In this document: positions 1 to 64,000 of the stretch, in pieces | Layout: the number at the start of each line of letters is the position of its first letter | Numbering within the stretch: position 1 is the stretch's first letter | DNA from: Methanofastidiosum sp. | GTDB lineage: Archaea; Methanobacteriota_B; Thermococci; Methanofastidiosales; Methanofastidiosaceae | Reading direction: 5' to 3' | DNA: 64,000 nucleotides | NCBI GenBank assembly: GCA_039679445.1 | Contig: JBDKUY010000017.1 | Span: forward strand, 4,065 to 68,064 | Program-made: the position numbers and the translations under genes | Notes under the pieces: model-generated | Seen by the model: the letters and a program-made list of their open reading frames with translations, nothing else | What the model was told of the DNA's origin: nothing | The model's database searches: none

Positions 1-102
1 TTTTTCAAAAGAAATATATATCTATTTTCTCCATAGAAAACATTTATTTAACTATTAAATTAAAAGAAGAATGTTTTTAAGAAAGTCTGCAGATTATTTT
101 CT

Positions 103-354
103 ATGAAAGCTATAATAAAGCTAGATAAAGAAAATATAGAGCGCGTATATGAAATATATTCATGGAAAACTGATGTAAGTAGCCTTCAGTTTGTTGTTTC
201 AGAAAAAGATGCAAAGGATGGCGTTTCCGGTGTTATAACTATAATTATGGAAGGAAATGACATGGATCTTTTCAAAAGGCTCATGCATGGGGGCCGAATG
301 ATGGGAATAGATGGAGAGATAGACAGGATTATAGAAACAGAGAGAATGAAATAA
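103..354 (+). CDS. hypothetical small protein (83 aa)
   Basis: Six-frame ORF with no recognisable motif. Sits upstream of a tandem pair of CMD-family genes. Confidence 0.3.
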   Translation: MKAIIKLDKENIERVYEIYSWKTDVSSLQFVVSEKDAKDGVSGVITIIMEGNDMDLFKRLMHGGRMMGIDGEIDRIIETERMK

Positions 355-393
355 ATAATTCTATTCCCCAAAAATATTTAAAGATGTTTATTT

Positions 394-774
394 TTGACCT
401 TTAACGGTGCTCTTATGACATTAAACATTGAGAAAACTCTAAAGAAGATAGAGGATTTCTACGGAGAGGTTCCTTTTATTCTAAAAGAGATATCAAAAGA
501 CGAAAAGGATTTCATTACTTCAGTACAGAAACTTTTTCATCTTATGGGGCCAAACAAGGTTTTCTCACCAAAAGAGACTGAACTCTTTGCAATAGCCAGT
601 GCTGTTGGACATAATGGAAAACACTGCCTTGCATTTCATATTAAACAAGCCCTTAATTTTGGGGCAACTGAGGAAGAAATATTTCAGGTCATTTTAATAG
701 CTTCCTTAATGGGCGAATCATCAGCACTTGCAATTGGACTTAGAAAATTAAAGGAGATAGAAAATGAAAGATGA
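394..774 (+). CDS. carboxymuconolactone decarboxylase (CMD)/AhpD-like family protein
   Basis: About 120 aa, all-helical, with the Cys-x-x-x-x-His signature (GKHCLAFH) typical of the AhpD/CMD core. Confidence 0.55.
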   Translation: MTFNGALMTLNIEKTLKKIEDFYGEVPFILKEISKDEKDFITSVQKLFHLMGPNKVFSPKETELFAIASAVGHNGKHCLAFHIKQALNFGATEEEIFQVILIASLMGESSALAIGLRKLKEIENER

Positions 775-1117
775 ACTACTAAGGAAGATTAAGGAAAAAT
801 ATGGAGAAATCCCCTTCGTTACACAAGAAATCTCAAGGGATGAGGAATACTTTGTTCCAAGAACAAAAAGAGTCATTCATCTTATGGGTGGAAGCACATT
901 AGATACAAAGACTGCAGAACTAGTTGCTGTGGCTGCTGCTACTGCCTTAAAGACTCCGTTTTGTCTTGATGTGCATATAAGAAATGCAATAAGCGCCGGT
1001 GCGACAGTGGATGAATTATTCAATGTTATCGAAATAAGTGCCCTTATCTCTGAATCCTCTGCTCTTGGTATGTCATTAAGAGAATACAGGAAAGTCATTG
1101 ATAAAATGGAAGGCTAA
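764..1117 (+). CDS. CMD/AhpD-like family protein (paralog of the preceding gene)
   Basis: Same length and motif layout as the 394..774 protein (PFCLDVH; EISRDEEYF versus EISKDEKDF). Its ATG overlaps the upstream stop by 11 nt. Confidence 0.55.
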   Translation: MKDELLRKIKEKYGEIPFVTQEISRDEEYFVPRTKRVIHLMGGSTLDTKTAELVAVAAATALKTPFCLDVHIRNAISAGATVDELFNVIEISALISESSALGMSLREYRKVIDKMEG

Positions 1118-2439
1118 ATCCCTCTTTCTTTCTTAAATGTTTTTAAAATATCTGTTAAATCCGGCTTTCCGACTTCTTCTACTGAATACTTCACCCTTAC
1201 CAGTGGTTTATTGAGTTTCATGAGCTTACCTATGTCTATAGGAGTTCCAACGATTACGGTATCGCAAGGAACATTGTTTATTGTTGTTTCAAGCTCTTCT
1301 ACCTGCTCTCTGCTGTATCCCATTGCAGGTAATACTTTTCCAAGTTGTTTAAAATTTTCAAATATTTCTTTTATTGTACTTACTGCCCAAGGTCGTGGGT
1401 CTATTATCTCTTGGGCATTAAATTTTTTTGCCGCCACTGTTCCAGCGCCAAAACTCATGTTTCCATGTGTGAGTGTAGGTCCATCTTCAACAACAAGAAC
1501 TTTTTTACCTTCTATTAATTTTGGATCTTCAACAAAAACTGGAGAATTTGCTTCGATTATAGTTGCAGTGGGATTAATTTTTTGGATATTTCTCTTTATG
1601 GTATCTACTTGATCACGTGTTGCAGAATCAACTTTGTTAATAATAATTACATCGGCCATCATTGCATTTGCCTCACCAGGGTGATATGTTAGTTCTTGAC
1701 CCGCCCTCAATGGGTCAGCCAAAACAATATGCAAATCAGGTTTGAAGAATGGGAGGTCGTTATTTCCCCCGTCCCAAAGAATAACATCTGCCTCTTTTTC
1801 AGCTTCTCTCAATATTCTTTCATAATCAACACCGGCAAATACAACTGTACCATTTTCGATATGGGGCTCATACTCTTCTCGCTCTTCAATTGTACAATCT
1901 GCCTTGTCCAAATCTGCATAAGTTTCAAATCTTTGAACTGCACTCTTTAAGAGGTTACCATAAGGCATTGGATGTCTTGCAACAACAACTTTAAATCCCA
2001 TACTTTTCAAGATGTCTCTGACCTTTCTTGTTGTTGGGCTCTTGCCACTTCCAGTCCTTACTGCACATATGCTTATGACTGGTTTTTTTGATATTAGCAT
2101 TACGGACTTTGGGCCAAGAATAGAAAAATCTGCACAGCTTGAAAGAACAACAGATGCCTTGTCCATCACATAATTGTGGGAGATATCGCTGTAAGAGAGA
2201 AATACTTTATCCACGTTATATCTTTTAATCAAATCCCTCAATCGGCTCTCGGAATATATTGGTATGCCTTTTGGATATAAGGAACCTGCCAGCTCTTTTG
2301 GGTAGACACGATCCTCTATATCGGGTATTTGCGTTGCAGTAAAGCAAACAACTTCATATTTTGGATTATCTCTAAAATAAGTATTAAAATCATGAAAATC
2401 TCTACCAGCCGCCCCCATAATAATAACTTTTTTCTTCAT
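1114..2439 (-). CDS. COG2403-type P-loop protein, cyclic 2,3-diphosphoglycerate synthetase-like
   Basis: 441 aa. N-terminal Rossmann-like MKKKVIIMGAAGRDFHDFN, followed by a Walker A-like RTGSGKSPTT. The size and layout match the archaeal cDPG synthetase / predicted GTPase family. Family assignment is from memory, not a search. Confidence 0.45.
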   Translation of the reverse strand: MKKKVIIMGAAGRDFHDFNTYFRDNPKYEVVCFTATQIPDIEDRVYPKELAGSLYPKGIPIYSESRLRDLIKRYNVDKVFLSYSDISHNYVMDKASVVLSSCADFSILGPKSVMLISKKPVISICAVRTGSGKSPTTRKVRDILKSMGFKVVVARHPMPYGNLLKSAVQRFETYADLDKADCTIEEREEYEPHIENGTVVFAGVDYERILREAEKEADVILWDGGNNDLPFFKPDLHIVLADPLRAGQELTYHPGEANAMMADVIIINKVDSATRDQVDTIKRNIQKINPTATIIEANSPVFVEDPKLIEGKKVLVVEDGPTLTHGNMSFGAGTVAAKKFNAQEIIDPRPWAVSTIKEIFENFKQLGKVLPAMGYSREQVEELETTINNVPCDTVIVGTPIDIGKLMKLNKPLVRVKYSVEEVGKPDLTDILKTFKKERGI

Positions 2440-2491
2440 TTTATCTCCTCTTTTTTATACGCTAAACTATATAAAAAGATGTCTATTTAAT

Positions 2492-3955
2492 TTGTTAATG
2501 GCATTGCCGGAAATAAAAAATATTAAATATTTTCTTATTCCTATAGTTCTTATAGTTATACTTGCAGTATGTGAAACTTATCCACTTTACGGCAGATTTC
2601 CTTATCCCCTCTCATGGGATATATGGTACCACATGAGAATAGTAGAAAACTTTTCTAATGGATATTTTACTTTTGATCCAGTATCTTTTGGCCCAGAAGG
2701 GAGAATTCATACATATCCGCCTCTTTTTCATATTACCTTATTGGTATTATATAGAATATTAAATTTTGGAGGACTGTCCATTATGGACGCTGCAAGGATA
2801 ATGCCAGCTATATTGTTCCCATTATCGGCGATTTCAACATTTCTACTAATAAACAAATTTTATGGAAAAGAAGTAGGGCTCCTATCATCATTTTTTGTGC
2901 TTGTCATACCAGTATCTCTTGACCGAGGGATAATCGCCTCCCCACAATCACTTGCCTTGGTATTAATCCCTTTGGGTTTTCTTACATACCTCTTAGGATT
3001 AAAAGAGAGGAAATATCTATACGCTTCAGGAATTCTATCGTCTGCCGTTTTTTATACACATGGACTCTCATTCATAGTATTTTTTCTTTCAATTATTTTA
3101 TTCACATTTCTCTTGTATTTAGTCAAGAAAGAAATGAAACTCCAAAATTTTTTCATATTCACTTTAATAACAATTATTTTATCGTTCCCTTGGATTATCC
3201 AGCTTTTAATGCATGGTGTTGCATCAAATATTCCATATGGGGGCGTATTCAAGCTGGCTTTTTATCCTGTAAAACTTGGGTACATAACAATGGCCTTAGC
3301 TTTACCGGGAATAGTATTTCTGATACTCCGGAAGAGAGAAGAAGATTTGATGTTAATTTCATGGGGTACTGTGGCTTTTTTACTTTCAAGAAATTACATA
3401 ACAGGCCTAGATCTCCTCCCGTTCAGATTCATAGAATTTTTGGCATATCCTATCGCTTTTTATTCCTCTTTTGCCATATTTGAATTTGCTAAAGAAAAAA
3501 GAAAGGAAGCTATTCTTGCAGCAATTATTGGCATTATGGTAATCGCTTCTTTTCCTGCTGCAGAATATGTTTCAAAGGTCAAACCGATGTTAGGCGCTGA
3601 GGAATATTCGGCCTTTTCTTATCTAAATGAAAATTCAATTCAAGATAATTTCACAGTTGCTTCTTCTTGGTTTACTTCGCCGATTCTTGGAAAAATTTCA
3701 GAGTTGAAAACAGTTGAGGGTGGATATGCTTCCGGGAGCTGGGATTATGTCAAAAGAAGCCAAGATATAAAAACCCTTTATTCTGGCAATTATTCCGTTA
3801 TTGATACATATAATATAACTTATGCCTATCTTGGGCCAAGAGAGGTTGCAGAGTTTAAAAATAGTGAAAACTATTTAAATGCTTCCTCAATTGATAAGTT
3901 ATACAGTACAGGTAAAACCTCTCTGTACATATTCTGGGGTGGTAATTATAAATAA
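2492..3955 (+). CDS. polytopic membrane glycosyltransferase, GT-C fold (PMT/ArnT/GT39-like)
   Basis: About 11-13 predicted TM helices. The first loop carries HTYPPLFH, which resembles the PMT/ArnT motif. A C-terminal soluble domain of about 140 aa contains SGSWDY, a partial match to the STT3/AglB WWDYG motif. Confidence 0.45.
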   Translation: MLMALPEIKNIKYFLIPIVLIVILAVCETYPLYGRFPYPLSWDIWYHMRIVENFSNGYFTFDPVSFGPEGRIHTYPPLFHITLLVLYRILNFGGLSIMDAARIMPAILFPLSAISTFLLINKFYGKEVGLLSSFFVLVIPVSLDRGIIASPQSLALVLIPLGFLTYLLGLKERKYLYASGILSSAVFYTHGLSFIVFFLSIILFTFLLYLVKKEMKLQNFFIFTLITIILSFPWIIQLLMHGVASNIPYGGVFKLAFYPVKLGYITMALALPGIVFLILRKREEDLMLISWGTVAFLLSRNYITGLDLLPFRFIEFLAYPIAFYSSFAIFEFAKEKRKEAILAAIIGIMVIASFPAAEYVSKVKPMLGAEEYSAFSYLNENSIQDNFTVASSWFTSPILGKISELKTVEGGYASGSWDYVKRSQDIKTLYSGNYSVIDTYNITYAYLGPREVAEFKNSENYLNASSIDKLYSTGKTSLYIFWGGNYK

Positions 3956-3956
3956 A

Positions 3957-5234
3957 ATTTTAACATACTCTACTCTGACTATACTAATAATCTCTGTATT
4001 TTCTGTAGGTTGTACTACTCAAAAAACTGATTTAGATGAGTTCGAAGCAAAACTTACAATAGACGAGTTCGAGAAAGCAAAGAGTATTGTTGGAGAGGCC
4101 TATATAAACCTGAAGATTAGCGAGGGAAAAATTAAGAGAGTTGGAGATATCTATTATGTTGATCTTGCATTTAAAGGTTCGAGGAGATATTTTGATTTCA
4201 ATATGCTAGTTATTGATCCCTTGACAGAAAGGGATCTTGTGTCTGACCTAAAAACACCTGAAAATCTGGATTTTTGCAGAAATTATCTAAAATATAGAGG
4301 ATTCCCTGAAGATCAAAATATAGTAATATTAAACAATCTCATCTCCAAAGACAGTTTCTCAAAAACAACTTTAAATGAAATAATATTAAGCGTAATAACT
4401 ACACAAGCTCAATCAAAAGAAAGACAAGAATTATATAATAGTTACTTGAAAAAACTACCGCCCACAGTTTCAGACTTCATGGAAATCAAATTTCCACAGC
4501 CCTCTACTGATGCCATCAATCTAGCCGATTTATTTTTAAAAATATTCGAGAAAAATAAGTTTTTAGTTGACAATGTTGCAGAATCTGATTTTGAATATAA
4601 CATGACTAGCGCTAGTATAACGCTCATTATGCAGAATCCATTTGAAAAATCCTACTATATTGACGAGGGAAAGGATGGTGTGCTTGACAAGTGGAGCCGA
4701 TATATCTCAGGTAGTTTGAGTGAAGAATACTGGAATCTTGATAAACAGAATGGGTTTGAAGTAAAAAAAATATACAAGTACGATGCAGAGGTATGGAGAA
4801 ATTTCTCTAATTTTGAGAAGGAGTACAGAAATACTGGAGAGTACCCGATTACTACAGACTTTTACAAAGAGTGTGTTCTCTACGATTATAAAGAAGAGGG
4901 TGAATATGGTATAATTATAGGAGTTATTACTGGGCCCTATGTTTACAAGCACTACGGTGCAGATAAATATTATCCGTTTGAGGCGGTAATAGACTTCTAC
5001 GCAGGCAATACAAATATCTCAGACATAAACTTCCTTTATGACCAATTTGGGATTAGAAACAAGGGATGGATATACGTTGATAGTGACCTACCTGTAACTG
5101 AAGCAACTGATGCTAAAATTGAAGAAAAGGGAAAGATACTAGATGAAGTTGTAAGATTACTGATGGATCAACAAATTCTGATTCCTACAGTTCCAGAAGA
5201 TAGACCTAACTCCCCCGCCATCGAGGTAAATTAA
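3957..5234 (+). CDS. secreted/lipoprotein-like hypothetical protein
   Basis: The open frame runs from 3879 and overlaps the upstream gene, so the true start is likely just after 3955. It has an N-terminal hydrophobic segment ending in SVGC (lipobox-like). The mature part is hydrophilic and Tyr/Asp-rich with no known motif. Confidence 0.4.
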   Translation: MLTYSTLTILIISVFSVGCTTQKTDLDEFEAKLTIDEFEKAKSIVGEAYINLKISEGKIKRVGDIYYVDLAFKGSRRYFDFNMLVIDPLTERDLVSDLKTPENLDFCRNYLKYRGFPEDQNIVILNNLISKDSFSKTTLNEIILSVITTQAQSKERQELYNSYLKKLPPTVSDFMEIKFPQPSTDAINLADLFLKIFEKNKFLVDNVAESDFEYNMTSASITLIMQNPFEKSYYIDEGKDGVLDKWSRYISGSLSEEYWNLDKQNGFEVKKIYKYDAEVWRNFSNFEKEYRNTGEYPITTDFYKECVLYDYKEEGEYGIIIGVITGPYVYKHYGADKYYPFEAVIDFYAGNTNISDINFLYDQFGIRNKGWIYVDSDLPVTEATDAKIEEKGKILDEVVRLLMDQQILIPTVPEDRPNSPAIEVN

Positions 5235-6160
5235 GATAGATAATCATCCAATTCGGGATAATTAACTCCAGTTAGAACTATTACAACCTTTAATATATCC
5301 GGTGAATTATCAGTGAGTGAAACGCCCCATATTATCTCGGCATTTTTATGGACTCTTTCTTCTATATGCCCAGTAACATTTGTTGACTCTTTGAGTGCTA
5401 GGTCTTTGTTTCCGATGATATTAATAAGTACACCCTTGACCTCATCTAATTCTAAATCAAACTTTGATTTTAAGGCCCTCTCATAAGAGTTTATAGTCTT
5501 TTTTTCTCCTTTTCCTTCGCCCACGCCAATATAGCAGGCCCCACCCTTGTTTATCACAGTCCTGAAATCAGCAAAATCGATGTTGACAAGACTTGGTAGT
5601 GCAAGGGAAAGATATAATCCTTCGATTTTTTCCCAAAAAGGGGAATAACCTCGAGAAAATATTGTTTTTTGTTCATCCTCTCGTATAATAAAAGAATTTG
5701 AATACATCTTCAATTCCGAAAACTTCTCTTTTGAATTCTCTTTGCTAGTGCTCAGTATGTCGTCTGCCCTTATCACAGGTATGGGGATGGCTTTACTATC
5801 CTTTGCCAACTTTAAAAGAATTGATGCCAATTTAATATTTGTATCGGCTAGATCAGTTAAAATAAATACAATATTTGCTATACTGAAAAATCCACGGAAC
5901 TCTTCCTCTATTTTTGATGTTACTTTGAATATGCCTTGAATGCTTTCAGAAGAATCTATTTTATTTTTTAACAAGTCATTGACAAAGAATTTTTTCTCTG
6001 TTTTTAAGAATTTTAATCGTTCCTTGTCATACCCTATTGCCAATGTTTTTATATCTAGATTTTGGGGTTTAGTTTCTATTATCTTAAAGCTTTCATCTCC
6101 GAGTCCTATGACCATCATCTTAAGTTTCTGCGAATCGTTGTCCTTCTTAGACTGTTCCAT
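5231..6160 (-). CDS. FtsZ/tubulin-fold protein with degenerate GTP-binding motifs
   Basis: The whole length is collinear with FtsZ. NIDFADFRTVINKGGACYIGVGEGKGEKK matches FtsZ [29 protein letters not shown], and VLINIIGNKDL matches VLVNITAG.DL. The glycine box GGGGxN is replaced by GLGDES, and the tubulin signature GGGTGTG is replaced by DLADTNI. Confidence 0.7.
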   Translation of the reverse strand: MEQSKKDNDSQKLKMMVIGLGDESFKIIETKPQNLDIKTLAIGYDKERLKFLKTEKKFFVNDLLKNKIDSSESIQGIFKVTSKIEEEFRGFFSIANIVFILTDLADTNIKLASILLKLAKDSKAIPIPVIRADDILSTSKENSKEKFSELKMYSNSFIIREDEQKTIFSRGYSPFWEKIEGLYLSLALPSLVNIDFADFRTVINKGGACYIGVGEGKGEKKTINSYERALKSKFDLELDEVKGVLINIIGNKDLALKESTNVTGHIEERVHKNAEIIWGVSLTDNSPDILKVVIVLTGVNYPELDDYLS

Positions 6161-6211
6161 TAAAGTTGTTTTAAGAAATTTTTTTATAAGGGTTGTTGTT
6201 TGTAAGTATAT

Positions 6212-6769
6212 ATGGAAGAACTATATTTTATCACAGGAAACAAAGGAAAATTCAAAGAAGCTAAAGATAAACTGGAATATCTCAATATTGAACTAATCCA
6301 AGTAAAAATGGAATATCCAGAGATTCAAGCTTCGGATCTTAAAGAAATAGCCCTATTCGGGATTAATTTTTGCAGCGAAAGGTTTAAAAGTCCCTTCTTT
6401 TTAGAAGACTCAGGACTGTTCATAGAAGAACTAAACAGCTTTCCTGGACCGTACTCAAGGTATGTCCAAGATACAATCGGAAATGATGGTATCTTGAAAC
6501 TTCTATCGGGCGTAAAAAATAGGGGTGCTTATTTCAAATCAATAGTGGGGCTATACAAAGATGGCCCACATTTATTTGAAGGAATTTCAAGAGGTACAAT
6601 CACAAATGGAATGAGAGGTCAAGGGGGATTTGGATTTGATCCAATATTCATCCCTGAAGAAAACTCGAGAACATTTGGAGAGATGACTACTATGGAGAAA
6701 AACGCTTTCTCCCATAGAGGCAAAGCTCTTGAGATAATGGCCAAATACCTTGAAAGTGGAGTTGAGTAA
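6212..6769 (+). CDS. rdgB: non-canonical purine NTP pyrophosphatase (ITPase, Ham1/RdgB family)
   Basis: Motifs FITGNKGKFKE, FLEDSGL and GFGFDPIF are the Ham1 signatures. 185 aa. Confidence 0.85.
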   Translation: MEELYFITGNKGKFKEAKDKLEYLNIELIQVKMEYPEIQASDLKEIALFGINFCSERFKSPFFLEDSGLFIEELNSFPGPYSRYVQDTIGNDGILKLLSGVKNRGAYFKSIVGLYKDGPHLFEGISRGTITNGMRGQGGFGFDPIFIPEENSRTFGEMTTMEKNAFSHRGKALEIMAKYLESGVE

Positions 6770-7225
6770 ATGGCAAGAATGCATTCGAGAAAAAGAGGAA
6801 AATCCGGTTCAAAAAAACCGGCAAGAACATCGATGCCACATTGGGTTGAAAAAAGGCCAGAAGAGGTTGTTGATTTAGTATTAACTATGTCAAAAGAAGG
6901 TCATGGACCTAGCATGGTAGGAATTATATTAAGGGACCAACATGGAATCCCTGATGTAAAACTTATCGCTGGGAAGAGTATTAACGAAATATTAAAGGAG
7001 AATAATCTCCAAAGTGAATACCCAGAAGACCTTTTCAATCTTATATCCAGAGCCGTCAACTTAAGGAAGCATCTTGAGCTTAATCCAAAGGATCTTCACT
7101 CAACAAGAGGATTAAATCTTATTGAGGCAAAGATTAGAAGACTTGGAAAATACTACACTGAGAAAGGTAGAATTCCAAAAGATTGGAGATACCACCCAGA
7201 AAAGGCTCAGCTAATTGTAAGATAA
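6770..7225 (+). CDS. rps15: 30S ribosomal protein S15 (uS15/S13e)
   Basis: [15 protein letters not shown]-terminus, [14 protein letters not shown], and C-terminal RRLGKYY..KDWRY. The start follows the ITPase stop directly. Confidence 0.9.
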
Positions 7226-7334
7226 ATTATTTTTTTCTATTTTATTAATTTTCATTTATATTATAATTTAATTATTAATAAGAGTTATTTTTTATTCAGA
7301 AATTCTTAAAAAGAACATTTCAAAGTGTTGTTAT

Positions 7335-9347
7335 ATGGGTAAATATAAGAAATTTCTATTGCTCCCGATTTTAATAATTATGGTATTGGGAACAATACCC
7401 TTGATATATTCAGATAGCACTGAAGAATATTACATGCTTACGTTAATAAATAATGAACGCCATGCACAGGGGCTTGAGCCTCTCACAATGAATTCAACTC
7501 TTTCCTCTGCCGCAAAACTTCACAGCCAGGATATGATTAACCGGAATTTCTTTAATCACATAAATCCTGATGGGCTAACGCCTTCAGACAGAGCTAGAAA
7601 TGCGGGGTATAGCTTCATTGCATTGGCAGAAAATATATGTGGAAACCCATCTATCGATTCTGGGCATTCTTCACTTATGGGAAGCCCTTCTCATAGAGTC
7701 AATATTTTGAACCCTTCTTACAAAGAAGTAGGGATAGGAATAGTTGACGGTGGGCCTTATGGAAAAATGATAACTCAACTCTTTGGCACGCAATCAGAGA
7801 ATACTGTGACAACTCCAACTACAACACCGCAGGAACCTCAAGGAAAACCGGATCTAAAAATAGAAAAAATAGATTTTTCGGGACAAGCTGAACCATTAAA
7901 ACAGATATCAATAAAAATAACATTAATCAACTCGGGGAAGAAAAATTCCGGGAATTTTGTATTTGCTGTTTTTGAGGGACCTCTTGAAAAAGGAAATCAA
8001 TTGGGCAAAATAAATATTCCCTCTCTTTATGTTGGACAAACAATAACAGCTAATTTTAATTGGGCCCCACCTACTGAAGGGAGCTATACAATTTATTTTG
8101 TTACGGATTATAATAAAGATATCGATGAAGAAAATGAAAATAACAATATGGCAACTTACCCTTTATCTGTTAAATTAACAAATTCGCAGACTACTTCTGA
8201 AGAAAATCCAAGCAATCAAAATAATAAATCTGATCTATATATATCCAAAAGTGATATCTCCTATAATCAAATAGTCTATGAAGGCGAATCTTCATTAATA
8301 TCTTTTAGAATAAGAAATATTGGAAAATCAACAGCTTTTGTAATACCCATTAAAATATACGCTAATGGCGAGCTTAAAGCATCTTCGACAATAAATCAGA
8401 TCTTACCATCTTCATATACGGATTTGGCACTATATTTGACATTCTCAAATACTGGTGAGAATGTCATAGATATCAAAATTGATCCTGATAACAGTATAGA
8501 CGAAATTTCAAAAAATAACAACTACGCAAATTTCAACATAAAAGTTGTACCAAGAGAAAATAATTCAATTGCAACGCCGGATAGTAATCAAAATAACAAA
8601 CAGATATATCAAAATATTGATTTACTAGTATATCCTTACTACATTACAATTGAAGAACAAGGAAATGGATTTTTCTCAATTAAAACGAAAATAAAAAATA
8701 AAGGAATTACTAGTGTAGATAACTTTTCTGTAACTATCTACCAGAGAGATACTAATACTTCAAATAACACATTTATAGAAAGATTTTATCTATCCTTGGG
8801 CCCGGACCAAATAGTTGAAAAGATTATTACATTTATACCAACTACAGAAAAAGGAGAGATTGTTGTAGTTATTGATGAAGAAAATATAATCAAAGAAATG
8901 GATAAGAACAATAATATTGCTACAAAGAAATTTTCTAATATTATTAATGAATCAGATATACCCGAAATGAGAAGTGATTTCATACTAAATACAACTCCTC
9001 AAGATGTAAATATATCTAATTTGCTCAAAGTCACGATGAAACTAAAAGATATTAATTCTTCAAATGCATATCTATATTACAAGTATGACGAGGACATTAA
9101 TAGTTCCTTCTTCGTTCTAAAGATGAATAATGAAGGAAATTATAGCTACTTGGCAGAAGTAGAACCATTAGGAAAAACTAATCTATTTTATTATTTTGAG
9201 GTAGACACAGGTAATAACATAATAAAATCACCTTATGAGTCACCGAATGAGCTATATTCGACTATTATTAATTATCAACAAAATATTCAAGAAAAAAGAA
9301 ATCCAAGTTTTTTAGATAATGTAAGAAAGATTTTTGGATTGATATAG
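7335..9347 (+). CDS. secreted CAP/SCP/PR-1 domain protein with CARDB-like repeats
   Basis: N-terminal signal/TM. The CAP domain is residues about 35-150 (HAQGLEPL..FFNH..GENI..HRVNILNPSYKEVGIGIV). It is followed by at least three repeats with the CARDB-type pattern (DLKIEKIDFSG..., NNN.A.....V). Confidence 0.65.
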   Translation: MGKYKKFLLLPILIIMVLGTIPLIYSDSTEEYYMLTLINNERHAQGLEPLTMNSTLSSAAKLHSQDMINRNFFNHINPDGLTPSDRARNAGYSFIALAENICGNPSIDSGHSSLMGSPSHRVNILNPSYKEVGIGIVDGGPYGKMITQLFGTQSENTVTTPTTTPQEPQGKPDLKIEKIDFSGQAEPLKQISIKITLINSGKKNSGNFVFAVFEGPLEKGNQLGKINIPSLYVGQTITANFNWAPPTEGSYTIYFVTDYNKDIDEENENNNMATYPLSVKLTNSQTTSEENPSNQNNKSDLYISKSDISYNQIVYEGESSLISFRIRNIGKSTAFVIPIKIYANGELKASSTINQILPSSYTDLALYLTFSNTGENVIDIKIDPDNSIDEISKNNNYANFNIKVVPRENNSIATPDSNQNNKQIYQNIDLLVYPYYITIEEQGNGFFSIKTKIKNKGITSVDNFSVTIYQRDTNTSNNTFIERFYLSLGPDQIVEKIITFIPTTEKGEIVVVIDEENIIKEMDKNNNIATKKFSNIINESDIPEMRSDFILNTTPQDVNISNLLKVTMKLKDINSSNAYLYYKYDEDINSSFFVLKMNNEGNYSYLAEVEPLGKTNLFYYFEVDTGNNIIKSPYESPNELYSTIINYQQNIQEKRNPSFLDNVRKIFGLI

Positions 9348-9433
9348 AATTAATCCGGCATAGTATAACAATAGAATATTTTTAAGTTACTATAAGAATA
9401 CTAAAAAGAATAAATAAAGAAAATTTGAGACTA

Positions 9434-9640
9434 TTATTTTGGTCTTGCAATACCGCAAGAGTCTAGCTTGCAAGCATCGAATGCTTTGTTTACAGCTCCG
9501 ACTCCATATTTCGTGGAAATCTCTGCCAAAGCTGAGTCTATAGTTTTGCGCGTTGCAGGATTGCTCTTAGCATCGCCCATTTCTTCTCTTATAATTTCCA
9601 AAAGATCTAAATAAGTTTTTTCTGTTCCCATTATCTTCAA
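9434..9640 (-). CDS. hypothetical small protein (68 aa)
   Basis: ORF only. Small helical protein with C-terminal Cys pair. Confidence 0.3.
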   Translation of the reverse strand: MKIMGTEKTYLDLLEIIREEMGDAKSNPATRKTIDSALAEISTKYGVGAVNKAFDACKLDSCGIARPK

Positions 9641-9964
9641 CTCCAGTAATTATGCCATATAATACATAATCACATGTCATAATATGTTGTTCAATATATA
9701 AACTTTTCGTTGATTGTATAAAAAATAATAATCAATATCGGCAATTAGAGGAATACTAAAAATAGTTATACTTCCCTAATATTTGATGAAAATTATTAAA
9801 GATAGTAGAAATTAATAACAAATTTAAATATTCACAAATTAAAATTTAAAAAAATTGTAAGAATCACAAAACTATAATTTTGAACAATATCCTAATATTT
9901 TACTTTAATAAACTATCATCTCAAACTTAGAAGAGAATACTGCCGCATTTAATTTATAAAAAAG

Positions 9965-10049
<85 letters not shown>

Positions 10050-10052
10050 GCT

Positions 10053-10838
10053 TCAAATGGTTTCAACGAGATTTTTTAAATCGTCCAATTTTGTGGACAG
10101 CATGCCCAAAGCTTTCGAAACTAGATCATTAACATTCATATTCTCATAAGATTCAACAAAGAATATAAATGCGTCATTTTCATAAGATATTTTAATTACG
10201 TTTTGCTCACAGGCTTCTTCGCAAGCCCTACACATAGTGCATTCATAAATATCTTTTACTTTAATTTGATCTTTTTCTTTGTAAAGAATCTCTTTAGGGC
10301 ACTTAGGAACACATTCTTCACAAAAGTCACATTTATCTAAATTAAATTCAATTTTAGGAACATATTTGTATGCGGCGTTAGCTATTTGCCATTTAGCATG
10401 ATCCTCTGCAGTTCCAATTCTAGCAACTGCGTCAAACTTTAATTCCTGACCTTCCCCAAGTTTAGTAATTGGTATATCTTCAAGCATTGGATAAATGTCT
10501 GAATCCCCAGATACCAAATCCTTTGAGTAAACAGTACATGGCCCCGATTTTTCAAGAGACAAAGTAACTGAGCATTTTTCACATCCTTCTTTACATCCAC
10601 ATTCCTCAGGAGTTATGTAAATCTCGAATGCATTGTTTAAAGGAATTAAACCAACCCTATGTGCTATTATTTCATCAAAAACTGGAGAATTATTTTTATA
10701 AAATTTAAGATAGTCAACTGCCATAGAGGGCATTTCTGAAATAAATATACGCCTCAATGCATTAACTAATGGTACAGAAACTCCTCTGACCAAAAATCTT
10801 AATTCTCTATCGTCTTTTTTGAAAATTTCTATTTCCAT
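10053..10838 (-). CDS. rpoD: DNA-directed RNA polymerase subunit D (Rpo3) with 4Fe-4S ferredoxin-like insert
   Basis: N-terminal FLVRGVSVPLVNALRRI. The Cys-rich insert is CGCKEGCEKCS...CDFCEECVPKCP...CTMCRACEEAC. It sits downstream of S11 as in archaeal clusters. Confidence 0.9.
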   Translation of the reverse strand: MEIEIFKKDDRELRFLVRGVSVPLVNALRRIFISEMPSMAVDYLKFYKNNSPVFDEIIAHRVGLIPLNNAFEIYITPEECGCKEGCEKCSVTLSLEKSGPCTVYSKDLVSGDSDIYPMLEDIPITKLGEGQELKFDAVARIGTAEDHAKWQIANAAYKYVPKIEFNLDKCDFCEECVPKCPKEILYKEKDQIKVKDIYECTMCRACEEACEQNVIKISYENDAFIFFVESYENMNVNDLVSKALGMLSTKLDDLKNLVETI

Positions 10839-11233
10839 TATACTCTTCTACCTCTCTTGCCCCCTTTGGCCCTTGTACCATCATGAGGTATAGGTGTAGC
10901 ATCCTCGATTTTACCAATTCTTAACCCTGCTCTAGTAAGTGCTCTAATAGTTGCTTGTGCTCCCCTTCCTGGGGTCTTTGCCTTGTTTCCTCCTGGAGCC
11001 CTAACCTTAATATGAACAGCTACTACGCCCTTCTCTATAGCCTCTTCGGCTGCCTTTGCCGCTGCTTTCATTGCAGCATAAGGGGATGATTCATCTTTTC
11101 CAGTTTTTACTATCATACCACCTGAAACTCTGCTTATAGTTTCAGCACCTGTTAAATCGGTGATGTGAATAAGAGTATTATTATAGGAAGCGTATATATG
11201 GGCTACTCCCCATCTTCCTCCTTCTTTTGGCAT
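10838..11233 (-). CDS. rps11: 30S ribosomal protein S11 (uS11)
   Basis: [25 protein letters not shown] and C-terminal [18 protein letters not shown]. Confidence 0.95.
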
Positions 11234-11769
11234 TAATTACCCTCCTCAATTACTGTTTTTTTCGGAACTTCTGGATGACTTGGATCATTTAATGACGATC
11301 TAACAGCATATCCAATTGAATTCTCAATTGCTTTAGGAACTAAATAGCTTGGGATTGATACTTTGGCACCATTTAGCATAATGTGTTTATGAACTATAAA
11401 CTGTCTTGCCTGTTTTGGTGTTTTTGCTAGTCCTTTCCTTAATACAAGTGATTGTAGTCTTCTGTCAAGAATATCTTCTAAAGACAATGTCAATACTTCT
11501 TCTAATGTTGACTCTTCTTTCAATATTCCATACTTCTGAAGCATTGTTATAAGGTCAGTAGTCTGCCTTTTTGATGCTTCGTCATGGCTAGCCAATAGTG
11601 CTCTTGCCTGCCTTCTTACATTTCTAAGAAAACTCAAAGCTTTCCATATCTCTTTTTTATTGACAAGTCCGTATTTTTTCATCAATACGTTTTCAGAGTC
11701 AATTCTATCTTTTTGCCATGGATGTGATGGTTTATCATATTTACGTCTGATTTTTTTTGGATCTCCCAC
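11233..11769 (-). CDS. rps4: 30S ribosomal protein S4 (uS4)
   Basis: [21 protein letters not shown]-terminus and an S4 RNA-binding domain. Confidence 0.95.
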
Positions 11770-11774
11770 TTAAA

Positions 11775-12230
11775 TCACCTTGCAGCTTTCTTTTTCTGGA
11801 CGCCTAATGAGGTTCCTTTTCTAAAAGAGGATTTTGTTCTTTGCCCCCTTACAGGAAGTCCAAGTTGGTGCCTGACACCCTTGTAACTCTTCATCTTCTT
11901 CATCCTGTTTAGATCTTCCCTCAATGACATTAATAATTTTGGCCCAACGACATGAACATTCTCGCCGGTCTCATAATCCTTTCTCCTATTAACAAGCCAT
12001 ACAGGGATACCATTATTTATAGGATTCTCAATTATCGTCTCAATTATCTTTATTTTTTCAGGTGGTATATTTCCTACTTTAGTCTTGGGAGATATACCTG
12101 CCACTTGGGCTACAGCCCTAGCCATAACTGGTCCGACACCCCTTATTTTCAATACGCCAACTTCAAAGATGTCGTTTCCCATTATGTTTGTACCTAGTAC
12201 ACGAACAATACCTTTTACTTCTTCATCCAT
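11775..12230 (-). CDS. rps13: 30S ribosomal protein S13 (uS13)
   Basis: IVRVLGTNIMGNDIFEVGVLKIRGVGPVMARAV. The start was moved to the internal Met (MDEEVKG), because the longer ORF would run into the adjacent tRNA-Ser. Confidence 0.9.
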   Translation of the reverse strand: MDEEVKGIVRVLGTNIMGNDIFEVGVLKIRGVGPVMARAVAQVAGISPKTKVGNIPPEKIKIIETIIENPINNGIPVWLVNRRKDYETGENVHVVGPKLLMSLREDLNRMKKMKSYKGVRHQLGLPVRGQRTKSSFRKGTSLGVQKKKAAR

Positions 12231-12243
12231 ATAATCACCATAG

Positions 12244-12328
12244 CGCCGGGGATGGGATTTGAACCCATGCACTCCAGAGGAGAACGGGCTTTCCAGGCCC
12301 GCGCCGTACCAAGCTCAGCAACCCCGGC
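12244..12328 (-). tRNA. tRNA-Ser (anticodon GGA), class II
   Basis: Reverse complement GCCGGGGTTGCTGAGCTTGGTACGGCGCGGGCCTGGAAAGCCCGTTCTCCTCTGGAGTGCATGGGTTCAAATCCCATCCCCGGCG. Anticodon stem CGGGC/GCCCG with loop CTGGAAA (U33, GGA), and a long variable arm. Confidence 0.85.
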
Positions 12329-12906
12329 TATGAAGCAAATATAATATTATATCCATATTTCTTCTTTATATTCACCTTTTCAAAGCTTTTTTCTAATCTC
12401 TCTTTTATAATATTTACGCCTTTTCGTATTACAAGTTGTAGATTTCCACCTTCATATAAATGTTTTGGTGCTTCATCTATCATAAGCCCGACTAAGTCCA
12501 TCCCCGATGATACCGGTGGATTTGTCAATATAATATTAAACTTATCAAGGTCTTCATAAAGGTTTCCTTGACTTACCGATGCGTTTTTTATATTATTGAG
12601 CTTTATATTCCTTTTTGTGAGATAGACGGCCCTTTTATTTATGTCCCTCATATGAACTTCCGAAACATAAGAGGATGCTACAACGCCTATTACTCCATAC
12701 CCACATCCCATATCAAGTACTTTGTGACTTTTGTCCAAGTCCATTAGTTCGCATAATGCCATAGTCCCTTTATCTACTTTCTTTGAAGAAAATACGCCTG
12801 GCGCTATGTCAAATTGATACATTTTTCCCAGTATCGTCTCTGAAATCCTTGCTATTTTCAATGGTGCTGTGACATCTTCAGAGTAATAGTGCGACATTAA
12901 TTCCAC
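12328..12906 (-). CDS. class I SAM-dependent methyltransferase, RsmC/MTS small-domain type
   Basis: VLDMGCGYGVIGV (motif I) and ILTNPPV (N-methyl motif IV). The stop abuts the tRNA-Ser 5' end. Confidence 0.7.
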   Translation of the reverse strand: MELMSHYYSEDVTAPLKIARISETILGKMYQFDIAPGVFSSKKVDKGTMALCELMDLDKSHKVLDMGCGYGVIGVVASSYVSEVHMRDINKRAVYLTKRNIKLNNIKNASVSQGNLYEDLDKFNIILTNPPVSSGMDLVGLMIDEAPKHLYEGGNLQLVIRKGVNIIKERLEKSFEKVNIKKKYGYNIIFAS

Positions 12907-13868
12907 GTCCTTGGATATGTTCCTGTTTCCATGAGCACTGTTAACGATTTTGCAACAATGTCTTTGTCTTTTTTTAATATCTCTTCTGAGTTCATTTCGG
13001 CTTCTGAAACTGCAACAGCTTCATTTTTAAGTGTCATTATAGCGACTGTATCTCCTTTTGAGATACCACTTTGTAGCTTAGATACCCCGGGAACAGTAAG
13101 CATCGAACCTTGACATAGTGCTTCTACTGCAGTATCCTTAATCCATATCTTCTTTAATGGCCCAAGTACAATTTCATAAGGCACTATACACTTCTTCAGG
13201 ATGTCCTCGTTGTTTTCTTCTATGGAGAAAACTTTTGCATCTAGAAGATCTTGTAGTCTTATTGTAGATTCCTCCCCAAATACTCCAGTTTTAGTTCTTC
13301 GGAGTTCTTCCATGCTTGCACCACACCCTAATGAGAGCCCCATGTCATAACAAAGCTTTCTAATGTAAGTTCCAGCGTCACAGCCAACTCTCATAAGCAC
13401 GTCTTTGTTTTCTATCTCAATTGGTGTTAGGTAATGAATTTTCCTAGTTCTAACCCTTCTCTTAACGGCACTTTTAACGGGTGGTTTCTGGTATAGAACT
13501 CCCTCGTATTCTTTTAATACCCTCATAAGATCATTTTTTGGAACATCCTTTTGAAGATGAAGCGTACAAACATATTCCTTGTTAGATGTCATTAAAAGTT
13601 TTACAAGTTTTGTTGCCTTCCCAAGTGTCACAGGTAATACTCCTGAAACGTTAGGATCAAGTGTTCCTGAATGACCAGCTTTGGATATGCCAAGAATTTT
13701 CTTTACCCAAGAAGTAACCTCATGAGAGGTAGGCCCTCTAGGTTTATCTATATTGACAATCCCCCTTTGCAAAAGTTCATTTAAATTTCGGTCTTCTGGT
13801 TTTTTCCCGTACCTAGAACTTGTCTTGTCCTTTGATTTGTATAATATGTCTCCATCGGACCCGTTCAA
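12897..13868 (-). CDS. cbf5: H/ACA RNP pseudouridine synthase Cbf5 (TruB family) with PUA domain
   Basis: NIDKPRGPTSHEV..GHSGTLDPNVSGVLPVTLGKATK matches the TruB catalytic motif including the catalytic Asp. The C-terminal part is a PUA domain. Confidence 0.9.
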   Translation of the reverse strand: MNGSDGDILYKSKDKTSSRYGKKPEDRNLNELLQRGIVNIDKPRGPTSHEVTSWVKKILGISKAGHSGTLDPNVSGVLPVTLGKATKLVKLLMTSNKEYVCTLHLQKDVPKNDLMRVLKEYEGVLYQKPPVKSAVKRRVRTRKIHYLTPIEIENKDVLMRVGCDAGTYIRKLCYDMGLSLGCGASMEELRRTKTGVFGEESTIRLQDLLDAKVFSIEENNEDILKKCIVPYEIVLGPLKKIWIKDTAVEALCQGSMLTVPGVSKLQSGISKGDTVAIMTLKNEAVAVSEAEMNSEEILKKDKDIVAKSLTVLMETGTYPRTWN

Positions 13869-14119
13869 CTGTACCCCTCTACCTTGGCCTTTTGTATGGC
13901 CTCCTTAAGGGTATCGTCAGATGCGCCTTTTTCGACATTAATTTTTACGTCCCAAGGCTCAAGATGTTTTATGTTGCATCTTCTCCTCTTAACACCTGTT
14001 AACTCCTTTGGTCCGGAAACAACAACAAAGTTTTTGTTTACTATTTCCACAATAACGCAGTTCTTATCTGCTTCTCTTCCTAAAAGTTTTGTACAAACTC
14101 TTCCTACTTCCATTGCCAT
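13865..14119 (-). CDS. rpl14e: 50S ribosomal protein L14e
   Basis: 84 aa, with MAMEVGRVCTKLLGREADKNCVIVEIVNKNFVVVSGP, an SH3-like fold. Confidence 0.85.
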   Translation of the reverse strand: MAMEVGRVCTKLLGREADKNCVIVEIVNKNFVVVSGPKELTGVKRRRCNIKHLEPWDVKINVEKGASDDTLKEAIQKAKVEGYS

Positions 14120-14134
14120 TAAGTCACCTCCAAT

Positions 14135-14677
14135 TTATACCCGGTCGCCCTTTGGTACCGGTGATATGTTATTTATGGCTGCAATTATGATCTGGCTTAC
14201 TCCTTCAGCATTCAGTCTGAGCGAGTTAATCACAAGATCATATGAAGCCAGATTAGATATATCCACATTATAAATCTTTTGATATCTATTTATTTCACTT
14301 TTTTCTCTTTTTTCTGTATCTTTAAAGACCACATCATAAGCGAGATTCTCCCTTTGGGATATTCGTCTTACCCTCTCCTCAAAAGGGGCGGTAATCCATA
14401 CACTCAAATCAGGGACAATCATAAATCTTGCCATTCTCCCTTCAAGGATTATATTATCCTTATTTCCTAATTCTTTCTGTCTTCGGTCTACTTCAATGTC
14501 AATTGAGTGATCTTTCTCAGCTAATCTGGAAAAATCCCCGAGAGACATACATCTTTCTTTGGCAAAATTCCTAAAAATATCTCCAGTGTAGATGTGCGTA
14601 TATCGAAGTTCCGTTGAAACAATTTTTGCTACAGTTGTTTTCCCACTACCTGGAGGTCCTCCGATAGTCACACGCAT
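14135..14677 (-). CDS. cmk: cytidylate kinase (archaeal type)
   Basis: P-loop GGPPGSGKTT, about 180 aa. Position between eL34 and eL14 is conserved in archaea. Confidence 0.85.
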   Translation of the reverse strand: MRVTIGGPPGSGKTTVAKIVSTELRYTHIYTGDIFRNFAKERCMSLGDFSRLAEKDHSIDIEVDRRQKELGNKDNIILEGRMARFMIVPDLSVWITAPFEERVRRISQRENLAYDVVFKDTEKREKSEINRYQKIYNVDISNLASYDLVINSLRLNAEGVSQIIIAAINNISPVPKGDRV

Positions 14678-14952
14678 TAAAGTTGTCCTCTTACGTCCTT
14701 TTTAATTAGGTCACTAGTGCACGCAGGGCAGAGAACTCCTCCAAATTTCCTCTCTGGTCTCTTTTTAGTTTTTGGTAGTCTTCTCATTTCGTAAGATCTC
14801 AAACCTCGTGGCACTCCACCAAGAATAGCTCCACACTCACCGCAATGAGGTGTTCCAGTTCTCTTTTCTCTGTAATGTGTTACTACTTTTCCAGAGGGTG
14901 TTCTCACTTTTTTTCTTTTTAAAGATCTTGATCTATACATCGGTCTCGGCAT
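14677..14952 (-). CDS. rpl34e: 50S ribosomal protein L34e
   Basis: MPRPMYRSRSLKRKKVRTPSG...CGECGAILGG...CPACTS zinc ribbon. Confidence 0.9.
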   Translation of the reverse strand: MPRPMYRSRSLKRKKVRTPSGKVVTHYREKRTGTPHCGECGAILGGVPRGLRSYEMRRLPKTKKRPERKFGGVLCPACTSDLIKKDVRGQL

Positions 14953-14964
14953 AATTTCTCACCT

Positions 14965-15528
14965 CTAAGCCATTCCCATTATCTTTCTAATTATATTTGA
15001 TACTACTGAACTTGTAAATATATACCATCCAAGCCAACCTAGCCAATCACCAGTCTGTAATCCAGCTGGACTACTCCTGTGAAACAGCTGCACAAGAAGT
15101 GTATCAAAAGGTAGTTTTACAACTACGGGATCCACAATATCCGCAGCAGGAGATTGTCTAAGCCATGAAAAGAAGATAAATATCGGTATCATAGTTATGT
15201 ACAGGGGTTTAAATGACATTGACATTAGTTTCTTTTGCATTTCGTCAATTCTACCTTTCCTTTTTTGAAGCTTTTTTATTCTGTTCTTATCGTTTGACTT
15301 TTGTGCATTAAGCATTTCTTTCTGGAATGCGGTAGTTTCTTCCCTCATCATTTTGAGTTCCTTTTGGTCTACAAGAAGCGCCTGAACTACTGTTAGGGTA
15401 GTTCCTATTACTATGGCTACCCCTAAGATGGCGTACATTGAACCATAAGCAAATAGCCATCCAAATGCTATGTCCAACACCCTATATATGGGTTCTAATA
15501 TGGCATCATATATACTCATTATTTCCAC
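14965..15528 (-). CDS. DUF106 membrane protein (archaeal YidC/Oxa1/EMC3-like)
   Basis: Three TM segments with a central basic coiled coil (KKLQKRKGRIDEMQKK). Conserved position directly downstream of secY. Confidence 0.7.
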   Translation of the reverse strand: MEIMSIYDAILEPIYRVLDIAFGWLFAYGSMYAILGVAIVIGTTLTVVQALLVDQKELKMMREETTAFQKEMLNAQKSNDKNRIKKLQKRKGRIDEMQKKLMSMSFKPLYITMIPIFIFFSWLRQSPAADIVDPVVVKLPFDTLLVQLFHRSSPAGLQTGDWLGWLGWYIFTSSVVSNIIRKIMGMA

Positions 15529-16902
15529 CTACCCTAAAAATTGCCTGAATGCAGGCATCATTTCACCCATTTGCTCCTTTGCTAGTTCCTCGTACATTCT
15601 ATAGACTATCCCGACTGTTAAAAGAATTCCTGTACCAGTACCAAGAGCGCCTGTGAAATCAGCAAATGCTGCAAGAAGTCCAACAAATATTCCCCCCATT
15701 AAAGTAATTGGTGGGATATATCGGTCAAGAACTTTTTCCAATATCCTAATGTCCCGTCTAAATCCGGGTATTTGCATTCCTGAGCCCTGAAGTTTTTTGG
15801 CGACTTCTCTTGGCCCCATGCCAGTTAAATCAATCCAAAGAACCGCAAACATAGCACATAGCCCGATAAATATTGGCAAATATATTAATGCCCTCAATGG
15901 TTCATTGATTAAGATTTCAATGCTTTGCGGGGGGGTCAGATAATAAATTAATCCGCTCTTTGGGCCCCCGTATTCATTAAATGTTCCAAGCCAATTGATT
16001 CCTCTGCTAGTTAAAATTCTAGCAAATAGCTGAACATTTGCAAATAATGCTGCTGTAAGAATGACTGGAATATTTGAAGCATATAAGAACTTTATTGGAT
16101 ATCTCCCTCTTGCTCCCCGGAACTTACCATAAGATAGAGGTATTTCTAATCTCATACCCTCAGCATATACTACAATTGCGAATACAACTAGCGTGAAGAA
16201 CACTTGGGTTATATCCGGGAGAAGACCTCCTCTAATCCAAACAGGCTGCCCATCTATAAATGATTTTATAAATGCAGGTATGGCCCCGATAAACTCATCA
16301 GGATTTATCGGTGACTTGGCAAAACTGAATGCCTCCCATAATATTCTCTGAGAAACATTTGCTGCTATGAATAAAGAAATACCAGAACCAAATCCCCACT
16401 TGGTGACAACTTCGTCCATCATTAATACTAAAAGTCCACCTATCGCAAGTTGTACTATCATAAATCCTATCAAAAAGGAACTCTCAGGCCTGCCAAATGC
16501 ACCCCCTAATATCCATATTGTGGCTTCAAAAAAACATAGAAAAATTGCTAGAATCTTTTGGGTACCCTGGAAAGTTGCCTTTCCTTTAGGTGTTGAAAGG
16601 TCAAATTTTATAATCTCTGATCCTGCTAGTAATTGCATTATAATTCCTGCGGTAACAACTGGTCCTATACCTAAGGTTAGAATTGAGCCATTTTCTCCTG
16701 CCATAATGGCCCTAAGGCCTGCAAAATAATCAATCTGGCTACCAGTTATCCCATAGATAGGTACCTCAGCAAGTATGAAGTAGATGAATAACATCAATCC
16801 GCTCCAGATGAGCCTCTTCTTTAGATTAATACGCTTTATAGGTAATGTAACCTCAGGTAAGAATCTAAATATACTTTGCTGAAATCCTTCAATGGCCGCC
16901 AT
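15529..16902 (-). CDS. secY: preprotein translocase subunit SecY
   Basis: 457 aa, 10 TM, with characteristic GITGSQIDYFAGLRAIMAG and plug/hinge segments. Confidence 0.95.
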   Translation of the reverse strand: MAAIEGFQQSIFRFLPEVTLPIKRINLKKRLIWSGLMLFIYFILAEVPIYGITGSQIDYFAGLRAIMAGENGSILTLGIGPVVTAGIIMQLLAGSEIIKFDLSTPKGKATFQGTQKILAIFLCFFEATIWILGGAFGRPESSFLIGFMIVQLAIGGLLVLMMDEVVTKWGFGSGISLFIAANVSQRILWEAFSFAKSPINPDEFIGAIPAFIKSFIDGQPVWIRGGLLPDITQVFFTLVVFAIVVYAEGMRLEIPLSYGKFRGARGRYPIKFLYASNIPVILTAALFANVQLFARILTSRGINWLGTFNEYGGPKSGLIYYLTPPQSIEILINEPLRALIYLPIFIGLCAMFAVLWIDLTGMGPREVAKKLQGSGMQIPGFRRDIRILEKVLDRYIPPITLMGGIFVGLLAAFADFTGALGTGTGILLTVGIVYRMYEELAKEQMGEMMPAFRQFLG

Positions 16903-17357
16903 TAATTGTCACCTGTAATTACAGCTTCTCCTCCGGCAGATAAGATTTTTTCCTCTGCCTTTTTAGAGAATTCGTTTGCTGTTATAACATAAACCCCTTT
17001 TACGTTTCCTTTTCCACATACTTTTTTAACGCCTAGTTTTGAAACATCAACGTATATTTTTCCATCCTTCTTTTCAGCAATGTTCTTATCAATTAAGGAG
17101 TTGAGCTTTTCTTCAATAGCTCCAACATTTATGAATGATGGATCTTTTCTTAAATAAGAATCTCTAGAAAATCCATAGGCACCGATGTGACCAGGCATTG
17201 TAATTATCGTTCTTGTCCATTTTGTTTTCTTTTTCTTACCGCTTCCAGCAAGTCCTCTTCCACCTCTATGACCTGCGCCCCTTCTTTTCTTAGAGCAGCC
17301 ACCGCCACATGTTCTAAATCCTCTCATTTTTGTACTCTTCTTTTTTACTCTGATCAT
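16902..17357 (-). CDS. rpl15: 50S ribosomal protein L15 (uL15)
   Basis: MIRVKKKSTKMRGFRTCGGGCSKKRRGAGHRGGRGLAGSG, a glycine/basic N-terminus. Confidence 0.9.
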   Translation of the reverse strand: MIRVKKKSTKMRGFRTCGGGCSKKRRGAGHRGGRGLAGSGKKKKTKWTRTIITMPGHIGAYGFSRDSYLRKDPSFINVGAIEEKLNSLIDKNIAEKKDGKIYVDVSKLGVKKVCGKGNVKGVYVITANEFSKKAEEKILSAGGEAVITGDN

Positions 17358-17367
17358 CTTAAAACAC

Positions 17368-17829
17368 CTAAATCATTTTTTGGATAAGGCCGTTGATTTC
17401 AATATCTCTTGGGCCTAAAGTTCCACCTAAAGTATATGGTTTCTTTGTTGCTTCATATCCCCTATGGGGTGGATGGAGTCTGAATACCTTTTTCAAATCA
17501 AGGTCAGAAAGCTCATTTTTAAACTCTAAGAAATCTTTACAAAAAGTTTCTAAGTCTTTTCCAGTCTTTTCCTTAACATACTCCTCAGTTATTCTAACAT
17601 CCCCTTCTAACCTTCCCCACTTGACTATGAGTTTGGATAGAGTGGTGGTGTCTATAGGTCCGTAGGTGACATAATCTTTTACTTTTTGTAGCATTCCTAA
17701 AAAAGACTCTCTATCGTCTATTATAACGCAGTGATTTGACTTAGTTAAATTAAGCATTTTTAGGGTATCTTTTATGTCGTTTCTTACATCGACCCTTCCT
17801 CTTACTCGTATAACAGCTAATCTGTTCAT
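17368..17829 (-). CDS. rpl30: 50S ribosomal protein L30 (uL30)
   Basis: MNRLAVIRVRGRVDVRNDIKDTLKMLNL, at archaeal length (153 aa). Confidence 0.9.
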   Translation of the reverse strand: MNRLAVIRVRGRVDVRNDIKDTLKMLNLTKSNHCVIIDDRESFLGMLQKVKDYVTYGPIDTTTLSKLIVKWGRLEGDVRITEEYVKEKTGKDLETFCKDFLEFKNELSDLDLKKVFRLHPPHRGYEATKKPYTLGGTLGPRDIEINGLIQKMI

Positions 17830-17837
17830 AATCTCAC

Positions 17838-18767
17838 CTAATTAGTATTTCCTGTGACAATACCTATGATCTTAATGTCTCTCTCTTGTGCACTCATTGT
17901 GTTTGTTTGGTAGAGCGCGTCCATTACTGCATTCGCAAAGTTAACTGTTGTCTGTGTTTGGCCATCGGTTTTTGACCATACATCTTTTATTCCTGCAAGG
18001 GATAAAATTTTCTTACCGACTCCACCTACTGCAAGGCCCAAACCGTTTGGAGCTGGCATTAAAGTTACAGCGACACTACTTGCCTTACCGGTTACTCTAA
18101 ATGGAACTGTGTGAGCTGTACCACATTTGCATTCCCAACTGCCACATCCTCTCTTCACTTGAATAACATTAAGTTTGGCATTATTGATTGCTTTTCTAAT
18201 TGCAGGTCCGACTTCTTTTGCTTTGGCCTTACCAATTCCAACATAACCATTTCTGTTACCTATAACAACCATTACTGAAAATCTGACTTTTCTTCCAGAG
18301 TCAGTCATTCTCTGAACCATATTAATGTTAAGGACTTCCTGATTATTCTGATCAGTAACTTCTGGTAGTAATACATCTACTATCTCAGGCTCCATTATTC
18401 TAAGGCCCTTATTTAATATCTGTGAAATATCAGTAATTTCTCCGTTTGCTACCATTCTGCCAAGTTTTGTCTTGGGGGTCCACCTATTTCCCATAGATTT
18501 TCTTTCTTCCTCAAGCCTTTTCTTCTCAGCAATAGATAGTTTTTTTATAACTTCTTCTTCAGAGGTTGTATCTTTAATAACGACATCTTCAGCAATTTCA
18601 TCTTCCAGGGAAGTTTCTTCCAATGCATCTTCTTCGGGGATGTCTTCAACTATTTCACTTGGTTCTTCAATTATCTCTTTGGCCTCAAGGGTCTCTAACT
18701 GCTCTTCCTTTACTTCCTCAACAGGTTCTTCGATGATTTCTTTTTTCTTTCTTGGCATTACATACAC
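17838..18767 (-). CDS. rps5: 30S ribosomal protein S5 (uS5) with 91-aa acidic N-terminal extension
   Basis: The canonical uS5 start [21 protein letters not shown] begins at residue 92. Residues 1-91 are E/I/V-rich low complexity but in frame, and abut the L18 stop. Confidence 0.85.
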
Positions 18768-18768
18768 C

Positions 18769-19341
18769 TCATAGTTTGTCTATTTTAGTTTTAATCTCTT
18801 CAAACATCCCTGGTATTTTTGAAGGATCAGTCTTATTCTTTAAATAATTAGAAAATATCTTCTCTTTTAAAGATCCTTCAAGACCTTCATAATATGAGGA
18901 GATGTCCTCTCCCTTTACTCTGTTTTCTGGAGGGAATATACTTTCATCTACATTAACGTTACATCCTGCGTCAACGAATCCTTTCAAAGCTGCGTAGTTC
19001 CTTCCACCTTTTATGGACCTTTGAAGGCCTATATCAAGTATGAATTCATCTGCAATCTTTTTAGCCCTTTTACCACAAAGGTATCCTGTAAGGTATGCTG
19101 CTGGTGTGTTACCGCAGTGGAAGTTCCACCCCATATCTCTTAATTCCTTTGAAAAGGCTGTTGTGAGCGTCTTATCGCCTTCAAATGTAGAACTTACAAT
19201 TTGGATTAATATATTATTTAGTGATTTTCTTATTACGACCCTATTCTTTCCAGATTTGACTAAGGCAAGCCTTCTCCTATAGTTAGTCTTACCATCTCTT
19301 CTTCTCTTAAAAGGTACTCTTGATCTTGGTCCAGTTGCCAT
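18769..19341 (-). CDS. rpl18: 50S ribosomal protein L18 (uL18)
   Basis: [31 protein letters not shown]. The start was set at the internal Met to avoid overlap with eL19. Confidence 0.9.
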
Positions 19342-19345
19342 TGCT

Positions 19346-19807
19346 TCACCTCTTCCTCTTTTCCGATACAAGGCCGTGTTCTTTTATGTAATTACTCATG
19401 TAAGAAACACTTCTAAAAGCTCCACCTTTAGCCATCCTATAAAGTTTTCTGTATGAACCTTTGTCAATATTTTTGGATTCTCTTAATTCAATTAAAGTCC
19501 TTCTTAATGGCCTTATTGTATTAATCCATCTTCTCTTCTTAGGATATCTCGCAGTGGCTTTTCCTTTTCGGGAACCAAATCCACTCATTCTTCCTTTCTT
19601 TCTTTTGACGTGTCTCTCTCTTGCTCTATGTCTTGATATGCCTGCTTCCTGTTTCTTCTTAATCTTGCCACTATCGATTAATTTTCTGACATCTTCTCTG
19701 GTAATTGCCATAGAAATCTCAGGTGCACTGTTGCTGTCAATCCAAACTCTGCCTTCGCCGCATTTTAGTAACTGTGATGCAAGTCTCTTCTGAACTTTTA
19801 GATCCAT
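19346..19807 (-). CDS. rpl19e: 50S ribosomal protein L19e
   Basis: MDLKVQKRLASQLLKCGEGRVWID. The start was set at the internal Met. Confidence 0.9.
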   Translation of the reverse strand: MDLKVQKRLASQLLKCGEGRVWIDSNSAPEISMAITREDVRKLIDSGKIKKKQEAGISRHRARERHVKRKKGRMSGFGSRKGKATARYPKKRRWINTIRPLRRTLIELRESKNIDKGSYRKLYRMAKGGAFRSVSYMSNYIKEHGLVSEKRKR

Positions 19808-19811
19808 ATGA

Positions 19812-20339
19812 TCATTCCTCCACCAATATACCGGCATCTTCTGCCTTTCTCACTATATCAGACCTTATGTCGCTATCAATACTAAGTGGAACTATTAGTT
19901 TCTGGATATGATCTTTAATAGGTTCAATAGCATCAAACTCTTCAACTGACGTAACTTTTACATGAGTCAAGGATGGATTTGCTATTTTAAGATTAGATTT
20001 AGCAGCTTTTTTGACTATCTCAATCTTCTTTTTGTTTCCAACAGTTGCATTGATTCTAATTATGACATTTTCTAGGCCATCAATTTGTCCTGGATTTGTA
20101 ATCATGACCTCTTCCAAGCCAGATGCGTGTCTGCCTCTAACTTCTTTTGGCCCCCTGTACCCAACTGAAACTAGAGGTTGCTTTCCACTTCTTTTCATTC
20201 TCATCTTGTTATCTTTACCTCTAGGTTTTCTCCATGTAGGATTGTTCTTAAAGGATTTCTTCTTCCATGTTTCAGTTCTTAGAAATTTTGGCCTCTTGCT
20301 ATTAAGCTTTTTTCTAACTCTTAATAATCGTAAACTCAT
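19812..20339 (-). CDS. rpl32e: 50S ribosomal protein L32e (with about 50-aa C-terminal extension)
   Basis: TWRKPRGKDNKMRMKRSGKQPLVSVGYRGP core. Residues 125-175 are beyond the usual domain. Confidence 0.85.
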   Translation of the reverse strand: MSLRLLRVRKKLNSKRPKFLRTETWKKKSFKNNPTWRKPRGKDNKMRMKRSGKQPLVSVGYRGPKEVRGRHASGLEEVMITNPGQIDGLENVIIRINATVGNKKKIEIVKKAAKSNLKIANPSLTHVKVTSVEEFDAIEPIKDHIQKLIVPLSIDSDIRSDIVRKAEDAGILVEE

Positions 20340-20349
20340 TTTATCTCAC

Positions 20350-20907
20350 CTATATTGGGACTCCGTCCCTTTCAAATAAATAAATACCATCCTGAAATAC
20401 TCTCGGGTCTCTCTTTCTTACCCTTGTAGCAAGCTCTATATTGGCTGCAGTTTGACCAACTTCTTCTAAGTTAATACCATTTACAGTAACAAATTCACCG
20501 GAAACTTTTACCGCCACATTACCAAAAATATTTGCTTTTCTAGGGCTCTTTTCGCCAAGGAAATTAGAAATCACGAGCTGTTTGCCATCTAATTTGACGT
20601 TCATTGGAAAATGTGCGTATATAATTTTCATCTTATACTCAAATCCTTCTGAAACTCCTTTTATCATATTCCTTAGATGCGAACTGATGGTACCTATCAT
20701 AGCCTTTTCTTTCTTGTATGCGTGAAGCATTGCTACTCTAATACGTTTATCGTCTTCTATCTTCTCCATTTTAAGGTTCTTTAAGTGAAAATCTCTCTCC
20801 AATTTACCTTTTGGCCCTTCTACACTAACTCTTGCCCCATCTATTGTAACTTTTACAGATTCTGGGATATCAATAAACCATTCGACATGTTGTACCATAA
20901 ACATCAC
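20350..20907 (-). CDS. rpl6: 50S ribosomal protein L6 (uL6)
   Basis: IPESVKVTIDGARVSVEGPKGKLERDF, two L6 repeats. Confidence 0.9.
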   Translation of the reverse strand: MMFMVQHVEWFIDIPESVKVTIDGARVSVEGPKGKLERDFHLKNLKMEKIEDDKRIRVAMLHAYKKEKAMIGTISSHLRNMIKGVSEGFEYKMKIIYAHFPMNVKLDGKQLVISNFLGEKSPRKANIFGNVAVKVSGEFVTVNGINLEEVGQTAANIELATRVRKRDPRVFQDGIYLFERDGVPI

Positions 20908-21294
20908 CTAGTAAACATAAGCTAATAGAATGCCTCCAATGTTTTGCTCTTTGGCCTTCTTGTGGGACATTACTCCATTTGGAGTTGACATTATTAATAT
21001 TCCAAACTCCTTTGCTGGGAGATATCTCATTTCCCAATTCTCAAGTTCATGATTCTTTGTGGGGGTTCTTGGTTTTATAACTCCGCACTTATTTATAGCC
21101 CCCATTAATTCAACTTTAAATAGGCCGTTCTTACCATCGTCTATAAATTCAAATGCTCCTATATATCCCCATTTCTGCATAATTCTCAGGATATTGCCCA
21201 TAAGTTTTGATGCTGGGATAACGCAATCGGGCTTTCTAGCATTTTCATAATTATAAATATTTGAAAGTGCGTCGGCCAAAGGATCTATTTTCAT
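20908..21294 (-). CDS. rps8: 30S ribosomal protein S8 (uS8)
   Basis: [18 protein letters not shown] and C-terminal GGILLAYVY. Confidence 0.9.
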
Positions 21295-21304
21295 CTTTAA
21301 TCAC

Positions 21305-21448
21305 CTAATGATATTTTTTGAAGCCAATCTTTCTGGCGACTTCTCTAAAGCAGCGCCTGCAAATCATAAGATTATATCTTCGAATGACTGCACGGTGGGT
21401 ACCACAGCGTCTGCATGTTCTTGAGCCTACTCCAAACTTTTTATTCAT
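21305..21448 (-). CDS. rps14: 30S ribosomal protein S14, zinc type Z (uS14)
   Basis: Not in the ORF track because it is under 60 aa. Hand translation of the minus strand gives [47 protein letters not shown] (47 aa, CxxC...CxxC zinc ribbon). Its ATG overlaps the uL5 stop in an ATGA arrangement. Confidence 0.8.
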
Positions 21449-21990
21449 ATAATGTTCACCCCAAACTCCTGTTTAGCAAACAGTATCCCTTCTTCTTTGG
21501 TCAACTGATGCTTTATGGGTACGTGGCTCTTTTTAATTCTTCTCTCTTTTACTCTAAATCCTCTCTTTTGAAGATTAACACAGACATCCATCCCGAAGAT
21601 TCCTACTTCAGGGTCATATTGAACATCAGGAAGATCTATGTGTTCTTTTATGCCAAAAGAGAAATTACCGCGATTATCAAAACTTCTTTCCTTTAGATTA
21701 AATTCCACTGCTTCAAGTGTTCTCATAAGGAATTTACTAGCCTTTTCCCTTCTAAGAGTAACAGAAACTGCAATAGGTTCACTTTTCCTAATTGCAAATT
21801 CTTTATTGGTTTGTCTGGCATTATTCCTAATAGGTGCCTGACCAGTAAGAAATTCAAGAAGTGCCCTAGCTTTTTCTAGTTTTTCTCCTGATTCCCCTAC
21901 CCCCATATTGACAGTTACTTTTGATAGGTATGGTTTTCTCATAGGATTTTCCCAATTTTTTAGTATCTCTTCCATGTTTGCCAGCCTCAC
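21445..21990 (-). CDS. rpl5: 50S ribosomal protein L5 (uL5)
   Basis: [21 protein letters not shown] and the conserved uL5 core. Confidence 0.9.
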
Positions 21991-22700
21991 TCAAGTTTAA
22001 TTATGGGAGAATCTTTTCCAACGACAAGCACATAATCTTTTAATGTCTGAAACTTGTCATTTCCTGATTCTAATAATACTGCGTCTTTATATATCCCAAA
22101 TGGAGTTATCTTTGAAATCTTACCTATCCTTGAAACGTTTTTACCTTTAATGACTAGTCCGATATAACCTTCTTTAAATTCAAGTGAATCTATAATCTTC
22201 ATATCTGGAACTTTCATTACTAATGTTGAAGATGTTTTGTAAACTTCTTCAGATAATAAGTTCGTTCCATCATGGAGATTCAATTGAACTTTTTTTCCTG
22301 TAAGCATTGTCTTATTAATCAATTTAAAGAGCTTGGTATTCTTTTCAGACTCATCTATCTTAAGAAGATTTACGGACCCTTTTTTGTCGAATAATACTCG
22401 GAAATATTCCTTTGTTTTAGGAATTTCTATAACGTCCATAATACCTACCGGAAAGCTGGAATCTTTTATTGGCCTTCCGTTTACAAGAACATCACCATTA
22501 TGTAGGATAAAGTTTACCTCTTTCCTATTTGTGGCATGCCCAAGATAATCCCTAAGTAAGATTGTAATCGGAATTGACACCTCTTTAGAATGAGGGCCTG
22601 GAATAGGTTTTACAGTCCATTCCTTGACTTTTCTCTCGATTCTCCAATTTTTTGGAGCAAATAATCTTTTTAATGATCTTCTCTGTCCTTTTCTCCCCAC
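21987..22700 (-). CDS. rps4e: 30S ribosomal protein S4e
   Basis: MGRKGQRRSLKRLFAPKNWRIERKVKEWTVKPIPGPHS. Confidence 0.9.
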   Translation of the reverse strand: MGRKGQRRSLKRLFAPKNWRIERKVKEWTVKPIPGPHSKEVSIPITILLRDYLGHATNRKEVNFILHNGDVLVNGRPIKDSSFPVGIMDVIEIPKTKEYFRVLFDKKGSVNLLKIDESEKNTKLFKLINKTMLTGKKVQLNLHDGTNLLSEEVYKTSSTLVMKVPDMKIIDSLEFKEGYIGLVIKGKNVSRIGKISKITPFGIYKDAVLLESGNDKFQTLKDYVLVVGKDSPIIKLE

Positions 22701-22709
22701 GTTACCACC

Positions 22710-23078
22710 TTACTCTCCCTTTCTCCCAATAGCTTTATCTCTCATCTCATCCTTTCTGTCAACATCAATAATCTCTAAATTTGAAGGGTGTATAGGATAC
22801 TCAATTTTTGTTCCGTCGGCTTTCTCTACAACTGCACCATCTACATATACCTTAATTGCTTTGAGGTCTACCTTTGTTATTTCACCTTCATGATCTTTGA
22901 AATCCCCTCTCATTACTCTGACCTTATCACCTTTTCTTAATGGCAGTGATCTTGCTTCTACCTTATTTCTAAGGCTTGTAGCTAGGTGAGAAGACATTAA
23001 ACTGTGTTTTTTATGAAGTGGCGCATTAAAGTGCCTTTTCCTCTGCTTTGATGGTTTTCCTGAGTATTTTTTAATCAT
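22710..23078 (-). CDS. rpl24: 50S ribosomal protein L24 (uL24)
   Basis: KOW motif KGDKVRVMRGDFKDHEGEITKVD. Confidence 0.9.
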   Translation of the reverse strand: MIKKYSGKPSKQRKRHFNAPLHKKHSLMSSHLATSLRNKVEARSLPLRKGDKVRVMRGDFKDHEGEITKVDLKAIKVYVDGAVVEKADGTKIEYPIHPSNLEIIDVDRKDEMRDKAIGRKGE

Positions 23079-23090
23079 TCTTATCCCCCT

Positions 23091-23513
23091 CTATACTATA
23101 ATACTTGCAACGTTAGCAATTCTAACCCATTTTTCAACTGCTTCTTTTGCAACAGGGCCCCTTACTTCAGAGCCTTTAGGAACGCCGTCGTCACCAGTAA
23201 TAACGGCTGCATTATCCTCAAATTTAATTCTTGTACCGTCTATTCTCCTGTATTCTTTTCTCTGCCTTATTATAACGGCAGGCAATACCTTCTTTTTGAC
23301 ATCTGGTCTGCCCTTTTTAACGGCTACCATTACCATGTCACCAACACCGGCTTTTGGATATCTCCTAGAGGTACCTTTGTAATTGATTACCGCAATAATT
23401 TCAAGTTCTTTTGCACCGGTATTGTCAGCACAAACTAATCTTGTTCCAGTTGTGTGAAATCTGCCAGGCCTTACAGTTGACCTTCCACGAGTTGCTCCCG
23501 CACCTTTCGCCAT
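23091..23513 (-). CDS. rpl14: 50S ribosomal protein L14 (uL14)
   Basis: [18 protein letters not shown]...[11 protein letters not shown]. Confidence 0.95.
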
Positions 23514-23827
23514 CAGATCACCTCAACGACAACGAATTTTTTTGTCTTGCTTAATGGTCTGCATTCCATTATTTTCACATTGTCGCCTGTTTTAGCGTTA
23601 ATACAGTCGGGAATATGTGCTGAAATTCTTGTACTTCTCTTTTCAAATCTCTCATATTTGTCAAGTTTTGTCATAAACTCTTTTTTAACGACGACTGTTT
23701 TGTTCATTTTGTCGCTTACAATCTTCCCTTCCATTAATTTGCCTCTGACAGGTAAAGTTCCGTGAAATGGACATTTTTCATTATTACAACTTTTTTTAGG
23801 TTCTTTTACATCGATGCCGATCATCAC
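23513..23827 (-). CDS. rps17: 30S ribosomal protein S17 (uS17)
   Basis: [30 protein letters not shown]...KFVVVEV, an OB fold. Confidence 0.9.
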
Positions 23828-23828
23828 A

Positions 23829-24062
23829 TCACACCCTCTTGATTCTTTCTTCTTCCTTCCCTATGAGTAAATTACCATCAATTTTTTTATCGTTAATCAT
23901 CAGGATTATACTATTTTTTATTAAGATTTTTACCCCATTTTCTGTCCTTAGTTTTATCGTATTTTTTGTATCCTCGATGACCAATCCTTTAATGCCAACT
24001 TCATATCTATTTGAGCTTTGGATTACCTCGACTTGTTTCCCCAAGAGTATTATGTGATTCAT
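23829..24062 (-). CDS. rnp1: RNase P protein component 1 (Rpp29/Pop4)
   Basis: 77 aa. [33 protein letters not shown]...[15 protein letters not shown] matches the Rpp29 Sm-like barrel. Conserved position between aSUI1 and uS17. Confidence 0.7.
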
Positions 24063-24367
24063 GAAACTACAATCATATCCTTACTAAATCCAAGGTCAAT
24101 TAGTATTTTTTTAACCTTGTCCTTGTGGGCTCCTTGAAGTTCAATCTTTCCGTCTTTTGAAGTTCCACCGCATGCACATTTTGTCTTTAGATTTGTGCAC
24201 AGATCCTTGATATCAATATTTGATGAATCGATTCCTTCAACGACCGTCATAAGTTTTCCAAATCTTCTTCTTTCGGTGAAAATGCGTATTTGTTGTTCTT
24301 CCCTGGCGATTTCTTCGCAGACGCAAAGATCTTTGGGAAGACCACAAACTGCACAAATCTCACTCAT
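24059..24367 (-). CDS. sui1: translation initiation factor aSUI1 (eIF1 homolog)
   Basis: [15 protein letters not shown] zinc knuckle and a SUI1 domain ([19 protein letters not shown]). Confidence 0.9.
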
Positions 24368-24569
24368 TTTGCTTCTCCTTTTCAGCCTTTATTGTTTTTA
24401 ATCTTGCTATAGTCCTTCTAAGCTCCCTTATCCTTCCAGGATTTTCTGGTGCGCTGCCTGTAGCAAGTAAAGACCTTTCCTTTGATAATTCACTTTTAAG
24501 TTCATCTATGTTATTTTCAATTTCTTCAACTGAAAGGTCTCTTATATCGTCTACTCTATATATTGCCAT
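24360..24569 (-). CDS. rpl29: 50S ribosomal protein L29 (uL29)
   Basis: 69 aa helical. [22 protein letters not shown]. Confidence 0.85.
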
Positions 24570-24582
24570 TATTATACACCTA

Positions 24583-25176
24583 TTACTTAAACTTTATTTC
24601 ATCTGGCAGTGATACGTCTTGAGGCATTATCTTGATTACAACTCCGATTATACCGAGTTTCTTCTTTGCGGGTGAATATCCAACTCTCACATGTTCAATG
24701 GCTGGATCCCCACATTTTTTTAGATATCCTTCGGCAAATCTCATTGAACGAGCTCTTTCTCCGCTAAGTTTTCCTGAAATCTTAATTTCAGCGCCTTTTG
24801 CCCCAGACCTCATTATTCTTCTAAGATAATTGTAAGCTGCCCTTCTATAATGCTCTCCTCGCTCAATAGCGCTAGCAAGCTGAAATGCCATTACATCTGC
24901 ATTAAGATCTGGATTCTCAATTTGCTGCACTTCAATCTGAGGATTCTCGAGATTAAAAGGAGGTCTTTCTAGTTGGTCTGTCAAATCTTTAATGGCCCTT
25001 CCTCTTTTTCCTATAACAATTCCGGGCTTCTGCACGAAAACTGTAACTCTAGTTCCAAGAGGATTTCTCTTTATGTCCATCCCTGCATAACCAGCTCTCT
25101 TTAGTGAATCTCCAAGGAATTCATCAATCGTTAAATTGGAAACGCTTTCTTCTATAAATTTTCTCTCAATGGCCAT
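24583..25176 (-). CDS. rps3: 30S ribosomal protein S3 (uS3)
   Basis: KH domain and C-terminal domain. [18 protein letters not shown]. Confidence 0.95.
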
Positions 25177-25628
25177 TATCTCTCCTCCACGATTATCTCG
25201 ACATTTGTAAGCTCCTTGTTATATGGCGAAGCTCTTCCAAAAGCTCTTGGCATAAATCCCGGGATTACTCTGCCTCTGTAAGCAGACGCATGAATTATTC
25301 TTAATTTTGTTGTGTTCAATCCTTTATATTCTGCATTTGATTCGGCTTCCTTAAGAAGTTTTAAGAGATTTGTTGATGCTTTTACTGGATATCTCCCGGC
25401 AAACCATTTTGAAAGTCCTTTCTTGTGGCCGACTTTTTTGTAATACCTCTTGAATGGTATAGGGGTTTCTAGTTTAATTGTGCTTTCTAGTAATTCCTTT
25501 GCCCTTTCGATCTTCATGCCTTTAATCGTATTGCATATCTCCCTACTATGTTTTGGAGATATATTCATATTTTTTCCATAAACTTTTGCAGTTTTTGTCT
25601 CATCTATATCAGTTCTTGAATAGGGCAT
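25176..25628 (-). CDS. rpl22: 50S ribosomal protein L22 (uL22)
   Basis: [35 protein letters not shown]. Confidence 0.9.
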
Positions 25629-25632
25629 CAGA

Positions 25633-26040
25633 TCACCTCAATGGCACATACTGGGAAGACTTTGTAGAGCCCACTCCAGGGGCACCGTGTGAAACTCTTC
25701 TTCTTGAAGGTGCGAATTCTCCTAAATAATGTCCCACCATCTCAGGAGTAATCTCTACAGGAACAAATTCCTTACCATTATAAATTCCTATAGTAACTCC
25801 GAGCATCTCTGGGAGTATTACCATATCACGGCAGTGTGTTTTCACAGCATAGTTGTTTCCAGCTTCCATTTCTTTTCTCGATTCTCGTATATTCTTAAGT
25901 AATTTTTTCTGTCTTACGGGAAGTCCTCTCTTAAGAGATCTCCTCTGTCTTGATGGCAAGAGTTCAATCAACTTGTCCATAGACATTTTTCCCATTTGAT
26001 CAACAGTAAAACCCATGAAACTAAATTCTTTTTTAGCCAA
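25633..26040 (-). CDS. rps19: 30S ribosomal protein S19 (uS19)
   Basis: [23 protein letters not shown]-terminal signature. Confidence 0.95.
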
Positions 26041-26042
26041 GT

Positions 26043-26768
26043 TTAACGCCTCCTACCAGTTCTTTTTGCTGCTATGTGTCCAACTTTTCTACCTGGTGGT
26101 GCATTTCTTGAAGAAGTTGTACCTTTACCCGGGTGCTTGTGATTACCTCCACCGAACGGGTGATCGTTGTGGTTCATTGCAATTCCTCTAACTTTTGGAT
26201 ATAGTGTGGCTTTACTTCTAAGCTTGTGGAATTTCTTTCCTGCTTTTACTAAAGGCTTTTCTTTTCTTCCTCCGCCAGCTACTACTCCGATTGTACATCT
26301 GCATTCTGAATTCAAAGTCTTCATTACACCTGAAGGAAGCTGTATTACTGTTTTCATACTATCATGAGCTATTAATGTAGCATAAGTCCCTGACGACCTG
26401 ACAAATTTGCCCCCGTCCCCAGGTCTTGATTCTATATTATAAATATAAGTTCCCTCTGGGATATTCTTCAAAGGAAGTGTATTCCCAATTTCAACTTCGG
26501 CCATTGTTCCTGTTGCAATACTACTGCCTACTCGGATTCCTTCTGGTACAAGAAATAATTCTTGCTCTTTATTATCAAAAAGAATCGTTGCTACTGGTGA
26601 AGTTCTAGCTGGATCATTGAATAGTTCTCTAACAACACCGCGTGTTACTCCGTCTCTCTCTACGTTATCATAGCTTCTGTGTCTAACTTTTCCATTGTAT
26701 CTATGTGAAGGGGCCTTGTATGTATGTGTTCCTCTTCCTCTTCTCTGTGAAATAATTCTTTTACCCAA
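26043..26768 (-). CDS. rpl2: 50S ribosomal protein L2 (uL2)
   Basis: [24 protein letters not shown]...[18 protein letters not shown]. Confidence 0.95.
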
Positions 26769-26778
26769 TCATATCACC

Positions 26779-27042
26779 TTAAAATACACCTATTTTTGTT
26801 GCGACTTCGTCAGCAGGATACTCTTCTTTTAGTTTAACGTATGCCTTTTTCTTCCCAGTAGACAAAACAGTCGTGCTTACTTTTTCTACTTCGACTTCGT
26901 AAAGTTCTTCTACGGCATTGTATATATCCTGTTTGTTGCTGCCCATGGTAACAATAAAGGTCAATATATTGTCCCTTTCCATGGTAGCTACAGTCTTTTC
27001 TGTAATAAGTGGATGGACAATCACGTCGTGTGGATTTTTCAC
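26779..27042 (-). CDS. rpl23: 50S ribosomal protein L23 (uL23)
   Basis: VIVHPLITEKTVATMERDNILTFIV. Confidence 0.9.
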   Translation of the reverse strand: MKNPHDVIVHPLITEKTVATMERDNILTFIVTMGSNKQDIYNAVEELYEVEVEKVSTTVLSTGKKKAYVKLKEEYPADEVATKIGVF

Positions 27043-27809
27043 TTGAACACCTCACTTTTAGAAAGATACTTTATTGCATCTTCGGTCCATATTGTGAGTC
27101 TTCCTGCATGTGTACCTGGGGCAAGATGTTCAGCACTTAGCTTATCGACCATTACAATATCTACACCAGGGTGATTTCTTGCAGCCTTCATTATGCCTGC
27201 GTCCTTTCCAATAACTATTAAAGGGCCTATTTTGTTTTTATATCTCCTTCCTCTCATCTTTCCTCTTCCAGCCCTTATTGTTCTAGATTTTGATCTGATT
27301 ATGTCATCCCAAACCCCAAGGCTCTTGAATATCTCTCTTGTATCTTTTGTCTTTTTTACTGTTTGAATCTTATTCTCAACAATTATCGGGAATTCAACAT
27401 TATCTAAAAATCTGTGACCTCTTGACATCACCATTTCCTTGTTAGCGGTTATTGATATAGCTGATTTTATTGCTACAGTTCTTTCTTTATTGTTTATCTT
27501 CTCACTGATAACTTTCCAAGGTTTTGGTGGATGAGCTACAAATCCCCCTACAACATGAGGTGCAAATGCAGCCCTTCTTGGGCCAGATTTCATTCTAGGT
27601 ACTCTTGATATTCCAAGATTTTTTCTTCTTGGATGTGCAGATGTCATTCTTCCGGCAATTGGACTTACTCCCCATGGTTGAATTCTATGAGTTATAGAAG
27701 CCAATACTGCCCTCTTGATTAAATCAGGTCTGTACTCATAAGAAAACACTGAGGGAAGGTCTATTGCTTTCAACTTCTCTCCAGTTATTGAATATACATT
27801 AGATTTCAT
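27039..27809 (-). CDS. rpl4: 50S ribosomal protein L4 (uL4)
   Basis: 256 aa. FAPHVVGGFVAHPPKPWK and RAGRGKMRGRRYK. Its start overlaps the uL3 stop region. Confidence 0.9.
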   Translation of the reverse strand: MKSNVYSITGEKLKAIDLPSVFSYEYRPDLIKRAVLASITHRIQPWGVSPIAGRMTSAHPRRKNLGISRVPRMKSGPRRAAFAPHVVGGFVAHPPKPWKVISEKINNKERTVAIKSAISITANKEMVMSRGHRFLDNVEFPIIVENKIQTVKKTKDTREIFKSLGVWDDIIRSKSRTIRAGRGKMRGRRYKNKIGPLIVIGKDAGIMKAARNHPGVDIVMVDKLSAEHLAPGTHAGRLTIWTEDAIKYLSKSEVFK

Positions 27810-27812
27810 TGT

Positions 27813-28820
27813 TTATGCCTCCCCTGCAGAAGCTTTGTAGAGGTAGGTAATATCTGGTACCCCTCCAGTTCTTCTTACTGGTACCCTTACAGATTTTCTA
27901 AGTCTTAATATTCTCTTTGTGGATCCTCCTACGCTACCTTTAAGCATAGCATAGTCGGATGTTAATAATCCATAATTCTTAAATCCTTCTTTTGGAGTAA
28001 CGTTGAGATCTTTTGGATTTGAGAGTCTAAATATTCTTTTGTTAAGTTCTGTTCTCGTGTGGAATCCCATCTGTCCAGCAAATGGCACTGTCCACATAAC
28101 TTTTGGTGGATGCCATGGACCGATTGAACCTACGTGCCTTCTTGCATCATTAGTTTTTCTAGTCTGTACTTTTACTCCCCATCTCCTTATTACGCCTTGG
28201 AATCCCTTTCCTTTTGTAACTGAAATAACATCGACGAATTCTCCTTCGTCTAGAACATCTTTTACCTTTAGTTCTTTTCCAAAAACACCCTTTAGGTATT
28301 CCAACTTGGCGTTAACATCTGCTCCGCCAATCCCGCTTTCCATGACCTCTGGTTTCTTTTTCAGATTAATGAGCTTTGGTTGAGTGCAAACAATAGCTCT
28401 TAAATCATCTACTTTTCCACCTTCTATAAGAGATTGGATTTTATCAAGGTCTTTTACAGGATTTTTTGAAACAGTTTTTGATCGTGAAAGTTCTTTCGGG
28501 CCTTCTGCCCAAGACTCTGTGACAGTTTTCAGTCCGTATGGAGTCTTCTTGTATGCCCTAACACCACAAACATAAATTGGTGGAGTTTCTACCAAAGTTA
28601 CAGGTACCACCATTTCTTTTCCTTTTGTAAGTGTATACTTTCTATCATCTATCCTTAAAATGTGGGACATCCCTACCTTATAGCCGGGAAAGTCTAAGAT
28701 CTTAACATCATCCACTTCTGGCCAACTATTCAAAGTTGGCACTATCTTTGAAGCCCTCTTTCTGGGGCTGTATCCCAAGGAACCTCTACGGGGTCTTTTA
28801 TTTCGTCCACTACCGCCCAT
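27813..28820 (-). CDS. rpl3: 50S ribosomal protein L3 (uL3)
   Basis: MGGSGRNKRPRRGSLGYSPRKRA and FQGVIRRWGVKVQTRKTNDARRHVGSIGPWHP. It is the first gene of the cluster. Confidence 0.95.
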   Translation of the reverse strand: MGGSGRNKRPRRGSLGYSPRKRASKIVPTLNSWPEVDDVKILDFPGYKVGMSHILRIDDRKYTLTKGKEMVVPVTLVETPPIYVCGVRAYKKTPYGLKTVTESWAEGPKELSRSKTVSKNPVKDLDKIQSLIEGGKVDDLRAIVCTQPKLINLKKKPEVMESGIGGADVNAKLEYLKGVFGKELKVKDVLDEGEFVDVISVTKGKGFQGVIRRWGVKVQTRKTNDARRHVGSIGPWHPPKVMWTVPFAGQMGFHTRTELNKRIFRLSNPKDLNVTPKEGFKNYGLLTSDYAMLKGSVGGSTKRILRLRKSVRVPVRRTGGVPDITYLYKASAGEA

Positions 28821-29030
28821 TTTTAAGCCTCCGGCTTTACATAAAGAGTATTAGGCCTAATAGCCCAAATCTCCAAATTTTATTATTGTACTATTAGTCA
28901 AGAATTGAGGAATAAAGTCGCTTTCACTCTATCCCCGTCTGTAATTCGTAACGTTTTTTTTAAGCAAGTTCTGCTGTATTGGCAGTATAATATAGGATTT
29001 ATAAATGTTATGGTGTATTGCTTTTTTCAT

Positions 29031-29246
29031 TTATTTACTATCCTCGGCCAATATAATCCAGACCACATTGCTAAGACTTACAACTAGTTCCTTACCTGAG
29101 GAACCAGCGATATCCGTCACATCACTAAGACAAAGTACATCTTCATCGAAATCTAGTAACTTCCCTTTAAAGATGCTGCCGTCAATTGATATCACTAATT
29201 TTTTTCCATTATAGTATTCTAGTTTTTTTAGTAGCAACTTTGACAA
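29031..29246 (-). CDS. Sm-like (LSm) archaeal protein
   Basis: 71 aa. Sm1-like KKLVISIDGSIFKGKLLDFDEDVLCLSDV and Sm2-like ELVVSLSNVVWI. Confidence 0.55.
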   Translation of the reverse strand: MSKLLLKKLEYYNGKKLVISIDGSIFKGKLLDFDEDVLCLSDVTDIAGSSGKELVVSLSNVVWIILAEDSK

Positions 29247-29325
29247 TGCCTCACCGGAATTGAGATTTAAGGAAATAAGTATTTAAGTGTTTTTATTAGG
29301 AAACGATTTTTTGTCAATCAAAATC

Positions 29326-30897
29326 TCAAAAGAAAATAAAAGAATAGCGATTTTGTGAATCTCTGATTACATGCCCCTTTTTGTGCATCCAATCCAGTAA
29401 ATCCTGCACGTCATATTCATCTTTGAATAAATCAGTTGACTTTACTTCACGGAATATTTCAATTACAGTTAGATTTGGAGTATTAATCAGGGTAGCTTGA
29501 ACAACGTTATACCTCTCATTTGATTCATAATCTTTAATTGAATCTATTTCTTTTTTAATCGAGGGTTCACCTAACAACTGTTCGAAATTATCAAGTGTAG
29601 TTCTCCTTGAATCTTTAAGGAATTTATTTGTTATTTCCGTTTTATCGTCCGCCCTTGCAAATGACTGTGCCAATCTTTTGATATTGTAACTTGTTCTATT
29701 CAGCATGGAACGAACAATCAATTCTCTTGTTTTGTCTTGTTTGAATTTGTCGGCTAAAAGGACATCATAGTCTTTAGATAATAATTCTATTATGTGCCGA
29801 TATTCTTTATCATAATTTTTTCCTTCAGTAGGATTATTATGGTGCGCATGGACAATCTGAATCCATAAATTCTCATCAATCATTTTAAGTAAAGGTCTGA
29901 GGTACATATCATCTTCTGTCAACAACTGGTCGATGTCTGACAAAGTAATTTCTGTCTGGGTAAAATTTCTGAAAGTTTCAAGGATCATCTGCCTTCTTGT
30001 TCCCTCGTTAATTTTTATTGAAGAGAAAAGGGAATACTCTCCCCTGAAATTAGTTCGTTCAACTAGCGATTGATGCAGTTTTCCATAATTATCAGAATAT
30101 ATCTTAGAGAGGATATTCTGCCCAACTTTAGGCCTTTCTGCAAGTTTGTACTGAATAGTATTTGAATCGAAATTTATGCCATTGATTGCTTTTTTTGGTG
30201 GGTCCATACCCCGATATTCAGGCGGGACCATTAGTTGGATGATCTTCAGTAACTCGAGGGCGAGTTTTGAATTCCATGAAAGTGATGATAGAGATATACC
30301 CCCTACTTTCCCATCGTAAGGTGCACTTAAAATGGGTGCCTGAAATGACCTTGATATATCCTTGTCTAAAGGTAAGTTTTCTGCAAATAGGTTTTCAATT
30401 ATCCTTCTTTCATATGAAACATCCAAATAAATAGAATCTGATGGGAGCTCTTCCCAATCCTCAATTAAAATAACAAATTCACTTTTATTCAGCTTCTCAT
30501 TATAGATATATGATTTCTTTGATTTTATAATACTGATAAGGCTATAATTTTCTGGAATATCCTTGCCAGAAGGTATCAATCCTATAGTAACTGCAATAGG
30601 GGTATTATAAAGAGCAGATAGCCCTATTGGCTTAGAGTTAGTTTGAGATTCAATGGCAACGTTCCATGAAGTATCCATGGACATTGGAACAACATAAAGA
30701 GATATTTCTTCTAAAGATTTTCCATTTTCAGACCTACTAAATTCCTTATACCACTCTTCTACCTTACTTATCCTTTTCTTTTCATACTCTAAGAATTCAA
30801 CATTAATATATTGTCTATCCCATGGGAACTCAGAATAGGTAGGATATTTCTTCCACAGATAATAATCATTAAGTCTTAAAGATTCATGATTTGCCAT
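29326..30897 (-). CDS. large hypothetical protein (about 520 aa), no recognisable domain
   Basis: The long ORF runs to 31032 but overlaps the divergent LplB-like ORF, so the start was placed at the internal Met (MANHESLRL). No P-loop or other diagnostic motif was seen. Confidence 0.35.
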   Translation of the reverse strand: MANHESLRLNDYYLWKKYPTYSEFPWDRQYINVEFLEYEKKRISKVEEWYKEFSRSENGKSLEEISLYVVPMSMDTSWNVAIESQTNSKPIGLSALYNTPIAVTIGLIPSGKDIPENYSLISIIKSKKSYIYNEKLNKSEFVILIEDWEELPSDSIYLDVSYERRIIENLFAENLPLDKDISRSFQAPILSAPYDGKVGGISLSSLSWNSKLALELLKIIQLMVPPEYRGMDPPKKAINGINFDSNTIQYKLAERPKVGQNILSKIYSDNYGKLHQSLVERTNFRGEYSLFSSIKINEGTRRQMILETFRNFTQTEITLSDIDQLLTEDDMYLRPLLKMIDENLWIQIVHAHHNNPTEGKNYDKEYRHIIELLSKDYDVLLADKFKQDKTRELIVRSMLNRTSYNIKRLAQSFARADDKTEITNKFLKDSRRTTLDNFEQLLGEPSIKKEIDSIKDYESNERYNVVQATLINTPNLTVIEIFREVKSTDLFKDEYDVQDLLDWMHKKGHVIRDSQNRYSFIFF

Positions 30898-31014
30898 TTT
30901 ATCCTTTAATTGAATATTGAGAGACTTATATATAAAAGTAACACAATTTCTTTTTATTGGTTGACTACAATATTTATTTAAGTTAATAATTCCATTTAGA
31001 ATTGGTAGAGAATA

Positions 31015-31287
31015 ATGAATATTTTTGAACATAAACGAGAAGGCGGAAAATTAATTGGCGTTTCTTTTAACTATAAAAACGACATTTTTTCAGATGTCAG
31101 AATATATGGGGACTTCTTTGTCTTCCCAGAAGAAGAAATAGATAATTTAGAAAAATCGATTAATCAAAAGAGCTTGCCTGAATTATTACAACTAGTTGAT
31201 GATTTTTTTTCTTCAGGTATTAAGGTATATGGGATAACTGCTCGAGACCTAAAGGAAGTATTTGAGAGGGCAATAAATGAAAAGTAA
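31015..31287 (+). CDS. stand-alone lipoate-protein ligase C-terminal domain protein (LplB-like)
   Basis: 90 aa. GKLIGVSFNYKNDIFSDVRIYGDFFVFPEEEIDNLEKSI matches the GDFF-containing core of the LplA/LplJ C-terminal accessory domain. Assignment is from memory of the family logo. Confidence 0.5.
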   Translation: MNIFEHKREGGKLIGVSFNYKNDIFSDVRIYGDFFVFPEEEIDNLEKSINQKSLPELLQLVDDFFSSGIKVYGITARDLKEVFERAINEK

Positions 31288-32095
31288 GAACATATGCTAT
31301 CTTTCTAAAGACTCATTCCCAAGTATTTCAATTACAGGAGAGGCATGCTACTTTTCATGCATGCATTGTAATCGTAAATATTTGAAGTTCATGATGCATG
31401 TTACTCAAGAAGATCTATATCAGAAAGCTATTGAACTAAATAATAAAGGGACAAAAGGTATCCTTGTTAGCGGAGGACTTGACGAAAGTGGAAAGCTTCC
31501 AATTGACTATTCAATCCTTAAGAAAATAAAAAAGGATACTGACCTTATAATTAATCTACATTCTGGATTTCTAACAAGAGATGACGCAAAAAAAATAAAG
31601 AAAAGCGGAATTGATGCGGTATCCATTGATTTTGTTGGAAGTAACGATACAATAGAAAGAATACTTAAGATACCTTTCAAGGTTTCTGATTATGAAAACA
31701 CTCTAAGATTCTTAATAGAAGAAGGTGTTAATGTTATCCCTCACATATGCGTTGGCCTTGACTATGGAAAGGTCTTGGGTGAATATAATGCAGTTGAGAT
31801 ATTGAAAGAATATCCAATAAAAAGTCTAACTTTATTAGTACTCATTAAGAATGAACTTGAGAAAATAAGCAGCTTTGATTATGACATTCAATCAATAAAA
31901 GATTTCTTTTTTTATACAAGAAATTCTTTCCCCGATGCCAAATTATCCTTGGGATGTATGCGCCCGAGAATCAAGGACCTGGATGAAACTGTCCTTCTCT
32001 TTGACAACATTGTAAATCCAACAAAAAACATGATTAAACTTATAAGAAATGAGTCCAATATAATTGTAAAAGAAATATGTTGTTCTGTATGTTAG
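31277..32095 (+). CDS. radical SAM enzyme, BioB/LipA/HydE-like subfamily
   Basis: CxxxCxxC at residues 24-31 (GEACYFSCMHCN), a GGE-like VSGGLDESG, and EEGVNVIPHICVGLDYGKVLGE resembling the BioB/LipA aGl..s.iMvGlGEt segment. It has a C-terminal CCSVC. Its start overlaps the LplB-like stop by 11 nt. Confidence 0.65.
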   Translation: MKSKNICYLSKDSFPSISITGEACYFSCMHCNRKYLKFMMHVTQEDLYQKAIELNNKGTKGILVSGGLDESGKLPIDYSILKKIKKDTDLIINLHSGFLTRDDAKKIKKSGIDAVSIDFVGSNDTIERILKIPFKVSDYENTLRFLIEEGVNVIPHICVGLDYGKVLGEYNAVEILKEYPIKSLTLLVLIKNELEKISSFDYDIQSIKDFFFYTRNSFPDAKLSLGCMRPRIKDLDETVLLFDNIVNPTKNMIKLIRNESNIIVKEICCSVC

Positions 32096-32102
32096 TGGTC
32101 CT

Positions 32103-32453
32103 ATGGAAGAATTACCAACGATAAAAAGTAGTACAGAAATAAAAAAAATTCTAAGATGTGCCTTTGATCTAACAGACCTTGAAGTGAGTATAACACTGAT
32201 GCTTCCACCTGAAGGAATGAGGGTTAAGGAAATTCAAAATATTCTAAAAAAAGATAGAACAACCATCCAAAAATCTTTGAAGATTTTAGTAGATAAAGAG
32301 CTAATTTTTAGAGAATCTAAATGCTGTGTTCAAGGAAAAAGAGGGCGGTACTTTGTGTATAAATCTTTAGAACGTGAAAAGATTAGAAAGAAAGTTCTGG
32401 CAAGTATTGATAAATGGTATGGAGATCTTCAGGAATCCGTTAAATCACTTTAA
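32103..32453 (+). CDS. winged-helix transcriptional regulator
   Basis: 116 aa. HTH GMRVKEIQNILKKDRTTIQKSLKILVDKELI followed by a wing. Confidence 0.5.
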   Translation: MEELPTIKSSTEIKKILRCAFDLTDLEVSITLMLPPEGMRVKEIQNILKKDRTTIQKSLKILVDKELIFRESKCCVQGKRGRYFVYKSLEREKIRKKVLASIDKWYGDLQESVKSL

Positions 32454-32516
32454 TTATTATATGAAAAAAATATCACACCAAAGATTTTTAAGTAATTATT
32501 CTCCTTTTAGAGTTAG

Positions 32517-32849
32517 GTGAATTATATGGGTAAGAATACAATTGAGCTAACAGATTCAAATTTTGATCAGGAAGTCTTAAAGAGTAGCAAACCTGTCGTT
32601 GTTGACTTTTGGGCAACATGGTGTGGTCCATGTCAAATGATTGCTCCCGTTATTGAAGAAGTTGCAGGAGAACATCCAGAGTGGAAGATTGGTAAATTGG
32701 ATGTTGACAAAAGTATGTCAGTAGCTCAGAGATATGGAATTAGGAGCATACCAACAATTGCCATATTCAGGGACGGGAAAGTATTCGACATGATAATCGG
32801 TTTCGTGCCTAAAGAAGAGCTCATAAAAAGAATAGAAAGAAATATTTAA
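32517..32849 (+). CDS. trxA: thioredoxin
   Basis: WCGPC active site and canonical Trx fold length (110 aa). Confidence 0.9.
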   Translation: MNYMGKNTIELTDSNFDQEVLKSSKPVVVDFWATWCGPCQMIAPVIEEVAGEHPEWKIGKLDVDKSMSVAQRYGIRSIPTIAIFRDGKVFDMIIGFVPKEELIKRIERNI

Positions 32850-32896
32850 TTTTATTTAATACTTTTCTATTATACTGCTTTTAAATAAGAAGTTTA
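32850..32896. terminator. T-rich convergent intergenic region (putative archaeal oligo-T termination for trxA and sepS)
   Basis: ttttatttaatacttttctattatactgcttttaaataag lies between convergent stops. Archaeal termination uses oligo-T tracts. No experimental support. Confidence 0.3.
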
Positions 32897-34339
32897 TTAG
32901 AGTACTTTCCACTTTACAGTTGTAAACACTGGACCTCTAATGTCTATCTTGCCTTTACCCCTTAGATACTGGTGAATGTATGTCGGAAGAGATATATTGA
33001 TATCAGAAATACTTCTGACTATAGGGATTCTTTCTTCGTACTCTCCTTGCTCTTTAGTCACCTCTATTTTTGAAACAACTTTCCTAAAGAAAGCTTCAAG
33101 ATATGAAATTTTGGTATCGACACCATTCTTTATTATATTTAAAGAGTTTTCATCTTTAGAGTCTGGAAGTATTCCGACCGTGGCCTTTTCTAAGACATAA
33201 ATCTGATTGAATCCTGCAGGCCCAATTAATTTAGTATTTTCCTCAGGCTCAACAATCATTACCTCTATTTTTCTTCCTAAGAAATCCCCCTTGTAGGAAA
33301 TGAATTCACATGGCGATTGTGCATCTTTGTTTTGTTGTGCAGTTTCAATTAAAGCCTTCAATAACTTTTCCCCTTCTGATGTTTTAATATCCTGAACAAA
33401 CTCGATAGATTTTGCAATATCTTGATCGGAAAAGTCAACTTTGTAGAACTGTGGATATATAAGTTCACGAATATCATTTACTCCGCTTCGGATCATAGAT
33501 ATTCTTTCCGCACCCTGTCCAATATTCAAAACATCATAGGGGATTTTGTATTTCTTCAAAACATCCTTGGAGTATAATCCAAAGTCAGCGATCTCTATCC
33601 AGTCACCTAATTTGATAAATGCTTCATGTTCAGTTCCAGCTTCGTAATAACTCGCACTTCTCTTCTTGACCTTGAATTTAACTTCGTCAAAGCCGAGTTT
33701 TTCTGTAAAATTTGTGACTATTTCTTTTCCTAATTCAGGAGAAATTTCTTTATCCATGACGACACATGATGCAGAGAAATGACTTCTAAGGTGAGTCTGA
33801 TCTTCTCGCTGCTCACGCCTAAAACATCTATCGATTGAAAATAACTTTAATGGCAGTTCACTTCTACCGGCAAGAGCTTGTAAAGTAATAAACCATCCGG
33901 AAGTCATATGAGATCTTAAAGTGAGATTTGTAGGAACTGGAATTAACTCTTTAAATTCCTTGAAAAGGTCTAATACTTTTTCAGCCGCTTCAAATTCAAT
34001 CCCTAGTCCTTTAGATATCGCCTCAACAAAATCGTCACCTTCTATTGTTCCCCGCTTATAATCTTGCAGAGTTCTTTCAAGGTTCCTACTCCTTCTTTCA
34101 TCGAGTTCTACAAACTGGGATATCTTGTCCTTGACTTCTTTTGAAAGACCTACATTTGGTCTTGGAAGCCCTGCAAGATAGTATACTCGGTCCAAGATAG
34201 CAGGGGTCTCAGAACCCCACTGCTTATACATATCATCGTCAGTTATGAAAAGAGGATTGAACACCTCATCGAAATCAAGATCAAGGTAAATATTCTTGAG
34301 AATAGATATTGTATCTTCTAAAATATGCGGCTTACCCAT
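32897..34339 (-). CDS. sepS: O-phosphoseryl-tRNA(Cys) synthetase (SepRS)
   Basis: Class II core TLTLRSHMTSGWFITL...LPLKLFSIDRCFRREQREDQTHL...FSASCVV and C-terminal DIRGPVFTTVKWKV are near-identical in pattern to methanogen SepRS. N-terminal DRVYYLAGLPRPNVGLS also matches. Confidence 0.85.
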   Translation of the reverse strand: MGKPHILEDTISILKNIYLDLDFDEVFNPLFITDDDMYKQWGSETPAILDRVYYLAGLPRPNVGLSKEVKDKISQFVELDERRSRNLERTLQDYKRGTIEGDDFVEAISKGLGIEFEAAEKVLDLFKEFKELIPVPTNLTLRSHMTSGWFITLQALAGRSELPLKLFSIDRCFRREQREDQTHLRSHFSASCVVMDKEISPELGKEIVTNFTEKLGFDEVKFKVKKRSASYYEAGTEHEAFIKLGDWIEIADFGLYSKDVLKKYKIPYDVLNIGQGAERISMIRSGVNDIRELIYPQFYKVDFSDQDIAKSIEFVQDIKTSEGEKLLKALIETAQQNKDAQSPCEFISYKGDFLGRKIEVMIVEPEENTKLIGPAGFNQIYVLEKATVGILPDSKDENSLNIIKNGVDTKISYLEAFFRKVVSKIEVTKEQGEYEERIPIVRSISDINISLPTYIHQYLRGKGKIDIRGPVFTTVKWKVL

Positions 34340-34751
34340 AAACTATCCCCTCTCCAGGATCAACTTCTCGCTTTGGCGAAACAGAAGGCATTGAAACAGG
34401 AGATGGAACATTTATATCACTAGAAACGCCTACCGCCTCAACAAAGCATCTGTAGAGTATTGCATTGTGGATAAAAAGAAATCTACCAGTGTCTAGTCTC
34501 TTCTTTTCTTTCCACTCGTTTAGTATTTCTTCTTTTTCAGGTCCATCGTAAATAAAAACGCCCTCAATTTTAATGGAACATACATTAGGGGAGTAATTGC
34601 AACAGAAAACAAATTCTATAAAAATATTGTTATTGTTACTACTATAAGCATCAGTTAAGGTCAAGTTGCTTGAAATGCCAACAGATGGCGACCCTTCGTC
34701 GACTCTGATAAATCTTTTGGCTTCAATGCCAGTTAAAATTACGCCCCCCAT
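34332..34751 (-). CDS. hypothetical protein (139 aa), translationally coupled upstream of sepS
   Basis: Its stop overlaps the sepS start by 8 nt. Asn/Ser-rich with an FVFCCNYSPNVC segment. No family recognised. Confidence 0.3.
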   Translation of the reverse strand: MGGVILTGIEAKRFIRVDEGSPSVGISSNLTLTDAYSSNNNNIFIEFVFCCNYSPNVCSIKIEGVFIYDGPEKEEILNEWKEKKRLDTGRFLFIHNAILYRCFVEAVGVSSDINVPSPVSMPSVSPKREVDPGEGIVYG

Positions 34752-34800
34752 AACACCAGCCCAATGTATGAAATATTATATATAAGATTAACTTATTGGC

Positions 34801-35736
34801 TCAATCTCTAGATAATAAGACAACTCTTGATTCCGGTGCAGAATCAATTGCCTTATAGCCTGATTTTTCTTCCAGTTCTTTAGAGAATTCTAATATATCA
34901 TCAAACATTGGCATGTTTTCTACTTCAAGCCTCTTCCTTGAATAGCCAACAAACATGTAAGCTTTAGCCTCGATAAAATCAGGATTTGCCTTTTCTATAA
35001 GTTTTGAGTATTCATCGATATCTGCCATGTTAAAATCCTTAACAAGAGTGAGCCTTAGGATCCTTCTTTTTGTTTTAATCTTTGGCAGAAGCTCTAAAGA
35101 CTCGTTTAGTTTTCCCCACCCGTTCTTAATCTGTGGGTTACAAACCCTTTCATAAGTTTCTTTTGTGGGCGCCGGCAATGTGATGTAAAGATTATCGGGA
35201 TAAGTATCCATTGAAGCAAGTACGTTGGGTGTTGTCCCGTTTGTCACGAGAAATGTTGAGAAATTTCTTTTTTTAAATCCATCAATTAATCCTGATAAAT
35301 CAGGATAAAGGGTAGGCTCACCGGCAAGAGAAATTGCAACGTTTGTTGGATCTTCTGCTTCTTTCAGTTTATTTATATCGACAGTTTCAAGAAATCCGTG
35401 GTAACCTGAGAGGAGCTCTCTTTGTGCCTCTATGCATCCTTCGATTATAGTCTCAGGGTCGTCATATTTAGAAGGGTTATCTTCGTTATATTCAACTGGG
35501 CGCCAACAGAATAAACACTTGTGTGTGCACCATGCGACAGAAGGAGTCATCTGTAGACACCTATGGCTTTCAATTCCGTAGAATCTTTGTTTATAGCAAA
35601 CTCTGCCTTCAGTCAAACTTTTTTTTGACCAGTGACAGATTTTTACTGCGCTATGTTCCCCAACAATCCTGTATTTCTGTCTCTTCAGTATACTCCAAAC
35701 TTTCTCCATCGCCATGACCCCCAAGGTCTTGAACAA
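34801..35736 (-). CDS. taw1: tRNA 4-demethylwyosine synthase Taw1 (TYW1, radical SAM)
   Basis: HSAVKICHW...CYKQRFYGIESHRCLQMTP...CTHKCLFCWRP are the TYW1 N-terminal cluster and CxxxCxxC motifs. About 310 aa, archaeal size. Start is uncertain between Met1, Met8 and Met10. Confidence 0.75.
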   Translation of the reverse strand: MFKTLGVMAMEKVWSILKRQKYRIVGEHSAVKICHWSKKSLTEGRVCYKQRFYGIESHRCLQMTPSVAWCTHKCLFCWRPVEYNEDNPSKYDDPETIIEGCIEAQRELLSGYHGFLETVDINKLKEAEDPTNVAISLAGEPTLYPDLSGLIDGFKKRNFSTFLVTNGTTPNVLASMDTYPDNLYITLPAPTKETYERVCNPQIKNGWGKLNESLELLPKIKTKRRILRLTLVKDFNMADIDEYSKLIEKANPDFIEAKAYMFVGYSRKRLEVENMPMFDDILEFSKELEEKSGYKAIDSAPESRVVLLSRD

Positions 35737-36715
35737 AAAGCTCTACACATTTCTTTAATCCTTCTTCCATGTTAGATTTACCGTTGGCACCGGCAGCACC
35801 TTTGTGGCCACCACCTTCGCCGCCAATTACTGGAGCTACTTTAGACATTATCTTCGCAAGATTAATTCCTTTATCAATGACTGATTTTTTAGCCCGGCCA
35901 CTTATCCTGACCTCACTTCCATTATCCGCACCGACAAATGCAACATCTGCCCCAGTTGAGAGGATAGATTTTGCCGCAAGAGCCTCGCAGCTTGAAACAT
36001 TAGAAGTTGCAACGATGAAATCAGAAACACTATAAAGTTTCATTCTTTGGTGTGCCTTTAAGATAGCTATCTTCTTTGATATATCATCTTCAACCTTTAA
36101 TAGTTCATCAACATCAGATATGTGATATCCTCTTTTGAAAATATGAATTAAAGTTTTCAAAGTGTTTACATCAGAAAATCTCATGTGACCTGTATCAGTG
36201 ACTATGCCAGTAAGTATGGCACGAATAATCTTATCGCAGTTTGTATTTTCTTTATTTAGTAATCCTTCGTCTTTCATTTTGAGCATAATATCAAATATGA
36301 TTTCAGCTGTCGAAGTCCTTTCCTTGTTAATAAAATATGTGTACTTTGTTCCCCTGAATTTGTTTGTTTCAAATGTTTCGTGGTGGTCAATTGATATTAC
36401 TACTTCGGCTTTCTCAATCATGCTCTCAAAAATTCCAAGCTGTACAGGAGTAGATGTGTCAAGGATTATTAAGTTTTTATGGTCGGTCGGAGCAGTTACA
36501 ATAAAATCTCCAAGACTAGAAATTAAGTTCTTTGACAAATTATTTAATGTTTCAGTTCCAATCATTACATTTTTGCCCTGGGATTTTAGCAATTCCTTTA
36601 AAGCAATTGCACTGCCTATGGCATCAGGGTCTGCGTTTTGATGAAGAAGTATTATATATTGATCTTGTCGCAATAAAATTTCCATTAATCTAGTATACTC
36701 TACATTACTTAACAT
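35651..36715 (-). CDS. DHH-family phosphoesterase (NrnA-like, DHH-DHHA1)
   Basis: LLHQNADPDAIGSAIAL, IDHHE, and DHHA1 GGGHKGAAGA. The C-terminal about 30 aa overlaps the taw1 start. Confidence 0.75.
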   Translation of the reverse strand: MLSNVEYTRLMEILLRQDQYIILLHQNADPDAIGSAIALKELLKSQGKNVMIGTETLNNLSKNLISSLGDFIVTAPTDHKNLIILDTSTPVQLGIFESMIEKAEVVISIDHHETFETNKFRGTKYTYFINKERTSTAEIIFDIMLKMKDEGLLNKENTNCDKIIRAILTGIVTDTGHMRFSDVNTLKTLIHIFKRGYHISDVDELLKVEDDISKKIAILKAHQRMKLYSVSDFIVATSNVSSCEALAAKSILSTGADVAFVGADNGSEVRISGRAKKSVIDKGINLAKIMSKVAPVIGGEGGGHKGAAGANGKSNMEEGLKKCVELFVQDLGGHGDGESLEYTEETEIQDCWGT

Positions 36716-36746
36716 TTATTCATTCTCAACAAAATTTATCAAAGCT

Positions 36747-37109
36747 TTAGCCTGATGTAGGTTGTCCACCTAAAGCCTTCTGAAGATTTTTCTGCATCTC
36801 TTCAAGCTTCTTTTTCACTCTATCTTCTTGTTTCTCGATAGTAGTAATCCGGATACCGATGGACTCCTTTTTTTTGTTAAGATCATCCAACATATCTGCT
36901 TTTTCAGATTTAACTAGAATGCTACCAATGCTCTTGTAAACAACTGGATTTTCAGTTTTTGATAGTTCAGCCAATGCTGCCTCTGTCTCGTTAATTTCCA
37001 ATTTCAAGGATTGTAATTGGTTTACTATTATCTGATACTGACTCTGCAACTGTTGAAATTGCATTAGTTCCTGCTGTATATTTTCCGGAATATTCTGCAA
37101 AAATACCAC
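36747..37109 (-). CDS. pfdB: prefoldin beta subunit
   Basis: 120 aa coiled-coil/beta-hairpin/coiled-coil protein. QQELMQFQQLQSQYQII...VYKSIGSILVK. Confidence 0.8.
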   Translation of the reverse strand: MVFLQNIPENIQQELMQFQQLQSQYQIIVNQLQSLKLEINETEAALAELSKTENPVVYKSIGSILVKSEKADMLDDLNKKKESIGIRITTIEKQEDRVKKKLEEMQKNLQKALGGQPTSG

Positions 37110-37164
37110 CTCAATATTATCTATACTTGAATCTAAAAAACAACAATTATAAACCTTTGGGTAG

Positions 37165-37200
37165 CATAAGTTTAAATAATCTCAAGAGAAGTGAGGATTT
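37165..37200 (+). promoter_or_regulatory. putative archaeal TATA box/promoter for the NMNAT gene
   Basis: TTTAAATA at 37171..37178, about 25 nt upstream of the ATG at 37201. This would imply a leaderless or very short-leader mRNA. A GTGAGG SD-like element at 37191 conflicts with that, so this is unresolved. Confidence 0.3.
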
Positions 37201-37752
37201 ATGAGGGCACTATACATAGGTAGATTCCAGCCGTTTCATCTTGGACATCTTCATGTTGTGGAGTACATACTCGAGTCATCTAAAGAAGTAATCATAGCTA
37301 TAGGAAGTTCACAAGTTTCACACACAATACAAAATCCTTTTACTGCAGGTGAAAGATTTCTAATGATTAAAAAGACATTGGAAACTGAAGGTGTTGACCT
37401 TAGACGCATTCATATTCTACCTGTACCAGACATATATAGAAATGCATTGTGGGTGAAGCATGTCGAAACAATCACGCCCCCTTTTGATGTAGTCTATGCT
37501 AACGAACCTGTAACAGTCAGACTATTCAAAGAATCGTCCTATGATGTGAGAGGGCCTGAATTCTATAAAAGGACTGTATACTCTGGGGAAGAGATAAGAA
37601 ACAGGATCCTAAATAAAGGAGACTGGGAGAGCCTAGTGCCTAAGGCCACCGCCGAAGTGATAAAGGATATTGATGGTGTGGCAAGACTTTTTGAAATAAT
37701 AAAGTCTGACAAAAAGGAAACTTCGTATCAAGAGATGTCAAACTCAGTCTAA
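37201..37752 (+). CDS. nadM: nicotinamide-nucleotide adenylyltransferase (archaeal NadM type)
   Basis: MRALYIGRFQPFHLGHLHVV with the (H/T)xGH nucleotidyltransferase motif. About 180 aa. Confidence 0.85.
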   Translation: MRALYIGRFQPFHLGHLHVVEYILESSKEVIIAIGSSQVSHTIQNPFTAGERFLMIKKTLETEGVDLRRIHILPVPDIYRNALWVKHVETITPPFDVVYANEPVTVRLFKESSYDVRGPEFYKRTVYSGEEIRNRILNKGDWESLVPKATAEVIKDIDGVARLFEIIKSDKKETSYQEMSNSV

Positions 37753-37799
37753 TCGATAAAGTTAAATATTGTTTTCTAATAAATCATAAGGTTTAGATT

Positions 37800-38321
37800 A
37801 TGGAACATAAAAGTATATTTACAGCTAGAGAGATATCTGAAATGGCTATTACCATAGCACTCTCCACAGTTCTCAGTTTCATCAAAGTTTTTCAATTACC
37901 CCAAGGTGGATCGATTACAGCAGGAAGCATGATCCCAATAATATTTTTAGCGCTCAGAAACAGGCCAAAAGTTGCACTTACGGGGGCTATCCTTTATGGT
38001 GTTGTTCAATTTATGATTGAGCCTTTCTTTGTTCATCCAGCACAATTCCTTTTGGATTACCCTCTTGCATTTGGAGTTCTTGGTATTGCCACATTCATAA
38101 AGAGATACCCATTCATTGGGGCAAGCGTTGGAGTCGCTTTAAGATTTGTTTGCCACTTCCTTTCAGGATTCATATTCTTTGGTATGTATGCACCTGAAGG
38201 TATCAATCCAGCTTACTACTCTGCAATCTATAATGGCTCTTATTTACTACCTGAGCTTTTCGTAACAGCGATATTTATTTATATACTGTCTAAAAAGAAG
38301 TTAATAGATGCCTTCAAATAA
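37800..38321 (+). CDS. thiT: thiamine transporter ThiT-like (ECF S-component-like) membrane protein
   Basis: 173 aa, 6 TM, with GGSITAGSMIPI and similar length and pattern to ThiT/YuaJ. Its position immediately upstream of thiamine pyrophosphokinase supports this. Confidence 0.55.
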   Translation: MEHKSIFTAREISEMAITIALSTVLSFIKVFQLPQGGSITAGSMIPIIFLALRNRPKVALTGAILYGVVQFMIEPFFVHPAQFLLDYPLAFGVLGIATFIKRYPFIGASVGVALRFVCHFLSGFIFFGMYAPEGINPAYYSAIYNGSYLLPELFVTAIFIYILSKKKLIDAFK

Positions 38322-38937
38322 GAAAACACTGATAATACTAAGTGAGTCTGAGCCCTGTCTTCTAGATGATAATTTTGATCTTGTATTAGCCGCAGATGGG
38401 GGGTATAGGACCGCTAAGAAAATGAATCTAGATATCGATGTTCTTCTTGGAGATTTTGATTCGATAACATCTGAAGAGCTTAAAGAAGCAGAATCAAACG
38501 GGATTAAGACTATATCATTCCCAACTGATAAAGACAAGACTGACGGAGAACTTGCAGTTGACTATGCTATTTCTGAAAGGTCAAAAGAGCTTGTAATACT
38601 TGGTAGCTTCAAGGAAGAGCTTGACCATGCATTAGGCAATCTATTTTTACTTTTCAAGATAGATAAAGTCGGGATTAAGTCAAGGCTCCTTACCCAAAAA
38701 TATGAGATTGAAATAATAACTAATGAGAAGGAATACCCTCTTAGGATAGGTCATGAAGTATCTCTTATACCAGTTTCTGAAATAGTTCAAGATCTTAATA
38801 TAGAAGGCTTCAAATATAATCTCAAAAATGTAAATGTTGGAATGGGCCAAACTCTAACATTAAGGAATGTAATAATTGACAATAAGGCAAAAGTATATTT
38901 TAAGAAAGGTAAAGTTTTATCTATCCTAAAAAGATAA
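38308..38937 (+). CDS. thiN: thiamine pyrophosphokinase
   Basis: LAADGGY, GDFDSI and PTDKDKTDGELA catalytic motifs, with a C-terminal thiamine-binding domain. Overlaps the thiT end by 14 nt. Confidence 0.8.
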   Translation: MPSNKKTLIILSESEPCLLDDNFDLVLAADGGYRTAKKMNLDIDVLLGDFDSITSEELKEAESNGIKTISFPTDKDKTDGELAVDYAISERSKELVILGSFKEELDHALGNLFLLFKIDKVGIKSRLLTQKYEIEIITNEKEYPLRIGHEVSLIPVSEIVQDLNIEGFKYNLKNVNVGMGQTLTLRNVIIDNKAKVYFKKGKVLSILKR

Positions 38938-38945
38938 TATAATAA

Positions 38946-39704
38946 CAATGTGGTGATCCCATAACTGAACTTTCAGAAAAAGAAATTCAAAGGTATAAAA
39001 GACAATTAATCATAAAGGATTTTGGGGAAAAATCCCAGAAGATTCTGAAAGAGTCTACAATAACAGTGTTTGGTTGTGGGGGTCTTGGATGCCCCACTGC
39101 AACATACCTTGCTGCAAGTGGAGTTGGAAAAATAAATCTAATTGATTTTCAAAAACCTGAAATTTCTAATCTTAATAGGCAGGTAATGCATTTTGAAGGG
39201 GATATCGGAAAAAAAGATAAATCTGTCTCGCTTAAGGATAAACTGGAACAACTAAACAGCTCGATAGAAATAAAATCCTTTTCTTTGAAAATCGGTGAGA
39301 AAACGATTGGTAAATTCAAAGACTGTGATGTGTTAGTCGACTGCCTTGACAATTTTCACACAAGGTATCTTTTAAATGAATTTTCATTAAGGGAAAAAAT
39401 TCCACTTGTTCATGCCGCTGTTGAAGCATATTATGGGCAGATCACAACAATTATCCCTGGCAAAACTCCATGCATAAAATGCCTTTTCCCGAATATGCCG
39501 GATAAAAAAGAGGTATTTCCAATAATTGGGCCAACTTGTGGGGTAGTTGGATCTATTGAGGCTATGGAAGTTATTAAAGTACTTACTGGAGTTGGAGAAA
39601 CCCTATCGGGAAAACTACTGATTGTGGACTTAAAATGCATGGAATTTGAGACTATTAATTTTAAGAGAAAAGAAGACTGCTCAATTTGTTCAAAATATTT
39701 CTAA
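38946..39704 (+). CDS. E1-like ThiF/MoeB/UbaA family protein (SAMP-activating enzyme-like)
   Basis: ELSEKEIQRYKRQLII..FGEKSQKIL..VFGCGGLGCP nucleotide-binding motif, plus CIKC...CSIC zinc motif. The open frame starts after the stop at 38943..38945, but there is no ATG/GTG/TTG before 39066. The earliest candidate is ATA at 38961. Confidence 0.7.
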   Translation, partial: QCGDPITELSEKEIQRYKRQLIIKDFGEKSQKILKESTITVFGCGGLGCPTATYLAASGVGKINLIDFQKPEISNLNRQVMHFEGDIGKKDKSVSLKDKLEQLNSSIEIKSFSLKIGEKTIGKFKDCDVLVDCLDNFHTRYLLNEFSLREKIPLVHAAVEAYYGQITTIIPGKTPCIKCLFPNMPDKKEVFPIIGPTCGVVGSIEAMEVIKVLTGVGETLSGKLLIVDLKCMEFETINFKRKEDCSICSKYF

Positions 39705-39716
39705 TACAAAAAAGAA

Positions 39717-40019
39717 TTGGTTATTATTATGTCAATCTATATGATTGTTGAACCTCAAGAAATTATGGACAAAGAAAAATATAAAGAATATACCCAAAAA
39801 GTACCAAAGATTATTGAAAAATTTGGCGGTAGATATCTAACACGTAATGGAGAAGTTTCTTTAATTGAAGGCAATTGGGTGCCAGAACGCCTAGTTATCA
39901 TAGAATTTGAATCAAAAGATAAGTTTGAAACTTGGTGGAACTCTCCTGAATATCAAGAGATTGCTATTCTACGTGAGCGTTCAGCTAAGGTCAATGCAAT
40001 TGTTGTACAAGGAATATAA
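39717..40019 (+). CDS. DUF1330 domain protein
   Basis: 100 aa. Its YMIVEPQEI..KEYTQKVPKIIEKFGGRYL pattern matches DUF1330 (a ferredoxin-like dimeric alpha/beta barrel). Confidence 0.55.
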   Translation: MVIIMSIYMIVEPQEIMDKEKYKEYTQKVPKIIEKFGGRYLTRNGEVSLIEGNWVPERLVIIEFESKDKFETWWNSPEYQEIAILRERSAKVNAIVVQGI

Positions 40020-40024
40020 TTAAT

Positions 40025-40756
40025 TTAAGTATCTTCTAAGAATCCAACTTCAATATAGTATTGTGTGCTGACACCAATCATATATGTTCCGCCTTCATCT
40101 AGAGTTAATTCGTTTCCTTCCATGACTTCGAAATTCTTCCAGGCAGAACCGAAGTACTCAACAGTTTCATCTTCACTTCTAACAAATTGATCTTCAAACT
40201 TTGTATAGAATACTGTTGGAGGGGCAGAGCATAATGAGCTTCTGCATGTTACAACTGCCCTAATAACTTGGTCGCTCCTTATGGAATAAACATTTGCAAT
40301 TATCCCAACTTCGGGCATTTTATATCTTGCTTCTGGAATTAGTTTATAGAAAAACTTTGGTGCACATCCACATTCAACAGAGCATTTTTCTTTGATATTC
40401 TCCGGAGCACATATTCCATTTACGCACTTGTAGATCCATAGGTCTTCGCCTCTGCATTGGTCATTACATTTAATCCTTTGGCATAGATCAACTACACAAC
40501 CACATTTTTCAGAGCATGGCTCAATTCTTACAAAATCTACACATTCGCCATCTACACATTTTTGGCTCCAAAGGTCTTCACCTTTGCAGATGTCAGGGCA
40601 TTGAACATTCTCACAAAGATCAGTTTTTACAACAGGAGGAGGTTGTTCACTAGGCTTACTGCATCCTGAAACTAAAATAATTACAGTTATTAGGATAATT
40701 ATTCCAACAAGCCCTGCTCTCCTCTTACCCATGAAAATCTGAACTCTATAATTCAA
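40025..40756 (-). CDS. secreted cysteine-rich lipoprotein with two tandem 8-Cys modules
   Basis: Signal plus lipobox LVSGC, a proline linker, and the repeats CENVQCPDICKGEDLWSQKCVDGECVDFVRIEPCSEKCGC and CQRIKCNDQCRGEDLWIYKCVNGICAPENIKEKCSVECGC with identical Cys spacing. A further C-terminal domain of about 110 aa follows. Confidence 0.5.
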   Translation of the reverse strand: MNYRVQIFMGKRRAGLVGIIILITVIILVSGCSKPSEQPPPVVKTDLCENVQCPDICKGEDLWSQKCVDGECVDFVRIEPCSEKCGCVVDLCQRIKCNDQCRGEDLWIYKCVNGICAPENIKEKCSVECGCAPKFFYKLIPEARYKMPEVGIIANVYSIRSDQVIRAVVTCRSSLCSAPPTVFYTKFEDQFVRSEDETVEYFGSAWKNFEVMEGNELTLDEGGTYMIGVSTQYYIEVGFLEDT

Positions 40757-40811
40757 TATAAACTTTAAGGTTAGAAAATAAACTCACCCTTATATATTTG
40801 AAATTAGAAAT

Positions 40812-41573
40812 TTGACCATGGAGGATTTATCTAAGAGATTTTGGGAGATTGATGTCTTGAGAGGAATAGCCATAATGATGATGGTTTTATACCATTTAAG
40901 TTATGATCTTTATTTTCTAGGTGATTTCCCAATAAAAATATACTCACTTTCTTGGACTCTTTTCCAAAGAACGACTGCTTCTTTGTTCTTGTTGCTTGTC
41001 GGCATATCTTTAACAATTAGTTATTCAAAGCTTAAATCAAAATATCAAAAAAAAGAGCTTTTCATTAGAAATCTAAAAAGAGGCATTAAAATACTAGCGT
41101 GGGGTGCAGTCATAACAATCTTTACTTTTATATTTCTAACTAATGGTGTTATTCTCTTTGGTATACTTCATCTAATTGGGGTTTCAATAATAATATCATT
41201 TCCCTTACTAGACTACAAATACAAAAATCTTGTATTGGGATTAATAGTCATATTACTAGGGATATACCTACGTAATTTCACATTTGACACAACTTATCTC
41301 TTGTGGTTAGGGTTTGAGCCAAACTCTTTTTTCTCATTTGACTACTTCCCGATACTGCCTTGGTATGGTGTTGTCCTGATCGGTATTTTCTTAGGTAATT
41401 TAGCCTATCCGGAATCTAAAAGGAGATTCAATATACCTGATCTCTCAGGTAATATAACTTCAAGAAGTTTATCTTTCTTAGGAAAACATTCGCTGAAAAT
41501 TTACCTAATTCACCAGCCAATAATAGTCCTGATATTATACGCCCTAGGATTTGCCAATTTGTCTATTGTTTGA
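40812..41573 (+). CDS. DUF1624/acyltransferase-3-like membrane protein (HGSNAT-like)
   Basis: RFWEIDVLRGIAIMMMVLYHL N-terminal motif typical of this family. Multi-TM. Confidence 0.5.
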   Translation: MTMEDLSKRFWEIDVLRGIAIMMMVLYHLSYDLYFLGDFPIKIYSLSWTLFQRTTASLFLLLVGISLTISYSKLKSKYQKKELFIRNLKRGIKILAWGAVITIFTFIFLTNGVILFGILHLIGVSIIISFPLLDYKYKNLVLGLIVILLGIYLRNFTFDTTYLLWLGFEPNSFFSFDYFPILPWYGVVLIGIFLGNLAYPESKRRFNIPDLSGNITSRSLSFLGKHSLKIYLIHQPIIVLILYALGFANLSIV

Positions 41574-41579
41574 ATATAA

Positions 41580-42281
41580 TCAAATATACCCTTTTCTGGA
41601 GAGTATTCTTTTTATTACTTTAATATTGAAAGGTGCCCCGTGCCCCAGGTATAATGTGTCGGCCTTATTTTCAACTAGTTTTATCCAGCTTTGATATATA
41701 TCTTTTATGTTCTCTCCAAATATCGGTTCCCCTGCACCTACCCTAAGAGGAAGCCCATTCATAGCAAGGTCCCCTATGAAAGCCTCACCTGAATCTAGTA
41801 TAATGGATATTGAACCTTTTGAATGACCAGGGGTGTGAATAATCCTACCGTTGATACCATAATTGCTAAGATCAAAATCAGAATCAATAATAATATCTGG
41901 CTTTAGACGATTAAAGCTCGTATCAATAGATGCAACTTTACTTAATAGAATCTTACCCCAAATATTTAGTGGTTTTGCGCTCATTGAATCTGTTATCCCC
42001 AAATCCAAAATAGGCAAATCATCCTTATGAAGAAGTATTTTGGCTTCTGTTATTTTTTTTAATTCAGATACATTTCCAATATGATCATAATGCGCATGCG
42101 TCAAAATAATAAGCCCGATACTTTTTGGAGAGATCTCGTTATTCTCGAGAAAATCCAGAATTATTTTGGCCTTGCCCTTGTAGCCAGTATCAATTAGAAT
42201 ATTACTAGAGTTGGATTTCAAAAAATAGCAATTTGTTACCCCAACTTTTATAATATTAAACTTATTTTCCACATTTTTCAA
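41580..42281 (-). CDS. MBL-fold metallo-hydrolase
   Basis: THAHYDHIGN (HxHxDH), GHSKGS, and a conserved Asp/His downstream. Confidence 0.75.
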   Translation of the reverse strand: MKNVENKFNIIKVGVTNCYFLKSNSSNILIDTGYKGKAKIILDFLENNEISPKSIGLIILTHAHYDHIGNVSELKKITEAKILLHKDDLPILDLGITDSMSAKPLNIWGKILLSKVASIDTSFNRLKPDIIIDSDFDLSNYGINGRIIHTPGHSKGSISIILDSGEAFIGDLAMNGLPLRVGAGEPIFGENIKDIYQSWIKLVENKADTLYLGHGAPFNIKVIKRILSRKGYI

Positions 42282-42334
42282 TATATTAGAAAGTCTTATA
42301 AGTTTTATAGTCTATCCTGATTATAGGTGTTTAT

Positions 42335-42691
42335 ATGGAAGAAGAAATTAACAACGATGAAACAAGTGAAGACAGTCAAAAATTTCCTTTGCCAATGGGT
42401 ACCATTGTCAGGATCATGAGGACACATCTCGATAGTGACAAGATGATTTCGAGGAAGGTCAAGGAAGAGATGAATCTCTTTTTAGGTAAGATGCTTGAAG
42501 ATGTTTCTACTAAATTAAATGATAGCCCTTATGTCACAGTAGATGAAGTGATGTTCAGGGAAGCTGTAAAGCCTTATGAAAACATAAAAGCAGTTGAACT
42601 TGAAAAGAAGAGAATAATAAAGACCCTAGAGAAGATCAAAGCTGACTGTGATGTTTTGATAGAGGAAGTAAATAGGACCTTCAGATTATAA
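42335..42691 (+). CDS. histone-fold-like protein with acidic N-tail and C-terminal coiled coil
   Basis: PLPMGTIVRIMRTHLDSDKMISRKVKEEMNLFLGKMLEDVSTKLNDSPYVTVDEVMFREAV follows the histone-fold alpha1-L1-alpha2-L2-alpha3 spacing of archaeal histones/NC2. Confidence 0.4.
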   Translation: MEEEINNDETSEDSQKFPLPMGTIVRIMRTHLDSDKMISRKVKEEMNLFLGKMLEDVSTKLNDSPYVTVDEVMFREAVKPYENIKAVELEKKRIIKTLEKIKADCDVLIEEVNRTFRL

Positions 42692-42739
42692 ATTTTTTTT
42701 ACTTTATTAAAAAAATAATTAAAAATTAAAGATTAAATT

Positions 42740-43836
42740 TTTCCTAAAATTTGCTCTAAAAGCTCTTTTGCTTTTTTAAGGTCGTTTACTGCTTTAATGA
42801 TATTCCTGTTTTTTTAGCATTTTGAATGTATTGTTCTGCTTCGTTCCACATTGCTTTTATATTGTCAGGAACACTGCATCCTGCACTTGAAACTCCGCTC
42901 TGCTTACAATCTGCTGGAAGCTTATTTAATATCTGTGTCTGTAAGTTATTAACTGTTTTAATCTGTTGTTGTATGATGCCTTTAATTCTGCGTATGTGGG
43001 TAACTTTGAGTTATTTAGGACAACTATAGTGACAGTTGCTGTAGGTAGAGTTGAAACATCATTTGGCATTCCTCCGTACTCTAGTATGTACCCATCGATA
43101 TTTTCAGAATCTCTAAGAAGATCATTCCAAAATCCAGAGTAATAAAATTCTGTAACTCTCTCCCCCTCCACTGCCGTTATTTGGTTCTCCAAGAGTCCAA
43201 TTACATTAGATGTAACATTCTGGTTCAATATCTGAGTATCTTCCATAGAAAAATTTAGTGCCTGCTTCTGGACCTGTGGCCCAATACCAATTATCATCCG
43301 CATCACCAGTTACGCTGGGATCATCAGTAGCCCCTATCCATGCGGAATCTTCTTCGGATACTATTTCATTGTCTACAATGAACTCATTTTCTTCTTGAGA
43401 AGTTATGGTAACAAGATATCCTTTAAGTCCATAGAAGGTTTTTGCTGATGCATTCACGTTAGCATCATCCCAAGTAAAAGTACCTGAAACAAAGTCATAA
43501 TAGTGCCCAGTATCTATACAAAATTTTTCTATATTCTCGTCATTAAGAGGAACAGAGTAGGTAAATGTGTCAATTCCAAACCAATTTGGATCTGGTGTAT
43601 ACCTTATCATGCCGTTTTCTATAATGGCCGTACCATGCTTTGGTTGGCTAACCGGACCTATGTATTTAAGTTCTGTATTATCATTGGCCAATACATTAAT
43701 CAAAACTGTGCCGTCTTTATCGCATATGGCAGAGTCGTTTACTGCCCCCAGAAGCCCAAACTGAAGAAACTAAAAAGCAGGGCATAATCAAAGAAAATAT
43801 TAAGAGTGAAGTTATTATTTTTCTTATTGCTAACAT
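42740..43836 (-). pseudogene. decayed gene for a secreted cadherin-like plus C-type-lectin-domain protein (at least 3 frame disruptions)
   Basis: The signal peptide MLAIRKIITSLLIFSLIMPCFLVSSVWASGG is in one frame from ATG 43836. A shift at the G5 homopolymer (43745..43749) leads into AVNDS..VLANDNTELKYIG..YTPDPNWFGIDTFTYSV (cadherin/VCBS-like). CTLD motifs follow (TWDDANVNA..GYLVTITSQEENEFI..AWIGATD..NWYWATG; FYYSGFWND), split between the overlapping ORFs 43206..43703 and 42926..43306. There is a further shifted tail to about 42740. Confidence 0.55.
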
Positions 43837-44004
43837 AGTATTACGTCCATGCAATACATTATATATCAATTAATAATACACTAATATATAAATCTTTTGG
43901 AAATATTAGTTATCAATAATGGTAATCAATAACTAAAATAAAAGGTAACTAAAAAATAGAATATCTTTCTATAGAAAATTAATAAGAGAATTCAAATAGT
44001 AAAA

Positions 44005-44889
44005 TTATAGATTTATTTCCAAGAAGTCTTCTGCGACTATTGCATTTTCACAGTATTTTTTTGATTCTTCTTCGATTTCTTTTGTTTCGTATCGCTGACT
44101 TATATGCGTCAATACAAGTTTTTTTGCAGAAAGAAGCTGTGCAACTTCACATGCCTCCTTAACAGTAGAATGATATGTTTCTTTCTTATCTTCTTGAGAT
44201 ATGAATGTCGAGTCATGAATCAGGACATCACAGTGATATGCTTCCTCGGGGAATGTATCTATCTTCTCTGTGTCACCAGTATAGACTATCTTTTTTCCTT
44301 TCCTGTTCTTACCTGTTACTTCATCAATAGATATCTCTCTACCATTGACTTGAATTTTTCCATTTTTCTCCAGCAAATTGAACATCTCACCCTTTATACC
44401 AAGCTCATCACAAAGTTTTTTGTTAAATTTCCCTCTTGAATCATTTGCGGCAAAAACATACCCAATTGCAGGAACTCCGTGGGATACAGGAAATGGCTTT
44501 ATCCAATACCTGTCGAACTCTATCTTTTCATCAAATACTTCTATGACATGGATATCAAAATCTGCAGAAAAATAAGGTATTGAGAATAATTGTTTCATAT
44601 AAACAATGGTATCCTTTGGAACAAATACCTCAAGTAACTGCGTTCTGCCATTTAGTTTCATAGATTGTATTAGGCCCACAAGCCCCATCACATGGTCAGC
44701 ATGAAGATGTGTTATGAAGATTTTTGTTACTTTCATCGGTGAAACCTTCCTTATCATCTGCCTCTGTGTCCCCTCACCGCAGTCAAAAAGCATGAACTCA
44801 CCATTATTGTATTGTAAAGCTACAGAAGGAGGATTTCTATCCGAAGTAGGCTTGGACGCAGATGTTCCTAGGAATATAAGCTTCATCAT
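44005..44889 (-). CDS. rnz: ribonuclease Z (tRNA 3' endonuclease)
   Basis: MMKLIFLGTSASKPTSDRNPPSV..FDCGEGTQRQM..ITHLHADHVMGL. Short form, about 294 aa. Confidence 0.85.
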   Translation of the reverse strand: MMKLIFLGTSASKPTSDRNPPSVALQYNNGEFMLFDCGEGTQRQMIRKVSPMKVTKIFITHLHADHVMGLVGLIQSMKLNGRTQLLEVFVPKDTIVYMKQLFSIPYFSADFDIHVIEVFDEKIEFDRYWIKPFPVSHGVPAIGYVFAANDSRGKFNKKLCDELGIKGEMFNLLEKNGKIQVNGREISIDEVTGKNRKGKKIVYTGDTEKIDTFPEEAYHCDVLIHDSTFISQEDKKETYHSTVKEACEVAQLLSAKKLVLTHISQRYETKEIEEESKKYCENAIVAEDFLEINL

Positions 44890-44921
44890 ATTAAGAAAAG
44901 AATAGAAGTTTAAATTATTTA

Positions 44922-45596
44922 TTATAAAATTTCTATTTCTACCTCGCCTTTTTCGTTAGATTCATTAATAACAATGAAATACCAATATCCTGGGTGGGGT
45001 ACATTATAGCTTGTTCTCACTAAAGGTCCAGTATTAGAAGATAATTCTATTCCAGTTATTCCTTCTGTGGAGAAAGGAAGAAACCAGTTAGCTTTCAAGA
45101 ATTTTTCATATGTTTCTTCGTCAATGAAGTAAATCGAAACATTTCCTGTTTTAATTTGATATTTAAACTCTAAACTTTGATCTTTAAAGGCTTCTAATTT
45201 AATGGAATCGTATTTCTTATAAGGATAAACAGTTAAAGTTTTTTTAATATTATAATAATTAGATATACTTGAAGGTAAAATTAACTGTTTTGACATTAGA
45301 GTTTTACTTAAAGTATAATCATTGGTGTCTAAACCCAAAATATTATTACATTCTTTAATTCTCTCATTTGAAGTATATGCTAAATAATTATTACCTGCTT
45401 TAATGGCTTCGTTGTGTGAATATATAAAAAAATCCTTTGCTTTTAGAAAATTTTCAGCCCTCATAAAAGTTGCACCTGTGCTGTAAAGGTCCTGAGCAAC
45501 TTGATTCTTCTGTTGATTATTAAAGGAAGAAACGGCAATGAGATTAGAGAATAGTAAAATAAAAGTTAATAAACACAAACAATATATCTTTTTCAT
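44922..45596 (-). CDS. secreted hypothetical protein
   Basis: Signal peptide MKKIYCLCLLTFILLFSNLIAVSS. The mature part is Tyr/Asn-rich with no known motif. Confidence 0.4.
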   Translation of the reverse strand: MKKIYCLCLLTFILLFSNLIAVSSFNNQQKNQVAQDLYSTGATFMRAENFLKAKDFFIYSHNEAIKAGNNYLAYTSNERIKECNNILGLDTNDYTLSKTLMSKQLILPSSISNYYNIKKTLTVYPYKKYDSIKLEAFKDQSLEFKYQIKTGNVSIYFIDEETYEKFLKANWFLPFSTEGITGIELSSNTGPLVRTSYNVPHPGYWYFIVINESNEKGEVEIEIL

Positions 45597-45617
45597 GGAA
45601 ATAGATAATTTCCGATA

Positions 45618-46187
45618 TTATTTAAGCTTATCTTCTAATTTATCATTGATTAATATGCAGCCAGTCCAGACAATCTTATCTGGGTAAAACTTATTGTCAA
45701 GACCAAAATTATCAAGAAGTTTTTGTACATCAATCCCAAGTGATTCTAAAGAGGGTCTTGCCTTGTGAGGATGTTTGCAAGGTCTATTTGTTATAGCTTT
45801 ACACTCTATGCAAAAAGAACAACTGCCACCCACTAAGCCCCACGACACAATTCCTTTTTGGGAAAGAAAATTTTCTAGCTCCAGTATCTTCTTGTGAAAG
45901 TCAATTTTAGATCTTTTGACTTTATTTTTGTCTTCTTTTACATCTACATCTTCAAAATATCTTATCAAGATAGCTTTGTTATAACTGGATAATTTAGACT
46001 TGATCTCTTCAACTGTGCCTATAGATGGGGGGCACATGTAATGTTTTCCATAATTGTCACATATATTCTGATAACAATACTCCCTGATTCTTTCTTCAGG
46101 AATTAATAAAGATGGATCAAATTCAATGAATCCTATCAATCCTATTTTTTCAGATAATGACTTTAGCTCTAAAATATAATCTTTCAC
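45618..46187 (-). CDS. Cys-rich predicted metal-binding protein (DUF2284-like)
   Basis: 189 aa, with CYQNIC, CPPS and GGSCSFCIEC..PCKHPH cysteine clusters. Family assignment is tentative. Confidence 0.35.
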   Translation of the reverse strand: MKDYILELKSLSEKIGLIGFIEFDPSLLIPEERIREYCYQNICDNYGKHYMCPPSIGTVEEIKSKLSSYNKAILIRYFEDVDVKEDKNKVKRSKIDFHKKILELENFLSQKGIVSWGLVGGSCSFCIECKAITNRPCKHPHKARPSLESLGIDVQKLLDNFGLDNKFYPDKIVWTGCILINDKLEDKLK

Positions 46188-46237
46188 AATCCTAATTCAA
46201 AAGTAAATCTTTTAAGATTAAAGGTTTTTTTTAGGAT

Positions 46238-46639
46238 ATGATTTCTTTTACAGTTAAGGGCCATCCCAAAATCACCGCTGAGCACAGAAGCACTTTAGAA
46301 TTCACAAAAGATGACCATATCAAAGGGAACGGTGATTGTATATTGGGCATCTCATCAGATCATGATATTGATGAACTTAACAAACTAAATGGAAGATTAA
46401 TTTTTGTAATGAAGGCGGATGAAATCGAAGAGACTTTTGAAGCCATAATCCCAAAAAATCATAAAATAACTGATCAAAGGGAGCTTGTCATAAGAACATC
46501 TTCGTTTATCTCAGGCAGAACCTATGCCATAGCATCAAGCAAAGCCTCACTTGACATTGACAGAGACTTAATTGAAGCTCTAAAAAAAGGCAAAGAAATG
46601 AAAGTAATTATCTATGAGAAATCAAAATCTATGCAATAG
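46238..46639 (+). CDS. conserved archaeal hypothetical protein (possibly DUF371)
   Basis: 133 aa, MISFTVKGHPKITAEHRSTLEFTKDDHIKGNGDCILGI. Resembles small archaeal DUF371 proteins. Low certainty. Confidence 0.3.
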   Translation: MISFTVKGHPKITAEHRSTLEFTKDDHIKGNGDCILGISSDHDIDELNKLNGRLIFVMKADEIEETFEAIIPKNHKITDQRELVIRTSSFISGRTYAIASSKASLDIDRDLIEALKKGKEMKVIIYEKSKSMQ

Positions 46640-47601
46640 ATATCTGTGTTCGGCGAATAGCTCTTTACAGTCCGTTCAGATAGAAACTCAATCTTCTTAG
46701 CATATTTTTCTGATTCTTCAGTTATCCTTTTCTTGACGAGATTAATATTTTCAGAAACTGCGTAGAAGTGAACTATGGTATTTTTATATGCTGAAAATAC
46801 ATCTGGAAGGAATTCAAATGAAGAGTGAGGCAAATTCATGATTATCCTATCAGGATTTTCAATATTCTTTATTTCGATTCTTGAATCACCATGTATCGGG
46901 ACAATATTATAAGTCTTGTTAAGGGCAATATTTTTCTTAAGGTAGTATATGGCCACTTCATTTATATCAATCGAATATATTTTTTTAGGCTCTGACTTTT
47001 TAGAGATCATGAGAGAAAATGGTCCAACGCCACAGAACATGTCCAAGATTACCTCATCTTTCTTAACAAGGGATGTTATCCTTTTCCTCTCCTCGGATAA
47101 TCTTGGTGAGAAATATACCTTGGAAACATCAAGTAAAATTCTTACCCCAAACTCCCGATAGACAGTTTCTGTGATATGGTCGCCAGCGATAAGCTCTAGT
47201 TTAGGAACCCTGTACTCTCCTTCAATACTATCCTTTCTAAAAACTGCTTTGATAAATGGATTTAACTCTAAAAGTGCTTCACCTATCATATTTTGATAAG
47301 GTATGAGCTCATCACTCAACTGTATCAATGCTATATTCCCTATTGCGTCAAAAGCCCGGAGTTTTAAAAGGTAAGATTCGGGGATTTTTTTTGATAGTAT
47401 TTCTCTTAAAGAGCTTTTTCTCTTCTCAAGTGGCATGAAATCATAATCTACAATATCATAATCCTTAATCTTCTCTTTGAGTGGCATTATTACAAAGTCG
47501 CCATCATAGGCAATTTTAAAATTAATATCAAGGACTCCCTTATCTAAAAGAGAAATTCTGTGCTTTTCTGCTTCTGACCTAGAGACTCTTGCACCTATCA
47601 T
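46612..47601 (-). CDS. Trm5/Taw2 (Met-10+) family tRNA methyltransferase / aminocarboxypropyltransferase
   Basis: YFSPRLSEERKRI (the Trm5 NPRL..E region), DMFCGVGPFS (motif I) and NLPHSS (motif IV). It cannot be told from sequence alone whether this is the m1G37 Trm5 or the wybutosine Taw2. Confidence 0.75.
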   Translation of the reverse strand: MIGARVSRSEAEKHRISLLDKGVLDINFKIAYDGDFVIMPLKEKIKDYDIVDYDFMPLEKRKSSLREILSKKIPESYLLKLRAFDAIGNIALIQLSDELIPYQNMIGEALLELNPFIKAVFRKDSIEGEYRVPKLELIAGDHITETVYREFGVRILLDVSKVYFSPRLSEERKRITSLVKKDEVILDMFCGVGPFSLMISKKSEPKKIYSIDINEVAIYYLKKNIALNKTYNIVPIHGDSRIEIKNIENPDRIIMNLPHSSFEFLPDVFSAYKNTIVHFYAVSENINLVKKRITEESEKYAKKIEFLSERTVKSYSPNTDIYCIDFDFS

Positions 47602-47613
47602 GGCATCTAACGA

Positions 47614-48288
47614 TTAGAATATTTCTGTCCCTTTATGCTTTCCCTCTATGATGGCCTTTATGTTCTTGAGCTCTTCCTTCCCACAGACTATGGTCTTTAT
47701 CTTTGACCGCTTCAAAATTTTTGCTGCCAATGGATCAATAACTGCATTGACTCCTGCTTCTGCCTTTGTTCCTTCAACTATCTCAAGAAGATTTTCGTGG
47801 CTGATTTTTCCAAGCTTCTTTGCATCAGAGAATTTTCGGGGATCTTTATCGTATACGCCATCTACATTTGTGAATCTCAAGAATAAATCTGCACCTACAA
47901 ATTCAGCAAGCATTGAAGAAACAGCATCAGTTGTATGCCCTGGATGTGTTCCACCGAGTACAGGTATCTTGCCTAAATACAATGTTGACAACGCATGCTT
48001 AAAATCATTTGAAACTTCTACTGGGGCCTTTTTTCCTAAAGCGCCCATAAAAAGAGAAGCATTCAGTTTAGCAACTTCCATCCCGACAAAATCAAGGAAC
48101 GTGTCATCTTTTCCGATATCTTTTAGGGCCTGGATATATTCTCTTGCGATTGTTCCTCCGCCAACAACTACTAGGAATTCATGAGTGTTCGAGAGTGAAA
48201 CAATTTGTTTGGAAACATTCTTTACCAGTTCAACATCAATTTTATCTGGGAAAACAAGAGATCCGCCAATCTTTAAAACAATCCTCAT
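47614..48288 (-). CDS. pyrH: amino-acid-kinase-fold enzyme, most likely archaeal UMP kinase
   Basis: MRIVLKIGGSL..VVVGGG..GGTHPGHTTDAVSSMLAE. 224 aa, which fits archaeal PyrH better than isopentenyl phosphate kinase. Confidence 0.6.
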   Translation of the reverse strand: MRIVLKIGGSLVFPDKIDVELVKNVSKQIVSLSNTHEFLVVVGGGTIAREYIQALKDIGKDDTFLDFVGMEVAKLNASLFMGALGKKAPVEVSNDFKHALSTLYLGKIPVLGGTHPGHTTDAVSSMLAEFVGADLFLRFTNVDGVYDKDPRKFSDAKKLGKISHENLLEIVEGTKAEAGVNAVIDPLAAKILKRSKIKTIVCGKEELKNIKAIIEGKHKGTEIF

Positions 48289-48291
48289 AAA

Positions 48292-48960
48292 CTAAACCTC
48301 AATTGTAATTCTAATAAGTTCGCCGTCTTTCTTCTTTAAGAAGTTTTTGAGATTTTTAGGGGCTATGATTTCAACAACATTTTGAGGGTGGTGGGTCCTT
48401 AAAGGTATTATAACTGCACCTTCTATCCTACCATCAATCAATGCTTTGTAACATCTGACATTTCCAAAAGACCTTCCTTCGTCGGTGCCTGATTTCAATA
48501 TAACTGAAGGGTACCTATCAAGGAATTTTCTAAGCAGTATGTCTGTTTCATCGGTGAGTTTAATATTTAGTGTTCCTGGATAAGGGCTAAAACCAAGACC
48601 ATCTTCAAACTGTTTTTTGTAAAAAAGCCTTGAAACATAATATTTTCCTTCACCGATCCCGGAAACTATTGTTCCATCGATAGTAAGTTCATCATTTTTT
48701 TTGTTGAATAGCTCGCACATTTCAACGAAGAAAGTCTTCAGGTAATTTTTTCCGTATTCAGTAAGCGTAATTGTCTGTCCTCCTTTTACAAATGTTCTTT
48801 CTATAGCACCAAAAGATTCCAGCTCTTTTAGCCACCTTGAAGCGGTCTGTTGGGACACACCAAGTTCTTTTCCAAGATCCTTTGAAGAAATATAAACAGA
48901 CCCCTTGACCTTACCCTTCTTAGCTAATGTTAAAAGAGGTAAGAGGTAGCTGTCTTTCAT
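48292..48960 (-). CDS. ribK: CTP-dependent riboflavin kinase with N-terminal wHTH (archaeal RibK)
   Basis: N-terminal HTH LGVSQQTASRWLKELE. The C-terminal barrel has GFSPYPGTLNIKL and PLRTHHP, typical of MJ0056-type RibK. Confidence 0.8.
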   Translation of the reverse strand: MKDSYLLPLLTLAKKGKVKGSVYISSKDLGKELGVSQQTASRWLKELESFGAIERTFVKGGQTITLTEYGKNYLKTFFVEMCELFNKKNDELTIDGTIVSGIGEGKYYVSRLFYKKQFEDGLGFSPYPGTLNIKLTDETDILLRKFLDRYPSVILKSGTDEGRSFGNVRCYKALIDGRIEGAVIIPLRTHHPQNVVEIIAPKNLKNFLKKKDGELIRITIEV

Positions 48961-49003
48961 ATATTAAAGATTATTTTAATAAATTTAAAAGGTTATTGGG
49001 ATT

Positions 49004-49456
49004 TTATGCAAGGCCTACAAGCGAATGGATTAATTCAGTTATTCCATTTCCCATCTTTGCAGATCCAGCTATGACTGGAAATCCATTGAATTTTCTTCTT
49101 ATCGTTTCTGTGTCTGCAATGTCACTCTTGTTCAAAAATATCAAGCATGGAATCCCTTTATGTTTTAATTCCTGTAAAAGATGTATGTCAAATTCTGAGA
49201 TATTCATTGTAGAATCCAAAACCATTATTCCTATGTTTGCACCCCTTGATAAGATGTCTCTCATAAAATCAAATCTTTCCTGTCCTGGTGTTCCGTAAAA
49301 ATGAATTTTTCTTCCGCCAACTATTGCCCGTCCATAGTCCATGGAAACTGTAGTATTATTCTTATCAATGTTTATTGCGCCGTGTTCTATAGCTTTGATT
49401 AGGGTGCTCTTTCCAGCGTTTTCCTTTCCAAAAACAACAACCTTAACATCTTCCAT
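49004..49456 (-). CDS. small Ras/Arf-like GTPase (COG2229-type)
   Basis: G1 GKENAGKST, G3 GTPGQERF and G4 NKSD. 150 aa. Confidence 0.7.
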   Translation of the reverse strand: MEDVKVVVFGKENAGKSTLIKAIEHGAINIDKNNTTVSMDYGRAIVGGRKIHFYGTPGQERFDFMRDILSRGANIGIMVLDSTMNISEFDIHLLQELKHKGIPCLIFLNKSDIADTETIRRKFNGFPVIAGSAKMGNGITELIHSLVGLA

Positions 49457-49593
49457 ACTAATCTCCTCAAAGCACTAATTACTATTGCTAATCAATATAG
49501 TTATCTAATACTATATAAATCTATTGGTATTGTTGAATATAAATACAAATGAATCAGATAATTATTTAATTTAGTAAACCCACAATTACCATT

Positions 49594-50353
49594 ATGGAAC
49601 TCTCCGAAAAGGTAATTTTGCTGACAGGTGCAAGTGGGGGGATTGGTAAACCTATCCTTGAGCACTTGAATAGGAATGTTAAGGTTCTAATAGGAAGCGG
49701 TAGGAAGAATCTCCAGGATTTCACAAGGATAAAGGAAGATGAAAAGTTCAACTATATGCCCATGGACCTAAACTCAGAGGACAACCTCAAATTCCTTTTT
49801 AGCTACATCATTGAGGAATATGGAAGACTTGATGTGATGATCAATACCATCAGGAGGTAGTCTCTATTCTCATACAATTGAGGATTTTCCGATTGAAGAA
49901 TATGATAAAGTGATTGATACAAATCTTAAAACTGCTTTCATGCTGACAAAAGAATCAATCAAATACATGAAAAGAAATGGCGATCAAGGCGGCAATATAT
50001 TACATTTTGTTTCTTCCTCTTCAAAAGATGTATCACATAATAAAGCCCCATATGGAATTGCAAAGGCCGGACTTGAAGCCCTAATAAGATATTCTGCACA
50101 TGAAGCTGCAAAATACAATATCAAGGTTAATGGTATATCGCCTACTTATGTTTTTACTGAAAGACATGAGAAAGAAATAGAGCTACAATCAAGAAGAACA
50201 AATAGAAGTGTGGCAGAAATAGAAGAAAAAATTATGGGAGGCCAACTCCTAAAAAGAAAGCTTTACCCCAAAGATATTATTCCACTGGTGGATTTATTGA
50301 TCCAGACTGAAGTTATCACAGGTGAGATATACAATTGCACTCTCGGAAAGTAA
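49594..50353 (+). pseudogene. short-chain dehydrogenase/reductase (SDR), interrupted by a frameshift
   Basis: ORF 49594..49860 carries LLTGASGGIGK, and ORF 49910..50353 carries the catalytic Y-x3-K (APYGIAKAG). The stop at 49858 and the in-frame continuation SGGSLYSHTIEDFPIEEYDKVIDTNLK in the other frame show a 1-nt shift near 49840..49858. Confidence 0.6.
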
Positions 50354-50502
50354 TTTACAATTCTATAATAAAATGAGAAGAGGTGATATTAATCTCCTTC
50401 TTCTAAAATAATAAGTTCATCTTCAAATATTTATCGGGTATACTTTAAAGTTAAATTAAGAAATAGTAAATAATTATTAATTATATTTAATAATTATTAT
50501 TA

Positions 50503-51804
50503 TTATTTAATAAAATCTATTTTTTCTTCTTTGCCATCTATGAAAATATTTGTTTCGTATGGTTTTGTTTGTGCTATGGCCTTGCCATTTTTTATAACTA
50601 AATATCTCCTAGCAACTAGCCTTATCGCATCAATTGCTGTTGGAGCATCAAATACAACTAGGTCTGCAGAGTTTCCTACTTTAATCCCATAATCTTTTGC
50701 ACCAAATGCTTTGGCCGGATTTGTTGTAATCATTTCAATTAACCGCATCATTTCGTTATAGCCTGACATCTGCCCGTAGTGGACAAATACAAATGCTGCC
50801 TGCAAAGGGTCTCCAAGTCCAAGTGGGTACCATGGATCCATTATCGAGTCATCAGCTATAGAGACATTTATCCCCATTGAGTCCATCTCCTTTACCCTTG
50901 TGTGGCCTCTTCTTTTTGGATAAGTATCAAATCTTGCTTGGAGAACTGAATTATCAAGGGGATTTGTCACCATATTTAGTTCTGCCTTCTTAATCCACCC
51001 AAGAAGTTTGAAGGCGTATGCATTATTATAGGAGTGCATTGCAGTTGTATGGCTTGCCGTTACTTTTCCTTGGTAATTATTTTTTATTGTTTCAGCTGCT
51101 AGAACTTCAACAAATCTTGAGTGATCATCATCTGTTTCATCTATGTGGAGGTCCACCATTTTGCCTAACTCTTTTCCTAATGAAACTGCAAATATTGCAT
51201 CCTTTACACCATCCTCTCTTGTCCACTCATAATGCGGAATCCCCCCAACTACATCTGCACCTTTCTCCATTGCCTTTCTCATCAATTCTTCTCCATCGGG
51301 ATACGAGAAAATACCTTCCTGGGGAAATGCAACTATCTGAAGTTCGAGATAGTTCTTGAATTCCTCTTTGATTTCAGATAATGCATTTAGGGCTTTTAGG
51401 GATGAATCACAAACATCAACATGTGTCCTAACTCTAGTGACTCCGTTTGCAATCTCCCACTTCAATGCTTTCCTTACTCTAGCCTTAACATCTTCTTTTG
51501 TAAGGGTCTTTTTTCTCTCTGCCCATATATCAATGCCTTCCAAAAGAGAGCCACCAAGATTGTATCTGGGCTCACCCACAGTAAGAGCTGCATCCATGTG
51601 AACATGTATCTCAACTAACGGTGGAGAGACGAATCTTCCTTTAAGATCAATTTCCTCATCGCCTTTTTCAGTGATATTCTTTTTTATTTCACAAAATTTA
51701 CCATCACAAAACCCTATATCAAGTAAATAATTATTATCGTTTAATCTAGCATTTCTCAAAATTAGTTCCATTTGCACACCCTTAATATTAGTAATATATT
51801 CCAA
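50503..51804 (-). CDS. amidohydrolase, cytosine deaminase-like
   Basis: EIHVHMD (HxH metal site), DLHIDE, and C-terminal DD..DPW. Size and pattern match CodA/AtzC-type TIM-barrel amidohydrolases. Confidence 0.65.
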   Translation of the reverse strand: MEYITNIKGVQMELILRNARLNDNNYLLDIGFCDGKFCEIKKNITEKGDEEIDLKGRFVSPPLVEIHVHMDAALTVGEPRYNLGGSLLEGIDIWAERKKTLTKEDVKARVRKALKWEIANGVTRVRTHVDVCDSSLKALNALSEIKEEFKNYLELQIVAFPQEGIFSYPDGEELMRKAMEKGADVVGGIPHYEWTREDGVKDAIFAVSLGKELGKMVDLHIDETDDDHSRFVEVLAAETIKNNYQGKVTASHTTAMHSYNNAYAFKLLGWIKKAELNMVTNPLDNSVLQARFDTYPKRRGHTRVKEMDSMGINVSIADDSIMDPWYPLGLGDPLQAAFVFVHYGQMSGYNEMMRLIEMITTNPAKAFGAKDYGIKVGNSADLVVFDAPTAIDAIRLVARRYLVIKNGKAIAQTKPYETNIFIDGKEEKIDFIK

Positions 51805-51881
51805 TTAATATAAATTTAATCTTAAGGATTTCAATAAAATAAAAGAAATAGATATAAAAGGAAATAAAAAAGATAGACCAG

Positions 51882-53219
51882 ATGAAGAAAATCACTCTAG
51901 AAAAACTATGGGATGTTTTAACCCCAATACAGTTACTGGTAATAGGGTATATTTCCATATCAATAATAGGATCATTATTGCTTATGTTACCTGTGGCCTC
52001 CTCATCTGGTATACCTCAAAATTATATTGACGCTCTTTTCACGTCTACTTCGGCTTCAACTACCACTGGCCTTATAGTCGAAGATACTGGAACATATTAT
52101 TCTCTTTTTGGCCAAGGAATAATATTGCTATTATTTCAGATTGGCGCACTTGGGTATATGATGGGGGTTACATTAATGGTCTTGGGACTTGGGGGAAAAA
52201 TATCTATCACAGATAGAATACTTCTAAGAGAATCTGTTAAGAGACCAACGACAGTAGATATGATATGGTTTGTAAAAATAATAACAGTAATTACATTCAC
52301 AATAGAAGCTTTGGGCGCTTTAGTGCTCGCTCTTTATTGGACAAAAGATTTTAGTTTTAATGATGCTTTGTATTTGGGAGTCTTTCACTCAGTCTCTGCT
52401 TTCTGTACGGCAGGATTTTCCCTATTCAAAGATAGTTTTATTGGATACCAAAGCAGTATTTTATTGAACGTAGTCATCAGCGTTTTGTGTATACTTGGGG
52501 GAATCGGATTTTTTGTTATCTATGATGTTTTAAGATTCATCGGAGCCTCTTATAAAAAGGAACAAAAGAAGCTCTCAGTCTATACTAAATTTAGCTTCTT
52601 ACTAACAATAGCCCTAATATTATTTGGATTCATTATTATTTTTTTATCAGAGGGCAATTCAAATAATTCAGTAATGACTTCTATGTTTCAAGCAATATCA
52701 TCCTCAAGCACAACTGGTTTTAATAGTGTCGATATATCTATTATGGGATTGCCAAGCCTTTTTATTATGATGATATTGATGTTTATAGGTGCATCTTCTG
52801 GAGGAACTGGAGGGGGTATAAAGGCAAGCACCTTTGGAGTATTAGTTCTATTCACATATTATCTTCTAAAAGGCAAAAAAGACGTTAATATTTTCAAGAG
52901 AATTATACCCCCAGAGAAAATAGACAAAGCATTTGGTATTTTTATAACTTCAATGATTTTTATAGTCGTTGCTTTAGGAATATTGCTTTTCACAGAAGAA
53001 TTCCCTTTCATTTCGCTTCTTTTTGAAATTGTCTCTGCACTTGGAACTGTTGGTCTTTCTCTGGGTATCACCCCCCATCTTAGTTCAATCGGAAAATTAG
53101 TAATTATATCACTTATGCTAATAGGGAGAATAGGCCCATTGGCAATAGGATTTTCATTGTTGGGTAAACAAAAGGAAATATCTTTTAAATATCCAAAAGC
53201 AGATATTTTTGTTGGATAA
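51882..53219 (+). CDS. trkH: Trk/Ktr-type potassium transporter membrane subunit (TrkH/KtrB)
   Basis: Repeated selectivity-filter-like segments SASTTTGL, CTAGFS, SSSTTGFN and GTVGLS. Confidence 0.85.
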   Translation: MKKITLEKLWDVLTPIQLLVIGYISISIIGSLLLMLPVASSSGIPQNYIDALFTSTSASTTTGLIVEDTGTYYSLFGQGIILLLFQIGALGYMMGVTLMVLGLGGKISITDRILLRESVKRPTTVDMIWFVKIITVITFTIEALGALVLALYWTKDFSFNDALYLGVFHSVSAFCTAGFSLFKDSFIGYQSSILLNVVISVLCILGGIGFFVIYDVLRFIGASYKKEQKKLSVYTKFSFLLTIALILFGFIIIFLSEGNSNNSVMTSMFQAISSSSTTGFNSVDISIMGLPSLFIMMILMFIGASSGGTGGGIKASTFGVLVLFTYYLLKGKKDVNIFKRIIPPEKIDKAFGIFITSMIFIVVALGILLFTEEFPFISLLFEIVSALGTVGLSLGITPHLSSIGKLVIISLMLIGRIGPLAIGFSLLGKQKEISFKYPKADIFVG

Positions 53220-53231
53220 GAGTGTGATTTA

Positions 53232-53891
53232 ATGAAACAGTTTGTAGTTATTGGTCTTGGAAATTTTGGTATAAATGTTGCAACTGCCCTTCATAAACTA
53301 GGAAATCAAGTCTTAGTTATTGATGAATCAGAAAGAAAAGTTGAGCAGATTAAAGATTTTGTTACACAAGCAATTGTTGCCGATACAACTGACAGGAAAG
53401 TATTATCGGAGTTTGTGGATAAATCTGTAGATGCGGCAATAGTATGTATGGGGGACAATATTGAAGCAAGTGTGATGATTACCCTATATCTAAAGGATTT
53501 AGGTATTGAAAAGATAATAGCAAAAGCAATAAATGAAGATCATGGTCGTATTTTAGGACTAGTTGGTGCTACAAAGATAATTTATCCTGAAAAAGATGTT
53601 GCGATAGAACTTGCAGAAACTCTCACAACACCGAATCTTATTAATTGGCTTCCTGTTGAACCCGATTATAAAATCTTTGAGCTAAAAGCTCCAAAAGACT
53701 ATGTAGGCAAGACACTTGCTGAATTAAAATTATATGATAACTATGGAATACAAGTTATAGCTGTGAAAGAGGGGCCAAAAGGACCTTTTCATCTGATCCC
53801 CGGAGGGAGCTTCACTATAACTGAGAATAGCTCTCTTGCCATCATAGGTAAAAATGAGGATATTGCAAAGTTAAAATCAAATAATAAATAA
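53232..53891 (+). CDS. trkA: Trk system NAD-binding subunit (TrkA/KtrA, RCK domain)
   Basis: VVIGLGNFGINVA Rossmann RCK_N plus RCK_C. Adjacent to trkH. Confidence 0.85.
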   Translation: MKQFVVIGLGNFGINVATALHKLGNQVLVIDESERKVEQIKDFVTQAIVADTTDRKVLSEFVDKSVDAAIVCMGDNIEASVMITLYLKDLGIEKIIAKAINEDHGRILGLVGATKIIYPEKDVAIELAETLTTPNLINWLPVEPDYKIFELKAPKDYVGKTLAELKLYDNYGIQVIAVKEGPKGPFHLIPGGSFTITENSSLAIIGKNEDIAKLKSNNK

Positions 53892-53936
53892 AATATAACA
53901 AATACCTTTTTATTTCTAAACCTCTAAATATAATGC

Positions 53937-54158
53937 ATGGATGATGAAGATAAGATTATCTTAGCTGGTCTTGGGACTTTTGGAGCTTTAGCGTATATTG
54001 CTATAAAAGAAATTCAGGAAAGAGACGCTTTGGAAGAAGAATCTAAATCATCCCAAGCTAGTGAAGCCCTTGAAGCAGGGTATACCCTTTCTGAAAAAGA
54101 GAAAAAAGAATTCCCAATTTACAAAGATATCCTACAACTGTTATTAGGTAGAAAGTAA
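53937..54158 (+). CDS. hypothetical small protein (73 aa, one TM)
   Basis: ORF only. Confidence 0.25.
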   Translation: MDDEDKIILAGLGTFGALAYIAIKEIQERDALEEESKSSQASEALEAGYTLSEKEKKEFPIYKDILQLLLGRK

Positions 54159-54188
54159 ATCATCATAGGAACTTTTTTAAGATACTTA

Positions 54189-55067
54189 TTGCATACCCCT
54201 CCAATGGATAAAAAGCGAATAGGAGTCTTGGCAATTGTTGGTGCAAGTGTGATGTGGGCTATTGAGCCCATATTTGCAAAACTTGCTTACGCCAATTCTA
54301 GCGTTGTTCAGACTTCAGCTTTTAGGGCCATATTTGTAACAGTTGTGGCTTTGATCTATGCACTTTCAACAAATGGGAAAAATATTAAGATTTCTAAAAA
54401 AGAATTTTCTGTGATATTCTATATCGCTGTTGTTGGGACTCTCGTTGCAGATTTATTATTTTACTTTGCGCTCACAAAGATATCTGTCCTGAATGCAGTT
54501 TTGATAGGACATCTCCAGCCTATCTTTATTATATTAATAGGCTATTTTATCTTAAAGGATGAAAAGCACTCGAAATATGATTATGCCGGCATATTCATAA
54601 TGATATTTGGGGCGCTACTTGTCACTACCCAAACAATTCAAAATCTCCTTATTTTAAGAATAGGAACTGTTGGAGACCTATTAGTTGTGGGTGCAACTGT
54701 GTCGTGGGCCACTACAGGAGTTGCTGCAAGAAAGTATCTAAAGAATATGAACTGTGGTATAATTACATTTTACAGATTTCTAATTGCAGCCATATTCTTC
54801 TCAATCTATCTGCTATTCAGAGCAGAGTTCCACTTTGGAAGTGTAAATCAGATTATAATTGGGATTATAGTTGGAGTCGGTTACATTCTGTATTATGAGG
54901 GCCTTAAAAGAGTCAAAGCGGCACAAGCCGGTGCACTAGAATTATCAACACCCTTCTTTGCTGCAATCCTGGGATTTCTTGTTCTTGGGGAGTTAGTAAC
55001 ACCCATGCAGATAGCAGGGATTCTTATTCTGTGCATTGGTGTTTATCTACTTTCAAAAAAGGAATAA
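54189..55067 (+). CDS. EamA/DMT-family transporter
   Basis: 10 TM in two EamA repeats. 292 aa. Confidence 0.8.
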   Translation: MHTPPMDKKRIGVLAIVGASVMWAIEPIFAKLAYANSSVVQTSAFRAIFVTVVALIYALSTNGKNIKISKKEFSVIFYIAVVGTLVADLLFYFALTKISVLNAVLIGHLQPIFIILIGYFILKDEKHSKYDYAGIFIMIFGALLVTTQTIQNLLILRIGTVGDLLVVGATVSWATTGVAARKYLKNMNCGIITFYRFLIAAIFFSIYLLFRAEFHFGSVNQIIIGIIVGVGYILYYEGLKRVKAAQAGALELSTPFFAAILGFLVLGELVTPMQIAGILILCIGVYLLSKKE

Positions 55068-55075
55068 AAAATAAT

Positions 55076-55642
55076 TTATCTTCTCTGTGTGTATTCCCAG
55101 CATATCTCCCATACAGGTATTGTGGCACATGTCGGATCATTTATCTTGTAGTAGACCGGAGTCCTTGGATGATCTATACCAATGTCAAATCTTTTGTCTT
55201 TTTCCACTTTTGTGTCGACAAATGATATTCTAGCTACACCGTTTGAATTATACCCATAAAGTGGAACATTTCTGGAATATGCCCTCTGGAGACTTACTTT
55301 GGTCTTTTGGGAGATTACGCCGTTGTCAGGTCTTCCCTCAACAACTGTGATGTACCCAAATCCTGGATCCTTCTTGCGATTAATTATTATGTTTGACTCC
55401 TTTAATTCATTGAAGATTTTCTCACTGAGGTAAACAGCTTCATATCTATTGAAGTAATTTCTTTCCTCTAGTTTTATCTGGCCTGTAATAGGGATGGGCA
55501 TCACATCGTATTCTTGATTAGAAAGTAATTTCTTTAAGTTGTCAGTTGGCTCATCTAAGACAAGGATTTTTGCAGATACTATTGAGATACTACTTAAGAT
55601 AATCATAATACAAAAAAGGGAAACTGTAATTTTTGTTTTCAT
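55076..55642 (-). CDS. secreted hypothetical protein
   Basis: Signal peptide MKTKITVSLFCIMIILSSISIVSA. No known motif. Confidence 0.4.
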   Translation of the reverse strand: MKTKITVSLFCIMIILSSISIVSAKILVLDEPTDNLKKLLSNQEYDVMPIPITGQIKLEERNYFNRYEAVYLSEKIFNELKESNIIINRKKDPGFGYITVVEGRPDNGVISQKTKVSLQRAYSRNVPLYGYNSNGVARISFVDTKVEKDKRFDIGIDHPRTPVYYKINDPTCATIPVWEICWEYTQRR

Positions 55643-55753
55643 TTTTATCCCTCCAAATACTTTTATTGCTTCAAATATTTAAAGATAATTGAATTATAGA
55701 TTAATAGCCATTAAATATATAAAATTAAAAAATAATATAGAATAGATTGAATT

Positions 55754-56047
55754 ATGAAAAGCCTTGAAGAAATAGAAAGATTAATTGAAGAACGTAAAGG
55801 GGAAATAAAAGATAGATATCACGTTAAGGAAATTGGGCTATTTGGTTCTTATCTTAAAGGCGAAGCGAATGCCACAAGTGATTTGGATATTCTAGTAGAA
55901 TTTGAAAAAACTCCTGGTTTATTTGATTTTTTAGACCTTGAAGATTATCTTACTGAATTACTGGGCATAAAAGTGGATCTAGTTATGAAAAATTCTTTAA
56001 AACCTTATATCGGTAAGATTATTCTAAATGAGGTCAAATACCTATGA
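55754..56047 (+). CDS. mntA: nucleotidyltransferase-domain antitoxin (MntA-type)
   Basis: GLFGSYLKGEANATSDLDILVEF is the minimal NTase GS...D.D motif. 97 aa. Confidence 0.8.
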   Translation: MKSLEEIERLIEERKGEIKDRYHVKEIGLFGSYLKGEANATSDLDILVEFEKTPGLFDFLDLEDYLTELLGIKVDLVMKNSLKPYIGKIILNEVKYL

Positions 56048-56385
56048 AACGAGAGTTTAAAGATTATTTTATTGATCTAATGGACTCAATAAATAAAATT
56101 GAAGAATTTACTGAAGGCATGGAGTATAATGATTTTCTAAAAGATAACAAAACTATTTTTGCATGTGTTAGAGCAATTGAAATAATGGGTGAAGCAGTCA
56201 AAAATATTCCTGAATATGTAAAAGAAGAAAACAAGGAAATACCTTGGAAAAAAATATACGGAATGAGAAACAAACTAATTCATGAGTACTTTGGCGTTGA
56301 ACCAGAAGTTGTTTGGATAACCATAAAAGAGGATATTCCATTAATTAAACCTTACATTATGGAAATTCTTGAAGAATTAGATTAA
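56044..56385 (+). CDS. hepT: HEPN-domain toxin (HepT/DUF86)
   Basis: RNKLIHEY matches the Rx4-6H HEPN motif. Its start overlaps the mntA stop by 4 nt. Confidence 0.8.
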   Translation: MKREFKDYFIDLMDSINKIEEFTEGMEYNDFLKDNKTIFACVRAIEIMGEAVKNIPEYVKEENKEIPWKKIYGMRNKLIHEYFGVEPEVVWITIKEDIPLIKPYIMEILEELD

Positions 56386-56506
56386 TTATCCTTCTGATAA
56401 ATAGGTTTTTATAGGGAAATTCCTTAATAATCTTGAATAAATATAGAATTCATATCTATAACTTTGTAAAAGCCTACATAATATTCAATTTATTGATGTA
56501 TAAGGG

Positions 56507-59266
56507 ATGTTTTTAATGAATAACGAAGCTAGGGCCAGAGGAGATATTGACAAAATGCTTGTTGATTGTGGTTGGGTTGTTCAGGATTATAAAATGATGG
56601 ATCTTGGTGCTTCAAGGGGTGTTGCAGTAAGAGAGTTCCCACTTCTTACCGGAATTGCAGACTACCTTCTTTTTATCGATAGGAAAGCTTGTGGTGTCCT
56701 TGAAGCTAAAAGAGTTGGAATACCTCTAGGTGGTGTTGCAGACCAATCTATAAAATATGTTGGAGGTTTGCCTGAGGATATTCCATCTGTTGGCGATCCG
56801 CTTCCTTTTGCATATAATAGTACAGGAAAAGAGACTTCGTTTGTTGATCTAAGAGACCCAAGACCACGCTCAAGAAGAGTCTTCTCTTTTCACAGGCCTG
56901 AAACTTTAAAAGAACTTCTATCTGATGAAAAGACATTAAGAAGAAAGTTACAAGAGATGCCTCCACTAATAACAGAGGGGCTAAGAGATTGCCAGATTGA
57001 AGCCGTCACAAACCTTGAAAAATCTTTTAGAGATACAAGGCCCCGCGCATTGATTCAGATGGCAACAGGTTCTGGAAAAACTTTTACTGCAATTAGCTTT
57101 GTCTATCGTTTGATAAAACATTCAAATGCAAAAAGAGTACTATTCTTAGTGGATAGGACAAATCTTGGAAAGCAAGCCATGACAGAGTTCAGCCAGTATA
57201 GGACTCCAGATGATGGGAGAAAGTTCACAGAACTTTATAATGTACAACATCTGTCTTCAAACGTAATTGATCCGGCAAGTAGAGTTTGCATTTCAACAAT
57301 TCAAAGAGTCTATTCGATGCTCAGAGGAGAGATTGAAATGGAAAGTGAAGCTGAAGAGCAGTCACTTTTTGACCAAGACATTGATGGTGCCCCAGTTGAT
57401 GTTTGTTACAATCCTTTCATCCCAATTGAAACATTTGATTTTATCATAACAGATGAATGCCACAGATCGATTTACAATCTCTGGAGGCAAGTTTTAGAAT
57501 ATTTTGATGCTTTCATTATTGGCCTTACTGCTACACCTTCAAAGCAGACACTTGGATTTTTCAATCAGAATCTTGTCATGGAATATAATCATGAGCGGGC
57601 AGTTGCAGATGGCGTTAATGTTGGATACGATGTATATAGAATTAATACGGCCATTACTGAAAAGGGTAGCACCGTAGAGGCAGGATTTTACATTGATAAA
57701 AGGGACAGAGTAACAAGGCAAGTTAGATGGGAGTCACTTGATGAAGAACTCAAATATGAAGGCAGAGACCTTGATAGGTCAGTAGTTTCACCGGATCAGA
57801 TTAGGACTGTGATAAAAACATTCAAAGAAAGATTGTTTACTGAGATATTTCCAGGCAGAAAAACAGTTCCAAAAACTCTAATTTTTGCTAAAGATGATTC
57901 GCATGCAGAGGATATTGTAAATATTATAAGGGAAGAGTTCGGCCAAGGAGATGAATTCTGTAAGAAAATCACTTATAGGACTATGGGTGAGAAACCTGAA
58001 GACCTAATTGCAAGTTTCAGAAACTCTTACAATCCAAGGATAGCTGTTACTGTAGACATGATATCAACTGGTACTGACATAAAACCATTAGAGTGTCTTA
58101 TATTCATGCGAGATGTTAAATCAAGAGTTTACTTCGAGCAGATGAAGGGAAGAGGAACAAGAATAATTAATCCCACTGATTTACAAATGGTAACTTCTGA
58201 TGCAAAAAATAAAACTCATTTTGTGATAATAGATGCTGTTGGAGTATGCGAAACAGACAAAACTGATTCAATGCCGCTTGAGAGAGCGAGGAATGTACCT
58301 TTGGAAAAGTTGCTTATGGGGATGGCTTTGAGAAAAAAGAACAAAGATATGATATCCTCTCTTGCAGGTAGACTCGCCAAAATCGACTTAGAGATGGATG
58401 AAAAGGAGAAACAGGAGATTCAAAAGATAGCTGGAAAGAACATGAACGAGATTGTAAATGAACTTCTTGATGCTGTCGATCCAGACAAAACTATTGAAAC
58501 TGCATGTAAGATGTTCGATACGACTGAGCCCACAAAGGAGCAACTGAACAAGGCTTCAGAAGAACTTCTAAACAAAGCAAGTAAGCCATTTGACAATCCA
58601 AAGCTACGATCAAAGATTATTGAGATAAAAAAGAAGAACGAGCAGATAATTGATAACATTAGCAAGGATGAGGTACTGTTTGCAGGATTTGATGACCTTG
58701 CAGCAGAAAAAGCAAGAATAATTGTTAATAACTTCAAGAACTTCATCGAAGAAAATAAGGATGAATTGACAGCACTTCAGATTATTTATAGTAATCCTTA
58801 CCCAACAAGATTTCTAACTTATGACGCTATTAAGGAGCTTGCTGAAGCGATAGAAAAGCCTCCTTACTACCTTACAACAGATAAGTTGTGGGCGGCTTAT
58901 GAGAAGCTAGAGAAATCAAAAGTTAGGGGTGCTGGGCCCCATAAGTTACTTACAGATATTATATCTCTTTTAAAATTTGAACTTGGAGAAATTCAAGTCC
59001 TTGAACCTTTTTCGTATACTGTTGACAGAAGATTTGAGGAGTGGGTGTCAAGCAAGAAAAAGCAAGGAGTGACTTTTACTAGTGAGCAACTAGAATGGCT
59101 AAAGATGATAAAAGACCACATTGCAACATCTATGAGTATTTCTAAGGATGATCTTGAGCAGACTCCTTTTCACAACAAGGGTGGGCTTGTTAAAGCGAAT
59201 AAAATCTTTGATGGAAAAATAGATAAGGTCATAGAAGAGCTACAGGAAGCACTGGTGAGCAAGTGA
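56507..59266 (+). CDS. hsdR: type I restriction enzyme R subunit
   Basis: N-terminal nuclease-like domain, Walker A MATGSGKTFTA, DECH box ITDECHRS, and helicase motif VI QMKGRGTR. 919 aa. Confidence 0.9.
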   Translation: MFLMNNEARARGDIDKMLVDCGWVVQDYKMMDLGASRGVAVREFPLLTGIADYLLFIDRKACGVLEAKRVGIPLGGVADQSIKYVGGLPEDIPSVGDPLPFAYNSTGKETSFVDLRDPRPRSRRVFSFHRPETLKELLSDEKTLRRKLQEMPPLITEGLRDCQIEAVTNLEKSFRDTRPRALIQMATGSGKTFTAISFVYRLIKHSNAKRVLFLVDRTNLGKQAMTEFSQYRTPDDGRKFTELYNVQHLSSNVIDPASRVCISTIQRVYSMLRGEIEMESEAEEQSLFDQDIDGAPVDVCYNPFIPIETFDFIITDECHRSIYNLWRQVLEYFDAFIIGLTATPSKQTLGFFNQNLVMEYNHERAVADGVNVGYDVYRINTAITEKGSTVEAGFYIDKRDRVTRQVRWESLDEELKYEGRDLDRSVVSPDQIRTVIKTFKERLFTEIFPGRKTVPKTLIFAKDDSHAEDIVNIIREEFGQGDEFCKKITYRTMGEKPEDLIASFRNSYNPRIAVTVDMISTGTDIKPLECLIFMRDVKSRVYFEQMKGRGTRIINPTDLQMVTSDAKNKTHFVIIDAVGVCETDKTDSMPLERARNVPLEKLLMGMALRKKNKDMISSLAGRLAKIDLEMDEKEKQEIQKIAGKNMNEIVNELLDAVDPDKTIETACKMFDTTEPTKEQLNKASEELLNKASKPFDNPKLRSKIIEIKKKNEQIIDNISKDEVLFAGFDDLAAEKARIIVNNFKNFIEENKDELTALQIIYSNPYPTRFLTYDAIKELAEAIEKPPYYLTTDKLWAAYEKLEKSKVRGAGPHKLLTDIISLLKFELGEIQVLEPFSYTVDRRFEEWVSSKKKQGVTFTSEQLEWLKMIKDHIATSMSISKDDLEQTPFHNKGGLVKANKIFDGKIDKVIEELQEALVSK

Positions 59267-60663
59267 ATGATGAGCTGCCCAAAGGTTGGGTTTGGACAAG
59301 TTTAGAAAAATGTATCGAGGTCTTAGATAATCAGAGAAATCCAATTAATGCAGAAGAGCGAGAAAAAAGAATTAATGACAAGGATCAATCTAAACTTTTT
59401 CCATACTACGGTGCAACTGGACAAGTAGGCTGGATTGATGACTATATTTTTGATGAAGAACTTATTCTATTAGGGGAGGATGGCGCACCTTTCTTAGATT
59501 TTAGCAAAGATAAAGCTTATCTCATAAGAGGTAGATCTTGGGTTAATAATCATGCTCATGTTTTAAGGGCTATAAAAGATATTAGTGTTAATTCTTTTAT
59601 TTGTCATTATCTTAATACTTTTGATTATCATAACTACATTACTGGAACAACTAGATACAAACTTAACCAATCTCAAATGCGAAAAATAATGATTCCAGTT
59701 CCACCTTTAGCTGAACAACAAAGAATAGTAAACAAAATAGAAGAGCTTTTCACAAATCTTGACAAAGGTGTCGAATCTCTAAATTTAGTCAAATACAAAC
59801 TTAAGATATACCGGCAAGCTATTTTGAAATATGCAATGGAAGGAAAACTCACTGAAAAATGGAGAGAAGAAAATGAGGCTAAATTGAAAACAGTTTTAAT
59901 TATTTTTGAGCAATTAGAAGTAGAAGAAACATCTTGGTTAGATGGTAAATTACTTATTCCAAAAGAATGGAAATGGACAAAACTAGAAAAAATTATTTCT
60001 AATATTTCAAATGGTATTACGGAAAAACAAAATAAGGAAAAAATAGGCTTTCCTGTAACTCGCATAGAAACTATATCAAATGAGAATATTAATATGACTA
60101 GAGTCGGTTATTTAAAAAATTTAAACGATTTACAAATTGATAAATATAGATTAAAGATTGGAGATATATTATTCAGTAATATAAATAGTGATTCCCATTT
60201 AGGTAAGACGGCAGTATTTGAAATTGAAAATCAATTGCTTTTACATGGTATGAATCTACTATTAATAAGACCGCTTAATAAGTATATTTCGTCACAGTTT
60301 TTAAATTATTTATTTATGTTTTATAGATATTCAGGAATTTTTATTTCAATTGCCCAGCATGCAGTTAATCAATCCTCAATTAATCAATCCAAATTAAAAA
60401 ATTTAGATATACCACTACCTCCTCTCGAAGAACAAAACATAATAGTTGAACAAATAGAACAACTGTTCTCCCTTGCCAACTACATTGAAGAAACCGTTGA
60501 TTCTAAACTAGAACAATCCAAAAAACTTCGCCAGAGTATCCTAAAAAAGGCCTTTGAAGGAAAGCTTGTTCCACAAGATCCAAATGATGAGCCTGCAGAA
60601 ATTCTTTTAGAAAGAATAAAAATAGAAAAGTCAAATAAAGGAAAAGCTATTCAGGAGAAGTGA
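59263..60663 (+). CDS. hsdS: type I R-M specificity subunit
   Basis: Two target-recognition domains separated by conserved coiled-coil repeats (PLPPLAEQQRIV... and PLPPLEEQNIIV...). ATGA overlap with hsdR. Confidence 0.85.
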   Translation: MNDELPKGWVWTSLEKCIEVLDNQRNPINAEEREKRINDKDQSKLFPYYGATGQVGWIDDYIFDEELILLGEDGAPFLDFSKDKAYLIRGRSWVNNHAHVLRAIKDISVNSFICHYLNTFDYHNYITGTTRYKLNQSQMRKIMIPVPPLAEQQRIVNKIEELFTNLDKGVESLNLVKYKLKIYRQAILKYAMEGKLTEKWREENEAKLKTVLIIFEQLEVEETSWLDGKLLIPKEWKWTKLEKIISNISNGITEKQNKEKIGFPVTRIETISNENINMTRVGYLKNLNDLQIDKYRLKIGDILFSNINSDSHLGKTAVFEIENQLLLHGMNLLLIRPLNKYISSQFLNYLFMFYRYSGIFISIAQHAVNQSSINQSKLKNLDIPLPPLEEQNIIVEQIEQLFSLANYIEETVDSKLEQSKKLRQSILKKAFEGKLVPQDPNDEPAEILLERIKIEKSNKGKAIQEK

Positions 60664-62120
60664 ATATAATGTCTAACGAATCAATGGCTGTTCAAAAGCT
60701 ATGGAACTATTGCAATGTCCTAAGGGATGATGGTGTAAGCTATGGCGATTATGTTGAGCAGTTAACATACTTACTATTTCTTAAAATGGACGATGAGCAA
60801 ACTAAATCTCCTTTTAATAGAGTATCAAAGATCCCAAAGAATCTAGACTGGGAAAGCCTTCTAAAAAAAGATGGTGATGAGCTTGAGGTCCATTATAGGC
60901 ATATACTAGAATCTTTAGGAAAAGAAAAGGGGATGATAGGTGTAATCTTTAGAAAAGCCCAGAACAAGATTCAGGATCCTGCAAAACTAAAGCGGCTTGT
61001 CATGCTTATAGAAGGTGAAGAAACCTGGATGGGTATGGGCATCGATGTCAAGGGTGCAATCTACGAAGGATTGTTACAAAAAAATGCAGAGGATATCAAA
61101 AGTGGTGCCGGCCAGTATTTCACCCCAAGGGCCTTAATCAAATCGATGGTTGAAGTCATACAGCCGAACCCAGGGGAAACTATCTGTGACCCAGCTTGCG
61201 GCACCGGCGGATTCCTTCTAGCCTCACACGATCTTATATCAAAATATCCCTTAGACATTGACCAAAAAAAATTCTTGAAAGAAGGAACGTTTCACGGCTG
61301 GGACATAGTAGATAGTGTCGTAAGGCTCTGCACAATGAATCTCTACTTGCATGGGATTGGTGGAGAAGATAGCCCAATTATAACTGATGATGCCTTAGCA
61401 TCAGATCCAGGTGACAGATTCGACATCGTTCTCACAAATCCGCCCTTCGGGAAGAAGAGCAGCATAACAATTGTTAATGGTGAAGGGAAAATCGAAAAAG
61501 AATCTCTCACATACCAAAGAAATGACTTCTGGGCAACTACCTCAAACAAACAGCTGAACTTTCTGCAGCATGTTAAAACTCTATTGAAAATAAATGGCAG
61601 GGCCGCAATAGTTGTTCCTGATAACGTGCTATTTGAAGGCGGGGCAGGCGAAACAGTCAGAAAAAGATTGCTGCAGCAGTGTGATGTTCACACACTTTTA
61701 AGACTTCCAACAGGCATCTTCTACGCTCAAGGTGTCAAAGCCAATGTATTATTTTTTGATAAAAGGCCGGCAAGTGAAAAACCCTGGACGGAAAAACTCT
61801 GGATATATGATCTAAGGACTAACATTCACTTCACCCTGAAAACAAACACACTAAGATATGAAGATCTAGAAGATTTCATAAAATGCTATAACCCTGAAAA
61901 TAGGCACGAGAGAACAGAAACTGAAAGATTCAAATCGTTTACCTACGAAGAAATCATGAAAAGAGACAAAACAAATCTAGATATTTTCTGGCTAAAAGAC
62001 AATAGCCTTGGCGATTCAGAAAATCTTCCAGACCCAAAGCTCCTAGCTTTAGAAATTGCAGAAGATTTAGAGTCAGCACTTGACGAGTTTAAAAGAATAT
62101 ATGAAGAATTAGAAGAATAA
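60660..62120 (+). CDS. hsdM: type I R-M N6-adenine DNA methyltransferase subunit
   Basis: GQYFTPR, CDPACGTGGF (motif I), NPPFG (motif IV). Overlaps the hsdS stop. Confidence 0.9.
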   Translation: MNIMSNESMAVQKLWNYCNVLRDDGVSYGDYVEQLTYLLFLKMDDEQTKSPFNRVSKIPKNLDWESLLKKDGDELEVHYRHILESLGKEKGMIGVIFRKAQNKIQDPAKLKRLVMLIEGEETWMGMGIDVKGAIYEGLLQKNAEDIKSGAGQYFTPRALIKSMVEVIQPNPGETICDPACGTGGFLLASHDLISKYPLDIDQKKFLKEGTFHGWDIVDSVVRLCTMNLYLHGIGGEDSPIITDDALASDPGDRFDIVLTNPPFGKKSSITIVNGEGKIEKESLTYQRNDFWATTSNKQLNFLQHVKTLLKINGRAAIVVPDNVLFEGGAGETVRKRLLQQCDVHTLLRLPTGIFYAQGVKANVLFFDKRPASEKPWTEKLWIYDLRTNIHFTLKTNTLRYEDLEDFIKCYNPENRHERTETERFKSFTYEEIMKRDKTNLDIFWLKDNSLGDSENLPDPKLLALEIAEDLESALDEFKRIYEELEE

Positions 62121-62124
62121 TAAA

Positions 62125-62433
62125 TTAAAGAAGCTTATTCTCCTTCAATATCCTGATAACTTCATCATATACTTCGTTTAATTCTAATTCAGTTCTTGCC
62201 CCTGTAATGATGTATTTACCGTTCTTGTAGATTGTAACGTGCTTTCTTTCGCCGTGAATTAGGACCTTCACAAGAAGGGCCGGGTAGGTCTCAGGATTAT
62301 ATTCGGCATGAACAAAGTCAATAATCCCGTAAGCCTTTACTATATCTACATCATTTGGAAATCTTCCAGTTGCAACAATATTTGTTATTATAGGTCTTGT
62401 CCCAAAGGGTACGTCTTTCTTCATCAAAATCAT
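62125..62433 (-). CDS. single-repeat TATA-binding-protein-fold protein (half-TBP)
   Basis: IITNIVATGRFPNDVDIVKAY...AEYNPETYPALLVKV...IYKNGKYIITGARTELELNEVYDEVIRILKE is collinear with one TBP repeat (I.NIVA..DL...........YEPE.FPGL..R......L.F.SGK.V.TGAKS.EE...A...I...L). Only about 100 aa, so one repeat rather than the two of bona fide TBP. Confidence 0.6.
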   Translation of the reverse strand: MILMKKDVPFGTRPIITNIVATGRFPNDVDIVKAYGIIDFVHAEYNPETYPALLVKVLIHGERKHVTIYKNGKYIITGARTELELNEVYDEVIRILKENKLL

Positions 62434-62610
62434 CCTTCATTAGCTATATTATTAGTATTGTTGGCACTAGTATATAAGCTTTTATTTTTAACTTCTTTAA
62501 AATATAGCCCCTTGACTATTTTTTTCATAAAATTAAATGAAAAACAGTAATAAATATATATTAAGACGCATATTTATCAATTGGAATACTAAAAATATTT
62601 TAGTTAGATA

Positions 62611-63474
62611 GGTGCAACTCTTGAAAAAAAAACTCCAATAAATGAATCGGGATATGAACTGTCTCCTAATGAGGTGATTGAAGGAATATTCAGTGCTGCT
62701 CCAATAGGTATTGGTATTGTAATAGATAGAGTATTCGTTTTTGTCAATGACTTTCTTTGTAATCTTTTAGAGTATTCCAAAGAGGAACTAATAGGTAAAA
62801 ATTCAAGATTGGTATACTCAACTGATGAGGAGTATGAATACGTTGGAAAGGAAAAATATGGTCAACTAAAAAAATATATAACTGGAACTGTCGAAACAAA
62901 GTTTAAAACAAAATCTGGAAAAATAATAGATATAATACTTTCTTCTTCTTATATAGACAGAAATATCCCCTCCAAAGGAACCATTTTTACTGCACTTGAC
63001 ATCACTGAAAGAAAATCTATTGAAGAAAAACTCAAAGAAAGTGAATTAAAATATAAGAGGCTTTATGAAAACCTGAGCGCCTGTGTGGCTATTTATGAAA
63101 CTAAAGATAACGGAAATACGTTTATTATCAAAGGTATTAACAAGGCAGGAGGAGAAAAAAGCAAAGTGAAACTCGAAGAAATCAAAGACAAAAGTGTTGT
63201 AGAAATATTCCCAAGTGTGAAAGAAATCGGGTTATTTGACATCTTCAAGAAAGTTTACGCTACTGGTAAACCTGAGTATCTGCCAACAAGATTCTACAAG
63301 GATAACAGGATGTCCCAATGGGTTGAGAACTATGTTTACAAATTGTCTTCTGGCGAAATAGTGGCAATATACGAAGATATTTCAGAGAGAAAATTACCAA
63401 ATGATTTTCCAACGACATATTCTTTTGAGTATCCTAAGATATCTAACCAAGCACTACTAACGTTGATAATATGA
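62611..63474 (+). CDS. tandem PAS-domain protein without output domain
   Basis: Two PAS units (IFSAAPIGIGIV..NDFLCNLLEYSKEELIGK..ALDITERK and YKRLYENLSACVAIYE..YEDISERK). The start is probably GTG 62611 or TTG 62620. The last about 25 aa overlap a minus-strand PAS ORF. Confidence 0.55.
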   Translation, partial: GATLEKKTPINESGYELSPNEVIEGIFSAAPIGIGIVIDRVFVFVNDFLCNLLEYSKEELIGKNSRLVYSTDEEYEYVGKEKYGQLKKYITGTVETKFKTKSGKIIDIILSSSYIDRNIPSKGTIFTALDITERKSIEEKLKESELKYKRLYENLSACVAIYETKDNGNTFIIKGINKAGGEKSKVKLEEIKDKSVVEIFPSVKEIGLFDIFKKVYATGKPEYLPTRFYKDNRMSQWVENYVYKLSSGEIVAIYEDISERKLPNDFPTTYSFEYPKISNQALLTLII

Positions 63475-63569
63475 CCAGATTCATTTAATGACTGGAGCGG
63501 AAATGGAGATTTCTCAAAAAATATATCAAGTATTTGTGAATCTATTCCATCCTTATTCAGTTTCTCCAT
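63336..63569 (-). CDS. PAS-domain fragment ORF (77 aa)
   Basis: ILDIFFEKSPFPLQSLNESGHIINVSSAWLDILGYSKEYVVGKSFGNFL is a typical PAS N-terminal half. It lies 56 nt downstream of the histidine kinase ORF on the same strand and overlaps the tail of the plus-strand PAS gene. Confidence 0.35.
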   Translation of the reverse strand: MEKLNKDGIDSQILDIFFEKSPFPLQSLNESGHIINVSSAWLDILGYSKEYVVGKSFGNFLSEISSYIATISPEDNL

Positions 63570-63625
63570 TTTTGACCCTCTTAATTATTGCGGATAATAT
63601 AATTAATTAATGAATAATTATAATA

Positions 63626-64000
63626 TTATGCTTTCTTTAGTTTCAAGACAAACACTGCACCGCTCGGCCTATTGTCCTCAACGCTAATTTCTCCGCCATA
63701 TCTTTCCATGACTTTTTTGACTATGTAAAGGCCAAGGCCCGAGCCCCTAGTATCACCGAAGCTTTCTCCTTCTTCGAATATTTTGTCTTTTATATCTAAA
63801 GGAATACCTTTTCCATAATCGGCAATCCTCAGTTCACAGCGGCCATCTTTTTCATGAATCAATATGTCAATCCTATCAGTTTTTCCATGGACAATAGCAT
63901 TTCTGACAATGTTGTCTATTATGGCAGAATAGATGGCCCCATCACATAAAACAGTACAGTCTCCTTTGATACTGAACTTGATATGTGGATAGTTATTCAC
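63626..64000 (-). CDS. sensor histidine kinase, C-terminal HATPase_c part (gene continues beyond window end)
   Basis: N-box RNAIVHG, G1 DYGKGIP, and G2 GSGLGLYIVKK. The ORF is open at 64000. Confidence 0.75.
   Translation of the reverse strand: MNNYPHIKFSIKGDCTVLCDGAIYSAIIDNIVRNAIVHGKTDRIDILIHEKDGRCELRIADYGKGIPLDIKDKIFEEGESFGDTRGSGLGLYIVKKVMERYGGEISVEDNRPSGAVFVLKLKKA

What the first reader, a model, noticed from the sequence alone, without database searches (positions are those of the whole stretch)
5231..6160. FtsZ-fold protein with both GTP-binding signatures degenerate
The 309-aa minus-strand protein is collinear with FtsZ from N to C. NIDFADFRTVINKGGACYIGVGEGKGEKK corresponds to the FtsZ T7/C-domain segment [29 protein letters not shown], and VLINIIGNKDL corresponds to VLVNITAG.DL. 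The nucleotide-binding glycine box GGGGxN reads GLGDES (MMVIGLGDESFKII), and the tubulin signature GGGTGTG reads DLADTNI (IVFILTDLADTNIKLAS). A tubulin-superfamily member that has lost the phosphate-binding loops would be a structural or regulatory pseudo-GTPase, possibly a partner of a canonical FtsZ encoded elsewhere. CetZ and FtsZ1/2 retain these motifs.
Basis: partly seen in the sequence, partly recalled or inferred. Interest (0 to 1): 0.7.

Follow-up and report, generated by a model that had tools for sequence, protein, structure and literature searches.

The report
FtsZ paralogue without a GTP pocket
A methanogen lineage (Methanofastidiosales) keeps, under strong selection, a copy of the cell-division protein FtsZ that has lost every loop that binds GTP but retains the loop that triggers GTP hydrolysis in a neighbouring subunit. 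It is therefore probably a regulator or end-cap of normal FtsZ filaments, not a filament former.

Summary

It is not a pseudogene. Orthologues (71-96% identical) sit in identical synteny in 10 Methanofastidiosales genomes, and dN/dS is 0.03-0.13 in both domains. An exhaustive profile search of 1.84 billion representatives found no member elsewhere.

The best-supported mechanism is inferred, not shown. The protein is a pseudo-GTPase that docks through its intact T7 face onto the nucleotide-exposing (shrinking) end of canonical FtsZ filaments and caps or modulates them.

I could not retrieve the lineage's canonical FtsZ, so the partner is unverified. The origin (FtsZ1, FtsZ2 or bacterial) is unresolved. 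I rate it a new variant of a known kind, of moderate to high interest.

The parts
5231..6160 (-). Complete CDS of the degenerate FtsZ paralogue (309 aa plus stop).
   Evidence: ORF list. FtsZ_C and TIGR00065 hits. Collinear with MjFtsZ1. Orthologues in 10 Methanofastidiosales genomes. dN/dS 0.03-0.13.
6179..6189 (-). TTATAAAAAAA, a TATA-box-like element 29 nt upstream of the ATG. It lies in the 51-bp divergent intergenic region shared with the Ham1 gene, and its position implies a leaderless or short-leader archaeal transcript.
   Evidence: Read directly from the sequence. Promoter function is inferred, not tested.
5603..6121 (-). Residues 14-186: remnant of the nucleotide-binding (Rossmann-like) domain. 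The fold is kept but the ligand loops are lost.
   Evidence: No PF00091 hit. Alone it scores only about 20 bits against canonical FtsZ. 11 of 52 near-universal positions are kept. AF2 places strands S1-S6 and helices H1-H5 in FtsZ order.
6083..6106 (-). T1 remnant GLGDESFK (canonical GxGGxGxN).
   Evidence: Column audit: G47 becomes D/E, G49 becomes S/N/T, N51 becomes K/R in all orthologues.
5936..5980 (-). T3-equivalent segment NDLLKNKIDSSESIQ (canonical GxxxTxGLGAGGNP). It is predicted to be helical and is the most variable stretch within the family.
   Evidence: All conserved Gly and Pro residues are lost. AF2 predicts a helix at residues 62-70. Mean column entropy is 1.06 bits, the highest in the protein.
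5831..5863 (-). S4 strand plus T4 remnant ILTDL-ADTNIK (canonical tubulin signature GxGGGTGTG) with a one-residue deletion.
   Evidence: Only T135 (Mj numbering) is kept. G130 and G134 become Asp.
5744..5773 (-). T5-equivalent segment IRADDILSTS (canonical TxPFxxEG).
   Evidence: P161, F162, E165, G166 and R169 are lost. The adjacent window 136-150 has entropy 1.02 bits.
5666..5695 (-). S6 strand plus T6 remnant SFIIREDEQK (canonical IPNxxL), followed by a 10-residue deletion of the H6/H6-H7 region.
   Evidence: N192 becomes D, and there is a 10-column gap relative to MjFtsZ. pLDDT is below 50 for residues 164-169.
5600..5665 (-). Helix H7 (TIFSRGYSPFWEKIEGLYLSLA). It is nearly invariant within the family, but the guanine-contacting Asp (Mj D212) is replaced by Tyr.
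   Evidence: entropy 0.15-0.17.
5552..5596 (-). Intact T7 loop and helix H8 (PSLVNIDFADFRTVI), carrying N193, D195 and D198. These are the residues that complete the GTPase site of the neighbouring subunit.
   Evidence: 100% conserved in canonical FtsZ and in all orthologues. This is the lowest-entropy segment of the protein, 0.09 bits.
5264..5542 (-). FtsZ C-terminal (GTPase-activating) domain, residues 207-299.
   Evidence: Pfam PF12327, 72 bits, covering the full length of the profile. 16 of 21 near-universal positions are kept. Alone it scores 80-90 bits against canonical FtsZ.
5234..5263 (-). Short family-specific tail NYPELDDYLS (consensus YPELxxY[LI]x). It follows S10 directly, with no linker and no archaeal GID motif.
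   Evidence: Alignment A1. AF2 predicts a helix at residues 302-308. The GID motif of archaeal FtsZ C-terminal domains is described in PMC8178401.

Best explanation
The gene encodes a lineage-specific FtsZ paralogue of Methanofastidiosales that is a pseudo-GTPase. It keeps the two-domain FtsZ fold, but all loops that hold the nucleotide (T1-T6 and the H7 base contact) have been replaced, largely by acidic or bulky residues. Helix H7, the T7 'synergy' loop (N193, D195, D198), H8 and the C-terminal domain remain canonical and almost invariant. It has also lost the linker and the SepF-binding C-terminal peptide. The steps that are shown are homology, fold, register, loss of the motifs, conservation and purifying selection. 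The inferred mechanism is as follows. The protein cannot polymerise head-to-tail by itself. It can, however, dock with its intact 'bottom' (T7) face onto the GTP-bearing 'top' face of a canonical FtsZ subunit. That top face is the nucleotide-exposing, shrinking end of a treadmilling filament. Because its own top face carries no nucleotide and is the least conserved surface of the protein, nothing can add onto it. It would therefore act as an end cap that modulates filament turnover or GTPase activity, or seeds filaments. It would not itself be tethered to the membrane.

For: Asymmetric decay: one search shows 11 of 52 conserved positions kept in the nucleotide-binding domain, and only 2 of 17 conserved glycines. 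In the C-terminal domain 16 of 21 are kept, including every T7 position. One search shows the N-terminal domain scoring about 20 bits and the C-terminal domain 80-90 bits against canonical FtsZ.

Functional gene: 10 species-level genomes carry it in identical synteny. dN/dS is 0.03-0.13 in both domains. A TATA box lies 29 nt upstream of the start.

Face-specific constraint within the family: the lowest entropy is at T7/H8 and H10 (0.09 bits). The highest is at the former T3 and T5 top-face loops (1.06 and 1.02 bits).

No SepF-binding GID tail or linker: compared with PMC8178401.

[quoted passage not shown] Capping of polymerisation interfaces is a known regulatory mode (PMC9897490).

Contrast: the Nitrosopumilus FtsZ-like protein, which has left FtsZ function, lost both the GTP motif and T7 (PMC3684127). 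Retention of T7 here therefore argues for continued action on a nucleotide bound in trans.
Against: No canonical FtsZ, SepF or other division gene of Methanofastidiosum could be retrieved. There is none in the 64-kb window. Two database searches listed only their best 120 hits, and none of those came from this lineage. The partner is therefore assumed from the general distribution of FtsZ1 and FtsZ2 in Euryarchaeota (10.1101/2020.06.04.133736). The gene is monocistronic among housekeeping genes, so genomic context gives no functional support. No complex could be modelled and no atomic coordinates inspected. Conservation of T7 could reflect a structural or cation-binding role. The N-terminal domain is itself under purifying selection (omega 0.06-0.13), so it does something that the capping model does not explain. 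With no membrane-tether motif, it is unclear how the protein would be localised.
Confidence: 0.45

Rival explanations
1. The protein is an assembly inhibitor that sequesters FtsZ monomers, analogous to the FtsZ-like domain of ARC3 or to SulA and MciZ. It would bind free FtsZ and keep it out of the ring, acting as a spatial or conditional division inhibitor and not as a filament-end cap.
For: The structural evidence is the same as for the main model: an intact T7 face and a dead top face. ARC3 is a precedent for an FtsZ-derived domain that directly inhibits Z-ring assembly and alters FtsZ GTPase activity and dynamics (PMC12232670). Sequestration and capping are both established modes of FtsZ regulation (PMC9897490).
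Against: Sequence alone cannot distinguish this from capping. There is no Min-like or positional partner nearby. ARC3 carries extra domains (a middle domain and MORN) that this protein lacks.
Confidence: 0.2
2. The protein is a scaffold with a new function unrelated to FtsZ filaments. The remodelled, acid-lined N-terminal domain would bind a different ligand, cation or protein, and the T7 and C-terminal domain would be conserved for fold stability only.
For: The N-terminal domain is under purifying selection despite losing all nucleotide loops (omega 0.06-0.13). It has family-specific invariant blocks: EKKF, ANIVF, REDEQ and SPFWEKIEGLY. Acidic residues D22, E23, D103, D106, D133, D134 and E161-D162-E163 now line the former pocket. 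There is no genomic link to division genes. 'Non-canonical' tubulin-superfamily proteins of unknown role are scattered across archaea (PMC9856176).
Against: It does not explain why the three solvent-exposed catalytic T7 residues are invariant, given that the Nitrosopumilus FtsZ-like protein, which left FtsZ function, lost them. The former top-face loops are the most variable part of the protein.
Confidence: 0.2
3. The protein is a nucleotide-independent homopolymer: a structural filament built head-to-tail without GTP.
For: The full two-domain fold is kept. The AF2 model is slightly closer to open, T-state filament structures (TM 0.76-0.77) than to relaxed monomers (TM 0.64-0.73).
Against: A head-to-tail polymer needs both faces conserved, but here the top-face loops are the most variable and the H6 region is deleted. 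No membrane-tether motif is present. The TM-score differences are small and come from a model.
Confidence: 0.08
4. The protein is an ordinary, GTP-binding FtsZ whose motifs are merely misaligned, or it is a decaying pseudogene.
For: NCBI and JGI pipelines label some orthologues 'cell division protein FtsZ'.
Against: No T1 or T4 pattern occurs in any register in any orthologue. PF00091 is absent, and the TIGR00065 score is 97.6 against a cut-off of 295.2. The ORF is intact in 10 genomes with dN/dS 0.03-0.13.
Confidence: 0.03

Closest known systems
Archaeal FtsZ1 (e.g. Methanocaldococcus jannaschii FtsZ1, PDB 1FSZ/1W58)
   Same: It is the best single-sequence match (E=2e-28, collinear over about 290 residues). 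It shares the same two-domain fold. The T7 loop N-x-D-F-A-D is identical, and the C-terminal domain is canonical.
   Different: All the nucleotide-contacting loops T1-T6 and the H7 base-contacting Asp (Mj D212) are lost. There is a one-residue deletion in T4 and a 10-residue deletion at H6. There is no linker and no GID/SepF-binding tail. The score is far below the TIGR00065 cut-off. Profile scores against archaeal FtsZ1 (98-119 bits) and bacterial FtsZ (100-123 bits) are equal, so descent from FtsZ1 specifically is not established.
Thaumarchaeal FtsZ-like protein (Nitrosopumilus maritimus Nmar_1262)
   Same: It is an archaeal FtsZ homologue whose tubulin signature is degenerate (AGKAGSA) and which does not polymerise (PMC3684127).
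   Different: Nmar_1262 also lacks the T7 loop, whereas the Methanofastidiosum protein keeps T7 perfectly. Its T4 is also more thoroughly destroyed (D-L-x-D-T-N-x-K). It occurs in a euryarchaeal lineage expected to divide with FtsZ.
ARC3 FtsZ-like domain (plant chloroplast division inhibitor)
   Same: It is an FtsZ-derived domain that acts on genuine FtsZ as a regulator of ring assembly and dynamics, not as a filament subunit (PMC12232670).
   Different: ARC3 is eukaryotic and multidomain (a middle domain plus MORN) and works within the chloroplast Min system. No sequence comparison with ARC3 was run here. The similarity is in the logic of the mechanism, not in established orthology.
FtsZl1 / FtsZl2 families (Makarova & Koonin 2010)
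   Same: They are divergent prokaryotic members of the FtsZ-tubulin superfamily that coexist with conventional FtsZ (PMC2875224).
   Different: The pattern is the mirror image. FtsZl1 keeps the nucleotide-binding loops but lacks a recognisable T6-H7 region and FtsZ C-terminal domain, and it sits in vWA operons. FtsZl2 keeps T1, T4, T6 and T7. The present protein has lost T1-T6, keeps H7-T7 and the C-terminal domain, and is monocistronic.
Engineered FtsZ 'top-face' interface mutants and filament cappers (MciZ, MipZ)
   Same: It follows the same logic of a molecule that occupies one polymerisation interface and blocks further addition (PMC8936486; PMC9897490).
   Different: Known natural cappers are not FtsZ homologues, and those described act at the bottom (plus) end. 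This would be an FtsZ-derived cap for the opposite, nucleotide-exposing end. This is an inference.

Membership tests
FtsZ family (Pfam PF00091 + PF12327; NCBIfam TIGR00065) | FtsZ C-terminal domain (PF12327) | tested here: met
   72 bits, E=5e-20, cut-off 27 bits; residues 207-299 cover profile positions 1-94 of 95.
FtsZ family (Pfam PF00091 + PF12327; NCBIfam TIGR00065) | Tubulin/FtsZ GTPase domain recognised by PF00091 | tested here: not met
   No hit even at E<=10. The N-terminal domain alone scores about 20 bits against canonical FtsZ, although the fold is retained in the AF2 model.
FtsZ family (Pfam PF00091 + PF12327; NCBIfam TIGR00065) | Score above the TIGR00065 equivalog cut-off | tested here: not met
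   97.6 bits against a cut-off of 295.2.
FtsZ family (Pfam PF00091 + PF12327; NCBIfam TIGR00065) | T1 glycine box GxGGxGxN and T4 tubulin signature GGGTG(T/S)G | tested here: not met
   They read GLGDESFK and DL-ADTNIK in the profile register. No match occurs in any register in any orthologue.
FtsZ family (Pfam PF00091 + PF12327; NCBIfam TIGR00065) | T7 synergy loop N-x-D-x-x-D | tested here: met
   NIDFAD, invariant in all orthologues.
FtsZ family (Pfam PF00091 + PF12327; NCBIfam TIGR00065) | GTP binding, GTPase activity and GTP-dependent polymerisation | not testable with these tools
   This requires biochemistry. The sequence predicts that none of these occurs.
Archaeal FtsZ1/FtsZ2 | Flexible linker plus a C-terminal peptide centred on a near-invariant GID motif that binds SepF (PMC8178401) | tested here: not met
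   The protein ends ...GVNYPELDDYLS, 10 residues after S10. No GID is present in any orthologue.
Archaeal FtsZ1/FtsZ2 | Phylogenetic placement inside the FtsZ1 or FtsZ2 clade | tested here: inconclusive
   The best single hit is MjFtsZ1, but profiles of archaeal FtsZ1 and of bacterial FtsZ score equally. No labelled FtsZ2 set was obtainable.
CetZ | Sequence membership of the CetZ clade or its C-terminal domain | tested here: not met
FtsZl1 (Makarova & Koonin 2010) | Conserved T1-T4 nucleotide loops, no recognisable T6-H7 region or FtsZ C-terminal domain, and a vWA-containing operon | tested here: not met
   The pattern is the opposite: T1-T6 lost, H7-T7 and FtsZ_C present. There is no vWA neighbour.
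Pseudo-GTPase (functional class) | GTPase fold with the nucleotide-binding residues lost, but the gene maintained by selection | tested here: met
   Fold. Loss of residues. dN/dS 0.03-0.13 and 10 syntenic orthologues. The actual lack of nucleotide binding is not testable here.

The most novel reading that the evidence does not exclude
Methanofastidiosales have evolved an FtsZ-derived pseudoenzyme that works like a gamma-tubulin-style end factor for FtsZ. It would be a dedicated, nucleotide-free subunit that occupies the nucleotide-exposing (minus) end of canonical FtsZ filaments through its intact T7 face. It would complete the terminal GTPase site while terminating the polymer, and so control nucleation, length or treadmilling of the archaeal division ring. 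This would be the first natural FtsZ-homologous capper and the first known regulator of the FtsZ minus end. A more extreme variant, which the evidence does not exclude, is that the protein is the lineage's remodelled FtsZ2.
Probability: 0.3. Interest if true: 0.8.

Novelty: new variant of a known kind. Interest (0 to 1): 0.58.

Why it matters
FtsZ regulation in archaea is almost unknown beyond SepF, and a few haloarchaeal factors such as CdpA and the transcriptional regulator CdrS. No endogenous factor that acts on the nucleotide-exposing end of FtsZ filaments is known in any domain of life. A naturally selected FtsZ with a dead top face and a live bottom face would be a ready-made tool for testing filament polarity and treadmilling models. 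It would also be a clear case of a cytoskeletal GTPase becoming a pseudoenzyme regulator of its own family, parallel to ARC3 in plastids. Annotation pipelines currently label it 'cell division protein FtsZ' or 'hypothetical protein'. As a result, counts of functional FtsZ copies in this lineage are inflated.

Tried and rejected
1. I looked for a second, intact ftsZ in the window with tblastn. Only the locus itself matched.

2. I tried to retrieve canonical FtsZ of Methanofastidiosum. A search with P0021 gave only Aenigmarchaeota FtsZ1. A search with the reconstructed MjFtsZ1 gave Methanococcales and DPANN sequences. Each search lists only its best 120 hits, so this says nothing about absence. 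Named cluster members of the top representatives were Asgard or bacterial. Supplements of Pende 2021 and of a Methanofastidiosa genomics paper do not mention the lineage's FtsZ. No held paper combines Methanofastidiosum with cell division.

3. I tried to assign the protein to FtsZ1 or to bacterial FtsZ by profile scores. The scores were equal, so this is unresolved. No labelled FtsZ2 or CetZ sequence sets were obtainable, so no proper phylogeny was made.

4. I looked for operon or context clues. The neighbours are Ham1/S15, a CAP-CARDB protein, a putative lipoprotein of unknown family, STT3/AglB, a CobW-like protein and CMD genes, none related to division.

5. I tested for a mobile-element or viral origin. 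There is no relative in IMG/VR, and the gene lies in core-genome synteny.

6. I considered kinship with a bacterial family of roughly 210-280 aa 'mini-FtsZ' proteins (P0022, P0026, P0027) that shares a TDLxDxNI-like T4 remnant. I rejected it as a sister group. Those proteins score much better with the bacterial FtsZ profile (117-159 bits) than with the archaeal one (69-97 bits), and the single-sequence score against P0022 is no higher than against canonical FtsZ.

7. The afdb50 structure library was unavailable.

8. Modelling a complex with FtsZ is not possible with the tools offered.
Full report
OBSERVATION. The window is archaeal, about 35% G+C, and carries the large ribosomal-protein gene clusters. 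At 5231..6160 on the minus strand there is a 309-aa ORF with an ATG start. A TTATAAAAAAA element lies 29 nt upstream of the ATG, in a 51-bp divergent intergenic region shared with a Ham1-family gene. This fits a leaderless archaeal transcript. Pfam finds only the FtsZ C-terminal domain (PF12327, 72 bits, E=5e-20, residues 207-299 covering the whole profile). It finds no Tubulin/FtsZ GTPase domain even at E<=10. NCBIfam TIGR00065 (ftsZ) aligns residues 3-302 to profile positions 8-327 of 353 but scores 97.6 bits against a cut-off of 295.2. phmmer against the PDB returns 49 distinct sequences, all FtsZ. The best is M. jannaschii FtsZ1 (E=2e-28), collinear from residue 11 to 300. Bacterial FtsZ hits score 5e-18 or weaker, and no CetZ, TubZ or tubulin chain appears.

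REGISTER AND EXTENT OF THE DEGENERACY. GLGDESFK lies on GCGGAGNN (T1), and DL-ADTNIK lies on GLGGGTGTG (T4, with a one-residue deletion). No T1-like or T4-like pattern exists in any register in this protein or its orthologues.

I audited every alignment column that is at least 85% conserved in 41 canonical FtsZ proteins, both bacterial and archaeal. In the nucleotide-binding domain 11 of 52 such positions are kept, and these are mainly core residues. Only 2 of 17 conserved glycines survive. The specific losses are:
- T2: NTD becomes GYD.
- T3: GLGAGGNP becomes K-I-D-S-S-x-x-I.
- T5: PFxxEG and the following Arg are lost.
- T6: Asn becomes Asp, followed by a 10-residue deletion of the H6 region.
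- H7: the guanine-contacting Asp becomes Tyr.
Acidic residues now line the former pocket: D22, E23, D103, D106, D133, D134 and E161-D162-E163.

In the C-terminal domain 16 of 21 conserved positions are kept, including every T7 position (N193, D195, F196, A197, D198). Taken separately, the N-terminal half scores about 20 bits against canonical FtsZ and the C-terminal half 80-90 bits.

A REAL, SELECTED, LINEAGE-SPECIFIC GENE. A word-indexed search of 5.8 billion proteins found 20 relatives at 71-99% identity. Every one that carries a name is from Candidatus Methanofastidiosum or Methanofastidiosa. All share the degenerate motifs and the tail consensus YPELxxY. An exhaustive profile search of 1.84 billion cluster representatives found the family as a single 50%-identity cluster (519.7 bits) plus two fragments. 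The next hits are canonical FtsZs (182 bits or less, inflated by tandem copies) and a short bacterial family. A scan of one genome per GTDB species found the gene in 10 Methanofastidiosales MAGs (71-96% identity) and nowhere else. IMG/VR contains no relative.

Synteny is identical in every locus, including the most divergent one. The order is S15 and Ham1 (divergent), then this gene, then a convergent 451-aa protein of unknown family, STT3/AglB, a CobW-like protein, and two CMD genes. The gene diverges at about the same rate as its housekeeping neighbours. Nei-Gojobori dN/dS against the seven orthologues whose synonymous sites are not saturated is 0.03-0.13 overall, 0.06-0.13 for the N-terminal domain and 0.02-0.20 for the C-terminal domain. 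The gene is not a pseudogene, and even the degenerate domain is constrained.

WHICH SURFACES ARE CONSTRAINED. Among 15 full-length orthologues, the least variable stretches are H7, T7/H8, S7 and H10 (mean column entropy 0.09-0.19 bits). The most variable internal stretches are exactly the former T3 (residues 61-75, 1.06 bits) and T5/H5 (residues 136-150, 1.02 bits) regions, which are the loops of the 'top' longitudinal interface. Invariant positions make up 41% of the N-terminal domain and 70% of the C-terminal domain.

MISSING TAIL. The C-terminal domains of archaeal FtsZ1 and FtsZ2 are centred on a nearly invariant GID motif that binds SepF, the membrane anchor (PMC8178401). The canonical archaeal sequences retrieved here show this motif, for example P0021 ending ...KILGIDSVDR. 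The Methanofastidiosum protein stops 10 residues after the last strand and has neither linker nor GID.

MECHANISM (INFERRED). In FtsZ filaments the T7 loop of one subunit inserts into the GTP site of the next. [quoted passage not shown] Capping of a polymerisation interface is an established way of regulating FtsZ (PMC9897490). A protein with a conserved bottom face and a nucleotide-free, variable top face should dock onto the nucleotide-exposing end of a canonical filament, or onto a GTP-bound monomer, and should terminate the polymer there. Because the catalytic T7 aspartates are invariant, it may still complete the hydrolytic site of the subunit beneath it.

I regard this capper/modulator model as the most likely mechanism (about 0.45). 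A pure monomer-sequestering inhibitor, as in ARC3 (PMC12232670), is a close variant (0.2). A scaffold with a new function in its N-terminal domain is the main true alternative (0.2). That alternative is supported by purifying selection on the N-terminal domain and by the lack of any genomic link to division genes. A nucleotide-independent homopolymer is unlikely because the top face is variable (0.08).

The informative contrast is the Nitrosopumilus FtsZ-like protein, which has lost both the GTP motif and T7 and does not polymerise (PMC3684127). Here only the nucleotide side is lost.

WHAT IS NOT ESTABLISHED. I could not show that Methanofastidiosum encodes a canonical FtsZ or SepF. The window has none. 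The database tools list only the 120 best hits for a canonical query, and none of those was from this lineage. The expectation that such genes exist rests on the published distribution of FtsZ1 and FtsZ2 in most Euryarchaeota, including Thermococci (10.1101/2020.06.04.133736).

The evolutionary origin is also unresolved. MjFtsZ1 is the best single match, but profiles of archaeal FtsZ1 and of bacterial FtsZ score equally, and no labelled FtsZ2 set could be assembled. No complex could be modelled.

COMPARISON WITH KNOWN FAMILIES. The protein belongs to the FtsZ family by descent (FtsZ_C domain, T7 loop, fold). It fails the family's defining functional features: PF00091, the TIGR00065 cut-off, T1 and T4, and the GID tail. 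It is not a CetZ. It is the mirror image of FtsZl1, which keeps the nucleotide loops but lacks T6-H7 and the FtsZ C-terminal domain (PMC2875224). 'Non-canonical' tubulin-superfamily proteins of patchy distribution have been noted in archaea (PMC9856176). No paper in the held library describes this family or discusses FtsZ proteins of the Methanofastidiosa.

VERDICT. The structural interpretation is supported, and the functional interpretation is plausible but untested. This is a new variant of a known kind: an FtsZ-family pseudo-GTPase that retains only the trans-acting half of the active site. Interest is 0.58.

Noticed in passing
Loci L005 (8001-8822), L006 (440-1261), L007 (5539-6360); proteins P0022, P0026, P0027, P0160, P0070: There is a separate family of very short FtsZ-like proteins (about 210-280 aa) on contigs with a bacterial gene context (ribosomal protein L9, TatA/TatC, an MCP chemoreceptor, HtpG). 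These proteins also lack T1 and T4 (GVGELG..., GDL-NRKDL / TDL-VDENI) and the T3 and T5 loops, but keep G-L-D-F-A/V-D and AEIIWGV. The gene is the last in a run of five co-directional genes of unknown function that ends with a Sel1-repeat protein, which it overlaps. The family scores better with a bacterial FtsZ profile than with an archaeal one (117-159 against 69-97 bits). It may be an independent FtsZ-derived pseudo-GTPase.
   Followed up: partly
Proteins P0147 (named SAR324 cluster bacterium), P0171, P0060, P0082, P0102, P0046, P0136: Several other full-length FtsZ homologues among the top 150 representatives have partly degenerate T1 and/or T4 loops. Examples are GVGDGALKH / NLG-GPDTAAAP and NIGDCSDN / NIGDGTDLEAA, the latter with a bacterial-type C-terminal peptide. 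Erosion of the GTP site in FtsZ paralogues therefore seems to be recurrent.
   Followed up: partly
window 3879-5234 (+): A 451-aa protein with no Pfam match. Near its N-terminus it has a hydrophobic segment ending in ...SVFSVGC, which resembles a lipobox. It is convergent with the FtsZ paralogue and overlaps its 3' end by 4 nt. It is conserved in this position in all Methanofastidiosales loci at 68-96% identity.
   Followed up: partly
window 7335-9347 (+); low-GC stretch 8001-10000: A 670-aa secreted-looking protein with a CAP domain and three CARDB repeats. It lies in the lowest-GC part of the window (28%). It diverges faster than its neighbours, at 52-84% identity where S15 is 86-99% identical.
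   Followed up: no
window 1114-2439 (-): A 441-aa protein that is very highly conserved across the order (88-98% identity). Its only Pfam hit is weak, to CobW/HypB/UreG (23 bits). It is a conserved protein of unknown identity next to STT3/AglB.
   Followed up: no
window 394-774 and 764-1117 (+): Two tandem, overlapping paralogous CMD-family (carboxymuconolactone-decarboxylase-like) genes, about 40-45% identical to each other and conserved as a pair in all loci examined.
   Followed up: no
L001 16734-20041 (also L002, L004): In another Methanofastidiosum species, a phage-type integrase (PF00589) and a KAP-family NTPase lie beyond the CMD genes and TrmO, about 6 kb from the FtsZ paralogue. This may be the edge of an integrated element. 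The corresponding region lies outside the window.
   Followed up: no
window 29326-31032 (-), 40025-40756 (-), 44922-45596 (-): ORFs of 568, 243 and 224 aa with no Pfam family at E<=1e-3 or 1e-4.
   Followed up: no
AF2 model of window 5231-6160 (-): Foldseek TM-scores are consistently higher against open, T-state (filament-conformation) FtsZ structures (S. aureus 3VOA and 5H5H, and the K. pneumoniae FtsZ-ZapA filament 9ISK; 0.76-0.77) than against relaxed monomer structures (M. tuberculosis, E. coli and M. jannaschii; 0.64-0.73). This is a weak hint that the protein is fixed in the polymer-type conformation.
   Followed up: no

Follow-up and report, generated by a model that had tools for sequence, protein, structure and literature searches.

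A probable acidic, disordered N-terminal tail on the ribosomal protein uS5 of Candidatus Methanofastidiosum

Introduction

In a tightly packed ribosomal protein operon of the methanogen genus Methanofastidiosum, the reading frame of uS5 runs on without a stop for some 270 nucleotides upstream of the position where the archaeal protein canonically begins. Does this stretch encode an acidic tail on a universal ribosomal protein, or is it an untranslated spacer? We analyzed the locus within a 64,000-nucleotide (64-kb) stretch of DNA, hereafter the window. The original prediction, made from the sequence of the window, had favored a tail over a 274-nt spacer, and this preference is upheld by conservation of the frame, purifying selection, a conserved Shine-Dalgarno (SD) motif and ATG, and loss of the internal Met codon in one species, L007. 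Based on comparative sequence data and a structural model, the segment is very probably a translated, selected and disordered acidic N-terminal extension of uS5 in Candidatus Methanofastidiosum.

Results

The uS5 gene and its operon

The gene lies on the minus strand, between L18 and L30, in the archaeal spc operon order S8-L6-L32e-L19e-L18-S5-L30-L15-SecY; the orientation first given for it needed correcting, while its coordinates and sequence were right. The maximal open reading frame (ORF) covers 17838..18767 and opens with GTG (309 aa). The features on which the argument turns are as follows.

17838..18758, minus strand: complete uS5 (rpsE/rps5p) coding sequence including the N-terminal extension, 306 aa plus stop, from the ORF, Pfam, NCBIfam and full-length orthologues
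17841..18482, minus strand: canonical archaeal uS5 core, residues 93-306, matching Thermococcus/Pyrococcus (64% identity class), dN/dS 0.033
18765..18770, minus strand: Shine-Dalgarno GAGGTG, overlapping the L18 stop TGA (18771-18769), 6 nt before ATG 18758
18492..18494, minus strand: internal Met codon, residue 89 counted from ATG 18758 ('Met92' in the maximal ORF), the start in the NCBI annotation

Pfam S5 domains were found at residues 143-205 and 227-292 of the 309-aa ORF, with scores of 89 bits for PF00333 (S5_N) and 73 bits for PF03719 (S5_C). Two NCBIfam equivalogs of archaeal uS5, NF003125 (325 bits, cutoff 252) and TIGR01020 (316 bits, cutoff 182), match from residue 87-91 of the 306-aa protein onwards. 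Among uS5 chains of solved ribosomes, phmmer retrieves 6skf_Ag of T. kodakarensis (E = 7e-87) and 4v6u_AF of Pyrococcus (E = 1e-85), in alignments that span only query residues 84/91-304. By family, operon position and solved chains, the gene encodes an archaeal/eukaryotic-type uS5. An NCBIfam/profile search with the first 88 residues alone returned no family match.

Two further observations were made in the window. At the Rfam gathering threshold, two tRNAs were detected elsewhere, and no RNA family in or near the extension. The tRNA genes, each of 85 nt and therefore presumably of the long-variable-arm types, lie at 9965-10049 and 12244-12328, both on the minus strand, in or next to ribosomal protein clusters. 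Positions 8001-10000 have a GC content of 0.28, compared with about 0.35-0.39 in their surroundings.

Start codon and initiation signals

Read on the minus strand, the junction with L18 is GAC AAA CTA TGA GGTG TATGTA ATG CCA AGA AAG. The true start is almost certainly ATG 18758 (MPRKKKE...) and not GTG 18767, which gives a protein of 306 aa and an extension of 88 residues; the acidic tail first proposed thus stands, and its length of 91 residues does not. The element tGAGGTG followed by 6 nt and ATG is present in 12 of 12 sequences (the window and 11 complete species loci), and GGTG/GGAGG-type SD motifs lie 3-9 nt upstream of the start in most genes of the cluster. GTG 18767 is not a conserved start because in L005 a TAA codon stands immediately 5' of the ATG; together with the position of the SD, this rules it out. 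Since translation would begin at ATG 18758, the L18 stop and the uS5 start are separated by 10 nt, in which the SD lies, and not by the 1 nt originally reported. The translated stretch from ATG 18758 to the internal Met codon measures 264 nt.

Upstream neighbors also have maximal ORFs that are probably over-extended. That of L18 (18769-19371, minus strand) opens at TTG 19371, and an ATG at 19341 has GAGGTGA 4 nt upstream; that of L19e (19346-19837, minus strand) opens at ATG 19837, and an ATG at 19807 has GGAGG 9 nt upstream.

Reading frame and selection

To compare species, codons were threaded onto a protein alignment of the window gene and 11 complete loci, all species representatives. Across the extension, the uS5 frame is free of stops in all 12 sequences, and each of the other two sense frames contains 3-17 stops. 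From GC content, the chance of an 88-codon stop-free run at the local base composition is about 0.002. The E/I/V/D-rich segment reported in frame and without a stop in the window is also stop-free in 11 further species, and the orthologue comparison proposed with it revealed no stop or frameshift inside the segment in the 11 other complete species or in more than 20 protein clusters. All length differences within the extension are whole codons: -1/+1, a net +2 in L009, +7 in P0008 and, through a local duplication, +8 in P0014.

Substitution patterns point the same way. Using the Nei-Gojobori method, we obtained a dN/dS of 0.20 for the extension and 0.033 for the core. Within the extension, the ratio is 0.15 for codons 1-12, rises to 0.31 (up to 0.45) in the middle and falls to 0.06 over the last 24 codons. 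Synonymous divergence is alike in both parts (dS 0.65 in the extension, 0.70 in the core), so that the extension is not a cold spot of mutation, nor was it recently transferred. In a binomial test against neutrality, carried out on five species pairs that do not overlap, non-synonymous changes are too few in the extension as a whole (p = 5e-16) and also in its middle (p = 5e-6). Variable sites in the extension number 43, 32 and 68 at codon positions 1, 2 and 3, with the third position varying most.

Net charge stays between -16 and -21 across species, though dN in the middle reaches about 0.5 between the most distant ones. Length is 87-90 residues in the species representatives, and up to about 96 in two protein clusters. 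This comparison indicates that selection holds the reading frame, the length and the net charge more than the exact sequence.

We also considered, and rejected, a plus-strand ORF at 18472..18774 (100 aa, S/F/L-rich) as a gene. It is stop-free in all 12 species, as a shadow of the GAA/GAG-rich frame, and variation by codon position fits the minus-strand frame. Separately, the fragmentary contig L010, from MAG CSSed10_256R1, carries two irregularities. It opens within the extension, with a tandem duplication of 57 nt (19 codons; L010:1-120). It also has an in-frame TAA at L010:343-345, TCA in relatives, which falls in the conserved uS5 core, outside the extension; this probably reflects a strain variant or an error of assembly or sequencing.

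Composition and anatomy of the extension

The 88 residues comprise 33 D+E (37.5%) and 14 K+R, for a net charge of -19; the core is at +12. Among the window's ORFs of 80 aa or more, the extension holds the most acidic 40-residue segment (0.475 D+E; next 0.35). Being exceptional at this scale, the charge is not a proteome-wide habit. An AlphaFold2 model of uS5, built from 35 aligned sequences, gives residues 1-64 a pLDDT below 50 and renders them as coil with no secondary structure. One long helix (residues 67-92) comes next and leads into the usual uS5 helices and the two domains; the known uS5 core is the one part modelled with confidence. With no family match and predicted disorder, the 88 extra residues have the character of a flexible additional N-terminal sequence.

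From the model and the alignments, the extension can be divided into three modules: a tip, a polyacidic linker predicted to be disordered, and a charged helix that leads into the archaeal uS5 core.

18723..18758, minus strand: N-terminal tip MP(R/K)KKKEIIEEP, residues 1-12, basic then acidic, nearly invariant in 12 species
18567..18740, minus strand: polyacidic linker, residues 7-64 (about 58), predicted disordered, from AlphaFold2, composition and repeat
18483..18560, minus strand: conserved charged alpha-helix, residues 67-92, predicted by AlphaFold2 (block-mean pLDDT about 50-82, rising toward the core)

At the tip, where dN/dS is as low as noted above, dS is itself unusually low (0.145), and codons 1-8 show no synonymous differences either. 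Because dS is low around the start, constraint also acts at the nucleotide level, and part of the conservation may concern the translation-initiation region of the mRNA rather than the peptide.

The linker is rich in E, I, V, D and P; residues 7-66 are 43% D+E with a net charge of -23. A unit of about 21 residues (KEIIEEPxExV...) occurs twice in it, at about residues 5-25 and 26-46. At an offset of 21, 9 of 14 residues are identical, a level reached in 5 of 300 shuffles of the protein; the copies in L010 agree at 12 of 14. At the DNA level, Tandem Repeats Finder reported no repeat in 18400-18800, and a codon-shuffle test was not significant (108/300).

The helix, in contrast to the truly new part before it, has counterparts in relatives. 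It stands in place of an N-terminal segment of about 18 residues in other Methanofastidiosia and in Thermococcales, and the last 10-20 or so residues of the extension align with this short segment. The last ten or so residues of the helix match Pyrococcus uS5, whose phmmer alignment begins at query residue 84. The new part is thus approximately residues 1-70. A canonical uS5 start had been placed at residue 92 of the maximal ORF: the Met codon is where it was said to be, yet the homology to relatives begins before it.

Distribution and origin

The nearest proteins all belong to Candidatus Methanofastidiosum (class Methanofastidiosia, formerly WSA2). They form about 22 clusters of 82-97% identity, which span all 306 aa and have lengths of 304-313 aa. 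In a locus scan of one genome per GTDB species, we found 12 loci with the extension (L001-L012), from Methanofastidiosum or from MAGs labelled 'uncultured Thermococci archaeon' or 'Methanofastidiosia archaeon'. Among the scanned species representatives, no species of the genus has lost the tail. Shorter uS5 proteins without it occur in other Methanofastidiosia (232-237 aa, 59-66% identity), Theionarchaea (217-218 aa) and Thermococcales (235 aa). In L032, a sister within Methanofastidiosia, the same operon order is observed, with L18, a 9-nt gap and a uS5 of 234 aa. Because the sister operon is identical except for its shorter uS5, the difference is an insertion within a protein and not a gene lost or gained. 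On this distribution, the extension was acquired within the N-terminal part of uS5 at roughly genus level; it is confined to Methanofastidiosum, of which the tail is a clean synapomorphy, that is, a shared derived marker.

How did it arise? The 21-residue repeat and the whole-codon duplications between relatives suggest growth by in-frame tandem duplication: most likely, the new part arose through codon-sized duplication of an acidic unit within the ancestral short N-terminal segment. Nothing in the sequences suggests capture of a domain from another protein. Residues 1-92 gave no match at E <= 0.001 among 1.84 billion representatives at 50% identity, a weak negative in that known orthologues were also missed. 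When the 88-residue extension was used in a word-indexed search, P0138 was the sole match, and full-length orthologues were likewise missed. Both are weak negatives because low complexity seems to blunt such searches. P0138 (132 aa) was considered as a stand-alone copy of the extension and rejected, as it is a piece of a frameshifted uS5 gene on a metagenome contig covered only 1.4x. On that contig, frameshifts split L18 and uS5 into several short ORFs (L035:2148-3331).

Several other uS5 proteins with unusual architecture were encountered. P0096 (L034:1501-2508) is an archaeal uS5 of 335 aa that starts 36 nt after L18 and has an unrelated P/E/K-rich N-terminal extension of about 115 residues; judging by its sequence, a long N-terminal tail seems to have been gained here independently. 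P0033, P0039, P0066 and P0067, from MAGs labelled 'Thermococci archaeon' or 'Methanomicrobia archaeon', have a K/E-rich tail of 35-70 residues at the C-terminus and not at the N-terminus. The metagenomic uS5 proteins P0027 and P0028 contain internal core duplications of 60-100 residues, most likely assembly artefacts.

Alternative readings

The alternative that survives best grants translation and denies function. According to this reading, the tail is a tolerated low-complexity expansion, produced by slippage or duplication and kept since any frameshift or stop would destroy an essential gene. Its repeat structure and the recurrent codon-sized duplications (P0008, P0014, L010) would be expected of such an expansion, and a weakly constrained low-complexity region could also show the relaxed dN/dS of the middle (0.31-0.45). 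The tail searches, weak negatives as they are, gave no homologue elsewhere, and other archaea have unrelated uS5 tails (P0096 at the N-terminus; P0033, P0039, P0066 and P0067 at the C-terminus). However, dN/dS in the middle is well below 1 (p = 5e-6), and charge and length vary within close limits even as the sequence diverges. Hardly any change is seen in the tip and the helix, and the genus shows no loss of the tail. We therefore regard a functionless tail as unlikely, and prefer a tail maintained by selection.

A second possibility is dual initiation, in which a long form from ATG 18758 and a short uS5 from 18494 would produce two ribosome populations. The internal Met is present in 11 of 12 species, near the ancestral start position of some relatives, and the purine-rich Glu/Lys codons upstream of it resemble an SD in most species. 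In L007, however, the codon is replaced by ATC (Ile), with no compensating start nearby, and the aligned residue is not Met in other Methanofastidiosia or in Thermococcales. The suggestion that an SD or promoter motif might lie just upstream of this Met also fails: the only candidate SD is AGGA at 13 nt, outside the 3-9 nt spacing of the operon; the SD-like GAGG reads GAAG in L008, L009 and L012, a synonymous change; and a putative internal promoter, the TATA-like run GTTATAAAAAAA about 45 nt before the internal ATG, was rejected, as the run is not conserved at synonymous sites. Dual initiation is accordingly very unlikely, and the internal Met codon at 18494 is probably an ordinary internal residue of the long protein.

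The remaining reading is that of the NCBI annotation. Three NCBI protein clusters, P0023-P0025 (218 aa), begin at the internal Met (MGNRW), and the sequence of P0023 ('Methanofastidiosum sp.') equals that of residues 89-306 in the window protein, so that in GenBank this same gene is annotated as starting at the internal Met. Annotation is inconsistent within the genus, as the original Ca. M. methylothiophilum deposits and Prodigal-type calls give a uS5 of 305-306 aa. Despite those three clusters, a Theionarchaea uS5 (217 aa) that begins at the equivalent position, and a weak SD-like GAGGA upstream of the internal Met in the window, the idea that the upstream 264 nt are an untranslated spacer or leader, open by chance, has hardly any probability left and is essentially excluded by the comparative record: the frame is kept with codon-sized indels in 12 species under a dN/dS of 0.20 (p = 5e-16), L007 has an Ile codon at the supposed start, the GAGG is lost synonymously in three species and the spacing is 13 nt instead of 3-9, a perfect and invariant SD and ATG lie 264 nt upstream, and the region contains no Rfam family.

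Discussion

Comparison with known ribosomal tails

N-terminal tails of uS5 have been described in three other lineages. In the spinach chloroplast ribosome, uS5c has an 86-aa N-terminal extension (NTE) that is mostly invisible in cryo-EM and lies at the mRNA entry site and makes that site more protein-rich (PMC5737520). The Methanofastidiosum tail resembles it in its nearly equal length, its position at the same end of the protein and its flexibility; the chloroplast protein is, however, nuclear-encoded, of bacterial type and of independent origin, and no sequence similarity was found between the two. In the actinobacterium Cutibacterium acnes, density for the uS5 NTE is seen in the mRNA entrance, where it would block mRNA loading, and the authors compare it with SARS-CoV-2 Nsp1 (PMC10085706). 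This too is a lineage-specific NTE, and it serves as a model for the gate or mimic proposed below. It is a compact globular density in a bacterial ribosome, whereas the Methanofastidiosum tail is much more acidic and predicted to be disordered; sequence search found no homology between them.

The third case is the NTE of eukaryotic uS5 (Rps2/RPS2), which is unstructured, RG-rich and basic, acts as a hub at which partners such as the Tsr4/PDCD2 chaperone and importins bind, and is stated to be absent from archaea and bacteria (PMC6648895, PMC10377357). Like the tail described here, it is unstructured and precedes the three-helix element of archaeal/eukaryotic-type uS5. The eukaryotic tail is basic and about 40-55 residues long, whereas that of Methanofastidiosum is polyacidic (-19), with neither Gly nor RG repeats, and is not homologous to it. 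In the PDB, alignments with eukaryotic uS5 chains start no earlier than query residue 72, and nearly all of them start at 86-93. Being polyacidic, the Methanofastidiosum tail cannot work as the RG-rich tail does. Insertions in uS5 are also the subject of a 2026 preprint, which deals with an internal beta-hairpin insertion in DPANN and not with the tail described here (bioRxiv 10.64898/2026.06.17.729505).

Acidic flexible segments are also present elsewhere on the ribosome surface. In the C-termini of the P-stalk proteins aP1/P1-P2, a flexible acidic linker bears a conserved peptide at its end, by which factors are recruited, and bacterial bS6 receives an oligo-Glu tail from RimK. The likeness extends, for the P-stalk, to the arrangement of linker and conserved tip. 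These tails are nevertheless C-terminal, belong to other proteins and sit at another site of the ribosome, so that the similarity is one of resemblance only.

A possible function

The small-subunit mRNA entry site is surrounded by uS3, uS4 and uS5 (PMC5737520), and archaeal uS5 has a beta-hairpin that extends into the entry channel for mRNA (bioRxiv 10.64898/2026.06.17.729505). Because uS5 NTEs in other lineages sit at or in the entrance, we envisage the tail as a flexible polyanionic arm tethered beside it; this placement is inferred from the bacterial and chloroplast structures (PMC5737520, PMC10085706) and from general knowledge. In archaeal and eukaryotic uS5, an additional element of three helices separates the N-terminus from domain 1 (PMC10377357), so the anchor of the tail may lie further from the channel than in bacteria. 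When extended, a disordered chain of 58 residues can span about 20 nm, long enough to touch the entrance from any point on the body's solvent face.

In this position, the polyanionic tail might compete with RNA for the basic surface of the entrance and, as a nucleic-acid mimic, gate or protect idle subunits. Before assembly, it may also neutralize the basic core (+12) in cis, as a built-in solubilizer. By analogy with the cases above, we put forward this specific mechanism, a tethered polyanion that competes with RNA at the entrance and gates idle subunits, as our preferred but tentative proposal, which is more likely to prove wrong than right. The conserved tip on its flexible acidic linker recalls the layout of the P-stalk, which makes recruitment of a partner possible. 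A bolder reading would make the tail a regulatory organ of the ribosome, acting in reversible hibernation or gating at the entrance of the idle 30S subunit, or in P-stalk-like partner recruitment. We consider this unlikely; if true, it would be an archaeal ribosomal element without a described counterpart.

Conclusions

In the literature searched, we found no description of an acidic uS5 extension in archaea. An acidic N-terminal tail of archaeal uS5 thus appears not to have been described before, uS5 N-terminal tails as such being known in other lineages. For annotation, comparative evidence indicates that the uS5 model of 305-306 aa is the right one: the 218-aa GenBank model leaves about 270 nt of a tight ribosomal operon unexplained and truncates a universal marker protein.

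The tail is a well-supported but modest curiosity of an uncultured lineage. Should gating or self-chaperoning prove real, the ribosome would here offer a simple natural case of a nucleic-acid mimic that acts in cis. The tail adds an archaeal and oppositely charged case to the recurrent, independent uS5 tails of eukaryotes, chloroplasts and Actinobacteria, and this recurrence suggests that the N-terminus of uS5, beside the mRNA entrance, may be a favored place for lineage-specific appendages.

Follow-up and report, generated by a model that had tools for sequence, protein, structure and literature searches.

Archaea can assemble lipoate by the LplAB-LipS1/LipS2 pathway, which was described between 2020 and 2023 and has been characterised (PMC9585515, PMC10332631), and the typical archaeal order of the genes is lipS2-lplA-lplB-lipS1 (Tanabe et al. 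2023). In Thermococcus, LipS2 puts in the C8 sulfur first and LipS1 acts on the 8-mercaptooctanoyl-lysyl intermediate only, with the LipS1 of T. kodakarensis (TkLipS1) being inactive on a plain octanoyl substrate (PMC9585515). TkLipS1 loses all or much of its activity when C27/31/34, H159, C230 or C276/277 is mutated (PMC9585515), and the lplA and lplB genes of this organism are unclustered (PMC10332631). Thermococcales almost always carry both LipS1 and LipS2, and for the species of Methanofastidiosum the same table reports Lpl in eight of eight, GcvH in seven of eight, LipS1 in six of eight and LipS2 in none of the eight (Tanabe et al. 2023, table S3). For this genus, an 819-nt LipS1 gene and a 273-nt LplB gene overlapping by 11 nt are recorded as well, together with LplA proteins of 229-247 aa encoded on other contigs (Tanabe et al. 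2023, table S5).

We examined a stretch of 64,000 nucleotides from a Methanofastidiosum genome, hereafter the window. The Methanofastidiosum lineage was sampled from biogas-fermenter and soda-lake-sediment metagenomes. The original prediction, made from the letters of the window, had described a 90-aa ORF sharing 11 nt with a 272-aa radical SAM ORF, followed on the same strand by a winged helix-turn-helix (wHTH) regulator and a thioredoxin, and the coordinates confirm this arrangement (Table 1). We consider it very likely that these two ORFs of a Methanofastidiosum genome are lplB and lipS1, members of the LplAB-LipS1/LipS2 route by which archaea assemble lipoate; this bears out the LipS1/LipS2-like lipoyl module that had been suggested. 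The implied novelty does not hold, as the pathway had been characterised and the lplB/lipS1 pair of Methanofastidiosum is already tabulated in the studies cited above, and is therefore not new.

Table 1. Coordinates of the lplB-lipS1 pair and of the genes that follow it in the window.
Feature	Position	Strand	Description	Support
lplB	31015-31287	+	90 aa, accessory (small) subunit of the bipartite lipoate-protein ligase LplAB (very likely)	NCBIfam, Pfam and PDB matches
lipS1	31277-32095	+	272 aa, radical SAM lipoyl synthase subunit (very likely), predicted BioB-like fold, two [4Fe-4S] sites	NCBIfam NF053742
lplB stop/lipS1 start overlap	31277-31287	+	11 nt, ATGAAAAGTAA	sequence
wHTH regulator (TrmB domain; Lrs14/Sta1-like)	32103-32453	+	7 nt 3' of lipS1	Pfam, NCBIfam
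Thioredoxin	32517-32849	+		TIGR01068, 123.5 bits

The smaller protein was matched by the NCBIfam LplB model NF053749 over positions 2-86 of its 86 (E = 7.6e-18) with a score of 64.5 bits, 0.5 bit short of the cutoff of 65, and the orthologue at another locus of the same genus (L014) scores 72.4 bits, over that cutoff. It also passes the Pfam model of the LplA C-terminal family, PF10437 (24.7; cutoff 24), and its residues 13-79 align to residues 18-84 of Thermoplasma acidophilum LplB (PDB 3r07_C; E = 5.5e-9). The motif DVRIYGDFFVFPEEEIDNLEKSI is present in the 90-aa ORF, and the other motifs that had been quoted for the pair, namely C24/C28/C31, EEGVNVIPHICVGLDYGKVLGE and CCSVC, are all found in the larger protein.

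The 272-aa protein matches the NCBIfam LipS1 equivalog model NF053742 over positions 2-268 of 268 (246.2 bits; cutoff 230; E = 4.4e-73), and on the same model the L014 orthologue scores 245.2 bits and the LipS1 of a canonical Thermoplasmata cluster (L018) 256.8 bits. Its CxxxCxxC motif (C24/C28/C31) is invariant in 20 diverse LipS1 sequences, as are the auxiliary-cluster ligands H156, C227, C268 and C269, and in the order given these residues correspond to the C27/31/34, H159, C230 and C276/C277 of TkLipS1 (residues of PMC9585515). The C-terminus reads CCSVC (C268, C269, C272), the extra cysteine turning CC into CCxxC. Upstream of the radical SAM motif we observe no CX4CX5C, the sole cysteine there being C7, so that the LipA-type N-terminal auxiliary motif is missing, as had been noticed from the sequence. 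When the families named in the original prediction were compared by profile search, LipS1 and LplB were returned, whereas the models for LipA (TIGR00510), LipS2 (NF053743), HydE and ThiH gave no match to the 272-aa protein at E ≤ 0.1, the GCPxCNRPYY motif of LipS2 was absent, and neither PFL-activase nor QueE was among the profile matches. Neither of the two outcomes named beforehand as refuting the original prediction was thus observed. The BioB model (TIGR00433; cutoff 225) gave 15.3 bits, and BioB, HmdB, CofH and the tungsten-cofactor maturase all stayed below 26 bits, the first three far under their cutoffs.

Turning to structure, the AlphaFold2 (AF2) model of LipS1 has a pLDDT of 90.7, and its top PDB fold matches in Foldseek are BioB and HydE, with LipA at rank 22 and lower; the predicted fold is thus BioB/HydE-like and not LipA-like. 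A PDB sequence search with LipS1 returned no match, and we know of no solved LipS1 structure. At the level of sequence, the LipS1 of this genus is 31-39% identical to LipS1 from outside it and sits on a long stem branch, and in comparison with 69 other LipS1 proteins it carries P191K, P202Y, G232I, P10S and L26F at near-invariant positions.

Both genes, together with the same 11-nt overlap, are kept in all eight Methanofastidiosum loci compared, across which dN/dS is 0.10-0.20 for lplB and 0.07-0.15 for lipS1, indicating purifying selection on both and a lipS1 that is still in use. Given the E-values against NCBIfam, the conservation of the genes and their overlap and the low dN/dS, we exclude that the two are chance ORFs, and the overlap makes translational coupling of lplB and lipS1 probable. 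The gene upstream of lplB is divergently transcribed and of unknown function. Its minus-strand ORF of 568 aa seemingly overlaps the lplB start, an artefact that arises when the longest ORF is taken, since the calls in relatives are of 523-525 aa; its true start probably lies near 30897, so that about 117 nt would separate the two divergent genes. On the downstream side, the wHTH regulator scores 27.4 on the Pfam TrmB model and about 52 bits on both the NCBIfam Lrs14 and Sta1 models, under the cutoff in each case, and it may be co-transcribed with the pair. The thioredoxin starts in relatives at an ATG corresponding to position 32526, which gives a protein of 107 aa. The wHTH gene adjoins the pair in Methanofastidiosum loci and in none of the 70 LipS1 loci of other lineages, so that a functional link is unsupported beyond genus-level synteny, and the thioredoxin gene is adjacent in Methanofastidiosum only, occurring in five of the 70 other loci at a distance of 6-8 kb. 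On these counts we rejected a functional tie of either gene to lipS1.

Next, we compared the gene order across archaea. Of the 70 LipS1 loci compared from archaea outside the genus, 52 carry lipS2 and 33 carry lplA at a distance of up to 10 kb, and the Thermoplasmata locus L018 and the Odinarchaeia locus L063 show the canonical order lipS2-lplA-lplB-lipS1. The nearest relatives of the Methanofastidiosum LipS1 (L018, L087 and L203) all have LipS2, and in L203, the closest analogous operon, lipS2 stands directly 3' of lplB-lipS1, in the slot that the wHTH gene occupies in Methanofastidiosum. Outside the genus, lplB (n = 27) has lplA as a neighbour in 22 cases, lipS2 in four and lipS1 in four, three of the last four also being beside lplA.

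We find no LplA, LipB/LipM, LipS2, GcvH or lipoyl-domain gene in the window, either when ORFs of 110 aa or longer were scanned with Pfam, leaving aside the ribosomal-protein cluster (10053-28820), or when all six frames were searched with our own LplA and LipS2 HMMs, in agreement with what had been read from the sequence for the LplA catalytic domain, LipB, LipM and lipoylated E2/GcvH genes. Four ORFs of the window contain CxxxCxxC, and the radical SAM genes among them are LipS1 and TYW1 only. Within 10 kb on either side of the pair, lipS2 was found in none of the 14 Methanofastidiosum loci with more than 1 kb of sequence on both sides. With the LipS2 of L018 as query, no Methanofastidiosum-named protein was among the best 120 of 732 matches, and the same was observed among the best 120 of 4099 matches to Pyrococcus furiosus LipS2, which are dominated by Thermococcales, followed by Methanomethylicia and Bathyarchaeota at 46% identity. 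A metagenome scan for GCPxCNRP[YF][YF] yielded at least 120 loci, with no Methanofastidiosum LipS2 among the matches listed, and three AT-rich LipS2 loci inspected by their neighbours (L094, L173 and L204) are bacterial-looking. As no LipS2 was found in these searches and TkLipS1 is inactive on the octanoyl substrate, the described pathway appears incomplete in Methanofastidiosum.

In the reading of the pair as lplB and lipS1, LplB and a separately encoded LplA would form an ATP-dependent ligase that takes free octanoate or lipoate through the acyl-AMP to the lipoyl-lysine of a target protein, most likely GcvH. LipS1 would belong to the BioB-like radical SAM enzymes and have an auxiliary [4Fe-4S] cluster in addition to the radical SAM one, and would insert the C6 sulfur, completing the lipoyl group. 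The pair itself would be the right-hand half of an ancestral lipS2-lplA-lplB-lipS1 cluster, split from lplA and, if it is extant, from lipS2. Family membership, cluster ligands, purifying selection and synteny are the observations behind this reading, and from them we infer the enzymatic steps, the target, the coupling and the supply of the C8 thiol.

Canonical LipS2 could instead have been truly lost, with the diverged LipS1 performing both insertions or finishing a precursor that has received its C8 thiol from another source, be it a non-homologous radical SAM enzyme or LplAB ligation of scavenged or endogenous 8-mercaptooctanoate. The tabulated distribution points this way, with LipS2 in none of the species that carry Lpl and mostly LipS1, as opposed to Thermococcales with nearly always both, and so do the 0 of 14 informative loci of the genus with a nearby lipS2 against 52 of 70 elsewhere, the lipS2 that takes the wHTH slot in L203, the clade-specific LipS1 replacements with the CCxxC terminus, and the purifying selection on a LipS1 that is evidently still used. 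There is also a precedent in Jordarchaeia, where LipS1 is paired with a radical SAM protein whose score with the LipS2 model is only 69 bits. The same lineage, however, reveals that the published HMM screen misses true cases, as Jordarchaeum is scored LipS2 = 0 despite a LipS2-like gene beside lipS1, and in that screen the LipS1 of Methanofastidiosum has about 60% of the typical score, so that an equally diverged LipS2 could fall below the threshold. The presence of LipS2 in all three nearest LipS1 relatives argues against a loss too, and our own searches were confined to the window, the locus flanks, the best matches of the protein searches and the metagenome loci listed. Taken together, we regard a true loss as improbable in explaining the locus.

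The remaining two explanations concern the proteins one by one. The original prediction had offered that an LplB-like domain is borrowed to present the substrate, in which case LplB would not, or not only, be a ligase subunit, and would work specifically with the radical SAM enzyme, presenting the acyl-lysine or docking the carrier protein. The 11-nt overlap with lipS1 and the encoding of lplA elsewhere in the genome would fit such a role, but in other lineages lplA is the neighbour of lplB in 22 of 27 cases and just one lplB is beside lipS1 without lplA, and on these neighbourhood counts we rejected it. Additionally, the unclustered lplA and lplB of T. kodakarensis indicate that adjacency to lipS1 is no conserved requirement, the protein aligns well to the T. 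acidophilum ligase subunit with nothing extra, and the gene order is explained most simply as what is left of a lipS2-lplA-lplB-lipS1 cluster; a partner role is highly improbable. The radical SAM protein, for its part, could be a BioB-clan enzyme with another substrate, active in thiolation or cofactor maturation, whose match to LipS1 reflects shared ancestry only. Its score is just 16 bits over the LipS1 cutoff, and the low identity to LipS1 outside the genus, the long stem branch and the altered near-invariant residues agree with this. Yet a bona fide LipS1 embedded in a canonical cluster (L018) scores similarly, all the LipS1-specific auxiliary ligands are retained, the C-terminal CC included, the gene is probably coupled to that of a lipoate-ligase subunit, and the models for BioB, HmdB, CofH and the tungsten-cofactor maturase score as low as reported above, which renders a different substrate scarcely credible.

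With lplB and lipS1 as the preferred assignment, the immediate consequence is one of routine annotation, in that the names lplB and lipS1 can replace the labels "hypothetical" or "radical SAM protein" that the two genes bear in public records. The assignment further indicates that methyl-reducing methanogens of this lineage have kept protein lipoylation, likeliest of GcvH. To our knowledge, the division of labour between LipS2 and LipS1 (C8 first, then C6) is established in Thermococcus only. As a tentative proposal, which we hold to be possible though doubtful, Methanofastidiosum would have no canonical LipS2, and its diverged LipS1 (P191K, P202Y, G232I, CCxxC) would insert both sulfurs or complete an 8-thiolated precursor made by a non-homologous enzyme or by LplAB ligation of free 8-mercaptooctanoate. 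If the absence of LipS2 is true, it would imply a single-protein BioB-type lipoyl synthase, a new C8-thiolating enzyme or the salvage of a thiolated precursor.

Finally, we set the locus against the known systems. T. kodakarensis LipS1 (TK2109; partner LipS2 TK2248) likewise has an N-terminal CxxxCxxC and equivalent auxiliary ligands and is without the LipA-type N-terminal motif, whereas the window protein does not have its two non-essential cysteines C54 and C65, ends in an additional cysteine (CCSVC), carries the clade-specific changes at near-invariant positions, and belongs to a genus for which the LipS2 partner was found neither at the loci nor in the published table. BioB (PDB 1R30, 8VDW) provides the best matches to the predicted LipS1 model (TM-score ~0.65-0.67) and is also a radical SAM enzyme that inserts a single sulfur and has an auxiliary cluster, but it is 13-18% identical in the structural alignment and its set of auxiliary ligands differs. 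LipA shares the lipoyl-lysine end product and is a radical SAM enzyme with an auxiliary [4Fe-4S] cluster, which in LipA is the stated sulfur source (PMC9585515). Unlike LipS1, which inserts one sulfur, LipA inserts both, and its N-terminal CX4CX5C is absent from the window protein. The T. acidophilum LplA/LplB ligase (PDB 3R07, chain C being LplB) offers a stand-alone LplB of about 90 aa, with 67 residues aligned including the GDFF(M/V)FPE core, whereas here lplB overlaps lipS1 away from lplA, and the LplA of the genus is known from the published table alone. With the canonical archaeal cluster (L018, L063) the locus shares the lplB-lipS1 order, the overlapping frames and the protein families, but only the right-hand half is present here, a divergent gene upstream replacing lipS2-lplA, with wHTH and thioredoxin genes downstream.

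We found the 90-aa ORF lplB and the 272-aa radical SAM ORF lipS1 sharing 11 nt (ATGAAAAGTAA), as the original prediction had described from the sequence, with coordinates that agree in the ORF list and the raw sequence, and the overlap suggests translational coupling. The motifs it had quoted are all present, namely the GDFF core in the shorter protein and, in the longer, the CxxxCxxC of C24/C28/C31, the PHICVGLDYG...GE segment and a C-terminal CCSVC, while no cysteine-rich motif of the LipA N-terminal type precedes the radical SAM motif. The predicted wHTH gene starts 7 nt past the lipS1 stop and is followed by the thioredoxin gene. On the 5' side, an unknown minus-strand gene (568 aa as the longest ORF) appears to overlap the lplB start; its versions in relatives have 523-525 aa, so this overlap is a longest-ORF artefact, and the two genes are transcribed divergently with ~117 nt between them. 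The search for this gene covered 87 loci, of which 17 belong to the genus, and found it in 12 Methanofastidiosum loci only, at the same position each time.

Next, we observe that the 90-aa protein scores 64.5 bits on the NCBIfam LplB model (cutoff 65), on which its sister-species orthologue reaches 72.4 bits, passes Pfam Lip_prot_lig_C (24.7 vs 24) and is matched by Thermoplasma acidophilum LplB, solved as chain 3R07_C, at E 5.5e-9. The 272-aa protein clears the NCBIfam LipS1 equivalog (246.2 bits vs cutoff 230, E 4.4e-73) over nearly all of the 268-position profile; the best other listed models (BioB, HmdB, CofH and the tungsten-cofactor maturase) reach 14-25 bits, and the LipA and LipS2 models gave no match in the NCBIfam profile search. 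With these matches to the LipS1 equivalog and the LplB references, the leading interpretation of a LipS1/LipS2-like lipoyl module was correct. Upon aligning 20 diverse LipS1 homologues, C24, C28, C31, H156, C227, C268 and C269 are among the invariant residues, and a shift of three residues maps these radical-SAM cysteines, the histidine and the auxiliary cysteine positions onto C27/C31/C34, H159, C230 and C276/C277 of Thermococcus kodakarensis LipS1; in that enzyme these positions comprise the radical-SAM ligands and the residues at which substitution removes activity or reduces it strongly (PMC9585515). The AlphaFold model built from this alignment is confident, with a pLDDT of 90.7 and residues 191-200 as the sole low-confidence stretch; among solved structures it matches biotin synthases and HydE best, with LipA further down, and a sequence search of a PDB copy returned no LipS1 structure.

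The nearest proteins (71-97% identity) come from Methanofastidiosum/Methanofastidiosa assemblies. In the fetched genus loci lplB lies 5' of lipS1, with the 11-nt overlap in the 8 loci compared, and wherever the flanks are long enough, the ribosomal-protein cluster, the 523-aa gene, wHTH, thioredoxin, SepRS and TYW1 stand on both sides as in the window. Pairwise dN/dS values of 0.10-0.20 for lplB and 0.07-0.15 for lipS1 indicate that both genes are kept by selection. Table S5 of PMC10332631 contains Methanofastidiosum contigs on which an LplB of 273 nt shares 11 nt with a LipS1 of 819 nt, and the gene pair is therefore a known element, a described pathway component tabulated for this genus before. 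The same table places LplA catalytic subunits (229-247 aa) on other Methanofastidiosum contigs, and Table S3 records Lpl for all eight species of the genus and GcvH for seven of them.

Features of the window with their coordinates
Feature	Position	Strand	Remark
lplB, 90-aa ORF	31015-31287	+	ORF list and raw sequence
lipS1, 272-aa ORF	31277-32095	+	ORF list and raw sequence
Large gene, 523-568 aa	29326-31032	-	probable true start near 30897; no Pfam/NCBIfam match at E <= 0.1
SepRS, O-phosphoseryl-tRNA synthetase	32897-34339		
139-aa ORF	34332-34751	-	no family match; 8 nt into SepRS start; kept in 11 genus loci
TYW1, wyosine pathway	34801-35736	-	407 bits on TIGR03972
Thiamine transporter (Thia_YuaJ) and thiamine pyrophosphokinase genes	37800-38937	+	overlapping
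Trm5/TYW2-type methyltransferase, wyosine pathway	46612-47601	-	
670-aa protein	7335-9347	+	CAP domain and three CARDB repeats
HepT-like toxin gene, then complete type I restriction-modification system	56044-62120	+	
hsdR	56507-59266	+	
hsdS	59263-60663	+	
hsdM	60660-62120	+	

Elsewhere in the window, the 139-aa ORF may encode a factor associated with SepRS in the tRNA-dependent cysteine pathway, and the CAP/CARDB protein lies in the most AT-rich part (8001-10000, GC 0.28 vs ~0.35). The two thiamine genes form a vitamin-salvage pair that fits a cofactor-scavenging lifestyle, which makes lipoate/octanoate scavenging by LplAB plausible.

Among LipS1 loci of other archaea, lipS2 lies within 10 kb in 52/70 and lplA in 33/70. 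The alternative in the original prediction, a radical SAM enzyme that borrows an LplB-like domain as its partner, was rejected on the neighbourhood counts: 22 of the 27 lplB genes detected outside the genus adjoin lplA, four adjoin lipS2 and four adjoin lipS1, three of these last being also flanked by lplA, so LplB goes with the ligase and not with the radical SAM enzyme. In T. acidophilum, LplB is reportedly needed for ATP-dependent acyl-AMP formation by LplA (Christensen & Cronan 2009; Posner et al. 2009/2013). An LplA/LplB heterodimer is described in PMC10332631. According to Neti et al. 2022 (PMC9585515), the C8 sulfur is inserted by LipS2, which accepts the octanoyl substrate alone, and the C6 sulfur by LipS1, which accepts the 8-mercaptooctanoyl substrate alone; both enzymes have an auxiliary [4Fe-4S] cluster. 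LplB and LipS1 of the window should, by homology, act likewise on GcvH. A function shared between LipS1 and the wHTH or thioredoxin was also rejected, the adjacency being genus-level synteny (wHTH at 0/70 non-genus LipS1 loci, thioredoxin at 5/70 and 6-8 kb away).

The one lplB that adjoins lipS1 without lplA belongs to L203 (Ga0190304_1000248, 879-2864, minus strand), a metagenomic contig with an lplB-lipS1-lipS2 operon of overlapping genes and no lplA in the 10 kb fetched. In Jordarchaeia (L023, L028, L043 and L070, e.g. L070:6081-7124, minus strand), a divergent radical SAM protein ending in CLKCTGC stands beside lipS1 and lplA in place of canonical LipS2. Its score on NCBIfam LipS2 is 69 bits (cutoff 270), about equal to those on 'variant_rSAM' and MSMEG_0568, and it is a candidate alternative C8-sulfur inserter. 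The locus L047 (DATKTW010000073.1), labelled 'Candidatus Nanopelagicaceae bacterium', carries lipS2-lplA-lipS1 at coordinates as in L032 (labelled Promethearchaeota) and L042 (labelled uncultured archaeon), whose nearest tree neighbour is its LipS1; an error in binning or labelling is probable.

Upon examining the missing LipS2, we find that TYW1 is the only further radical SAM gene in the window, with no second BioB-like one there, and that neither lipS2 nor lplA occurs within ±10 kb in the 14 genus loci with >1 kb either side of the pair. Table S3 of PMC10332631 likewise gives LipS2 in 0/8 Methanofastidiosum species, whereas nearly all Thermococcales genomes have LipS1 and LipS2. Compared with L203, the lipS2 slot is taken in the window by the wHTH gene, and compared with 69 other LipS1 the genus proteins have one extra C-terminal cysteine and changes at positions that are otherwise almost invariant (P191K, where 100% of the others have Pro; P202Y, G232I, P10S, L26F). 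These observations speak for a missing LipS2; against this, the published screen has false negatives, since it scored Jordarchaeum madagascariense as LipS2 = 0 (PMC10332631) although the lipS1 of that species is flanked by the divergent LipS2-like gene, and L018 and L087, the closest LipS1 relatives by a rough NJ tree, both have LipS2. Our protein searches, covering the best 120 of 732 and the best 120 of 4099 hits, and the metagenome scan of at least 120 loci exclude only a LipS2 closer to Thermococcales than the Methanomethylicia/Bathyarchaeota matches at 46% identity. In its broad form, lipoyl synthesis independent of canonical LipS2 in this lineage is less likely than not, and ranked among the competing explanations it is improbable.

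Overall, lipS2-lplA-lplB-lipS1 appears to be the usual archaeal order according to Tanabe et al. 2023 (PMC10332631), and we observe it, with overlapping genes and NCBIfam-confirmed, in L018 (Thermoplasmata) and L063 (Odinarchaeia). The window pair shares the lplB-lipS1 part of this cluster, whereas lipS2-lplA is missing nearby, and the overlap is most simply a leftover from an ancestral cluster of four genes. L203, whose LipS1 is 38% identical to that of the window, comes structurally closest to the Methanofastidiosum arrangement.
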